Source: Desulfuromonadales bacterium
GTDB taxonomy: Bacteria; Desulfobacterota; Desulfuromonadia; Desulfuromonadales; BM103
Direction: 5' to 3'
DNA length: 32,128 nt
NCBI GenBank assembly: GCA_040882925.1
Contig: JBFLJZ010000350.1
Coordinates: forward strand, 1-32,128
The notes under the pieces are model-generated. The model saw only the letters and a list, made by a program, of their open reading frames with translations, was not told the DNA's origin and searched no databases. Made by a program: the position numbers and the translations under genes. How positions within the stretch are numbered: position 1 is the stretch's first letter; each line of letters begins with the position of its first letter. This document shows, piece after piece, positions 1 to 32,128 of this stretch.

Positions 1-2
1 AC

Positions 3-1490
3 TGCTGCGTCCACGGGGTCTATGCCCTTGCTGAAGACGGCTTTGAAACGATCATGGTCAACTGCAACCCGGAAACGGTGTCAACCGACTACGATACATC
101 TGATCGCCTGTATTTTGAGCCGTTGACCCTTGAAGATGTGTTGGAGATCGTCCGGGTCGAGCAGCCGACCGGAGTGATCGTCCAGTTTGGCGGCCAGACC
201 CCGCTAAAACTGGCCGTCGCCCTGGAGCGTGCCGGAGTGCCGATCATCGGCACTTCACCGGATGCGATCGATCGGGCCGAGGACCGTGAGAGGTTCCAGG
301 AGCTGCTCAACAAGCTGGGGCTGAAACAGCCGGCCAACGGTATTGCGCGTTCCTTTGCCGAAGCGGAAAAGATCGCCGAGCGGATCGGCTATCCGGCGGT
401 TGTCAGGCCCAGCTATGTGCTCGGCGGCCGGGCCATGGAAATCGTCTATGATCAGCAGCAGCTGAGCGATTATATGAAATTTGCCGTTCAGGCATCTCCG
501 GAGCATCCGATTTTGATCGACAAGTTTCTCGAACATGCCATCGAGGTTGACGTCGATGCCCTCGCAGACGGCCATACCGTAGTGATTGGCGGGATCATGC
601 AGCACATCGAAGAAGCCGGTATCCACTCCGGTGATTCGGCATGCTCGCTGCCACCGTATTCGTTGTCGAAGGACATCGTCAAGGAGATACGCCAGCAGAC
701 GATCGCCCTGGCCCTGGAGCTCGGCGTCTCCGGCTTGATGAACATCCAGTATGCGGTCAAGGATCATGATGTCTACCTGATCGAAGTCAATCCACGGGCC
801 AGCCGGACCTCACCGTTTGTTTCCAAGGCAACCGGGCGGCCCCTGGCCAAGATCGCCGCACGGGTCATGGCGGGCAAGACGCTGAAACAGCTTGGTATAA
901 CCGATGAGATCGTGCCTGAGCATATCTCGGTCAAGGAATCGGTCTTCCCCTTCATCAAGTTCCCCGGCGTCGATACGCTGCTCGGCCCGGAGATGAAGTC
1001 GACCGGCGAGGTGATGGGGATTGACAGGGAATTCGGCAAGGCGTTTGCCAAGGCCCAGCTCGGCGCCAACGTCAAGCTGCCGACATCAGGCAAGGTCTTT
1101 GTCAGCGTTCGTGATTCTGACAAGAAGGCGATTATCGAGCCGGTCAGAAAGCTGGTAGACGCCGGCTTCCTGATCGTTTCGACCAAGGGGACCGCCGCCT
1201 ACCTGCGGGCGCACGGCATTACCGCCCAACCGATCAACAAGGTCAAAGAAGGGCGCCCCCACAGTGTCGATATGATCAAAAGCAACGAAATCTCCCTGGT
1301 CTTCAATACGACGTTCGGTGCGCAATCGATCATCGACTCCTTTTCGATCCGGCGTACGGCGCTGGTGTACAACATCGCCTATTTCACAACCATCGCCGGT
1401 GTCGAGGCCGTCGTTGACGGGATTTTGGCCCTGCAACGCGAAACCCTTGACGTTACCCCCTTGCAGGAGTATTATTCGCAGAACGGGTAG
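3..1490 (+). CDS. carB: Carbamoyl-phosphate synthase large subunit, C-terminal portion (5' end lies upstream of the window)
   Basis: The frame is open from the window edge ([42 protein letters not shown]...), so the ORF-track Met at 54 is internal. It contains the second ATP-grasp half ([27 protein letters not shown]) and the C-terminal MGS-like allosteric domain ([12 protein letters not shown]...STKGTAAYL). Confidence 0.95.
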
Positions 1491-1530
1491 GCAACTGCCC
1501 GTTATTGATTTGACTTTAACAACACAAATG

Positions 1531-1564
1531 TTCGGGCGGGATTTCCCGCCCGAACAATTTTATT
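1531..1564 (+). terminator. Rho-independent terminator after carB
   Basis: Perfect 10-bp GC-rich inverted repeat TTCGGGCGGG (1531-1540) / CCCGCCCGAA (1545-1554) with a 4-nt loop ATTT. It is followed by CAATTTTATT and lies about 40 nt after the carB stop. Confidence 0.75.
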
Positions 1565-1595
1565 GGTAGCAGACCAAAAACAAGGAAGAAGAGTT

Positions 1596-2072
1596 ATGTC
1601 GCAAACCGTGCCAATGACCCCTGAGGGGTACCAGAGGCTCCAGGAGGAATTAAAGCATCTGATCCGCGTCGAGCGTCCGCGCGTTGTCCAGGATATTGCC
1701 GAGGCCCGCGATCACGGCGACCTGTCGGAAAATGCTGAATACGATGCAGCCAAGGAGCGCCAGGGCTTTGTTGAAGGTCGCATTGCCGAGATCAACAGCA
1801 AGATGGCCCGCGCCCAGGTTATCGATGTTGCCACGATAGACACGGATAAAGTGGTGTTCGGCGCGACCGTGACCGTTTACGATGACGAATCGGAGAGTGA
1901 GTCGACCTACCGTATTGTCGGTGAAGATGAGTCCGATATCAAACAGGGACTTATTTCTGTCAGCAGCCCGGTTGCCAAGGCGCTGATCGGTCATCGCGTT
2001 GACGATGAAGTACAGATCAAGGTCCCGTCGGGCATACGCATATACGAAATTATTGATATCAAGTACGTTTAG
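1596..2072 (+). CDS. greA: Transcription elongation factor GreA
   Basis: [22 protein letters not shown]...[30 protein letters not shown] is the classic GreA coiled-coil N-terminus, with a C-terminal globular domain ([16 protein letters not shown]). The ATG at 1596 is preceded by AAGGAAGAAGAG. The ORF-track TTG at 1563 would add 11 atypical residues. Confidence 0.93.
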
Positions 2073-2087
2073 TCAGGAGACGATAAA

Positions 2088-2285
2088 ATGGCAACAATTA
2101 CCAGGGATATGACATTTCATGAAGTGATGGGCAAAAGCCCGGACGTTGTCAAAGTCCTGGCTTCCTTCAACCTTGGCTGCATCGGTTGCATGGGCGCCCA
2201 GCATGAAACTCTTGCACAGGGTGCCATCGCCCACGGCCTGGATGTTGAAGAGCTCCTCACTGCGCTGAACGCGATCTTCGACTGA
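2088..2285 (+). CDS. DUF1858 / hybrid-cluster-protein-associated redox disulfide domain protein (65 aa)
   Basis: Small ORF with CxxC (LGCIGCMG) and a layout typical of DUF1858 (TRDMTFHEVMGKSPDVVKVL...ETLAQGAIAHGLDVEELL). GGAGA lies upstream of the ATG. Confidence 0.7.
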   Translation: MATITRDMTFHEVMGKSPDVVKVLASFNLGCIGCMGAQHETLAQGAIAHGLDVEELLTALNAIFD

Positions 2286-2334
2286 AACCATCAGGCCCTC
2301 TCATCATCTTCATCACCTCAGCGGGGAAGGGGCG

Positions 2335-4476
2335 ATGTCCAAGGCGACGAAAGACCGTTTCCGTCAACACCTCTCAACCCCTGTTGTGCAGCTTAAAGGG
2401 GTCGGGCCCCGTGTCGCCGAAAAACTCGCCAAACTGGACATCCATACCGTAGAGGACATGCTCTACACACTGCCGAACAGATACGAAGATCGACGTGAAT
2501 TCAGGAAGATCGCTCATTTGCGCGATGGTGTTCTTGAGGTTTTTTGCGGTGAGGTTCTGGCCTGCGGCGAATCGACCACGTCACGGCGGCGGCGACGATT
2601 GTTCGAAGTTGTCGTTAGCGACGGCTCCGGACATGTCGCCCTCAAATGGTTCCATTATCGCAAGGACTGGATGACGAAACGCTTCACGGTCGGCCGCCGG
2701 GCGGTCTTCACTGGTGAGGTCAAGCGTTACGGCGCCCTGCGTGAAATTCACCATCCGGACGTTGAATTCCTTGCTCCCGACCAGTCGCTGGCGGATTACC
2801 AGAGTTCAGATCCGCTGGCCTTCGGTCGTATCCTGCCGGTTTACCCGCTGACCGAAGGTTTGAGCCAGTATGCCGCGCGCAAGATCTGGAAGCAGGCCGT
2901 CGACCAGTTCGCACAATTCGTTCCGTCGCATGTGCCAGCTGGCTTCGTCGAGCAACGTGACCTGCTGCCGCTTGCCGAGGCGCTCCGGGAGGTTCACTGG
3001 CCTGCCAATGAAGCCAATATCGACCTGCTCGAGAAGAAGCAGACCGCCGGCATGCGCTCGCTGGTTTACGATGAATTCTTCTTCCTCGAGCTCGGGCTGG
3101 CGTTGAAGCGTCAGGGGGTTGTCCTTGAACCCGGAATACAATTCGACGTGACGCACAAATACACCAGGCCATTGGCCGCATCCCTGCCGTTTCGCCTGAC
3201 CAACGCCCAGAGGCGGGTCCTCGGTGAGATCAAACAGGACCTGATGTCGGCGCATCCGATGAATCGCCTGATCCAAGGCGACGTCGGCTGCGGCACAACC
3301 ATCGTCGCCCTGATGACCGCGCTGGTCGCGATTGAAAACGAGACTCAGGTCGCGGTGGCCGCGCCCACCGAGATCCTCGCCGAGCAGCATTACCTGCAAT
3401 TCCACCGTTGGCTCAAACAGCTTGGTCTCAAGGCGGCTCTGCTGCGCGGCAAGATGCCCGCTGCGGACAAACGCCGCATACTCGAAGGCCTCAAGCAGGG
3501 AGACATCAACCTTGTCGTCGGCACCCATGCGGTTTTGCAGGAAGGTGTCGAATTTAAAAAACTCGGTCTGGGCATCATCGACGAGCAACATCGATTCGGT
3601 GTGCGGCAGAGGGCTGTCTTGCGGCAGAAGGGCAACAACCCGCATATCCTGGTGATGACAGCGACGCCGATCCCGCGGACCCTGTCACTCACCTTGTACG
3701 GCGACCTGGCATTGTCGGTCATCGATGAGATGCCGCCGGGCAGGATGCCGGTCGAGACCAGGATCGTATCCGATGCGCAAAGAGGCAAAGTCTACCAGCG
3801 CCTTCGCCGGGAGATCGAAAAAGGCCACCAGGTCTACGTCGTTTATCCGCTGGTTGAAGAGTCGGAAAAAAGCGACCTGCTCGCGGCAACCGAAGGGGCT
3901 GAACAGCTCAAGAACGAGATCTTCCCTGAATCCGGGGTCGGCCTGCTGCATGGCAGGATGAACCCGGCAGAGAAAGAAGGGATCATGACCCGTTTCAAGG
4001 AGCGGACAATTGATATCCTGGTTTCGACGACGGTTATCGAGGTCGGCATTGATGTACCGAATGCGACCGTCATGCTGGTCGAGCACGCTGAACGTTTCGG
4101 CCTGGCCCAGCTGCACCAGCTGCGCGGCAGGGTCGGCAGGGGGAGTGTGCAAAGTCTTTGTATTCTGATGAAATCATATAAATGCAGTGAAGACGGTGAG
4201 AAACGACTTGAAGTTATGAGGGCCACCAGCGACGGTTTCCGTATCGCCGAGGCGGATCTGGAAATCCGCGGTCCGGGTGAGTTTCTCGGCACCCGCCAGA
4301 GCGGCCCGCCGGATTTCCGGGTCGCCAACATCCTGCGTGACGGGCGCACGCTGGAAGAGGCCCGGCAGGATGCTTTCGCTTATGCCGAAAGCGATGAATT
4401 CAGAAAGTCAGAGGCGATGCGGCAGGTTCTCATGGAACGCTGGGGCAACCGGTTGGAACTCGCCAGTATCGGGTGA
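2335..4476 (+). CDS. recG: ATP-dependent DNA helicase RecG
   Basis: 713 aa with an N-terminal wedge region and helicase motifs IIDEQHRFGV, MTATPIPRTL, QLHQLRGRVGRG and the C-terminal GPGEFLGTRQSG motif. Motif I is atypical (GDVGCGTT; see findings). Confidence 0.93.
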   Translation: MSKATKDRFRQHLSTPVVQLKGVGPRVAEKLAKLDIHTVEDMLYTLPNRYEDRREFRKIAHLRDGVLEVFCGEVLACGESTTSRRRRRLFEVVVSDGSGHVALKWFHYRKDWMTKRFTVGRRAVFTGEVKRYGALREIHHPDVEFLAPDQSLADYQSSDPLAFGRILPVYPLTEGLSQYAARKIWKQAVDQFAQFVPSHVPAGFVEQRDLLPLAEALREVHWPANEANIDLLEKKQTAGMRSLVYDEFFFLELGLALKRQGVVLEPGIQFDVTHKYTRPLAASLPFRLTNAQRRVLGEIKQDLMSAHPMNRLIQGDVGCGTTIVALMTALVAIENETQVAVAAPTEILAEQHYLQFHRWLKQLGLKAALLRGKMPAADKRRILEGLKQGDINLVVGTHAVLQEGVEFKKLGLGIIDEQHRFGVRQRAVLRQKGNNPHILVMTATPIPRTLSLTLYGDLALSVIDEMPPGRMPVETRIVSDAQRGKVYQRLRREIEKGHQVYVVYPLVEESEKSDLLAATEGAEQLKNEIFPESGVGLLHGRMNPAEKEGIMTRFKERTIDILVSTTVIEVGIDVPNATVMLVEHAERFGLAQLHQLRGRVGRGSVQSLCILMKSYKCSEDGEKRLEVMRATSDGFRIAEADLEIRGPGEFLGTRQSGPPDFRVANILRDGRTLEEARQDAFAYAESDEFRKSEAMRQVLMERWGNRLELASIG

Positions 4477-4512
4477 TCCGAGAAGACGATTTGCTTGGCA
4501 TGACGCATATCT

Positions 4513-5283
4513 TTATTTCAGCTTTTCCCTTGCTTTTTGCTGCTCCTCGGCTTCTTCCGGGAAGGTCACCGGCAGGAGCAGGGCTTTCTGCAGTTGAATC
4601 TGTGTGTCATCGTTACGTTTCAAACGATCATAAACTTTTGCCAGGTTGTAACGGTGGGAAATCCTGTCCCGCAGCGCGATGGCATGCAGCAGCAGTTTCT
4701 CGGCTTCGGCAAGAGACGCTTCCGGGATTCCGCCATAAATGATCCTGGCAAACGTCCTGGCGACGATGCCCAAGCCGGAAAGCTTGTAATGCCAACGGCT
4801 CAACACGAGGTAAGAGATATCATCTTCGGGATCGAGCTCAATGGCTTTGTCGATGTTCTCCTTGATCTCCCGCGACTGTCGGACCCGTGTTTGCATATCC
4901 AAATATTTCATTTGAGCGCCCAGGGCGATCGCCAACCATTTGTAGCCGTCGCTGCAGTCGGGGGCACGCTTTATGGCGGCATGGGCATAGTCCTCTGATT
5001 TTTTGAACAGTTGCTCTGTTTTTTCTTCGTCCAGACGCCCCATCTCGTAATAGACGCGTGCCAGTCGCCAGATCCTCTCGAAAGAATTAGGGCCATCGGC
5101 AACGGCAGGAGCCTCCAGCAACTGCAAGGCCGGCTGGTTCTGACCGTTGTTCAACATATCGTCGATCTGCTGTAGCTTTGCGTTTTCAGCGATGTTCTCG
5201 CCGCAGGATTCAGCGTTTGCCATTGTCAGGGGGCAAAACATCAAAAAGAGAACAATGGCAAATGACAGGTAAATGGTTTTCAT
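4513..5283 (-). CDS. Secreted TPR-like protein resembling the RMD1/FAM82 (regulator of microtubule dynamics / PTPIP51 TPR) family
   Basis: Signal peptide MKTIYLSFAIVLFLMFCPLTMANA-ES. The body recalls RMD-family TPR proteins (WRLARVYYEMG, GYKWLAIALG, IKENIDKAIELDPEDDISYLVLSRWHYKLS, IYGGIPEASLAEAEK). It lies 25 nt downstream of the ABC exporter on the same strand. Confidence 0.55.
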   Translation of the reverse strand: MKTIYLSFAIVLFLMFCPLTMANAESCGENIAENAKLQQIDDMLNNGQNQPALQLLEAPAVADGPNSFERIWRLARVYYEMGRLDEEKTEQLFKKSEDYAHAAIKRAPDCSDGYKWLAIALGAQMKYLDMQTRVRQSREIKENIDKAIELDPEDDISYLVLSRWHYKLSGLGIVARTFARIIYGGIPEASLAEAEKLLLHAIALRDRISHRYNLAKVYDRLKRNDDTQIQLQKALLLPVTFPEEAEEQQKAREKLK

Positions 5284-5308
5284 ATCGACAGTCTGTGATC
5301 TGAATATC

Positions 5309-7060
5309 TCAGGCGATTTGGTTGTCCTGGCTTTCTATTTCTTGCCCAGAGCTGGAGGGTACCAGCGTAACCCTCCCTGCTGCTATCTGGTAGACGCGGT
5401 CGGCGACTTCCACCAGAGCGGACTGATGGCTGATCGCGAGAATCGTCAACTCCCCGCGCAGTTCCTTCAAGGTCTGACAGATGGCAGCTTCGGTTTCCGG
5501 GTCTAGTGCACTGGTCGCTTCGTCGAGGATCAACAGCCGCGGCCGGTGGACCAGGGCCCTGGCGATGGCGATGCGCTGCCGCTGACCACCAGACAGCTTG
5601 GCGCCGCGTTCGCCAACGACGGTCTGCACCCCTTCAGACATTGCGCTGACAAAGTCCCAGGCGCCAGCCGCCTGCAAAGCATGCTTGACGTCAGCATCGC
5701 TAAACGATGATTCGCCAAGTCTTACATTGGCCAGAATAGTGTCATGCAGCAGGATGGTATCCTGGGGAACGTAGCCGATCATGCTACGCCATGTGCGCAG
5801 GTCGAGATCGGGGAGAGGAATCCCATCGATCAGGACCTGGCCTCTGTTAGGCTCGAAAAGGCCTGTGACCAGGTCAACCAGGGTTGTTTTGCCGGCTCCG
5901 GAGGGGCCGACGAACGAGGTAAAAGTGTGGCTTGGGATTTCCACGGTGACGTCCTGCAAAACCGGTTGCTCGCCATAGCCGAAGTCGACATGCTCGAGCT
6001 TGATACCGCTGTCGAGAGTCGCTTCTTTGTTTCCTCCGGCCGGTTCGTTGTGTTGCCGGGCCTTGTTGATCTTGTCCTGCAGCGACCAGTAGGCGCTTTC
6101 ACAGACGACCATCTCCTGGTACTTGCGCTGGACCTTGCCGATCTGGGTCAACATGCGGGCCATGATGAAGATCAGGACCATGACCTTGGGCAGGTCCATG
6201 TTAAGGTTAACCAGCATCAGGTAAAGTCCGATGATTACCAGAAGGGTTAAAAGCGGCTCCTGGATGCCGCGTAATGCCGCCTTGCTGAAGACCTGCTTGC
6301 GCAGGGCCTTGTTGAGTTTCAAGGTGTCTGTCGAGAGCAGCTCATCAGCCAGGTTCTCCCTGCCCATGCTCTTGAACGCCTTCAGTGATTGCAGGCTGTC
6401 GGAAAGCCTGGCCAACAGGGATTGCAGGAGCCGGGTCTGTTTTCTGCCGGCCTTTTTTGCTTTGTTGACCATGCGACGCAAAAGAATCAGCACCAGCGAT
6501 GCTGCGGTCATGAAGATCAGGGTTGTTTTCCAGGAAACGAACAGCGCGACGATGAAATATGCGACTGCTTGAATAGCGAAGGCCAATCCGGTCGATGCAT
6601 GTAAATAAGCTTTGGAAGCACGCATGACCTCGGTTCCGGCGGCGTTTGCCATGCTGCCGACCTGTTGATTGAGAAAATACCCCCAACGGGTCGACAGCAG
6701 GGCGCGCAGGAGGGTCAGGCGGAGATCGGTGGCGACATTGGCGATGGTGTAGCCAACCGTGCGGTCGGCCACCAGAATCAGACCACTCCTGAAGAATACT
6801 CCGGCCATGATGACCATGAGGAGCGAGCCGACAGTCGCTTCAATGCCAACAAATGACAATGCCGTGGTGACCAGGTTGCCGACACCGGTATCGGCGACCT
6901 GTTCGGTGACCGTGTCGCTAGGAAGGTCGATGGCTTTCTGCAGCAGGGGCAACAGGGCGGTCAAGCCGACCCCTTCAACGATACCCGCCATAACCAGCGC
7001 GCAGAGCATCCCCAGGCTTTGTTTCGGGTAGGAGCGGGCGAATTTGATGATCAGTTGCAT
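5309..7060 (-). CDS. ABC exporter, fused permease/ATPase (MsbA-like half transporter)
   Basis: Hydrophobic N-terminal transmembrane domain followed by an NBD with Walker A GPSGAGKTT, signature LSGGQRQR, Walker B LLILDEATS and H-loop region AISHQ. Confidence 0.88.
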   Translation of the reverse strand: MQLIIKFARSYPKQSLGMLCALVMAGIVEGVGLTALLPLLQKAIDLPSDTVTEQVADTGVGNLVTTALSFVGIEATVGSLLMVIMAGVFFRSGLILVADRTVGYTIANVATDLRLTLLRALLSTRWGYFLNQQVGSMANAAGTEVMRASKAYLHASTGLAFAIQAVAYFIVALFVSWKTTLIFMTAASLVLILLRRMVNKAKKAGRKQTRLLQSLLARLSDSLQSLKAFKSMGRENLADELLSTDTLKLNKALRKQVFSKAALRGIQEPLLTLLVIIGLYLMLVNLNMDLPKVMVLIFIMARMLTQIGKVQRKYQEMVVCESAYWSLQDKINKARQHNEPAGGNKEATLDSGIKLEHVDFGYGEQPVLQDVTVEIPSHTFTSFVGPSGAGKTTLVDLVTGLFEPNRGQVLIDGIPLPDLDLRTWRSMIGYVPQDTILLHDTILANVRLGESSFSDADVKHALQAAGAWDFVSAMSEGVQTVVGERGAKLSGGQRQRIAIARALVHRPRLLILDEATSALDPETEAAICQTLKELRGELTILAISHQSALVEVADRVYQIAAGRVTLVPSSSGQEIESQDNQIA

Positions 7061-7324
7061 GGCAAAAGAATCAACCTTCTATGGTCTGGATAAAGGATCG
7101 CTGCACTTGATACTGATCGAAGCGCGAACATTCTACGCACATTAACATTATTCACTGATTATTGTGAAGCACATCAGGGCGTTGCGCTCTCACCGTTCGA
7201 ATAAACATGAATCATTCGTCAGGGCGAGAATCTGTTTGAATTTATAGTCATTTTCGATTTAATCTGGTCATAGCGGTAACTTCTAAAAAGTTGCTATTCC
7301 AGTCCACCTAACAGGCTGCATATT

Positions 7325-8419
7325 TTGTTTGTTCCAGAGACCTCAGGACAAAAACAACATCCTTCCGACCCATTTGGTGTGTTCTGGGGCGGTCCGGACT
7401 ACCCGGCACGCTGCCTGCGCGACCTCCTCGAAGAACGTATTCATGCCGTGCCGCCTGGTGGTGAAATACTGTGGGTGACCTATTACTTTCGGGATGAAAG
7501 CCTTGCAAGGGCATTAATACAGGCTCGCTCACGAGGTGTCAAAGTGCGCGTTGTTGTAGAAGAGAATCCCCGGACCGATGAAGTCAACAGTCGAGTCCGT
7601 CAAATTCTTGCTGGCGACAAAGGTCTGGGGAATGGAGCCAGGTTTCTCAAGCATAACATTTCAAAAAGATGGCCCCTGAGTAAATTAAGTAAATGCCGAC
7701 TGCATGAAAAACTCTACTACTTCAGTCATCCAGCACCCAATGTTTTGGTAGGTACATTCAACCCTTCAGGTAACTCACCGGAAGATCCCGAAATTATTAA
7801 TCAGATTGGCGACCAGGACCGCGGACATAATGTTCTTGTTGAAATAAGAGACCCTGTCCTCGTAAAAGGGCTCCACGCACATGCACAGAACCTCTGTATG
7901 GCGTACCATGGTCCTTGGGAATATTTGTTGCCCCGGAATAACAGGGTGCTCATCTCGGGTAAAACCAGGATTATCTTTTTCCCGAGAGTGCTTTGGAAAG
8001 ACTTTAATGGTTTGTTCGACGACTTAACATCAGGATGCAGAGTGCGTATCGCCGTGTCCCACCTCAACGATAGCCGCATCTGCAAACTTTTGATCGTCCT
8101 AGCCAAGCGTGGGGTTCGGATAGAGATCATTGCCCACGATACATTGCGGCGGGTACCCTCGTGGGTCGAAAAACAGATGCTAAACCATGGGATCATCTTC
8201 TATCGTTACATACATCCAGAGGGTCTTCCAATGCACAACAAATTTATGCTATTTGAATCAACTAAACATCGCATCGTGACTTTCGGCAGCATGAACCTTT
8301 CAGTGAGGTCTTTGCATGCTAATCATGAACTGTTGGTTATTACCAAGGACAATATACTTTATCGTGAGATAGAAAAACGTTGGCAAACAATGTTGTTTGA
8401 AATAATGACCTCTGGTTGA
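7325..8419 (+). CDS. Phospholipase D superfamily protein with two HKD motifs (cytoplasmic; transphosphatidylase or nuclease type undetermined)
   Basis: The two HxK...GSxN-type motifs are CRLHEKLYYFSHPAPNVLVGTFNPSG and PMHNKFMLFESTKHRIVTFGSMNLS. No signal peptide or TM segment. The start is uncertain: TTG at 7325 or in-frame GTG at 7379. The gene is visibly AT-richer than its flanks. Confidence 0.75.
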   Translation: MFVPETSGQKQHPSDPFGVFWGGPDYPARCLRDLLEERIHAVPPGGEILWVTYYFRDESLARALIQARSRGVKVRVVVEENPRTDEVNSRVRQILAGDKGLGNGARFLKHNISKRWPLSKLSKCRLHEKLYYFSHPAPNVLVGTFNPSGNSPEDPEIINQIGDQDRGHNVLVEIRDPVLVKGLHAHAQNLCMAYHGPWEYLLPRNNRVLISGKTRIIFFPRVLWKDFNGLFDDLTSGCRVRIAVSHLNDSRICKLLIVLAKRGVRIEIIAHDTLRRVPSWVEKQMLNHGIIFYRYIHPEGLPMHNKFMLFESTKHRIVTFGSMNLSVRSLHANHELLVITKDNILYREIEKRWQTMLFEIMTSG

Positions 8420-8660
8420 AGTCTGCCTTTAAATTGCAGCCAAGATGATCCTCTGTTTTTGTCCGCCCGCATTTACTTAATAAATGAGCATATACAAGTT
8501 TTGCGGTTATGTCACAGGCAGTATAAAAAAGGTTATCAAATGAACTTATCGGCAAAAAATTCGCTGATGAAATGCTCGATTGGATCAGTTATTATCCCTT
8601 GAAAAATTTTTACGAACTTTAATTTGATTAATCGCATCAATAAAGGCCTGTATAAAGTCT

Positions 8661-9905
8661 ATGCCCCATAAAAATATCGAATTATGTCTTGCCTCCCCTG
8701 TTCTTTACCCAGCGCGTGGCGGTGCAGAAATCAGGTTCCTCAGGTACCTTCCAGGTCTCAATCAGCGGGGCATCAATGTGCGAATCTTCTCCGGGACGCC
8801 GAAAGCGAAAAAGATTACTGAACACGACAGGACGCAGGACTGGTACCGTATCCCTGCTGGCAGCCTCCTACCTGATATTTTCGAGTTGGATGTGCCAATT
8901 CACCGCGTCCGCCTGCCGGATCAGACTAGCTGGCGGCGCGTGGCCATCTTTAACCAAGCGCTACTTCGCCATTGCCTAAAGAGCGAGCGCAGGCCCGACA
9001 TCATTCAACTGATCGAACCGCTCTCACCACTTGCTGCGCCCTGGCTATGGCGACTGAAAAAACTCGATATCGTCAGGGCCTTTGCTTACACGCTTCCTTA
9101 TGAACTGCCGACCGGCGAAGTAAAAAGAGCCCTCCGTATAAGCGCATTGAAGATTCTCTACAGCCAGCTGGACCGTATGATCACCAGCAGTGTTGCCACC
9201 CGGGCTCATGCCTCAGGTCTTGGCCTCAGTCCCCGCACCGCAGTGATCCCGAATGGTGTCGATCTGCAACGATTTCAGCCGATTCCCGGAAGTGCTAAAA
9301 AAGCTCTACGTTCTACACTGGGTCTCGGCGAGATTGACCGGATGATGATAACCGTCGGATCGATTATTCCGCGTAAGGGAATCGACCTTTTGCTTGAGTC
9401 GTGGCAGACCCTGTCCAAACGTTTCCCGGATCTGCATTTTGTGCTGGTCGGCCCGAGGAATGACGAGAAGGATCCAAAACTGAGCCTTTTCAATAGAAAA
9501 CTAACAGAACTGGTCGATGCATCCGGGGCTGGCGACCGAGTGCATTTTACCGACCGCGTGCAGAATGTCGAAGCTTACCTGCAGGCCGCCGATCTGTTTG
9601 TTTTTGCCTCCGAGCGGGAAGGGATGGGGAATGTCGTCCTCGAAGCCATGGCTTCGGAATTACCCGTGGTCTTGACCCCATTTGTTGGCCTGCCACCGGA
9701 TTTCGGCGAACCTTCCGATCAATACCTTTTGTCCGACCGAAACACCACATCTATTGTTGAAAATGTTTCTGAACTTTTGCAGAATCATGGGCTTAGCCGC
9801 AAACTGGCAATAAGCGGGAGAAAATGGGTTGAGAATACAATGGATTTGGAACGTATCCTGGACCAGTATGCCGAACTTTATTATGCAATGTCAGGGCGTA
9901 AGTAA
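8661..9905 (+). CDS. Glycosyltransferase family 4 (GT-B, retaining)
   Basis: C-terminal GT1/GT4 signature FASEREGMGNVVLEAMASELPVVLTP, with GSIIPRKGIDLLLESW upstream. Length is 414 aa. Confidence 0.85.
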   Translation: MPHKNIELCLASPVLYPARGGAEIRFLRYLPGLNQRGINVRIFSGTPKAKKITEHDRTQDWYRIPAGSLLPDIFELDVPIHRVRLPDQTSWRRVAIFNQALLRHCLKSERRPDIIQLIEPLSPLAAPWLWRLKKLDIVRAFAYTLPYELPTGEVKRALRISALKILYSQLDRMITSSVATRAHASGLGLSPRTAVIPNGVDLQRFQPIPGSAKKALRSTLGLGEIDRMMITVGSIIPRKGIDLLLESWQTLSKRFPDLHFVLVGPRNDEKDPKLSLFNRKLTELVDASGAGDRVHFTDRVQNVEAYLQAADLFVFASEREGMGNVVLEAMASELPVVLTPFVGLPPDFGEPSDQYLLSDRNTTSIVENVSELLQNHGLSRKLAISGRKWVENTMDLERILDQYAELYYAMSGRK

Positions 9906-10131
9906 TGCCATTCTAATATCTTATTAAGCCTGCAAGGTTTATTCGAGTTATACTAATAATCTAATAATAAGAAGCTAAAAACACGGCTTCTTCAAGCTGT
10001 TGTTTGGAGCTCTTTACGTTATTATTACTCCAATCAGAAGAACATTAAATTATCTTGCTAAATCTATTCGCTGACATAAACCAGTCAGTAAAGACTCTCA
10101 ATTAAGAGTTGATCCTGAGAGATTTGATTAC

Positions 10132-10986
10132 ATGAGAATTTTGATTCTGGCTATCGGAAAATCTGGCACAACACCACTTTTATACAAGATTGGCGCTGCA
10201 AGGCCTGAACTACAAATTTTCTCAGGTGGGAGGCTGGAGCGTGTTGAGAAGATTCACGGAGATGCTGTCTTTAAATTCACGATGAGCGAAAATAAAGGGC
10301 GAAGCTTCAATGCTTTCATCGATCATCTGAGTCGAGTTGAATACGATCGCAAAATTTGGATCGCTCGCGACCCACGGGACAATGCAATCAGTCGCGTACT
10401 TTTCAGGTGGTACAGAGGCTCTAAAACAGACAAAACCCTTTACAGAGACATGATCAAGATGGTTGAGCAGAAAGAGCAAGATCCTAAATCAATTCCATTT
10501 TATGAACTGATGCGTTATAGGATCAGGAACCAAGAGCCACTTACAGTCGCTGAGGTCGTTGAAACAGAGCGTCGTTCTTTTGCACAAATGCATCGTTTCG
10601 TAGACAACCTAGGTGCTGACTGGTTTATATACAAGTATGAAGATTTTGTGGATAACAACTTTTCTGAATTAAACGATTGTTTAGGTTTTCAAGTTGAAAA
10701 CGACACGAATATTGACAAACACGCTATGAAAGTGGCCCGTAAAAAATCCACTGGGGATTGGCGTCACTGGTACACTGAGGAGGATGTAAAACTTTTCAGG
10801 CCGGTATACAAACCATACATGGACCTATTGGGCTATGATAGCAGTGATTGGGGACTTCATCCCGCTCAAGTTATTGAGCCGAAGTATGCCTCACTGTATT
10901 TAAAAAGCCTGCCAAGAATAAGGAGAGTTAATACCCTGAAAAAATTCAGAAAAAAAATGGCCCGCTTCTTTGTTGCAGACTCTTGA
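10132..10986 (+). CDS. Sulfotransferase family protein (PAPS-dependent)
   Basis: The N-terminal 5'-phosphosulfate-binding loop is ILAIGKSGTTPL, and the 3'-phosphate-binding motif is IARDPRDNAISRV. The gene and its flanks are markedly AT-rich by eye. Confidence 0.7.
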   Translation: MRILILAIGKSGTTPLLYKIGAARPELQIFSGGRLERVEKIHGDAVFKFTMSENKGRSFNAFIDHLSRVEYDRKIWIARDPRDNAISRVLFRWYRGSKTDKTLYRDMIKMVEQKEQDPKSIPFYELMRYRIRNQEPLTVAEVVETERRSFAQMHRFVDNLGADWFIYKYEDFVDNNFSELNDCLGFQVENDTNIDKHAMKVARKKSTGDWRHWYTEEDVKLFRPVYKPYMDLLGYDSSDWGLHPAQVIEPKYASLYLKSLPRIRRVNTLKKFRKKMARFFVADS

Positions 10987-11136
10987 TAATACTGAGAAGC
11001 ACTCAACATTAACAACTTTAATTTACTGAAAAACAAAGCAGTCGCTAGACCCGCTGAGCCTGCCTCTGCCATTTCTCATATAGAATTGTTCCGATGTTTA
11101 TCATGAAATACTTGTTATTTGCTTTATAAACCGTCC

Positions 11137-11844
11137 TCATTTGTATACTTTTGCATAAATATATTCCGCCAACTCCAGGTCCCACAGAGTGTCGATGCTG
11201 AGCATATGCCCTTCAATAACGAGAGCCCCGCAGCGCTCGCCTTTGATACTCTCCTGATAGAGCAAACAGCTGCGTCGGATCGCGTAGGCAACGCCATTGC
11301 GGTGGTAGACTGGAACCAACTGCTGACGGGCAATGATCTGCTTGCCGGCCGCGTCGTAATAATCGAGGCGGCCGTCCGTAACGATCAACTGTTTCAGCGG
11401 GTGCCCCTTGCTGTCAGTTTCCGACACGGTCCAGACTGCGTCCCAGTCCCCTTCAATGAGCATTTGTATGGTGTCCGAGACGTGCTCGGCAGTCCGCAAC
11501 GGCGAGGTCGGCTGCAGCATGACGACAATGTCATAGGTTGTCCCATCCAGTCGTTCCGTCTCGAGCAGGGCGTGGGTCAGGACCTGCAGATCCGAAATGC
11601 GATCTCCTGAGAGCTCTTCGGGACGGGTGAAGGGTGCGTCGAGGCCGGATTCCTGGGCGACCCTGGCGATGTCTTCCGAGTCAGTTGAAACAACCGCCCG
11701 ATCGATTTCTGGAATTTCCCGGACCAAGTGACCGACACGTGCAACCAGCGGTACCCCCAGGAACGGTTTGAGGTTCTTGTGCGGGATCCCCTTGCTGCCA
11801 CCCCGTGCCGGACAAACGACCAGGATACGTGCTCCTTGGATCAT
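11137..11844 (-). CDS. neuA: Acylneuraminate (nonulosonate) cytidylyltransferase, NeuA/CMP-NulO synthetase family
   Basis: The N-terminus ILVVCPARGGSKGIPHKNLKPFLGVPLVA is the CTP_transf_3 signature. Its start overlaps the upstream HAD gene stop (ATGA at 11841-11844). Confidence 0.85.
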   Translation of the reverse strand: MIQGARILVVCPARGGSKGIPHKNLKPFLGVPLVARVGHLVREIPEIDRAVVSTDSEDIARVAQESGLDAPFTRPEELSGDRISDLQVLTHALLETERLDGTTYDIVVMLQPTSPLRTAEHVSDTIQMLIEGDWDAVWTVSETDSKGHPLKQLIVTDGRLDYYDAAGKQIIARQQLVPVYHRNGVAYAIRRSCLLYQESIKGERCGALVIEGHMLSIDTLWDLELAEYIYAKVYK

Positions 11845-12515
11845 AACGGCTCTCCGGAAATTTTCGTTATCAATGCTGGCATTTCGCGCAGGTCTTCAAT
11901 AACCAGTGCTGCTTCGGTAATCGATGAGGCGGCCCGGTCTGCCAGCATGGCGACAAAATGGCAGCCGATTTGCTCGGCAGCGCGCTGGTCGTCAAGCTGG
12001 TCGCCAACATGAACGATTTCGCCAGGTTCGGCCCCGGTTGCCATGGCAATCGCCAAAAGATTGTCCGCTTTGGCGGCCTCCGCACCATAGGAGCCGTGGA
12101 AAATCTTTTCCCAGCGGCGCAGTGACAAAAGACGCTGTAATGGTTTGATCGGTGTCGCCGAATTGACGAACAAGCGTAGCCGCGTGTCGGCCAGGCGCAC
12201 CAGCATCTGCCCGGCACCGGGCATTTCCGGGCACCTGGAGATGGCAGCTTCACATCTCTCGGTATAGTTGTCTGCGAGTCGTTCCGCCCATTTTTCCAGG
12301 TCAGATCCGGGTGGTAGTAAATTCTGTTGTGTCAGGGCTTCTGCGATCCTTCTGGTTTTTTCATAACGATTGGCCGATGGCCAGCGTTCGAGGACATCAC
12401 CCGCGATCGCCCCGGAAGGGTCCCAGGACCGGGCAATCTCGAAAAAAGTTTCCCGCTTGATGGAATTGGAGTCGACCAGGGTTCCATCAAAATCGAAGAC
12501 GACGCATTTCACCAT
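11841..12515 (-). CDS. HAD-superfamily phosphatase (phosphoglycolate-phosphatase-like)
   Basis: HAD motif I is VVFDFDGTLVDS and motif IV is VHVGDQLDDQRAA. It sits between the NeuB-like and NeuA-like genes. Confidence 0.85.
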   Translation of the reverse strand: MVKCVVFDFDGTLVDSNSIKRETFFEIARSWDPSGAIAGDVLERWPSANRYEKTRRIAEALTQQNLLPPGSDLEKWAERLADNYTERCEAAISRCPEMPGAGQMLVRLADTRLRLFVNSATPIKPLQRLLSLRRWEKIFHGSYGAEAAKADNLLAIAMATGAEPGEIVHVGDQLDDQRAAEQIGCHFVAMLADRAASSITEAALVIEDLREMPALITKISGEPL

Positions 12516-12532
12516 TGTCTTAAGATGGTCGA

Positions 12533-14080
12533 TCAGGCTTCTTTGTTGCTGACCTTGTCTTTGAGCTGGAAACGTCCCCAGTGATCGACCACCGTCTTCC
12601 TTTCGGCACGCGACAGTTTGTTGATGCTTTTGTCTTCGTAGAAAGAGTCGTTGTCGTGATCACGGCTGGAGATTTCCTCGAAGATGACGCCGTTTTCGGT
12701 GCCGAACGAGTGCCAGACACCCGGCATAACAACCACGCTCTCGCCCGGGACCAGGGTTCGATGGTGTCCGTCCACGGTGCATTCCAGCTGCCCGTAAAGC
12801 ACCTGGAAAGTCTCCTCCTTCAGGGCGTGGTAGTGAGACGGGTGCTGCTGCCCTGGCAGCTGTACGACCAACTTCTTGCAGTAATCGCGGGTGACACATT
12901 CAATTAGGACGGCACCGGTTTCGCGGAACTTCGGGATGCCGTAGTGATGCGAGTATTCGACTTTGAACTCCGGACCGAGATGGATCCTCGCTTCGTTGAG
13001 CATCGCCTTGACCTCGTGGACGGCGTGCTTGATCACCAGTTCGTCCTCCGACCCCGGACGGTCGACCTTCTCTTCAAGGATCGGCTTGTTCGCAGCAACA
13101 TCGTTTTTGCTGACAATGCCCGGCTTGAAGCTGCCGCTATCCAGTTGCCCGTCGAGGTAGGGGATCGCGAAGTAGACTTGGTTACTTTCGATCACGGCAC
13201 CCTTGCGGATCCTGCGTTTTGCATAGACACCGCGCTTGAGCCCATCTATAGCGTTCTGTTCAGCCTCAGAGGCCGGCTGGCGTTCCCTTGGCCCACACAG
13301 GACCTGGGCTCTCAGTTTGGCCGAAATCCACTCGGCAATCTGCTCAGGTGTTGATGAATAGGCATTAAGCGGCGCGTCGTCCTTTGCAATGCCGACGTGG
13401 CGTTCGAAAAGTTCAGCACCCAGCGCGACAGCCAGTTGCACGGGTGTCATATCCGACGGCGACTCATGGGTGGACCAGCCGATGTGAATGCCGGGATAAC
13501 GACTGCGCAACAGACCAATCTGACGCATGTTCATGTTTGCATCGGGCGTCGGATAGATGGCTACACAGTGCATGATCGCGAAGCGAACACCCCGGTGTTC
13601 GAAGAAGCTGACCAGATTGTCGATGTCGCGAAGGCTCAAGCCGCCGGTTGAAAAAATCACCGGCTTGCCGGCGTCTGCGACTTTCTCGAGAAGCGGCCAG
13701 TCCCTGCCGGAGCAACTTGCCACCTTGATGACATCGAAACCCATCTGGCAAATAACGTCCACCGAGGCCTCGTCAAAGGGGGTGCACATGGTGACCAGCC
13801 CCTGCGAACCGACTTCGTCGAGCAGGACCTGGAAGTCGTCTCGGGACAGGCGCGTCGACAGAAAGCGCTGGACCTGTTTGTGGTCGCTGTTCTGCTGGTG
13901 GTCCCGGTGGATGAAAGTGTCGAGCTGCCGAAACTGGAATTTTAGCGCGGCGCGTGCGCCCTGTTCCTTGACGACTTTGGCGAAGGAGCGGACGATATTG
14001 AGACCGTGCTCGACGTCACCCTGGTGGTTGTTGGCCATATCCAGGACGAGAAGATCCTTGAAATCAAATTTACTTTTCAC
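12533..14080 (-). CDS. NeuB-family nonulosonate (sialic acid/Kdn-type) synthase with SAF domain, fused to a C-terminal cupin (D-lyxose/D-mannose isomerase-like) domain
   Basis: NeuB features are LDMANNHQGD, ALKFQF, IKVASCS, KPVIFSTGG, IMHCVAIYPTP and GWSTHE. The SAF-like segment is GVYAKRRIRKGAVIE. The C-terminal cupin motifs are GQQHPSHYHALKEETFQVLYG and PGESVVVMPGVWHSFGTEN. Confidence 0.8.
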   Translation of the reverse strand: MKSKFDFKDLLVLDMANNHQGDVEHGLNIVRSFAKVVKEQGARAALKFQFRQLDTFIHRDHQQNSDHKQVQRFLSTRLSRDDFQVLLDEVGSQGLVTMCTPFDEASVDVICQMGFDVIKVASCSGRDWPLLEKVADAGKPVIFSTGGLSLRDIDNLVSFFEHRGVRFAIMHCVAIYPTPDANMNMRQIGLLRSRYPGIHIGWSTHESPSDMTPVQLAVALGAELFERHVGIAKDDAPLNAYSSTPEQIAEWISAKLRAQVLCGPRERQPASEAEQNAIDGLKRGVYAKRRIRKGAVIESNQVYFAIPYLDGQLDSGSFKPGIVSKNDVAANKPILEEKVDRPGSEDELVIKHAVHEVKAMLNEARIHLGPEFKVEYSHHYGIPKFRETGAVLIECVTRDYCKKLVVQLPGQQHPSHYHALKEETFQVLYGQLECTVDGHHRTLVPGESVVVMPGVWHSFGTENGVIFEEISSRDHDNDSFYEDKSINKLSRAERKTVVDHWGRFQLKDKVSNKEA

Positions 14081-14092
14081 GTCATCCTCCGT

Positions 14093-15184
14093 TTAACGTG
14101 ACGAATCCAGCGTCAGGGCATTGAGTGAATACCCTTTGTTGTAGTCAATGAGAACCTTTTGCCCATGGCGGTTTGCCAGGTGTGCCGCGGCGACGACCAG
14201 CATGGTGTCGAGACCACATTCCAGGCCCAGAGGGCTCTCTTTTGCCCCACCCTCAAGGGCTGTTTGCAGGTGTTTGAGTTCGGCAATAAAATCGTCCGGT
14301 CGGGTCTTCTTGAAGACGACTTCCTCCTGCTGACCTTTGCCACTCTGCCAGACGAGACGATCTTCAGCGCCGATGGTGAGATCAATATAGCCGTCTTTAC
14401 CCTGGATGCGCCCCCATTTGCGGGCCGGCTTGGTGACCACATCCTGCACGACTCGACCAAACAGACCATTTTCTGTCTTCAGGTTCAACAGACACAGCTT
14501 GTCATAATCGACAGTTGCGGTCTTGATATATTCCAGACTGGCGGAAACTTCGGTGACGCGCCCGGTCTTCAGGCTGTGGGCCAGGTGCTGCCAAAGGTTG
14601 ATGGCGTGTGAATGTTCGCCGCTGGCGCCACCGCCTTTCTGCCAGAAGCCGAGATAGGTGTCCTGGGGACCGTCGAGCCAAGGGTGAGCGGTGAAAATGC
14701 CACCCCAATGTTCACGGAATTCGACATCGAGGGTTTCGGTGGGGCCGATCTGCGGAATCAGTTCAACCGCTTTCTCAGCAACCATGCTGACGACATGGTT
14801 GTAACCAACGAAAACCTGTACCCCGGTCTGATGCGCAAGCTTTAAGAGCTCATCCGCCCGTTCCAGTTCCGGGGTGCAGAGCGGTTTCTCAACCAGTACG
14901 GCCTGCGGTTTTTCGGCGATTGCCCGGATGGCAAGGTCCATGTGCGAGTCGGGTGGGGTACCGATGAAAATCAGGTCGAAGCCGTCGCGGGGAGCTTCTT
15001 CGTTGGTGCATAGCCGAATCGATTCATCCCATTGGCCGTAGCGTGCCGGGAATATCTCCTTTTTTGTCCGTTGCAGCGCAGCAGGATCCAGATCGCACAT
15101 GGTGACGTCCCAGCCCATGCGGCGTGAGGCGTGTGCCAGGTGGTTGCCGATTGATCCGGCCCCGAGAATCTTTACATTATACAT
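14093..15184 (-). CDS. Gfo/Idh/MocA-family NAD(P)-dependent oxidoreductase
   Basis: Rossmann N-terminus VKILGAGSIGNHLA, a conserved VLVEKPL motif, and VGYNH. Confidence 0.8.
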   Translation of the reverse strand: MYNVKILGAGSIGNHLAHASRRMGWDVTMCDLDPAALQRTKKEIFPARYGQWDESIRLCTNEEAPRDGFDLIFIGTPPDSHMDLAIRAIAEKPQAVLVEKPLCTPELERADELLKLAHQTGVQVFVGYNHVVSMVAEKAVELIPQIGPTETLDVEFREHWGGIFTAHPWLDGPQDTYLGFWQKGGGASGEHSHAINLWQHLAHSLKTGRVTEVSASLEYIKTATVDYDKLCLLNLKTENGLFGRVVQDVVTKPARKWGRIQGKDGYIDLTIGAEDRLVWQSGKGQQEEVVFKKTRPDDFIAELKHLQTALEGGAKESPLGLECGLDTMLVVAAAHLANRHGQKVLIDYNKGYSLNALTLDSSR

Positions 15185-15218
15185 TAACAGTCTCCGATAA
15201 GTTTTCGTTATTAATATA

Positions 15219-16592
15219 TTAATCTTTATTGAATATCCAGTACAAATGCTGCGAATGCTTTTTCACCTTCAGCCCGTCGAAGCGTCCCAGCAGTTGGCCG
15301 AACCGGTCGATGATCGCCGAGATTTCTTCCGCCGTGATCCCGGGGAAGCGGTGGTCGTGCAGGGCAATGTTGTTGCGATGTCCGGGACGACGCATGTTGA
15401 TGCGCTTTTCGATGGTGCGCTTCTGCGTTTTATACCAACCGCTGATTCGATCAGCAAGTGGCGGGGCGGAGGGGTGCTTGTCCCGGTAACCGCCTTCGTC
15501 CAGAACGTCGACGATTCGATCGGCGGCAAGACGTCCTTCAAGGGCGGCAATGTGCGGCTCCAGAGCCGCTTTCCGTACTGCATAGTCCAACGGCCCGATC
15601 CGGCCATCGACAATTTCCCGGACCGTTGACAGCAGTTCATCGACGGTGTAAACGCGCCGGCTGACATCGCGGGTAATGGGGAAATCGTATTCATCGACAG
15701 TGACCGGTTCAAAATTCACCCCTGCGGTGCCGAGGATCGCCGATTCCACCAGGGTGGTGCAGCCGTTGGCGACCACAACTTTGGCGGCCATCAGCCAGGG
15801 GTGGACATTCCCCTCGTTGGTCACCAGTAGATTGGGGTGAGCTTCGGCTATTTTCTTCCAGATTTCCTGACTTTCGGAAGGGTGGGGTCGAAGCACAATC
15901 GTGTAGTCAGCGAATGCATCGCAGAAGACCGGCAGCATTTTTTTGAAATGTTCGAAGATGGCGAGTTTATGGCGCCCCTTGCCGGCATCAAAAGGATCGA
16001 CTTTGCCTGTCTTCTCCGTTTCAGCAGCATTCTTGAGTTCACCGAGTTGTTCGTAATAGTGATTGACCTTGCTGAAGTTGGTGTTAATCAGGATGAAGTC
16101 GCCATACTGTTCGCGGATGACATTTGCTTGCGGACGATAGTAGTCGCGCAGCTCGGGCCGCAGGAGGTCGATCCTGGGGTTGCCGGTGACCCGGATCGGC
16201 GTATCGCCGTAGCCGCTGAAAGAGCGGAATGCCCGGGCATTGTCTTCACCCCAGGTGGTCAGGTAGGCAATGCGACGCATGGCCACGGCAGACAGACGCC
16301 AGCGATGGTAAATGGCGTCCGGTTCGCGTAGCAGGCCTTCTTCGTCCCAGGCCAGGATCTCATGGCCGGTCTGGTTGAGGAGCTTGAACATCCGGTCACT
16401 GCGGGTTTTCATGCTTTTTGCCATGTAGACCCCGCGGGGCACGGAGGCGGTTTTAAAGTGGATATATGCGCGCGAGCCGATCAGGACCGGGTAGCCACGC
16501 TCGGCCGCCACGGATGAAAGGAGGATTTTAGCGTCCATCTCGCGCACCTGGTTCTCGACCGGCATGATGATCGTAGAGGGGGATGCTGCCAT
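15219..16592 (-). CDS. Surface-carbohydrate biosynthesis protein; putative ulosonic-acid/sialyl-type transferase (GT-B-like with HP motif)
   Basis: 457 aa and soluble. It resembles the surface-carbohydrate biosynthesis family that accompanies NeuB/NeuA genes and contains LRPHPSE (an HP motif as in sialyl-, Kdo- and glycerophosphotransferases). The function is inferred from context only. Confidence 0.45.
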   Translation of the reverse strand: MAASPSTIIMPVENQVREMDAKILLSSVAAERGYPVLIGSRAYIHFKTASVPRGVYMAKSMKTRSDRMFKLLNQTGHEILAWDEEGLLREPDAIYHRWRLSAVAMRRIAYLTTWGEDNARAFRSFSGYGDTPIRVTGNPRIDLLRPELRDYYRPQANVIREQYGDFILINTNFSKVNHYYEQLGELKNAAETEKTGKVDPFDAGKGRHKLAIFEHFKKMLPVFCDAFADYTIVLRPHPSESQEIWKKIAEAHPNLLVTNEGNVHPWLMAAKVVVANGCTTLVESAILGTAGVNFEPVTVDEYDFPITRDVSRRVYTVDELLSTVREIVDGRIGPLDYAVRKAALEPHIAALEGRLAADRIVDVLDEGGYRDKHPSAPPLADRISGWYKTQKRTIEKRINMRRPGHRNNIALHDHRFPGITAEEISAIIDRFGQLLGRFDGLKVKKHSQHLYWIFNKD

Positions 16593-16616
16593 GAACGGAC
16601 TACTCCTGGGTCGCCA

Positions 16617-17792
16617 TCATTGCTTGATTTCGGCAAATGACTGCAGAAGATAATTGATCTGGTCGGATGTGTGAGCGGCACTGACGCTACACCGCAACAG
16701 GCTCATTCCGGCCGGCGCGGCAGGGGGGAAAACCAGATTGACATAGATCCCCTTGTCGAGCAGCGCGTTCCACGCGAGCAAGGTCATTTCCCTGGACGGC
16801 ATCCTGATGGCGACAACCGGGCTGAGATCGGGCCCGAGTTCGAAACCCAGGTCTTTGAGACCACCATAGAGCAGTGATGCGTTATTCCATAGCCTGGTGC
16901 GCAATTCGGGTTTTGCCTGTATGACCTGCAATGCCTGACGCACGGAAGCGGTCGTCGACGGGGATGGCGACGCCGTGAACACGTAGGAGCGACAGACGTA
17001 GCGCACCAGATCCAGTTCCGCGTGGTTGCTGACGCAATAGCCGCCGATCGAGCCGAGACTTTTGCTGAAAGTGCCGATGATGAAGTCGACGTCCTGCTCG
17101 ACGCCGACCGCCTCGGCCATGCCGCGTCCGGTGTCGCCCATCACGCCCATGGAGTGAGCTTCATCCACTAGCAGCCAGGCGCCGTATTTCCTTTTCAGGG
17201 CTGCGATCTCGGCCAGGGGAGCGCAATCACCAAGCATACTGTAAATGCCCTCGGCGATAATCAGGGTTTTCTCGGCCTTCGCGCCAAGCCGCTTGAGCTT
17301 CTTCTCGAGATCATCGACTGAGTTATGACGAAAACGGATCATCTCGGCACCGCTCATCTTGCAAGCGTCGTAAATGCTGGCGTGGGAGTCAGCGTCCAGA
17401 ACAATGACATCGCCGGGTCCGGCCAGGGTGGAAATCACGCCAAGGTTGGCAACGAATCCGGTCGAGAAGACGATGGCATCGCTGCAGTCGTAGAAACTGG
17501 CCAGGTCTCGTTCCAGGTCACGATGCCCGGCGAAGGTGCCATTGGCCATACGCGAGCCGGTTGTGCCTGTCCCGTCCTTCTCCAGGCTGGACCGGGCGGC
17601 CTGGATGCACTGCGGATCGAAGGTCAGGCCAAGGTAGTTGTTGGTCCCGGCCAGAAGCACGCGCTGCCCGTTGATTGACGCTTCGGTCGGGGAATAGATT
17701 TCATCGATGACGACGTTGAAAGGGTCGACTCCGTCCGGGAGCAGGGTTTTTCGTGTTTCTGCAATCGTGTTCAGTTTGTCAAGAAGTCCCAT
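16617..17792 (-). CDS. spt: PLP-dependent alpha-oxoamine synthase, serine palmitoyltransferase-like
   Basis: BioF/KBL/SPT family: GTNNYLGL, VDEAHSMG and the PLP-lysine motif GTFSKSLGSIGG. The start codon overlaps the ACP stop (TAATG at 17790-17794). Amino-acid substrate specificity cannot be read from the sequence. Confidence 0.75.
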   Translation of the reverse strand: MGLLDKLNTIAETRKTLLPDGVDPFNVVIDEIYSPTEASINGQRVLLAGTNNYLGLTFDPQCIQAARSSLEKDGTGTTGSRMANGTFAGHRDLERDLASFYDCSDAIVFSTGFVANLGVISTLAGPGDVIVLDADSHASIYDACKMSGAEMIRFRHNSVDDLEKKLKRLGAKAEKTLIIAEGIYSMLGDCAPLAEIAALKRKYGAWLLVDEAHSMGVMGDTGRGMAEAVGVEQDVDFIIGTFSKSLGSIGGYCVSNHAELDLVRYVCRSYVFTASPSPSTTASVRQALQVIQAKPELRTRLWNNASLLYGGLKDLGFELGPDLSPVVAIRMPSREMTLLAWNALLDKGIYVNLVFPPAAPAGMSLLRCSVSAAHTSDQINYLLQSFAEIKQ

Positions 17793-18073
17793 TAAGTCGT
17801 CTCGATAATCTCTTGGATTTTTAAAGTAAAGTCCTTGACTGTCCGTAATTCCGGGAGGCTGTTGAGCGGGTAGCTGATGTCAAAGGTGTCTTCAACGTCA
17901 TGCAGCATCTCCATGACTCTGAGCGAATCAAAGCCCAAATCGTTGACCAGTTCCGTCTCTTCGCTGATCGGTACCGGTCTTGGAGCGTATTCTTCAAGAA
18001 GCCTGATGACCTGTTTGTAGATCTCGCCGTATTGAGGGTTTGTCATGCCGGTCGAACTCCAATCTGTCAGCAT
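17792..18073 (-). CDS. Acyl carrier protein
   Basis: The phosphopantetheine attachment motif DLGFDSLRVMEM sits in a small acidic protein. A start at ATG 18046 (MTNPQYGEIY..., preceded by TGGAG) is at least as likely as 18073, which overlaps the upstream stop (ATGCTGA). Confidence 0.85.
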   Translation of the reverse strand: MLTDWSSTGMTNPQYGEIYKQVIRLLEEYAPRPVPISEETELVNDLGFDSLRVMEMLHDVEDTFDISYPLNSLPELRTVKDFTLKIQEIIETT

Positions 18074-18996
18074 CCTGACGGAAACAGGCGCTGCATTCCT
18101 TCACCGAACAGGATCCGGGGCTGCCAATCGGTTGCCTCGGTGATTGCGGTATTGTCACAGACCCAGTTCGGATGAAAAAGTTCTCTGACTTTGCCCGGTG
18201 TCAGCATCGGCCGGTAACCAATCAGGCGCGCCAGGCCTGTATTGGCGAGGGCGAACATGTGCAGCGGAGACCGAGGGATTACAAGACAGCGGGGTTTCCT
18301 GTTGTTCAGAAGGGTTGCAACCTTCACAATATCCGGCCAAGTATAGCCACCAGGGTGTCCGTCATGCAACTCAAAACAACGGTTTTTCGATGCTGGGGCC
18401 GATCTCAGCAGGCAACTGACCGCGGCAACCAGGTCGTCGACATGAATCAGTGAAAATCTGGCCTGCTTTGTTCCAATCTGCGGCACGATGCCACGCTTGA
18501 TCAGTTTCAACAGGGGTAGCATCTCGCGGTCTCCCGGTCCATAGACCGCCGGAGGACGCAGTATATCACAGGAGATCCCTATGTGGCAGTTCTCAAGGGT
18601 CTCTTCGCCTGACCTTTTGCTTGATGCATAGGCAGAGAGGGCCGGTTCGCGTGCGGCCAGGGAAGACATCAACAAAAATCGCGGGATATTCTCTGCCACA
18701 GCGGCCTTGAGCAGGTGGGTCACACCAGCCGCATTGGATGCCTCGAACTGCTGCGGCGACGCGCCGCGCACCGCCCCGGCGCAATGGACCACCGCATCAG
18801 CCCCGGCTACCAGTCCGCGCAGGCTATCGATATCATCGATGTCGCCGGGGTGCCATTGAACTGAATCCGTCGAGCCGGGAGAAGGCGTTTTCGCGGGGCG
18901 GTAGAGGGCCTTGACCAGGAAACCTTCTGCAACCAGATGCCTGAGCAGAACGGTGCCGATAAAGCCCGTTGCTCCTGTTACTGCTATTGTGAGCAC
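18067..18996 (-). CDS. NAD(P)-dependent epimerase/dehydratase-family SDR; candidate 3-keto(sphingoid/ceramide) reductase (CerR-like)
   Basis: The Rossmann motif is IAVTGATGFIGTVL and the catalytic YxxxK is YASSK. It is positioned between the FAAL and ACP/SPT genes, as in the Caulobacter crescentus sphingolipid cluster. Confidence 0.6.
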   Translation of the reverse strand: MLTIAVTGATGFIGTVLLRHLVAEGFLVKALYRPAKTPSPGSTDSVQWHPGDIDDIDSLRGLVAGADAVVHCAGAVRGASPQQFEASNAAGVTHLLKAAVAENIPRFLLMSSLAAREPALSAYASSKRSGEETLENCHIGISCDILRPPAVYGPGDREMLPLLKLIKRGIVPQIGTKQARFSLIHVDDLVAAVSCLLRSAPASKNRCFELHDGHPGGYTWPDIVKVATLLNNRKPRCLVIPRSPLHMFALANTGLARLIGYRPMLTPGKVRELFHPNWVCDNTAITEATDWQPRILFGEGMQRLFPSGC

Positions 18997-19032
18997 AGTC
19001 GAGATCGTTCTTTGGAAAATTTCAAGCTTTAT

Positions 19033-20853
19033 TTAGCGGGCACTGCCTGCAAAGCGTAAATCAGAGACGTCGTCACTCCCGGAATGGAGTTCTTGCGCTG
19101 CATCAAGCTGCAGAAGACTTTGCTCTGATTGGCGCTTCAGGTAATCACGGCGCGTGCCGGCACGGGACAACTTGCCAGAGGATGTGCGCGGAAGAGTGTG
19201 TGCGGAGACAAGCTCGATGGTGCAGTCGATACCAAGTTGTTGTTTTACAACCGACGCGATACGGTCAGCGAATTCACGCCTTTTGCTCTTGTCCGTTTCT
19301 CGGTATTGGACGACCATGACCGCGGTTTCAGTGCCGTCATCTGCAGGAACGGAGATCGCCGAGGCATCACCGGGCCTGACCTCCGGTTGTTGCTCGGCAA
19401 AAAACTCGAGGTCCTGTGGCCAGATGTTTCGGCCGTTGATAATGATCATGTCTTTTGCTCGACCGGTGATCACCAGGGAACCGTCAACCAGGTAACCGAT
19501 GTCCCCTGTATTCAGCCAACCATCGCTGGAAAGGACTTCTGCTGTGGCTGCAGGATCGCCAAGGTAGCCGGTCATGACACTAGGCCCACGTACGTGAATT
19601 GTCCCGCACTGCCTGTCTGGCAGAACTTTTTCGGACTCGTTCTTGATCTGAATTTCATGACCGGGCAGCGGCGGGCCGCAGTTGACCAGTTTTTTTGTGC
19701 GGAGGCCGGTTCTCGACGCAGGGTTGACCGGGAGTGCAAGTTGATGTTCCGAAAGCTGCTCGGCAGCGACCTCATCGATGACAAGCCCCTGGTCTGAGCG
19801 GGCAAAGCTCACGGCAAGCGCGCATTCAGCCATCCCGTAACTGGCGACAAAACTTTTACCGTCGAAACCAAATGGAGCCATTTTTTCCGCGAAGGCCTCC
19901 AGAACATCGGCCCGGATCGTTTCGGCGCCAACACCGGCAATCCGCCAGGCCCCAAGATCGTAAACGGTCTGATCGTCTTGACGCAGCCGACGTGTGCACA
20001 ATTCGTAACCAAAAGGTGGCGCGAAGGAAATTGTCCCACGGTTGCAGCTCATCAAGCCCAGCCACAATCGCGGCCGCATGGCGAAGTCGCGGGTCGTGAG
20101 AAAATCGACGGAAAGTTGTGAAGCCATTGGTGCCAGGACAAAGCCGATCAGTCCCATGTCATGGTAATATGGTAGCCAGGACATGCACCGGTCGCCATTG
20201 CGTACCTTCAGGCCGTCTTTAATGATGCCGGAAAGATTTTGCATGACGGCAGCCTCACTGACCATGACCCCGCGCGGGAAGCGAGTACTGCCCGACGTGT
20301 ATTGCAGATAGGCAGTTTCTGTGGATTGCAGTGGCAACAGTTCAACGTCTTGTTCCGGGAGTTGATCAAAAGTCTCTGGTTTGCCGACGAGGGCCAATCC
20401 CAGTCCCTGGGCTGCCTCACTGAGAAAGGGCATGAAATCACAAGGGGCTACCGCGACGGCTGACTGGCTCTTCTCGAGCAGACCACGTAATTGTTCAACG
20501 TAGGCCCTGTGCCCATCCAGATGAATCGAAGCTGGCAATGGCACAGGAACGTACCCGGCATATTGGCATGCAAAAAAGAAGCGTGGGAAGTCAGGATCGG
20601 TTTCTGCGATGATGGCGACCCGCGAGCCCCTGTCCAGTTGTAGGCCGCACAGGCGTTTTGCCAGTATTCGTGCTTCTCTTTGTAATTCTGCGTAGGTGAG
20701 AACGGTGCGTAGTTCGCCGCGACCGCTGTAGAAATTGAATCCGCTCTGCCCTGTGGCAGCGTAATCCAACGCGTCTGAAAGGTTGGAAAAGTCGGCTGTT
20801 CGTAGTGGGATCCTGCTCTCAGTTGGCGTTGGATGAATAGATTTCATTATCAC
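19033..20853 (-). CDS. Fatty acyl-AMP ligase / acyl-ACP synthetase (adenylate-forming enzyme)
   Basis: AMP-binding motifs are LQYTSGSTRFPRGV, GYGMAE-like YGMAECA, GWLNTGDIGY and SSGKLSR. The N-terminus resembles FAAL enzymes. The ORF-track start is GTG at 20853, and the ATG two codons downstream (20847, MKSIHPT...) is equally plausible. Confidence 0.85.
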   Translation of the reverse strand: MIMKSIHPTPTESRIPLRTADFSNLSDALDYAATGQSGFNFYSGRGELRTVLTYAELQREARILAKRLCGLQLDRGSRVAIIAETDPDFPRFFFACQYAGYVPVPLPASIHLDGHRAYVEQLRGLLEKSQSAVAVAPCDFMPFLSEAAQGLGLALVGKPETFDQLPEQDVELLPLQSTETAYLQYTSGSTRFPRGVMVSEAAVMQNLSGIIKDGLKVRNGDRCMSWLPYYHDMGLIGFVLAPMASQLSVDFLTTRDFAMRPRLWLGLMSCNRGTISFAPPFGYELCTRRLRQDDQTVYDLGAWRIAGVGAETIRADVLEAFAEKMAPFGFDGKSFVASYGMAECALAVSFARSDQGLVIDEVAAEQLSEHQLALPVNPASRTGLRTKKLVNCGPPLPGHEIQIKNESEKVLPDRQCGTIHVRGPSVMTGYLGDPAATAEVLSSDGWLNTGDIGYLVDGSLVITGRAKDMIIINGRNIWPQDLEFFAEQQPEVRPGDASAISVPADDGTETAVMVVQYRETDKSKRREFADRIASVVKQQLGIDCTIELVSAHTLPRTSSGKLSRAGTRRDYLKRQSEQSLLQLDAAQELHSGSDDVSDLRFAGSAR

Positions 20854-20888
20854 TCTAGTATTTATCAGTATTTAGTCAGAAGAATTAA

Positions 20889-20904
20889 CGCAATATCAAT
20901 GCCA
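20889..20904 (-). promoter_or_regulatory. Sigma-54 (RpoN) -24/-12 promoter for the FAAL-to-neuA operon
   Basis: Read on the minus strand, this is TGGCAT-TGATA-TTGCG, against the consensus TGGCAC-N5-TTGCW with exact GG-N10-GC spacing. It lies about 36-42 nt upstream of the FAAL start codon, inside an AT-rich intergenic region. Confidence 0.55.
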
Positions 20905-21112
20905 ACCCGGGAAACATCGCGTATTCTATATAACTAGTGATTTGTTTGTCAATCCACATATGCATAATGATGTGTTTTTAATATCAAAATTGTGGTTATT
21001 TTGCAACAATAAGGACGCTTGCAGTGTTAGACATAGGCGCCGATTGGGGATTAAAACTCATTGATTAGGTTGTGACTTCTTTGAATTTTGTCCTCGGGCT
21101 GACTTAATCTTC

Positions 21113-21562
21113 TCAACTTGCCTCAGTGGAAATACAGCACAATGCATCTTTTAAGGTTTTTTTTATCTGTTGTTTCAGATGATCACCGACATTGTTGTCT
21201 TGACCCAGATCAGGTGGGCCGGGCCAACCTGGGTCAGCAAACTCTGTTTCGCCAAACAATCGTACAGCGGAATACCTCGGCAGGATATGGAAGTGCACGT
21301 CAGGGTCAACCATCATCAGCATCAGGTAATTAATCTTGTCATAGGTGAAACAACTTTTGAGACCGGACTCTAATGCAGTGGTTATCTCTTTTAACTCGGC
21401 AAACGCCTCGACGCTAACAGCCGACAGCGCATCGGCGTCTTCCTTGCAAATCAGCACGAGAGCACCAAGAGTGACCTGTTGCGGACGCAATAATACGACC
21501 CAATAATCATATTCCCTGACCAGGGATTCCGGGTAACCGAATTTTGCCATGGTTGCATTCAT
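21113..21562 (-). CDS. HIT-superfamily nucleotide hydrolase/transferase-like protein
   Basis: The histidine-triad region is MVDPDVHFHILPRY. The ATG at 21562 is preceded by AAGGAGGG at good spacing. The longer ORF-track version (to 21898) adds 112 low-complexity residues overlapping the divergent gene and is rejected. Confidence 0.65.
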   Translation of the reverse strand: MNATMAKFGYPESLVREYDYWVVLLRPQQVTLGALVLICKEDADALSAVSVEAFAELKEITTALESGLKSCFTYDKINYLMLMMVDPDVHFHILPRYSAVRLFGETEFADPGWPGPPDLGQDNNVGDHLKQQIKKTLKDALCCISTEAS

Positions 21563-21797
21563 TGATACAGCCCTCCTTTGTCTGTTCCCCGTTTCAATCG
21601 AACGAGGGGTTGGCTGGTGGAGCCTTTTTTGTCTACCCCCCTTACATGCTAGCGGACTATCGAGTATTATCAATTCGCAGAGACCGCAAAATAACCGAAA
21701 TCGGGCAAACCGTTTGAACCATTCAGTACATTTACAGAAAGAAAAAGAAAGGCAGTGCATCGAACCGCTAAAAATTGTCCCGGTTGCAGGCCGCCGC

Positions 21798-22895
21798 ATG
21801 ACCGCTCGATTCATTGAGATACCATGGTCCCTGTATGCCGCCGATCCCTGCTGGGTGCCGCCTTTGCTCGTAGAGAGGAAATGGCATCTTTCCGCCAAAA
21901 ATCCTTACTTCGAACATGCTGAATTCCAGGCATGGATCGCCTGGCGCGGTAACCGGATGGTCGGGCGCATCAGTGCACAGGTCGACCAGTTGCACTTGCA
22001 GCAACACAACGATGCAACTGGTTTTTTCGGTTTCCTGGAAGCAGAAGACAGTGCGGAGACTTTCCATGCCCTGTTTGTTGCTGCTGAAGAGTGGCTGCGG
22101 CAAAAAGGCATGCGGCAGGCTCGCGGCCCGTTCAGCCTGTCAATCAACGATGAATGCGGATTGCTGGTCGATGGTTTTGATAGTCCGCCACCGATCATGC
22201 TGGGCCATGCCCTGCCGTATTACGGCAAGCGCGTTGAAGAGCAGGGTTATGTCAAGGAGCAGGACCTGCTTGCGTACCGGGTGGATTCGAACCTTGCTCA
22301 CCAGCCGCATCTGGAACTCCTAAGCAAGAGGTACTCGCAGCGCATCAAGGTCCGCAAGATGAGAAAGGGTTGTTTCGCAGTGGAACTGGAAATTATCCGC
22401 GACCTTTTCACCGATGCCTGGTCAGAAAACTGGGGCTTTATTCCTTTTACCCAGGCCGAATTTGCCGAACTGGGTAAAAATCTCAAATTTCTCGTAGATT
22501 CCGAGTGGATCAGGATCGCCGAAGTTGACGGCGAGCCGGTGGCGATGATGGTCATGTTTCCCAATATCAACGAGATGATCAAAGATTTAAATGGCCGTCT
22601 GCTGCCGTTCGGCTGGTTGAAGCTGCTCTGGCGGCTGAAAGTCTCCGGCGCCAGGTCATCGAGAGTCCCCTTGATGGGAGTCAGGCGCCAACACCAGGGG
22701 ACAATGATGGGGGCAGCTTTGGCCCTGATGACGATCGACCCGATTCATCAGCATGCCCGCAAGAAAGGGGTCACTGAAGTGGATATGTCGTGGATTCTCG
22801 AGCAGAACAAGGGCATGCGAAAAATTATCGAACTACTGGGCGGCAATGTTTACAAACGGTACCGGATCTATGAGAAAGATTTGGCGGCAGGATGA
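21798..22895 (+). CDS. Large (about 365 aa) GNAT-type N-acyltransferase; candidate bacterial ceramide synthase
   Basis: The conserved N-terminus is FIEIPWSLYAADPCWVPPLL and the C-terminal GNAT core is GVRRQHQGTMMGAALAL...ILEQNKGMRKIIELLGG. Start is taken at the first plausible ATG (21798). The true start may lie a few codons upstream at a non-ATG codon. The stop overlaps the next gene start (ATGA at 22892-22895). Confidence 0.55.
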   Translation: MTARFIEIPWSLYAADPCWVPPLLVERKWHLSAKNPYFEHAEFQAWIAWRGNRMVGRISAQVDQLHLQQHNDATGFFGFLEAEDSAETFHALFVAAEEWLRQKGMRQARGPFSLSINDECGLLVDGFDSPPPIMLGHALPYYGKRVEEQGYVKEQDLLAYRVDSNLAHQPHLELLSKRYSQRIKVRKMRKGCFAVELEIIRDLFTDAWSENWGFIPFTQAEFAELGKNLKFLVDSEWIRIAEVDGEPVAMMVMFPNINEMIKDLNGRLLPFGWLKLLWRLKVSGARSSRVPLMGVRRQHQGTMMGAALALMTIDPIHQHARKKGVTEVDMSWILEQNKGMRKIIELLGGNVYKRYRIYEKDLAAG

Positions 22896-23704
22896 AACAA
22901 ACCAAACCCTACTCAGCAATTATCCTGGCTGCAGACCGTGATCTGGAAGACCCGGTGGCACAGTCGGCAGCGGTAAGCTGCAAGGCGCTGACTCAGGTCC
23001 TTGGTCGTGAGATGGTATTGCGGGTCCTCGACGCCCTGGCAGAAGCAGATCAGATAGACAAACGTTTGCTGGCCGGCCCGCCAATCGTTGCTGTCGAACA
23101 GAATCCGGAGCTCTCCGGGCTGGTTAATTCCGGCCGGGTCAAGTGGTTCGCACCGGAGGATACGCCGAGTACCAGCGCATTGAATGTTTTGCAGTCGCTG
23201 CCTGATGATATCCCGGTGCTGGTCACCACGGCCGATCATGCTTTGTTGACTGCCGAGATGATCGACCACTTCTGCAGCGAGGCGCGAACCAGCGGTTGCG
23301 ATGTTCTGGCCGGTGTTGCAGAATACGAACTGATTGCAGAGGTTGTCCCCGGTACCCGGCGAACCGTTACGCAACTCAAAGACGGTGGCTATTGCGGCTG
23401 CAACCTGTTTGCTTTCCTGACGCCGCAATCTCGCAAAGCCGCCGATTTCTGGCGTAAAGTGGAAAGAGAGCGCAAAAAGCCCTTGCGCATTATCAAGGTC
23501 ATGGGGTGGTTGGCGGTCATCCGTTATCTGCTCGGCCGGTTGTCCCTGGAACAGGCCTTGGCCGGGCTGTCGCAAAGAATGGGCTTGCGGGTGGGCGCTG
23601 TCCGGATGCCTTTTGCCGAAGCGGCGATCGATGTCGACAAGGTCGAGGATTTATTCCTGGTCGAATCGATCCTGACTGAAAGACAGAAGAGGGCATCCTC
23701 ATAA
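22892..23704 (+). CDS. MobA-like nucleotidyltransferase-fold protein with atypical N-terminal loop
   Basis: NTP_transf_3-like layout: AIILAADRD...CKALTQVLGREMVLRVLDAL and VLVTTADHALL. The usual glycine-rich loop (LAGGxGxR) reads LAADRDLED here. Confidence 0.55.
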   Translation: MKQTKPYSAIILAADRDLEDPVAQSAAVSCKALTQVLGREMVLRVLDALAEADQIDKRLLAGPPIVAVEQNPELSGLVNSGRVKWFAPEDTPSTSALNVLQSLPDDIPVLVTTADHALLTAEMIDHFCSEARTSGCDVLAGVAEYELIAEVVPGTRRTVTQLKDGGYCGCNLFAFLTPQSRKAADFWRKVERERKKPLRIIKVMGWLAVIRYLLGRLSLEQALAGLSQRMGLRVGAVRMPFAEAAIDVDKVEDLFLVESILTERQKRASS

Positions 23705-23877
23705 ATAGCTTTTGGCGAAGCGAAAGTAAAGGTTGTCATTCGCGCTTATTGTTTTAAGTAACGTGTCACGGGTGATGCGCAAAGCACTTTTTTATATTCT
23801 CCTGTTGTGATAAAAGTTCGCAGACTCAGGTTGGTCGTAAAAAAGCTCTTAAGAAAGGTTTTAAAGGCAAGGATTCG

Positions 23878-24321
23878 ATGAATAAGGAAAGAGTAGGCTA
23901 CACAACCGGTGTTTTCGATTTGTTTCATGTCGGGCACCTGAGGTTGTTGCAAAGAGCAAAAAGCAGGTGTGATCGACTTATTGTCGGCGTCAGTACCGAT
24001 GATCTGGTACAGTCGTATAAAAACAAAAGGCCCGTCATTCCATTTGAAGAAAGGATTGAGATCGTCGCTGCCTTGAAATGTGTCGACGACGTCATCCCCC
24101 AGACTCACAGGGATAAAATTGCCGCATACCATGAAATCAAATTTGACGTCATGTTTGTCGGCAGTGACTGGAAGGGGTCTGATCTGTTCAACAAGGTCGA
24201 GGCTGAACTGGCCGGATTTGGTGTGGATGTCATCTATTTCGAATACACCAATAATGTCTCTTCGACCGCTTTGCAGTCGACGCTTCAAGCGATCTATGAC
24301 GCGGAGGCTGCTGCAGGATAA
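23878..24321 (+). CDS. Cytidylyltransferase-family protein (TagD / glycerol-3-phosphate cytidylyltransferase-like)
   Basis: GYTTGVFDLFHVGHLRLLQRAK carries the HxGH motif. Size is 147 aa, and the C-terminal nucleotide-binding motif region is VSSTALQ. Confidence 0.8.
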   Translation: MNKERVGYTTGVFDLFHVGHLRLLQRAKSRCDRLIVGVSTDDLVQSYKNKRPVIPFEERIEIVAALKCVDDVIPQTHRDKIAAYHEIKFDVMFVGSDWKGSDLFNKVEAELAGFGVDVIYFEYTNNVSSTALQSTLQAIYDAEAAAG

Positions 24322-24388
24322 TATATCAGGCACACAACAATTCCGGAGATAACTCTGCGAAGCTGTCTCAGCAAGTTAGGGAATTGAT

Positions 24389-25459
24389 TTGCTCATCAAC
24401 CGCTATTTGAACCGTGAGATACTGAACCCGCTGGTGACCATCTGCATCATCCTGGTCATTATCTTTGCCGGTTATTCTGCGACCCGCTACCTTCCCGATG
24501 CTGCCGATGGCATGATGACGGGGAATACCGTCTTCGCTCTTGTCTTCCTCAAGATTTTAATCGCCCTGGAAGTTTTGATTCCCGTCACACTTTTTCTTTC
24601 CGTGATAACGGTGCTCGGCCGCTTGCATGCTGAATCGGAAATCATCGCATTACAGGCTAGCGGGTTGTGCGAGCGCACCCTGGTGATCTCGGTTTTACAA
24701 CTCTCCTTTTTCGTAGCCCTTCTGGTTGCTGCGCTCTCCCTTTATGTGCGGCCCTGGGCCTATGAAAAAAGCTACTGGCTGAAAGCTGACGCCGAGGCGA
24801 ATTTTGATTTCTCCCGGCTCAAGCCAGGGCGTTTCCACGAGATTGGCGAGGACAAATATGTCGTCTTCCTGGACAGCATCCATGCCAGCCAGAAGCGAGC
24901 AGAAGGCGTTTTCATCGAACAGCGCAACGAGTCGCTGCGCAAGATAATCCGTGCCAAACAAGCCTGGCAAGAGATCGACCCGGCAACCGGGGAGAAGAGT
25001 GTCGTTCTGCACGATGGCTATCAATACGAGCTCGGAACGGCCGTCGGTAAAACCAGCCTGTTCAGGTTTCAGACTTTCCGACTGATTTTAACTCCCAAGG
25101 AAATTGAGTCGATCGGCTATCGGCGCAAGGCAGCAACAACAATGAGCCTTGCCGTTTCGTCCGTGCCAGAAGACAAGGCGGAATTTCAATGGCGGTTGTC
25201 GACGGGGTTCTCCACGATTCTTCTTGGATTACTCGGGATTCCTTTAAGCCGCACGGCACCGAGGAGAGGCAAGTCAGCCAACATTTTCATGGGTGTGATT
25301 ATCTTTGCCATTTACTACAATATGACTGCGATGGCCAAGACCTGGATGGAGCAAGCGGTGGTCGGCTCTTTCCCGGGGATATGGTGGCCCCATGTTCTGC
25401 TTGCTGTCTTGCTGATAGCCCTGCTCAAGCCTTTTGGCCACGGCTTTCCATCACACTGA
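24389..25459 (+). CDS. lptF: LPS export ABC permease LptF (YjgP/YjgQ family)
   Basis: The N-terminus (TTG)LINRYLNREILNPLV is typical of the family. There are three TM segments, a large periplasmic domain, then three C-terminal TM segments. TTG start at 24389. Confidence 0.75.
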   Translation: MLINRYLNREILNPLVTICIILVIIFAGYSATRYLPDAADGMMTGNTVFALVFLKILIALEVLIPVTLFLSVITVLGRLHAESEIIALQASGLCERTLVISVLQLSFFVALLVAALSLYVRPWAYEKSYWLKADAEANFDFSRLKPGRFHEIGEDKYVVFLDSIHASQKRAEGVFIEQRNESLRKIIRAKQAWQEIDPATGEKSVVLHDGYQYELGTAVGKTSLFRFQTFRLILTPKEIESIGYRRKAATTMSLAVSSVPEDKAEFQWRLSTGFSTILLGLLGIPLSRTAPRRGKSANIFMGVIIFAIYYNMTAMAKTWMEQAVVGSFPGIWWPHVLLAVLLIALLKPFGHGFPSH

Positions 25460-25494
25460 GCAAGGTCTAAGCAACGAGGACTTTTCCTGCATCG

Positions 25495-26562
25495 ATGAAA
25501 ATGCTCGCGCGCTATATCACTGTTCGGCTGGCGTTTGGCTGGCTGCTGGTATTCCTGATTATGACCACATTGTTCTCGTTTCTCGAACTGGTCGGTCAGC
25601 TTGATGATATCGGCGAAGGCAGCTACCAGGCAAAAGATGCTTTCATGTACGTGCTCTACACCCTTCCCGGGCGTGCCCTTGGCCTGGCGGCAGTCAGTTC
25701 CTTGCTGGGCGGGATTGTCGGCCTAGGCACCCTGGCAAACACCGATGAGCTGCTGGCAATGCGCTCTTGCGGTTTTTCCGTGTTTCGTATCGCAGGCGTG
25801 CTGCTGGGTGCCGGCAGCGTGATTATGCTGAGCGTGCTTGTGCTGGCCCAGTTTGTCGTGCCGCCGCTTGAACAGAAGGCCAAGATCAACCGTGAACTGG
25901 CTCTGTCTGGGGAAGGCTCGCTGCTCTCATCAGGCGGTTTCTGGACGCGGGGCAACAACAGGTTTATCAATGTACGCTCTTCGGATTCGGCTGTCGGTTT
26001 GGCCGATGTCAGCATTTATGATTTTGATGACCAAGGCAAACCGACCAGCTATATCGGTGCGATTCGTACCGAGATCGGCAAAGACGGACAGTGGGTCGGG
26101 CATGATGTCAGACAGGTCATTTTTGCCGACAAAAGCATCACGGACCAGGTTGAGCCATCTCTGGCTCTCGACGTTTTCCTCAACACCAGGCAGACCGATA
26201 TCCTGAGTATCACACCGGCAATGCTCGCCCTGGATGAGCTGTACCAGTATATTCAGGTTTTGCAAAACAGGGGTCAGAACACCGACCAATTCGTTTTGGC
26301 CTTATGGCAGAAGATGACCCTGCCGTTCAAGGTGGGTGCAATGCTATTTTTCTCGTTACCCTTTGTCTTCGGTGCGGCGCGTGAGGCGAACCCCGGTCGA
26401 AGAGTCACGCTCGGGGCCATCGTCGGCATCTCTTACTACTATTTCGATCAGGCCCTTGGCTACACGGGGCTTCTGCTCGGCATCCATGCTGCATTCACGA
26501 CTCTTTTGCCTCTCGCAATCATCGTTTTGATCGCCTTCTGGCTGTTGTTCAGGGTGCCTTAG
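25495..26562 (+). CDS. lptG: LPS export ABC permease LptG (YjgP/YjgQ family)
   Basis: It begins MKMLARYITVRLAFGWLLV and has the same 3 TM + periplasmic domain + 3 TM architecture. It lies immediately downstream of lptF. Confidence 0.75.
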   Translation: MKMLARYITVRLAFGWLLVFLIMTTLFSFLELVGQLDDIGEGSYQAKDAFMYVLYTLPGRALGLAAVSSLLGGIVGLGTLANTDELLAMRSCGFSVFRIAGVLLGAGSVIMLSVLVLAQFVVPPLEQKAKINRELALSGEGSLLSSGGFWTRGNNRFINVRSSDSAVGLADVSIYDFDDQGKPTSYIGAIRTEIGKDGQWVGHDVRQVIFADKSITDQVEPSLALDVFLNTRQTDILSITPAMLALDELYQYIQVLQNRGQNTDQFVLALWQKMTLPFKVGAMLFFSLPFVFGAAREANPGRRVTLGAIVGISYYYFDQALGYTGLLLGIHAAFTTLLPLAIIVLIAFWLLFRVP

Positions 26563-26581
26563 ACAATATCTACCCAGATGG

Positions 26582-27610
26582 TCAGGTGCGCGGCAGCACC
26601 AGGCTTGTTGCCTGATCTTCCTCAAAGCGTCCAGATTTTTCTGAATAGCTCCTGACACGCATCGTCAATTGCCGATTTTCGCCATTTTGCTTGAGCATAT
26701 ACAGGTTGTAGCTGGCACAACGTCTCGCATGCGGATTCAGTTCCGAAGCGGATGGCGCGCCAACCACAGGGATATTTCCGACAGGCGTCCAAACCTCGGT
26801 ATATGTCGGGGCATGCGTATGTCCGTGCAGCACCAGTTCTGCGCCGTATCGGCCAATGAGCTCGGTCAATGCGCTGCTGTTATCAAGCCGCTTGCGCCAT
26901 TTTATGCTGCCCGGAACCGGCGGGTGATGGACCAGTATGACTCTTAGCAAGCCAGCATCGCCGGTTGTTTGCAGAAGCTTTGCAAATGTGTCCAGCTGCT
27001 TTTGATCAAGACTGCCGACGGCAAGAAAAGGGAGGCTGGGTCGCGCCGAGCAAAGGCCAAGCAGGGCGATCGGACCGCGAATGCGCAGACTGGGGAAAAA
27101 TCCTGTTTTGTGGCGATTTTCCCTCTCATTATCGGATTTTAGGTAAGCCGCCCACACCGAGAGTTGATCGGCCCAGTCCTGACCGACATAGGCTTCATGG
27201 TTGCCCGGAATCACGGTGACTTGGTCCGGTGGCCCCAGCTGTGACAGCCATTGAGCGGCTTCGGCAAACTCGTCGGGCAGACCGAGATGAGTCAGGTCGC
27301 CGGTCACGGCAATATGATCAGGCCGGGTTGTTTTGAGGTCCTCGAGTAAGGCTTCGACGATCTCGGATCGGTGGACAAAACGACGCTTGCGCCACCATGA
27401 CAGGTAGCCCAGCATGCGCTTGTTGAGCAGTGGGCTGATTGCCGTATTGTTGAGGGAAGTCAGGTGAAGATCTGAAAGATGTGCTAAGCAAAAGTTACCA
27501 GGTCGTGTCAACTGGGTTGATCCAGTGTTATTCTCTGTCGTGAGTGACGCTTTCTCTGTCTTTACATCCACCATGAGGGGAGTATATAGTAGCGACCTTG
27601 TTTTTTCCAC
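26582..27610 (-). CDS. Calcineurin-like metallophosphoesterase
   Basis: The full motif set is present: LSDLHL (DxH), VTGDLTH (GDxxD), PGNHE (GNHE), ILVHHPP and LHGHTH. The start is uncertain: GTG at 27610 or ATG at 27574. Confidence 0.8.
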   Translation of the reverse strand: MEKTRSLLYTPLMVDVKTEKASLTTENNTGSTQLTRPGNFCLAHLSDLHLTSLNNTAISPLLNKRMLGYLSWWRKRRFVHRSEIVEALLEDLKTTRPDHIAVTGDLTHLGLPDEFAEAAQWLSQLGPPDQVTVIPGNHEAYVGQDWADQLSVWAAYLKSDNERENRHKTGFFPSLRIRGPIALLGLCSARPSLPFLAVGSLDQKQLDTFAKLLQTTGDAGLLRVILVHHPPVPGSIKWRKRLDNSSALTELIGRYGAELVLHGHTHAPTYTEVWTPVGNIPVVGAPSASELNPHARRCASYNLYMLKQNGENRQLTMRVRSYSEKSGRFEEDQATSLVLPRT

Positions 27611-27686
27611 TGGGGATTATGTCGCTAGCGATCATTAGATAGGCTCGATTCAGTTTCTGAAGTCTTCAAAAAAACAACACACCGAG

Positions 27687-28904
27687 TTGACGACTATGCC
27701 AATCCATCTACGAATAATTCAGGAAAGCCCAGTCCAATTGTGGGGGCTATCCTCTCGTGAGCGCCTTGAGCGCATGCTAAACAAAGAGGGCATCTCCATC
27801 AACCATTATGATGGCACATGCCCTGTTCATAAAGAAGATACTGTCCTGCTTCTGCGAGGCGATTATCTCTACGATCAACGTATTATCATCAACATGATAG
27901 AAACGGTCGGGATCATTCTTGAAACTAGCTCCAATCAAAACCCACAGCCGGTCGCTGCATATGTAAATGGTGACAAGGCTAATGCTGTAGAGACGATCAT
28001 CACTGAAGGTCGCTCTGATGATTATCCGGACGGCTTGCGCCCAGAGTCTGCCGAGAGCCTGGTTCCTGTATACCAAAAAAAACTGCGTAAAATTGATCCG
28101 CCGTACCTCTTGCCGATCTCTGAAAATAACCGGCGGAATTTGGAAAAACGGCTCTTTGACGGTTCTTATAAAGGTGTGACCGACCTGGTGACCAAGTGGC
28201 TCTGGCCGGTACCAGCACAATGGGTCACCGGGTTGTGTGCTCGAAACGGCATCACCCCGAACCATGTTACCAGTATGAGCCTGGTCCTTTCCGTTTTGGC
28301 CCTCTTTCAGTTTTACGAGGGTGCTTATGCCTGGGGGTTGATCTCTGCATGGTTGATGACTTTTCTGGATACGGTAGACGGCAAATTGGCCAGAGTTACG
28401 ATCAATTATAGCCCCTTCGGGAACATCTTTGATCACGGTATCGACCTCATCTTCCCACCACTCTGGTATATCGCTTGGGGGATGAGCTTGCATTCAGTCA
28501 ATACGGAAATCATCGGTATTTCAGTGCCATGGATACTCTGGTTAACTGTAATAGGTTATATTGCAGGCAGGCTCTGTGAGGGAATCTTTAAGCGTTTCCT
28601 GGAATCTTCAGGTATATTTTGTTGGCAACCTATTGACTCCTGTTTCAGGCTGATCACCGGACGACGAAATCCGAACCTGGTCCTTTTTACCTTTTTCCTT
28701 CTCTTTGGACATCCCGACCTTGGTCTCTTTGCCGTCTGTATGTGGACCGTCCTCTCAAGTATGTTTCTAATACACCGGCTGATAAGAGGCTTCCAGTATC
28801 GCAATCAATCAGGTCCATTGCGTTCATGGTTCCTTGATGTCGACCCTTCTGATGAATCACTGACGTTCTTTCAGAGATGGTTCTGCCGCCGCCCTCAGGC
28901 CTGA
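27687..28904 (+). CDS. CDP-alcohol phosphatidyltransferase-family membrane protein with an N-terminal soluble (degenerate nucleotidyltransferase-like) extension
   Basis: DTVDGKLARVTINYSPFGNIFDHGID matches D(x)2DG(x)2AR(x)8G(x)3D(x)3D exactly. Multiple TM helices lie downstream, and about 170 soluble residues lie upstream. The start is TTG at 27687 or, perhaps more likely, ATG at 27696 (MPIHLRII...). Confidence 0.85.
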   Translation: MTTMPIHLRIIQESPVQLWGLSSRERLERMLNKEGISINHYDGTCPVHKEDTVLLLRGDYLYDQRIIINMIETVGIILETSSNQNPQPVAAYVNGDKANAVETIITEGRSDDYPDGLRPESAESLVPVYQKKLRKIDPPYLLPISENNRRNLEKRLFDGSYKGVTDLVTKWLWPVPAQWVTGLCARNGITPNHVTSMSLVLSVLALFQFYEGAYAWGLISAWLMTFLDTVDGKLARVTINYSPFGNIFDHGIDLIFPPLWYIAWGMSLHSVNTEIIGISVPWILWLTVIGYIAGRLCEGIFKRFLESSGIFCWQPIDSCFRLITGRRNPNLVLFTFFLLFGHPDLGLFAVCMWTVLSSMFLIHRLIRGFQYRNQSGPLRSWFLDVDPSDESLTFFQRWFCRRPQA

Positions 28905-29917
28905 ACGTTATGAACAATCTCGACAATCGCCCCCTCGGGCAAGCCGGTGATGACTACAACAATGGCCGATGCCTTAAGGTGGGTGTCCTGACCAACCCGC
29001 TGAGCGGCGGCAACAAGAAGGAGGGCAGGGCGATCTGCCGGCTCCTCAAAGACTGGCCTGATGTCATACATCGCGAAGCATCCGAGCCTGAAAGCTTCCT
29101 CCAGGCTCTTGCCGATTTCTCAGGCAATGGCGTCGAACTGCTGGTTGTCAACGGTGGAGATGGGACGGTCCAGGCGATTCTGACAATTCTCGGCAATGAA
29201 AAAAAAATTGCGCGGCCACCGCTGCTATCGCTGTTGTGTGCCGGGACAACCAGCATGCTGCCGAGAGATGTTGGTGTGGACGGTTCTCCCGTCGTGGCCC
29301 TGCAACGCATCCTGAATTGGTCGAAATCGACGAACAAGGATCTTGTCGTTCAGTCACGGTCGATATTGCGGGTCCAGAGAGATTCGGACACCCTCTACGG
29401 CATGTTTTTCGGTGCCGGGGCAATCTGCGAAGGCATCAGGATCTTCCATAGCAAGGACAACCCCATGGGTTGGCGCGGTCAACTGATGCCGACGTTAACC
29501 ATCTTGCGCCTGCTGCTGGCAATATTGTGCAACAGGGTTCCGCCTTTCATCAACAGCACCCGAATCAATGACGGCAGAGACGAAAAACGGGCCGATCTTT
29601 TTGTCCTCACCAGCACCCTTGACCGACTATTCCTCGGCATGCGCCCGTACTGGGGGACCGAAAACGGTCCGTTGCGCTACACGGCGGTAAAGACGAAACC
29701 GAAATACTTGTTGAGGGTTTTATTCTCACTGTTTGGCTCCGGTCGCTGCCGGCTTGCGACACCGGCAAATGGATATTCCAGTCACAACGTCGAAGAAGTG
29801 CAGCTGGACATGGAGGGGGATTTCACCCTCGATGGTGAACTGTACACCAAAGGCAAGCAGCCGATTACGATATCTTCAGCCGGTCCGGCACGGTTTGTTT
29901 GTTCAAGTCGATTCTGA
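28877..29917 (+). CDS. Diacylglycerol-kinase-family lipid kinase (candidate ceramide/DAG kinase)
   Basis: DAGK_cat motifs are VLTNPLSGGNK, VVNGGDGTVQAIL and LCAGTTSMLPRDVG. The start is either ATG 28877 (overlapping the upstream gene by 28 nt) or ATG 28910 (5 nt after its stop). Confidence 0.8.
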   Translation: MVLPPPSGLNVMNNLDNRPLGQAGDDYNNGRCLKVGVLTNPLSGGNKKEGRAICRLLKDWPDVIHREASEPESFLQALADFSGNGVELLVVNGGDGTVQAILTILGNEKKIARPPLLSLLCAGTTSMLPRDVGVDGSPVVALQRILNWSKSTNKDLVVQSRSILRVQRDSDTLYGMFFGAGAICEGIRIFHSKDNPMGWRGQLMPTLTILRLLLAILCNRVPPFINSTRINDGRDEKRADLFVLTSTLDRLFLGMRPYWGTENGPLRYTAVKTKPKYLLRVLFSLFGSGRCRLATPANGYSSHNVEEVQLDMEGDFTLDGELYTKGKQPITISSAGPARFVCSSRF

Positions 29918-29936
29918 AGCTTTATGCTAAAAACCT

Positions 29937-30905
29937 ATGAATAACATGTATAAAGAAAACTATGAAAAAATCATAGAATTGATTGGATCGCAGCCGGAAC
30001 AGGACTTGCCAGCCGGCATCATTGCCCTGGCTGACGCAGCTCGTGAACGGCACGGCGAGTCTGTTCGCGCGGTGCTTTTTTACGGCTCCTGTCTACGGTC
30101 GGGTAATCTGTCTGAGGGCCTTGCCGATCTTTACATTTTGGTGGATGACTATAAATCGGCATTCAATAGTCGCATCCCGGCTTTTTTCAACAAACTGCTG
30201 CCACCCAACGTCTTTTACCTGGAAATCCCGGTTGAAAATCATGTGCTGCGTGCCAAATATGCCGTCCTGACGGTGGCAGACTTTCGCAAGGGCACGAAGC
30301 ATTGGTTCCATTCCTATCTGTGGGGCAGATTCGCCCAAAAAACCGGCATAATCTACGTTTGTGATGGAGATGTTCAAGACCAGGTATTAGCAGCTTTGGC
30401 CTGTGCTGTCATGAGATTTGCATCTCAAACACTGCCACAGATGGATGCAAGGTTTTCTGCACGCGACCTTTGGCTGAGAGGCCTTGCCCTCAGTTATCGC
30501 TCGGAATTGCGTACCGAAGATCCGGAGAGGGCCGCAGAACGTTTGTTTGACGCCAATCCGGCGTACTATCGGGCGTTGACCCGGCTCGCTCTTGAAGCAT
30601 TGCCTTTAAAGGTAAATGCCAATGAAGACTCAGAGACTTATTGCTACCCTGTTGAGCTATCGGGGACAGCCAGGCGTTTAAATGTTTGGGGCTGGCGCGC
30701 AAGACTCCTGCAGGGCAAGGTCCTTTCGCTTCTGAGGCTTTTGAAAGGGTTTTTCACTTTTGAAGGCGGCATAGACTACATTCTTTGGAAAATAGAAAGA
30801 CACTCTGGCGTCCGTGTAGAAGTCGGGGCAACTTTGCGACGTTTTCCGCCGATTGCTATGGTCGTTATCTTTTGGCGCTTGTATCGTCAGGATGCTTTTC
30901 GTTAA
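29937..30905 (+). CDS. Tam41/Mmp37-like nucleotidyltransferase (mitochondrial-type phosphatidate cytidylyltransferase family), tentative
   Basis: This pattern recalls Tam41: VLFYGSCLRSG...LADLYILVDDY...VFYLEIPV...LRAKYAVLTVADFRKGTKHWFHSYLWGRFAQKTGIIYV. In Tam41 the equivalent is YGSGVF...D.I..V...YFNP.V...IKYGV....L..DL..W..LY.AGR..KPV. This is recognised from memory, not searched. Confidence 0.45.
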   Translation: MNNMYKENYEKIIELIGSQPEQDLPAGIIALADAARERHGESVRAVLFYGSCLRSGNLSEGLADLYILVDDYKSAFNSRIPAFFNKLLPPNVFYLEIPVENHVLRAKYAVLTVADFRKGTKHWFHSYLWGRFAQKTGIIYVCDGDVQDQVLAALACAVMRFASQTLPQMDARFSARDLWLRGLALSYRSELRTEDPERAAERLFDANPAYYRALTRLALEALPLKVNANEDSETYCYPVELSGTARRLNVWGWRARLLQGKVLSLLRLLKGFFTFEGGIDYILWKIERHSGVRVEVGATLRRFPPIAMVVIFWRLYRQDAFR

Positions 30906-31176
30906 TCTCTTCCGCTAATCACAGGCACAATCAGTAGGGTTCTATGATGTGAAAAATCCCCTGCGCCAGCTTGCTAACGCATTTCAGTTTTAGCCAAATA
31001 GCGTAGGTCAGAGACAATTAACAGTCTCCTGTAAGCACAGCGCTTGTCGATCAATATTGCAGCGGCACACTTCTGCTTCATCATAGTACCAAAATTGGTC
31101 TCGATATAGACCGCAGAAATGTCTAAGTATCTGATTATTTGTGGTTTTTAAAAGTTCTCCGATTGAAATATTTATT

Positions 31177-31192
31177 TGGCTTGTTTTCTGCT
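31177..31192 (+). promoter_or_regulatory. Possible sigma-54 -24/-12 promoter upstream of the REC-PilZ gene
   Basis: TGGCTT-GTTTT-CTGCT has exact GG-N10-GC spacing and lies 48 nt upstream of the ATG at 31240. It is a weaker match than the site at 20889-20904. Confidence 0.35.
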
Positions 31193-31239
31193 TTCTAGTC
31201 TCGTAAACAAAGCCCTCATTTACCTTTAAGGATGAACAT

Positions 31240-32022
31240 ATGAAAGAGAGTCAGAACTTAAAATCCACGTTCGGCCTGACAAGGCCTGCGGTGTCATTCA
31301 AAGAGACCAAAAGGAAAATACTTTTGGTTGACGATGTAAGTTTGTTTATAGAACTTGAAAAGACATTTCTGCAACGCAAGGAAGTCTTCGAAATCCTTTC
31401 TGCCAAGAGTGGTGAAGAGGCCCTCAAGATCATCGAAGCTGAACGTCCTGACCTTATTTACATGGACCTGTATATGCCGGGGATGGATGGCGATGAATGC
31501 TGCCGGCTGATAAAGGCGTCAGAGAACGGCAAGCATATACCGATCGTAATGGTTACATCTGCTGGTGGCGAAGAGGACAAGTCCCGCTGTATCGATGCAG
31601 GTTGCGACGGTGTCATTACCAAGCCGATCAAACGGACCATGTTTCTGTCTTTTGCCAAAAAGTACCTCGATGTTAACGAACGGAAGGAGCCCAGATACGC
31701 TTCGCATATTAAAATTAAGTTCGGCGAGCAGAGGGACATGCTGCTGACCGATTACACGGTCAATATCAATACCGGCGGTATATTTGTATCATCGACCAAA
31801 CTCTTTCCAGTCGGCACACATCTTTTCCTTGAATTCAGTTTACCCAAGATTGACAAAGTCGTCTCTTGCCGAACCCGGGTCGCCTGGGTCAATGAAGGGG
31901 TGCCACCCTTAAAACGTGATCTTCCTGTCGGTATGGGTCTGGGCTTCGTCGGGATCAGCCTGAATGAAATGAATGTGATACGGGAATATATCAAGAGCAA
32001 TGATCTCGCCGCGGACTGGTAG
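31240..32022 (+). CDS. Response-regulator receiver domain fused to a PilZ (c-di-GMP-binding) domain
   Basis: The REC domain has KILLVDDV, the phospho-acceptor region DLIYMDLYMPGMDG, and VMVTSA...KPI. The C-terminal PilZ motifs are RKEPRY (RxxxR) and DYTVNINTGGIFV (D/NxSxxG-like). GGATGA lies upstream of the ATG. Confidence 0.8.
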   Translation: MKESQNLKSTFGLTRPAVSFKETKRKILLVDDVSLFIELEKTFLQRKEVFEILSAKSGEEALKIIEAERPDLIYMDLYMPGMDGDECCRLIKASENGKHIPIVMVTSAGGEEDKSRCIDAGCDGVITKPIKRTMFLSFAKKYLDVNERKEPRYASHIKIKFGEQRDMLLTDYTVNINTGGIFVSSTKLFPVGTHLFLEFSLPKIDKVVSCRTRVAWVNEGVPPLKRDLPVGMGLGFVGISLNEMNVIREYIKSNDLAADW

Positions 32023-32128
32023 ACAATGTAGCATGTCATCGAAAAGCGAAGTAAACGTCGCACGTCATTCATGGCCAGAGACTGCAAAGCCTATAAGTTT
32101 ACATAATATATATTATGCGACGTTATAT

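Follow-up and report, generated by a model that had tools for sequence, protein, structure and literature searches.

A tightly packed operon linking ceramide-type lipid genes with ulosonic acid genes in an uncultured Desulfuromonadales bacterium

Why should genes for ceramide synthesis and genes for a CMP-activated ulosonic acid share one operon? The question is raised by a 32,128-nucleotide stretch of DNA, hereafter the window, from an uncultured, sediment-dwelling Desulfuromonadales bacterium (GCA_040882925.1 JBFLJZ010000350.1:1-32128). A sequence-only reading had proposed that nine genes, behind a sigma-54 promoter, join a sphingolipid core module to a nonulosonic acid module. Profile searches (Pfam and NCBIfam) upheld all nine family assignments. 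Each motif named (TSGSTRFPRGV, GATGFIG, YASSK, DSL, SKS and HP) was located. The probable transcription unit and its candidate signals are as follows.

Organisation of the operon and its promoter region

20923-20952 (-), sigma-70-like promoter, TTGACA-N18-TAGAAT
20889-20904 (-), sigma-54-type -24/-12 element, TGGCAT-TGATA-TTGCG (TGGCATTGATATTGCG)
19033-20853 (-), fatty acyl-AMP ligase (FAAL)/acyl-ACP synthetase, AasR-like; 606 aa; PF00501; TSGSTRFPRGV at residue 186
18067-18996 (-), extended SDR reductase in the CerR position; 309 aa; PF01370 Epimerase, 7.7e-28; GATGFIG at residue 8, YASSK at 123
17792-18073 (-), dedicated acyl carrier protein (ACP), AcpR-like; 93 aa; PF00550; DSL at residue 49
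16617-17792 (-), serine palmitoyltransferase (Spt); 391 aa; PLP-lysine motif SKS at residue 243
15219-16592 (-), TIGR04396 GT-B protein, candidate CMP-ulosonic acid:lipid transferase; 457 aa
14093-15184 (-), Gfo/Idh/MocA oxidoreductase; 363 aa; PF01408
12533-14080 (-), NeuB (PEP-aldose condensing synthase)-cupin fusion; 515 aa; PF03102, 1e-41; PF07883; PF07385
11841-12515 (-), HAD-IA hydrolase (sugar-phosphate phosphatase or mutase); 224 aa; PF00702, PF13419
11137-11844 (-), CMP-ulosonic acid synthetase, NeuA-like; 235 aa; PF02348
11028-11070 (-), hairpin and U-tract 3' of the ninth and last gene, possible terminator

The nine ORFs, all on the minus strand, occupy positions 11137-20853. Inspection of the junctions gave gaps of 36, 24, 34, 12 and 17 nt. 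Three junctions overlap, by 7 nt (ATGCTGA, 18067-18073), 1 nt (TAATG, 17790-17794) and 4 nt (ATGA, 11841-11844). These coordinates agree exactly with the earlier description of same-strand ORFs with overlaps or gaps of 36 nt or less. The TIGR04396 gene starts 24 nt past spt, in the same operon, and GC content is uniform (0.54-0.58) over the lipid and sugar modules. A terminator scan of the minus strand found no terminator-like site in any intergenic gap of the operon. Its sole match (13658-13673) lies within the NeuB-cupin coding sequence. The hairpin at 11028-11070 was not flagged by this simple scan, and its whole-region z-score is only -1.45. The described gene arrangement is confirmed. The interpretation placed on it is, as a whole, partly supported.

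Within the window, TGGCAY-N5-TTGC is matched by the sigma-54-type element only. With a chance expectation of 0.28 matches, and at least one in 25 of 100 shuffles, the match alone is not significant. Its position 5' of the FAAL gene is conserved in relatives, with a variable spacer. The element is exact in seven of the nine Desulfuromonadales-type loci with the upstream region available, while L004 and L055 carry single-base variants and the distant L065 and L066 have GG-N10-GC variants. Roughly 20 nt further upstream, the sigma-70-like element is near consensus (11 of 12 positions). A TTGACA counterpart and a downstream A+T-rich hexamer occur in six relatives (L014, L005, L015, L003, L007 and L004). 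Hence, calling the operon sigma-54-preceded is true, yet an incomplete account of the promoter. Expression would be from the conserved sigma-54 promoter with the sigma-70-like element just upstream. The latter could alternatively be an activator or IHF site.

Assignment of the lipid and sugar modules

The alpha-oxoamine synthase is Spt, as the sequence-only reading supposed, rather than BioF or KBL. It scored 631 bits on NF047599 (cut-off 500). By comparison, scores for bioF (348 bits, cut-off 426), KBL (316 bits, cut-off 460), ALAS and CqsA were all under their cut-offs. Among solved structures, Sphingomonas paucimobilis SPT (2JG2) matched with 448 bits and the best KBL with 223, a margin of ~225 bits. 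FAAL scored 791.6 bits on NF006624 (cut-off 600), and the ACP fell under the housekeeping AcpP cut-offs. The order FAAL-SDR-ACP-Spt is that of Caulobacter aasR-cerR-acpR-spt, CC_1165 to CC_1162 (PMC11324152). The SDR, by its place matching cerR (CC_1164), is a candidate for that role. By homology with Caulobacter, FAAL would put a fatty acid on the dedicated ACP, and Spt would combine acyl-ACP with serine to give 3-ketosphinganine. A divergently encoded GNAT acyltransferase would N-acylate this intermediate and the SDR would reduce the 3-keto group. Caulobacter CerR is reported to be periplasmic (PMC11087976), which complicates a purely cytoplasmic order of assembly.

In the sugar module, the cupin part of the NeuB fusion is of the D-lyxose/D-mannose isomerase type, with metal-binding motifs read by eye. 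NeuB-cupin fusions with HAD also exist. The separate HAD-IA hydrolase has a DFDGT nucleophile motif and weak similarity to beta-phosphoglucomutase. The NeuB-cupin protein scores under the NeuB and PseI equivalog cut-offs. The NeuA-like protein gave 88.6 bits to CMP-Neu5Ac synthetase versus 32.5 to KdsB, and 127 bits on PseF, under the cut-off of 205.7. No amino-sugar genes (aminotransferase or N-acetyltransferase) are present in the operon. The NeuB and NeuA family assignments stand. With both proteins short of the cut-offs that mark Neu5Ac or pseudaminic acid enzymes, and with amino-sugar genes absent, a sialic sugar is less likely than a Kdn-like one. We infer that the product is most likely a Kdn-like (C9), non-aminated 3-deoxy-2-ulosonic acid. 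With D-lyxose isomerase activity in the cupin, a C8 isomer of Kdo could result instead. Judging from the families present, the HAD enzyme, cupin ketol-isomerase and Gfo/Idh/MocA protein would provide or modify an aldose, which the NeuB domain would condense with PEP; the NeuA-like enzyme would make the CMP-sugar.

The candidate transferase and its genomic context

The TIGR04396 protein scored 334 bits on its family (cut-off 125), for which the NCBIfam name is generic: surface carbohydrate biosynthesis protein. On the BFO_1060 glycosyltransferase domain it reached E = 1.3e-18, with 67 bits, under the cut-off of 200. The AF2 model (pLDDT 89) has a GT-B fold. Its top Foldseek matches are UDP-GlcNAc 2-epimerases (including NeuC) and TagF, with a TM of only ~0.5, and are not sialyltransferases. 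Sequence searches up to E = 5 found no Epimerase_2 or Glyphos_transf match. Residues D83-E84-E85 and RxHP (235-238; HP at 237) are invariant in all 19 aligned TIGR04396 sequences, down to 53% identity, and G86 occurs in 16 of these. The D/E-D/E-G and HP motifs are known from bacterial sialyltransferases and were reported in genetically validated Tannerella Pse/Leg transferases (PMC5420450). No TM segment is predicted. The protein may use the CMP-sugar as donor and attach the acid sugar to lipid on the cytoplasmic side of the membrane. It would do so either at the ceramide C1-OH or on a headgroup made by the products of adjacent genes (PLD-like, ceramide-kinase-like, Tam41-like and CDP-alcohol transferase). 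More broadly, candidate acceptors include ceramide, a phospho-headgroup, a glycosylceramide and even lipid A or another glycan.

To place the operon among relatives, we used loci that all derive from MAGs of uncultured bacteria. A transferase-anchored search gave 63 such loci, 26 with a length of at least 12 kb. Among these 26, Spt-core genes were found in 17, ulosonic acid genes in 24, both in 15 and PLD in 23. The same gene order occurs at ~80% identity (L003-L005, L007, L013-L015) and ~55% identity (L025, L060, L061, L063). A NeuB-cupin anchor (61-62% identity) refound the arrangement in a third lineage (L065, L066, L069), ordered HIT-FAAL-SDR-ACP-Spt-GT-TIGR04396-like-Gfo-NeuB-cupin(-HAD)-NeuA. 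L055 has, downstream of its Spt module (82% identity), a different and minimal sugar module comprising NeuB as a separate protein, NeuA fused to HAD (NeuA::HAD) and a TIGR04396 protein. Hence, the sugar pathway is swappable while the lipid-gene link and TIGR04396 protein are kept. In the tree, window-clade TIGR04396 proteins have Spt or PLD on the upstream side and Gfo on the downstream side in every case in which both neighbours could be named. Many loci have two TIGR04396 paralogues, side by side or flanking NeuA. The Gfo gene is directly 5' of NeuB-cupin in every cassette inspected. Elsewhere (L067, L070, L071, L072), the Gfo-NeuB-cupin-(HAD)-NeuA cassette has no Spt gene within 10 kb, and some window-clade TIGR04396 proteins lack Spt in their flanks (L021, L024, L049, L050). 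In L016, a 59%-identical TIGR04396 protein adjoins a lipid A-type acyltransferase (Lip_A_acyltrans). The proposal that the two modules belong together is strengthened by conserved synteny in several orders and phyla, found with two independent anchors. The linkage is no accident of a single contig.

Genes flanking the operon in the window are listed below.

5309-7060 (-), MsbA/HepA-like ABC exporter, candidate flippase
7325-8419 (+), PLD-superfamily protein with two HKD-like motifs; PF13091, two stretches
8661-10986 (+), low-GC variable cassette with a GT4 glycosyltransferase and a sulfotransferase-like protein
21113-21562 (-), HIT-family protein, like CC_1157, 5' of the operon; PF01230, 1.4e-4
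21798-22895 (+), GNAT-type N-acyltransferase, candidate bacterial ceramide synthase
22892-23704 (+), NTP_transf_3 nucleotidyltransferase, like CC_1152/CC_1153
24389-26562 (+), LptF and LptG permeases; PF03739, 1.3e-64 and 8e-63
26582-27610 (-), metallophosphoesterase, like CC_1158
27687-30905 (+), CDP-alcohol phosphatidyltransferase, DAGK_cat lipid (ceramide-type) kinase and Tam41-like cytidylyltransferase, like CC_1159, CC_1160 and CC_1161

The ABC exporter scored 306 bits on HepA_fam and 263 on MsbA, both under the cut-offs, and its gene lies between Spt and PLD in many relatives. The PLD-like motifs read HEKLYYFS...GTFN and HNKFMLFE...GSMN; this gene is directly 5' of the transferase gene in the ~55%-identity relatives. 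Gene content of the 8661-10986 slot varies among relatives. In many of them, a HIT gene precedes FAAL in the same orientation. For the GNAT-type gene, conserved beside the cluster in relatives, the mechanical ORF start (21549) is over-extended. Its homologues are mostly 365-389 aa, and are named GNAT or N-acetyltransferase by some sources; its model, of low confidence (pLDDT 61), gave tandem-GNAT fold matches. Tam41 matched weakly (21.6 bits, under the Pfam cut-off of 24). Genes for lipid A, core or Wzx/Wzy-type functions did not turn up in the window. Caulobacter LptF2/LptG2 likewise adjoin a sphingolipid cluster (PMC11324152). The MsbA-like ABC protein might flip the lipid, and the adjacent LptF/LptG pair might deliver it to the outer membrane. 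The earlier idea of a Kdo-lipid A mimic is consistent with this neighbourhood.

Competing explanations and known systems

Read from sequence, the operon is probably one transcription unit for a ceramide-type lipid, a CMP-activated non-aminated 3-deoxy-2-ulosonic acid and the enzyme joining them. The best reading is a ceramide-anchored lipid with a Kdn-like ulosonic acid, in which we infer the acceptor, sugar identity and product. Such an acidic, "bacterial ganglioside-like" outer-membrane lipid is predicted, not proven. A less likely explanation, although one of some weight, is that two separate products are made: a Caulobacter-like ceramide or phosphosphingolipid, and a CMP-ulosonic acid put on lipid A-core, capsule or glycoprotein. 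Co-location and co-regulation would then arise solely since all products are outer-membrane bound. The Spt-less, polysaccharide-type loci would fit this: L070 has a weak Capsule_synth (KpsS/C-type) match, L072 carries GT4 and PMT_2, and L067 has a weak Kdo/WaaP kinase family match. So would the Lip_A_acyltrans neighbour in L016, the generic TIGR04396 family name, and the GT4 and sulfotransferase-like genes of the window. However, the transferase gene is within the operon, immediately after spt, and TIGR04396 stays between lipid gene and sugar genes despite cluster rearrangement across lineages. The linkage was refound from the independent NeuB-cupin anchor, it outlasts the sugar-module swap in L055, and the window yielded no lipid A, core or Wzx/Wzy-type genes.

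We think it improbable that the TIGR04396 protein is instead a NeuC-/PseG-like hydrolysing epimerase feeding NeuB, or a TagF-like phosphotransferase, with any joining enzyme elsewhere. The Foldseek matches point this way, the L055 module would resemble a NeuB/NeuA/NeuC set, and the Caulobacter cluster has a TagF-family gene (CC_1167). Conversely, neither Epimerase_2 nor Glyphos_transf matched, homology to the BFO_1060 ulosonic acid transferase domain is significant, and the invariant D-E-E and HP are CMP-sugar transferase motifs. Paired paralogues suit transferases and would be strange for an enzyme of precursor supply, a task for which the cassette already encodes putative enzymes (HAD, cupin, Gfo). 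It is very improbable that the lipid module makes some other acyl-amino compound, from a different amino acid or acyl partner, rather than a sphingoid base. Alpha-oxoamine synthases (AOS) are hard to assign from sequence and FAAL-ACP-AOS trios are known in natural-product pathways. Against this, the protein exceeds only the curated Spt equivalog cut-off among those compared, bacterial SPTs are its closest solved structures, and the window has the Caulobacter-like order and accessory genes in full.

The ceramide-anchored reading can be compared with several known systems. Caulobacter crescentus (CC_1152-CC_1168) shares the core order FAAL/AasR-SDR/CerR-ACP-Spt. Domain for domain, the remainder of the window parallels much of the phosphosphingolipid/Lpt2 cluster (CC_1152-CC_1165). 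Shared are HIT, metallophosphoesterase, CDP-alcohol transferase, DAGK-type kinase, nucleotidyltransferase(s), GNAT-type acyltransferase, LptF/LptG and, weakly, the Tam41-like match. The Caulobacter region holds cerS, ceramide phosphoglycerate genes and LptC2/F2/G2; as described it is without NeuB, NeuA and TIGR04396, whereas the window has all three (PMC11324152). The headgroups known from Caulobacter are phosphoglycerate and, when phosphate is limiting, hexose/hexuronic acid. The window adds MsbA-like ABC and PLD-like proteins, and its candidate flippase differs in type from CC_1166. In Sphingomonadaceae, glucuronosyl- and galacturonosyl-ceramide similarly give the outer leaflet a ceramide that bears an acidic sugar, as a functional LPS stand-in (PMC11087976). 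Those systems use UDP-hexuronic acids and ordinary glycosyltransferases, whereas the window would use a CMP-activated 3-deoxy-ulosonic acid donor and a sialyltransferase-like enzyme.

The statement that no bacterial sphingolipid with such a headgroup had been described overlooks the Chlorobium limicola aminoglycosphingolipid, whose headgroup is reportedly neuraminic acid. No other bacterial sphingolipid is, to our knowledge, known to bear a nonulosonic acid. It contains an amino sugar, whereas the window operon is without aminotransferase and N-acetyltransferase genes; we found no genes assigned to it in the literature. The lipid is attributed to Jensen, Knudsen & Olson (1991, Arch Microbiol 156:248), as cited in PMC11762602.

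WaaA and KpsS/KpsC follow the same logic: a CMP-activated 3-deoxy-ulosonic acid is placed onto a membrane lipid at the cytoplasmic face, with ABC export. WaaA is the Kdo transferase acting on lipid IVA, and KpsS/KpsC are beta-Kdo transferases acting on lyso-phosphatidylglycerol capsule anchors. They differ in family (GT30; GT99/GT107, Capsule_synth), in sugar (Kdo, via KdsA/KdsB) and in lipid. The proposed export would mirror the WaaA, MsbA and Lpt route of Kdo2-lipid A. The Tannerella forsythia Pse/Leg transferases (Tanf_01245, TFUB4_00887, BFO_1060 family) are remote but significant homologues of the window protein. The two share the D/E-D/E-G and HP motifs and a predicted GT-B/TagB-like fold, and both lack a TM segment. 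The Tannerella acceptor is a protein-bound O-glycan, and the window protein is well below that family's cut-off (67 vs 200). Finally, animal gangliosides also combine ceramide with a nonulosonic acid. This likeness is analogy only: they are made by unrelated enzymes (Golgi GT29 sialyltransferases), with sialic acid on a lactosyl core.

Layout and transcription of the operon

We analysed nine minus-strand genes lying head to tail in the window. All nine ORFs occupy exactly the positions assigned by the sequence-only reading, which also proved accurate for the junction strings TAATG, ATGCTGA and ATGA and for every protein motif that it quoted. In order, the genes encode a fatty acyl-AMP ligase (FAAL), an SDR reductase, an acyl carrier protein (ACP), Spt, a TIGR04396 protein, a Gfo/Idh/MocA oxidoreductase, a NeuB-cupin fusion, a HAD protein and a NeuA-like cytidylyltransferase. 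The operon and its flanking signals are as follows.

11137-20853, minus strand, nine-gene operon
20889-20904, upstream of the FAAL gene, sigma-54-type element TGGCAT-TGATA-TTGCG
20923-20952, just upstream of that element, near-consensus TTGACA-N18-TAGAAT
11028-11070, 67-109 nt past the last stop codon, hairpin then UUUGUUUUU

Junctions between the genes are gaps of 36, 24, 34, 12 and 17 nt or overlaps of 7, 1 and 4 nt. In a simple scan, no terminator-like site was found in the minus-strand intergenic gaps, and terminator-like matches overall were rarer than in shuffles. The hairpin follows the last gene. Hence, co-transcription of all nine genes would be the natural reading. Across the operon, GC content hardly varies (0.54-0.58), and it is 0.41-0.50 in the ~7-11 kb segment just past the operon's 3' end. 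This uniformity led us to reject a recent insertion of the NeuB module; the real low-GC insert is the cassette in the 7-11 kb segment (7325-10986), which carries genes for a PLD-like protein, a GT4 and a sulfotransferase-like protein. Rfam identified no RNA family in the window and, hence, no known riboswitch or leader.

The sigma-54-type element has the exact GG-N10-GC spacing of such promoters. On its own the match is not significant (one in 32 kb, with 0.28 expected). In seven related loci (L003, L005, L007, L011, L013, L014 and L015), an exact element lies 25-52 nt before the FAAL start, at a proper distance from the start codon. The spacer differs between relatives (TAATA, CAACC, TAACC or TAATC). 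L004 (AGGCAC-N5-TTGC) and L055 (TGGCGC-N5-TTGC) have close variants, and the distant loci L065 and L066 have AGGCAT and GGGCAC, each with N5-TTGC. Conservation of position among orthologous loci, despite the changing spacer, speaks against a chance match and argues for a functional element. No AAA+ enhancer-binding protein domain was detected among the window ORFs scanned. The TTGACA element, with an A+T-rich hexamer downstream, is also visible in six relatives. The operon may have tandem promoters, or the TTGACA element may be a regulator site.

The ceramide genes and their surroundings

The first gene encodes a fatty acyl-AMP ligase of 606 aa (NF006624, 791.6 bits, cut-off 600). The ACP (93 aa; PF00550, with a DSL site) scores under the housekeeping AcpP cut-offs. 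Its gene overlaps the start of spt, and the FAAL gene lies two genes upstream, as for a dedicated ACP with its acyl-ACP synthetase. An extended SDR (PF01370) occupies the cerR position between them. The sequence-only reading named grouping of the alpha-oxoamine synthase with BioF/KBL, rather than Spt, as a point against its proposal, and the outcome favours Spt. The 391-aa protein (16617-17792, minus strand) passes the serine palmitoyltransferase equivalog NF047599 (631 bits, cut-off 500) and fails the bioF, KBL, ALAS and CqsA cut-offs. Against solved structures, it scores 448 bits with Sphingomonas paucimobilis SPT (2JG2) and 223 with the best KBL. In Caulobacter, aasR-cerR-acpR-spt have the same order as FAAL-SDR-ACP-Spt here (PMC11324152, S1 Text).

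A plus-strand GNAT-type gene (21798-22895) is a candidate for the fifth ceramide gene, encoding the ceramide synthase (bCerS) N-acyltransferase. It is conserved beside the cluster in relatives, and several sources name its homologues GNAT or N-acetyltransferase. The predicted structure matches tandem-GNAT enzymes, in a model of low confidence (pLDDT 61), and Pfam gave no match even at E up to 5. The mechanical ORF (21549-22895, 448 aa) overlaps the start of the divergent HIT gene. Homologues are mostly 365-389 aa; the ORF is therefore over-extended, with the true start near 21798 (M84) or slightly upstream. Such a start leaves a divergent promoter region of ~235 nt between the GNAT and HIT genes.

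At the domain level, window positions 21113-30905 hold most of a Caulobacter-like CPG/CPG2 phosphosphingolipid and Lpt2 set.

Window proteins and their domain counterparts in Caulobacter crescentus
HIT protein (21113-21562, minus strand): CC_1157
Metallophosphoesterase: CC_1158
CDP-alcohol phosphatidyltransferase: CC_1159
DAGK-type lipid kinase: CC_1160, a proven ceramide kinase (PMC11324152)
Tam41-like protein, weak and sub-threshold (21.6, Pfam cut-off 24): CC_1161
NTP-transferase: CC_1152/CC_1153
LptF and LptG: CC_1156/CC_1155

Compared with the Caulobacter cluster, the window adds an MsbA/HepA-like ABC exporter (5309-7060, minus strand) and a member of the PLD superfamily that has two HKD-like motifs (7325-8419, plus strand). 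Neither LptC2 nor a CC_1166-type flippase was found in the window. Three further observations concern this region. The CPG/CPG2 and Lpt2-like set is here in a Desulfuromonadales MAG; alpha-, beta- and gammaproteobacteria are discussed in PMC11324152. Between the NTP-transferase and LptF genes, a 195-aa ORF (23746-24333, minus strand) is kept in relatives at 42-60% identity. It has no significant Pfam family (a chance-level NLE match, E = 0.043), no predicted TM segment and no LptC match. Just past the sphingolipid cluster, 31240-32022 encodes a response regulator with a receiver domain-PilZ fusion.

The ulosonic acid genes and the candidate transferase

The second half of the operon encodes a NeuB-family synthase (PF03102, 1e-41) and a CTP_transf_3 family cytidylyltransferase (PF02348, 1.4e-22). 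NeuB is fused to a cupin with readable metal-binding motifs, the nearest families of which are D-lyxose/D-mannose isomerases. All equivalog scores are well under cut-off (NeuB_NnaB, 138 bits, cut-off 399.65; PseI, 122, cut-off 340.25; PseF, 127, cut-off 205.7), and genes for an aminotransferase, a dehydratase or an N-acetyltransferase are absent from the operon. Hence, neither the equivalogs nor the amino-sugar genes of the Neu5Ac (NeuC), pseudaminic (PseB/C/H/G) or legionaminic acid (LegB/C/H/G) pathways are present. A Kdo pathway is also unlikely: the NeuA-like protein scores 88.6 bits with CMP-Neu5Ac synthetases and 32.5 bits with KdsB, and the synthase is of the NeuB family, not KdsA. In gene content, a Kdn pathway would fit: HAD, NeuB and NeuA occur here, and the Desulfuromonadales MAG locus L055 has NeuB together with NeuA::HAD, a fusion. 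We infer that the module makes a non-aminated 3-deoxy-2-ulosonic acid. This is most likely Kdn-like (C9); it may instead be a C8 product from D-lyxose.

A caution on the Kdn reading is that the HAD protein is of type IA, with a DxDxT nucleophile motif and only weak similarity to beta-phosphoglucomutase. Metagenomes contain triple fusions of HAD, NeuB and cupin (P0156, P0176 and P0178; 678-746 aa), and the three therefore act together. The Gfo gene directly precedes NeuB-cupin in every cassette inspected, and its product may serve in epimerisation or tailoring. The Gfo-NeuB-cupin-NeuA cassette is widespread, occurring also in Myxococcota, Nitrospirae and a cyanobacterial MAG. We know of no biochemical characterisation of it.

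In close relatives, the stretch between the NeuA and PLD genes is not constant: L013 has a GT4 there, L014 has no detectable insert, and L003, L004, L007 and L015 have 2.7-4.4 kb in which nothing matched. Genes for sulfotransferases or methyltransferases are repeatedly found next to the sugar cassette (L014, L065, L067, L068, L069 and L072). Together, these observations suggest strain-variable sulfation or methylation of the product.

One further gene lies between the two modules (15219-16592, minus strand). Its 457-aa product is a full-length TIGR04396 member (334 bits, cut-off 125). The match to the BFO_1060 glycosyltransferase domain (E = 1.3e-18, 67 bits, cut-off 200) indicates homology, not membership. 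In Tannerella forsythia, deletion of proteins of the BFO_1060 family removes terminal Pse or Leg from the O-glycan, and the transferases carry D/E-D/E-G and HP motifs (PMC5420450). Both motifs are present here. Across 19 aligned homologues, the most distant at 53% identity, W82-D83-E84-E85, R235, H237 and P238 (RxHP, residues 235-238) are invariant, and G86 is kept in 16. The AlphaFold (AF2) model has a GT-B fold (pLDDT 89). Foldseek returned 232 PDB matches at E <= 0.001 and, among the 50 listed, almost all are GT-B enzymes. The best of those listed are UDP-GlcNAc 2-epimerases and TagF, with TM scores of ~0.5. Hence, the fold alone is no proof of transferase activity and, being generic, does not settle transferase against epimerase. 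A PDB profile search with the TIGR04396 alignment returned nothing, Pfam at E up to 5 gave only a weak DUF354 match, and no TM segment is predicted. Gene context supports the protein as a candidate for transferring the CMP-activated ulosonic acid onto the sphingolipid.

The window has one TIGR04396 copy. In 11 other loci (L019, L024, L028, L030, L031, L036, L040, L046, L047, L053 and L060), a second paralogue, 37-43% identical to the window protein, adjoins NeuA or the first copy. This paralogue may add a second ulosonic acid; lipid A, with its two Kdo residues, and the pair of KpsS and KpsC would be parallels.

Conservation and proposed product

A genome scan with the TIGR04396 alignment identified 63 loci, all in MAGs. 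Identity is 77-85% in Desulfuromonadales, Desulfuromusa and Geobacteraceae, ~55% in Desulfobacterales, Syntrophales, Syntrophobacterales and Thermodesulfobacteriota, ~50% in Chromatiales, Ectothiorhodospiraceae and Sedimenticolaceae, and ~48% in Rhodospirillales and Myxococcota. Twenty-six loci are 12 kb or longer; of these, 17 have Spt-core genes, 24 ulosonic acid genes, 15 both, and 23 the PLD gene. The nine-gene order of the window recurs in seven loci (L003, L004, L005, L007, L013, L014 and L015). At ~55% identity (L025, L060 and L063), it becomes FAAL-SDR-ACP-Spt-(ABC)-(CDP-OH/DAGK/Tam41)-PLD-TIGR04396-Gfo-NeuB-cupin-HAD-NeuA; L061 shares this order without a detectable PLD gene. In a neighbour-joining tree, genes of the window clade follow Spt or PLD and precede Gfo in all cases where both neighbours could be identified. 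A subgroup of that clade, from gammaproteobacteria and Myxococcota, has the gene next to NeuA or PLD instead. Many loci have a member of the second paralogous clade (37-43% identity) after NeuA.

NeuB-cupin homologues at 61-62% identity served as a second anchor. Three long contigs from one sample (ERZ25072999; L065, L066 and L069), two of them labelled circular, have the order HIT-FAAL-SDR-ACP-Spt, Elm1-like glycosyltransferase, TIGR04396-like gene (33-34% identity), Gfo-NeuB-cupin(-HAD)-NeuA. Features of these and other divergent loci are as follows.

L065 4954-7419, Elm1-like gene (PF06258)
L066 4952-7417, Elm1-like gene (PF06258)
L069 5010-7364, Elm1-like gene (PF06258)
L068 1-1348, Elm1-like gene (PF06258)
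L055 7822-11401, minimal module directly after spt, NeuA::HAD fusion (406 aa) and NeuB (312 aa)
L016 8566-11398, TIGR04396 gene divergent from a Lip_A_acyltrans (LpxL-like) gene, no Spt within 10 kb

In this third lineage, the large Elm1-like gene, a putative glycosyltransferase, lies between spt and the TIGR04396-like gene, and hints at an extra sugar between ceramide and acid sugar. Lineages with linked lipid and sugar genes include Desulfuromonadales, other Desulfobacterota/Thermodesulfobacteriota, Ectothiorhodospiraceae and the lineage of L065, L066 and L069. Related TIGR04396 and sugar-cassette loci extend to Chromatiales, Sedimenticolaceae and Nitrospirae MAGs.

The mechanism that we propose builds on the families to which the proteins belong and on a conserved gene order. 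Briefly, ceramide would be made as in Caulobacter, and a Kdn-like acid would be made and then CMP-activated. The TIGR04396 enzyme would move the acid sugar onto ceramide, or onto a phospho- or glycosyl-headgroup. The ABC protein would flip the product, and LptF/LptG would export it.

That the acid sugar ends up on the sphingolipid is, in our judgement, probable. An envelope supercluster with two separate products is a rather unlikely alternative. The Gfo-NeuB-cupin-NeuA cassette does occur in loci without Spt (L067, from Myxococcota, L070, L071 and L072; L068 ends at a contig edge). Moreover, in the complete ORM2a genome (L016; CP113000.1, Thermodesulfobacteriota), a 59%-identical TIGR04396 gene adjoins a lipid A-type acyltransferase gene, and the same transferase family possibly acts there on lipid A. 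Hence, the sugar cassette is a movable module, and the TIGR04396 family may serve more than one lipid. Against two products, other genes take the place of the sugar genes in L055 (Spt 82% identity): a NeuB on its own, NeuA fused to HAD, and a TIGR04396 protein of 43% identity. Linkage of a CMP-ulosonic acid pathway and TIGR04396 to Spt therefore survives replacement of the sugar pathway. Another role for the TIGR04396 protein, to which its epimerase and TagF structural matches would point, is improbable alongside a gene context that favours transfer. Least probable is a non-sphingoid lipid, given an Spt that passes its equivalog model.

Joining these parts gives a reading that we hold tentatively, as plausible and just short of probable. 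An outer-membrane lipid anchored by ceramide and capped with an ulosonic acid would be assembled on Kdo2-lipid A logic in many uncultured anaerobes and sulfur bacteria, possibly with further sulfation, methylation or glycosylation. An inner-face CMP-sugar transferase would hand over to an MsbA-like flippase and then to dedicated LptF/LptG. If so, the window clade of TIGR04396 would represent the first nonulosonic acid transferase directed at a lipid, a counterpart of WaaA/KpsS acting on sphingolipids, and the product of the Gfo-NeuB-cupin-HAD-NeuA cassette would be an ulosonic acid not yet characterised. These genes might also account for the old Chlorobium 'aminoglycosphingolipid'.

The genetics of bacterial sphingolipids are recent and few headgroups are known: hexoses, hexuronic acids, phosphoglycerate, phosphoinositol and phosphoethanolamine. 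The organisms involved here dominate anoxic sediments and are not in culture. From a conserved operon that ties a sialic-acid-family sugar to the genes for ceramide, one would predict outer-membrane lipids of a new, strongly anionic class. The operon and its surroundings offer clonable candidates for a transferase that places ulosonic acids on lipids, for an ulosonic acid pathway yet to be characterised (Gfo, NeuB-cupin and HAD) and for a sphingolipid export route parallel to that of LPS. Environmental lipidomics gains a target mass class. If the lipid replaces or complements LPS, it bears on how outer membranes are built without, or beside, Kdo-lipid A.

In its main text, a survey of sphingolipids in anoxic Black Sea water implicates Desulfobacterota as producers and makes no mention of a sialic or nonulosonic acid headgroup (PMC11334938). 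The literature searched contained no description of bacterial nonulosonic, Kdn or Kdo sphingolipid genes, or of TIGR04396 in such a role, and did not contain the combination of ceramide and ulosonic acid genes. The one precedent known to us is chemical: an aminoglycosphingolipid from Chlorobium limicola, dating from 1991, which reportedly contains neuraminic acid. The acid-sugar sphingolipid is a well-supported and widely distributed prediction from genomes. Its lipid half adds a new member to the Caulobacter-type system, and its sugar half is of the NeuB/NeuA kind and outside all characterised pathways.

Follow-up and report, generated by a model that had tools for sequence, protein, structure and literature searches.

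Gene content of the locus

We analyzed a 32,128-nt stretch of DNA from a Desulfuromonadales bacterium (the window). Positions 27687-30905 of its plus strand carry three co-directional genes, which encode a CDP-alcohol phosphotransferase (ORF1), a DAGK-fold lipid kinase (ORF2) and a Tam41-fold protein (ORF3). ORF1 and ORF2 overlap by 28 nt if ORF2 starts at 28877 and are spaced by 5 nt if it starts at 28910; ORF2 and ORF3 are 19 nt apart. The coordinates in the ORF list thus recover the tight linkage and the junctions described in an earlier, sequence-only reading of this DNA. These are genuine conserved genes and not chance ORFs: a database search returned 2289 homologues of ORF3 and its relatives are present in at least 583 species genomes. 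The identical 402-aa ORF1 product was also called in two other assemblies. The features of the locus are as follows.

16617-20853, minus strand: ceramide backbone gene block, comprising the next four genes
16617-17792, minus strand: serine palmitoyltransferase (SPT); NCBIfam NF047599, 631 bits, cut-off 500
17792-18073, minus strand: ACP; 93 aa, DSL motif
18067-18996, minus strand: CerR-like reductase; Pfam Epimerase
19033-20853, minus strand: fatty acyl-AMP/ACP ligase (FAAL, acyl-ACP ligase); NF006624, 792 bits
21113-21898, minus strand: HIT-family protein, counterpart of CC_1157; Pfam HIT, E = 6.6e-4; homologous part 21134-21559
21549-22895, plus strand: bCerS-like (GNAT-related) ORF; 61% identity to a 393-aa Geobacter gene
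22892-23704, plus strand: MobA/CofC-like nucleotidyltransferase, counterpart of CC_1153; Pfam NTP_transf_3, 40.1 bits
23878-24321, plus strand: cytidylyltransferase of the GCT/ECT class (glycerol-3-phosphate / ethanolamine-phosphate); 147 aa; Pfam CTP_transf_like, 72.6 bits
24389-25459 and 25495-26562, plus strand: LptF2/LptG2-like permease pair, candidate sphingolipid exporter; Pfam LptF_LptG, 219 and 213 bits
26582-27610, minus strand: metallophosphoesterase, counterpart of CC_1158, divergent from the trio; Pfam Metallophos, 58.2 bits
27696-28904, plus strand: ORF1, CpgA-like CDP-alcohol phosphotransferase; 402 aa, or 405 aa from an alternative TTG start at 27687
28910-29917, plus strand: ORF2, CpgB-like DAGK-fold lipid (putative ceramide) kinase; 335 aa, or 346 aa from 28877
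29937-30905, plus strand: ORF3, CpgC-like Tam41-fold nucleotidyltransferase; 322 aa; candidate CTP:ceramide-1-phosphate cytidylyltransferase

The SPT, ACP, CerR-like and FAAL genes all lie within 10 kb of the trio, and the SPT score bears out the earlier premise that this is a sphingolipid locus. A nonulosonic-acid-like sugar cassette adjoins SPT. The HIT protein is 53% identical to the product of the Geobacter HIT gene, and the MobA/CofC-like protein is 55% identical to its neighboring counterpart in Geobacter benzoatilyticus. The bCerS-like ORF had no match in its own Pfam search; its orthologues gave faint GNAT matches. Its true start is probably downstream of 21549, because the homology spans 21741-22883 only.

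The CDP-alcohol phosphotransferase and the small cytidylyltransferase

ORF1 begins with a cytoplasmic domain of roughly 150 aa, in which no nucleotidyltransferase motif was detectable by Pfam, and continues with a transmembrane catalytic domain. It matched CDP-OH_P_transf (PF01066) at aa 190-289 with 42.5 bits (cut-off 22), and the sequence DTVDGKLARVTINYSPFGNIFDHGID at aa 228 fits D-x2-DG-x2-AR-x8-G-x3-D-x3-D exactly, as had been read from the letters. Motif, score and transmembrane fold alike place ORF1 in PF01066. Its AF2 model (pLDDT 82) found AF2299 as the best Foldseek match over the full length (E = 1.6e-11, TM 0.58/0.68). The predicted fold is thus of the type of AF2299 and IPCT-DIPPS, CDP-alcohol phosphotransferases of Archaeoglobus fulgidus that also have a cytoplasmic N-terminal domain. 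The catalytic motif is common to them and ORF1, but the identity is only 11-17% and the acceptor of ORF1 is presumably a sphingolipid. The donor of DIPPS is a soluble CDP-alcohol, CDP-inositol. A soluble donor combined with a sphingolipid acceptor has a precedent in Drosophila CPES, a CDP-alcohol phosphotransferase sharing the motif, which uses CDP-ethanolamine and ceramide. CPES differs in being eukaryotic and Golgi-lumenal, without a kinase or Tam41 partner. The precedent fits the ECT/GCT-like cytidylyltransferase that neighbors the trio.

This small protein scored 84.8 bits against TIGR01518 and 96.8 bits against rfaE_dom_II, both under the cut-off, and its best PDB matches were ECT (3ELB, 6e-20) and TagD (1COZ, 6e-16). 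Its gene, also present in a related locus (L082), fills the slot that a CpgD-like (LicC-type) enzyme holds in Geobacter. A tblastn search with the Geobacter CpgD-like query found no CpgD-like gene in the 32-kb window, and a copy may lie elsewhere in the genome.

The lipid kinase

ORF2 matched DAGK_cat with 44.6 bits (cut-off 23.6) and carries NPLSG at aa 40 and GGDGT at aa 93, in agreement with the NPxSG and GGDGT motifs of the sequence-only reading. The CxxxCxxC motif of eukaryotic CERK is absent from its sequence. Judged by motifs (DAGK_cat with GGDG, without CxxxCxxC), ORF2 is a putative ceramide kinase of the CpgB type. Caulobacter CpgB (CC_1160), which likewise has GGDG and lacks CxxxCxxC, is a proven ceramide kinase with reported kinetics and phosphorylates DAG as well as ceramide. 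ORF2 has one moderately hydrophobic segment (aa 192-214). In 66 of 68 related loci, the gene immediately preceding the Tam41-like gene encodes the kinase.

The Tam41-fold protein

The Tam41-like character of ORF3 had been recognized from four patterns. YGS (aa 49), DLYILVDD (aa 64) and KYAVL (aa 107) are present, but the spacing given for the fourth, W..Y.WGR..K, was slightly off: it is W-x3-Y-x-WGR-x3-K (WFHSYLWGRFAQK). Tam41_Mmp37 (PF09139) did match ORF3 (21.6 bits, E = 1.5e-4), although just under the Pfam gathering cut-off of 24. A relative (P0128) reached 34.3 bits, and 11 of 56 diverse family members matched PF09139 at E ≤ 1e-3; no other family was matched among the 56. When the family profile was compared with PDB, the top sequence match was Tam41 6IG2 (E = 3e-5), and Tam41 structures were the only ones matched. 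The AlphaFold (AF2) model of ORF3 (pLDDT 83, pTM 0.83) has the NTase plus winged-helix fold of Tam41. Its five best Foldseek matches were all Tam41 (E = 3e-9 to 2e-8, TM 0.48-0.59), and the next family in the list followed at E = 4.7e-5 and TM ~0.3. The profile match to 6IG2 and these five matches secure the link to Tam41 despite the sub-threshold Pfam score.

S. pombe Tam41 and the ORF3 family align at three motifs, KY[AG]V, Y-x-x-GRF-x-(x)-K and SY-x2-[DE]-x-R. In the alignment of the ORF3 family, D64 is the sole invariant acidic residue after YGS, and K107, R131 and R192 are also invariant. Tam41 has the known peculiarity of keeping a single acidic residue, of the three canonical NTase carboxylates, along with conserved basic residues for CTP, and the invariant residues here are consistent with this pattern. 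The C-terminal helices of ORF3 are basic (15 K/R vs 5 D/E) and resemble the membrane anchor of Tam41; no TM segment was found in ORF3. The family shares with the mitochondrial and Firmicutes CDP-DAG synthases of the Tam41/Mmp37 type (PF09139; 6IG2, 6IG4, 7ECD) the predicted fold, the motifs (there KY[GA]V, YLxGRFxK and SYxx[DE]xR), a basic C-terminal region for membrane binding and probably the single conserved acidic residue. It differs in identity, which is only 17-19%, and in its Pfam score. The genomic and genetic context also suggests that the lipid substrate of ORF3 is ceramide-1-phosphate rather than phosphatidic acid. Given the fold and motifs, CDP-ceramide is a chemically plausible product.

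Distribution of the gene block

We surveyed 45 related loci with full flanks, which are not phylogenetically independent, for neighbors within 10 kb. The kinase and the Tam41-like gene form the common core (40/45). SPT, for which the sequence-only reading had proposed such a survey, was found in 36 loci. The bCerS-like gene was present in 38 and the MobA/CofC-like gene in 32, and the metallophosphoesterase held the same position in 37. Thirteen loci retained the kinase and the Tam41-like gene with no CDP-alcohol transferase motif within 10 kb. The transferase and a CpgD-like soluble cytidylyltransferase were both present in 18 loci, the transferase alone in 14, the CpgD-like gene alone in none and neither in 13 (Fisher P = 4e-4, on loci that are not phylogenetically independent).

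The order transferase, kinase, Tam41-like gene recurs in L001, L082, L083 and most of 80 genome loci. The same block was found in Geobacter benzoatilyticus (CP071382) and in alphaproteobacterial, gammaproteobacterial, Nitrospirales, Desulfobacterales and Calditrichota genomes. Among named relatives, the nearest are from Desulfuromusa and Geobacter (58-72% identity). The Alphaproteobacteria found in the genome scan, none of them Caulobacter, include a Sphingomonadales MAG (L018) with a homologue 41% identical to ORF3. In three database proteins the Tam41-like domain is joined to another one: to a kinase, to a CpgA-like transferase (P0262, 757 aa) and to a MobA-like NTase. No such fusion was seen among the 80 genome loci, and these proteins may represent rare cases or artefacts of assembly. 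The transferase fusion fits a linear pathway better than the pathway proposed below.

Correspondence to the Caulobacter cpgABC module

The trio is most likely the Desulfuromonadales version of the known cpgABC module, and the operon type is not new. We make this identification because the gene order and the flanking gene set match the published content of CC_1152-CC_1165, a description that covers the cytoplasmic domain at the N terminus of CC_1159 and the Tam41 domain assigned to CC_1161 by InterPro. As described in the literature, Caulobacter crescentus cpgA-cpgB-cpgC (CCNA_01217-01219 = CC_1159-1161) has the same order of transferase, kinase and Tam41-domain gene. The architectures also match: a transferase with an N-terminal cytoplasmic domain, a GGDG kinase without CxxxCxxC and a Tam41-domain protein of ~320 aa. 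Both loci are flanked by genes for a metallophosphoesterase, a HIT protein, LptF/G paralogues, a CofC-like NTase, bCerS, SPT, ACP, CerR and an acyl-ACP ligase; counterparts of the accessory genes CC_1158, CC_1157, LptF2/G2 and CC_1153 are thus all in the window. The differences are the lineage, the sugar cassette by SPT and the cytidylyltransferase, which is LicC-type CpgD in Caulobacter and of the GCT/ECT type here.

In Caulobacter, the cpgABC genes convert ceramide to anionic phospho-sphingolipids. Loss of CpgB removes ceramide-1-phosphate. In ΔcpgC, ceramide phosphate builds up and ceramide-phosphoglycerate is missing, so CpgC is required for the conversion of the one to the other. ΔcpgA still makes ceramide-phosphoglycerate and loses the second phosphoglycerate alone, and ΔcpgD likewise loses only the second. 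The product of CpgD is CDP-glycerate, and CpgA was proposed to add the second phosphoglycerate from this soluble donor. The LptF/G paralogues CC_1156/1155 are needed for sphingolipid transport. Published work also stated that CC_1161 has delta-proteobacterial homologues. The sequence-only reading had called a CDP-ceramide route undescribed; this does not hold, since the Tam41/CDP-DAG-synthase domain of CC_1161 had already been described by Olea-Ozuna et al. 2024 (PMC11324152), who put forward an NDP-activated ceramide. In a preprint of May 2026 the mechanism of CpgC is still termed unidentified.

Proposed pathway and alternatives

We put the probability at about 0.6 that the trio is a cpgABC-like module making an anionic phospho-sphingolipid, in which the transferase uses a soluble CDP-alcohol and not CDP-ceramide. 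The module would convert ceramide to a product destined for the outer membrane. The kinase would first form ceramide-1-phosphate from ceramide and ATP, a step shown biochemically for Caulobacter CpgB and suggested here by homology and synteny. The Tam41-fold enzyme, peripheral to the membrane, would then work on ceramide-1-phosphate, perhaps via CDP-ceramide; that CpgC is needed at this step rests on the Caulobacter genetics. An acceptor alcohol or hydroxy-acid would displace CMP to give the first ceramide-phospho-X. It counts against this pathway that CDP-ceramide, if made, would need an enzyme to resolve it, above all in the 13 loci without a nearby CDP-alcohol transferase. The CDP-alcohol phosphotransferase would finally extend or decorate the head group and would not itself consume CDP-ceramide. 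The metallophosphoesterase and the CofC-like nucleotidyltransferase would assist, and LptF2/G2 would export the product. The last transfer is supported by the ΔcpgA and ΔcpgD phenotypes, by the co-occurrence of 18 vs 0 and by the fold of AF2299 / IPCT-DIPPS.

The sequence-only reading had proposed a linear route, in which the kinase makes ceramide-1-phosphate, the Tam41-like protein CDP-ceramide, and the transferase uses CDP-ceramide to attach a head-group alcohol. Its gene families and sphingolipid context stand, as does its order of kinase before Tam41-like protein, which agrees with the loss of ceramide-1-phosphate without CpgB and its accumulation without CpgC. The transferase as consumer of CDP-ceramide is not supported. 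The tight operon speaks for such a role, as do the CDP-lipid donors common among CDP-alcohol transferases (PIPS and PgsA structures were among the ORF1 matches) and P0262, but this fusion is absent from the 80 genome loci. Moreover, ΔcpgA retains ceramide-phosphoglycerate, 13 of the 45 loci have the core without the transferase, and the transferase tracks the soluble cytidylyltransferase gene. CpgD is replaced in this lineage, so the Caulobacter scheme need not carry over unchanged; however, a soluble-type cytidylyltransferase is encoded in the window too. We consider the linear route unlikely.

It is quite improbable that the Tam41-like protein acts on ceramide-1-phosphate with another NTP (giving ADP-, GDP- or UDP-ceramide), or helps to attach the head group together with the CofC-like NTase and the phosphoesterase, without any CDP-ceramide. 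Both solved Tam41 enzymes bind CTP, and two motifs in common with Tam41, GRF-x-x-K and SY-x2-[DE]-x-R, are conserved. Nevertheless, the published proposal was deliberately worded 'NDP-activated', loci that lack the transferase still have the CofC-like NTase and the metallophosphoesterase beside the core of kinase and Tam41-like gene, and in one of the fusions the partner of the Tam41-like domain is a MobA-like NTase. It is very improbable that the trio builds a glycerophospholipid through a DAG kinase and a CdsA-independent CDP-diacylglycerol synthase: Firmicutes Tam41 yields CDP-DAG in vitro and CC_1160 accepts DAG, but the Caulobacter cpgB and cpgC deletions specifically alter ceramide phosphate and ceramide-phosphoglycerate, SPT accompanies the family in 36 of the 45 loci, and the ORF3-family profile matched the Firmicutes Tam41 sequence at E = 0.53 only, which marks a separate subfamily.

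In the proposed cpgABC-like pathway, the donor of the phospho-alcohol in the last step would be a soluble CDP-alcohol, the product of the neighboring small cytidylyltransferase: CpgD (CDP-glycerate) in Caulobacter, a CpgD-like enzyme in Geobacter and the GCT/ECT-type enzyme here, where CDP-glycerol, CDP-ethanolamine or a similar compound may serve as donor. As the cytidylyltransferase of the window is not of the CpgD type, the head group made by this bacterium may differ from that of Caulobacter.

Gene content and layout

We found that the region 27687-30905 contains three open reading frames in one direction, and the observation of three co-directional genes is confirmed. They are as follows.

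27687-28904, plus strand: ORF1, CDP-alcohol phosphotransferase (CpgA-like), probable ATG at 27696
28877 or 28910 to 29917, plus strand: ORF2, DAGK-fold kinase (CpgB-like), with a 28-nt overlap with ORF1 or a 5-nt gap
29937-30905, plus strand: ORF3, Tam41-like protein (CpgC-like), 19-nt gap after ORF2

ORF1 likely starts at ATG 27696, since an identical 402-aa product is called in two other assemblies. Either 28877 or 28910 may be the start of ORF2, because its similarity to relatives begins no earlier than 28952. Minus-strand ORFs within the three genes (e.g. 27777-28493) were set aside as unsupported. When 26500-31300 was scanned for promoters and terminators, promoter-like sites were no more common than in shuffled sequence; therefore, the operon structure is drawn from spacing and synteny only.

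The motifs quoted in the sequence-only reading were all found: the exact CDP-alcohol signature of ORF1 (DTVDGKLARVTINYSPFGNIFDHGID), NPLSG and GGDGT in ORF2, and YGS, DLYILVDD and KYAVL in ORF3. A fourth ORF3 motif is also present, as WFHSYLWGRFAQK, although its quoted spacing was slightly wrong. In Pfam, ORF1 (CDP-OH_P_transf, 42.5 bits) and ORF2 (DAGK_cat, 44.6 bits) passed the thresholds, and ORF3 reached 21.6 bits for Tam41_Mmp37 (PF09139), below the threshold of 24. None of the NCBIfam models matched ORF3.

The window holds a sphingolipid locus, with a serine palmitoyltransferase (SPT; NF047599, 631 bits), a 93-aa ACP, a CerR-like reductase, a fatty acyl-AMP/ACP ligase, a bCerS-like ORF, a HIT protein, a CofC/MobA-like nucleotidyltransferase, an LptF/LptG paralogue pair, a small cytidylyltransferase, and, in divergent orientation to ORF1, a metallophosphoesterase. 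ORF1 and ORF3 have their closest named relatives in Desulfuromusa MAGs (64-72% identity), a Desulfuromonadales MAG and Geobacter benzoatilyticus (58%). On the contig of one relative, cytochrome-c7-type genes lie beside the sphingolipid cluster.

Relationship to the Caulobacter cpg genes

The content and order of this locus match those of Caulobacter crescentus CC_1152-CC_1165 almost gene for gene. In Caulobacter, loss of CCNA_01217 (cpgA, with a PgsA-type domain) abolishes only ceramide-diphosphoglycerate (CPG2), loss of the kinase CCNA_01218 (cpgB) abolishes ceramide phosphate, CPG and CPG2, and loss of CCNA_01219 (cpgC), reported without a conserved domain, abolishes CPG and CPG2 while ceramide phosphate stays (Zik et al. 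2022, PMC9393093). CpgB is a biochemically proven ceramide kinase (PMC10331486). CpgD (CCNA_01210) makes CDP-glycerate, the proposed CpgA donor (PMC12275187). Olea-Ozuna et al. [quoted passage not shown] They also described the N-terminal cytoplasmic domain of CC_1159, the phosphoesterase CC_1158, the HIT protein CC_1157, the LptF/G proteins CC_1156/1155 and the CofC-like CC_1153.

The window genes appear to be orthologous to cpgABC. We base this assignment on architecture and synteny, on a family that is continuous across taxa, and on the published delta-proteobacterial homologues. A search of genome contigs with an alphaproteobacterial-looking subfamily as query matched Rhodospirillales, Dongia, Reyranella and others, with no Caulobacter among the matches. 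We consider it very probable that the trio is a cpgABC module. The sequence-only reading regarded a CDP-ceramide route as undescribed. However, the operon was already known and the hypothesis had already been published, in the form of an NDP-activated ceramide (PMC11324152). In the literature, the Caulobacter papers were the only ones that we found on "CDP-ceramide" or "CpgC", and a search on Geobacter sphingolipids gave nothing relevant. A preprint of May 2026 attributes the CpgC step to "an unidentified mechanism".

The transferase and the kinase

The ORF1 model (pLDDT 82) gave a whole-length Foldseek match to Archaeoglobus AF2299 (E 1.6e-11, TM 0.58/0.68) and also matched the bifunctional IPCT-DIPPS. 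These matches indicate a CDP-alcohol phosphotransferase in which a cytoplasmic N-terminal domain (about 150 residues) precedes the membrane domain. Phosphatidylinositol-phosphate synthase entries were among the matches as well; according to their molecule names they were crystallised as fusions to the AF2299 domain, and because of this domain they align to ORF1 over its full length.

Like CpgB (Dhakephalkar et al., PMC10331486), ORF2 carries a GGDG motif for ATP binding but not the CxxxCxxC of eukaryotic ceramide kinases. It has one moderately hydrophobic segment, and one hydrophobic segment was likewise reported for CC_1160 (PMC11324152). The ORF2 sequence matched no PDB chain at E<=0.01.

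ORF3 is Tam41-like in fold and motifs

When the single ORF3 sequence was compared with the PDB, two S. pombe Tam41 entries were the sole chains at E<10 (E 0.007). A profile from 40 homologues matched Tam41 at E 3e-5 and the Firmicutes Tam41 7ECD at E 0.53. An AlphaFold2 model built on the same 40-homologue alignment had a mean pLDDT of 83 and a pTM of 0.83. The kinship to Tam41 claimed by the sequence-only reading was upheld by this model: the top five PDB entries that Foldseek matched to it were all Tam41 (6IG4, 6IG2, 7ECD; E 3e-9 to 1.8e-8, TM 0.48-0.59), and the next family, the aminoglycoside nucleotidyltransferases, followed at E 4.7e-5 and TM about 0.3. Three motifs of ORF3 were aligned by HMMER with those of S. 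pombe Tam41: KYAV with KYGV, YLWGRFAQK with YLAGRFQK, and LSYRSELR with LSYLGDIR.

Among 56 diverse members of the ORF3 family, Y49, G50, D64, P90, V92, K107, R131, Q134, E190, R192, E194, Y281 and K285 are invariant. Of the carboxylates in the G[GS]...D-x-[DE] motif of classical NTases, this set keeps a single one, which is consistent with the reported peculiarity of Tam41. The last 82 residues of ORF3 are strongly basic (15 K/R against 5 D/E) and helical with no transmembrane segment, and they resemble the basic amphipathic membrane anchor of Tam41. With a limit of E<=1e-3, PF09139 matched 11 of the 56 members, and none of the 56 matched a different Pfam family; the ORF3 family is thus a bacterial branch that has diverged within the Tam41 superfamily. 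It is large, with 1207 cluster representatives (50% identity, E<=1e-3), and relatives of ORF3 occur in at least 583 species genomes. On the predicted structure and the aligned motifs, ORF3 is Tam41-like.

Gene neighborhoods of the ORF3 family

We surveyed 80 genome loci around ORF3-family members (Alphaproteobacteria, Gammaproteobacteria, Nitrospirales, Desulfobacterales, Syntrophus, Calditrichota and others) and located counterparts of the window proteins by tblastn. Full 10-kb flanks on both sides were available for 45 of these loci.

Genes found in the 45 full-flank loci
Kinase: 40
Metallophosphoesterase: 37
SPT within 10 kb: 36
CpgA-like transferase: 31 or 32, varying with the tblastn query and coverage cut-off

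The kinase gene lies directly 5′ of the Tam41-like gene in 66 of the 68 loci where both were detected.

The sequence-only reading had proposed a linear scheme, in which the kinase is followed by the Tam41-like enzyme making CDP-ceramide and then by the transferase consuming it. In the 13 full-flank loci that lack the transferase, none of the frames within 10 kb encodes a CDP-alcohol motif (L004, L010, L013, L035, L044, L049, L050, L059, L062, L065, L069, L078, L079). Most of these have the kinase and the Tam41-like gene together, often beside LptF2/G2 and SPT; L078 had no kinase match. In two inspected cases, the LptF2/G2 genes run directly into the kinase gene. A CpgD-like (LicC-type) cytidylyltransferase was present in 18 transferase-bearing loci and in 0 of the 13 transferase-less ones (Fisher P = 4e-4, with counts that ignore phylogeny). 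Some of the 14 loci scored as having the transferase only probably have CpgD just past the flank. The transferase-less loci and the 18/0 pattern argue against the transferase as an obligatory consumer of CDP-ceramide. Instead, the co-occurrence, in agreement with Caulobacter genetics, suggests two modules: a core of kinase and Tam41-like protein for the first phospho-head group, and an extension of transferase and soluble cytidylyltransferase.

Three library proteins carry a Tam41-like domain fused to a DAGK kinase (P0156, 662 aa), to a CpgA-like CDP-alcohol transferase (P0262, 757 aa) or to a MobA-like nucleotidyltransferase (P0240, 594 aa). Their N-terminal partners were confirmed by Pfam, and the Tam41-like parts rest on phmmer matches. 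The transferase fusion suits the linear scheme, and the three together would support functional coupling in general. We gave them little weight because no fusion of these kinds occurs in the 80 genome loci. Apparent in-frame fusions in genomes were long stop-to-stop ORFs at high-GC loci, in which only the Tam41-like domain was in frame according to BLASTP.

The cytidylyltransferase at the CpgD position

Geobacter benzoatilyticus has a full Caulobacter-like set including a CpgD-like gene, as does the relative at locus L001. Among solved structures, LicC is the closest to the Geobacter CpgD-like protein. Of the Geobacter genes, the one for this protein alone has no counterpart in the window. At the same position it has a cytidylyltransferase of a different fold class.

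23878-24321, plus strand: 147-aa GCT/ECT-class cytidylyltransferase, between the CofC-like gene and LptF2

The same enzyme occurs at 6244-6687 in the relative L082, whose ORF1 counterpart is 78% identical to that of the window. The best PDB matches of the 147-aa enzyme are ethanolamine-phosphate cytidylyltransferase (6e-20) and the glycerol-3-phosphate cytidylyltransferase TagD (6e-16), and it scores below the equivalog cut-offs of TIGR01518 and rfaE domain II. Tblastn detected no counterpart in any of the 80 genome loci. It might be a non-orthologous replacement that also makes CDP-glycerate, or it may mark a changed soluble donor and hence a changed head group. The enzyme is possibly a meaningful variant of the module in the window. 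The NTP_transf_3 protein at 22892-23704 was ruled out as CpgD: its sole PDB relative is TTHA0179 and its position is that of the CofC-like CC_1153.

Other genes in the window

A sugar-acid cassette (11137-16592, minus strand) directly adjoins SPT.

11137-11844, minus strand: PseF/KdsB-like CMP-sugar synthetase
11841-12515, minus strand: HAD phosphatase
12533-14080, minus strand: NeuB-like synthase fused to a cupin domain
14093-15184, minus strand: GFO/IDH/MocA oxidoreductase
15219-16592, minus strand: TIGR04396 "surface carbohydrate biosynthesis protein" (334 bits)

A nonulosonic-acid-type decoration, on either the sphingolipid or LPS, is one possible role. In L082, the HAD gene alone among the cassette genes is beside SPT, up to the end of the fetched locus. 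The GC content is 0.41-0.50 at 7000-11000, compared with about 0.55 elsewhere.

7325-8419: PLD-like protein
8661-9905: GT4 glycosyltransferase
10132-10986: weakly sulfotransferase-like ORF

This stretch may have been acquired horizontally, as an island for the modification of lipids or glycans. Near the sphingolipid locus, an MsbA/HepA-like ABC exporter (5309-7060, minus strand; under all equivalog cut-offs) could be an inner-membrane sphingolipid flippase, whereas the candidate flippase of Caulobacter (CC_1166) is Wzx-like. A protein that joins a response-regulator receiver domain to a PilZ domain (31240-32022, plus strand), 335 nt 3′ of the operon, is a candidate c-di-GMP-binding regulator; the spacer between them is AT-rich and promoter-less, with no evident tie to the lipid genes. 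The 256-aa TPR-like protein at 4513-5283 (minus strand) matched Pfam RMD1-3, a family with a eukaryotic name (75.8 bits, cut-off 26.7); for a bacterial protein this annotation is unusual.

Proposed mechanism and implications

In the mechanism that we propose, ceramide would be phosphorylated by the kinase, as demonstrated elsewhere. The Tam41-like protein, which genetics elsewhere has shown to be needed for further conversion of ceramide-1-phosphate, would move CMP from CTP onto this lipid to give CDP-ceramide, as its fold, its motifs and the chemistry suggest. An acceptor would then displace CMP, possibly through a housekeeping CDP-alcohol transferase. The ORF1 transferase would add a further phospho-alcohol to the lipid from a soluble CDP-alcohol, a step to which Caulobacter genetics, co-occurrence and fold point. 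We put the probability of the complete mechanism at about 0.45-0.5. The chances are about even that CDP-ceramide, or another NDP-ceramide, is the actual product. The joint reading is more tentative: the Tam41-like enzyme would make CDP-ceramide, the kinase and this cytidylyltransferase would form a self-sufficient core, and the CpgD swap would redirect the transferase to a different soluble CDP-alcohol and hence yield a new head group. The interpretation in the sequence-only reading is partly supported.

What the window holds is no new kind of system but a known operon type, of moderate interest. The chemistry of CpgC is a real, recent and directly testable question that specialists have already posed. 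The Tam41 fold of the CpgC family and its linkage to the kinase and SPT provide a concrete testable mechanism (CTP + ceramide-1-phosphate to CDP-ceramide), and its presence in cultivable Geobacter offers a route to testing. The split between core and extension constrains which enzyme pairs with which substrate in assays. Trios annotated as "hypothetical protein / PgsA / DAG kinase" become nameable as sphingolipid head-group genes. Anionic phospho-sphingolipids allow Caulobacter to survive without lipid A and are its target for colistin and polymyxin (PMC9393093). Members of the CpgC family, which has the Tam41 fold, are found in hundreds of genomes of several phyla; the kinase accompanies them almost always, and SPT usually. 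If the joint reading is true, CDP-ceramide would be the first sphingolipid liponucleotide, and the core of kinase and cytidylyltransferase would be a widespread bacterial route, present in several hundred species or more from many phyla. The lineage of the window would then have an undescribed phospho-sphingolipid head group, e.g. ceramide-phospho-X-phosphoglycerol or -phosphoethanolamine.
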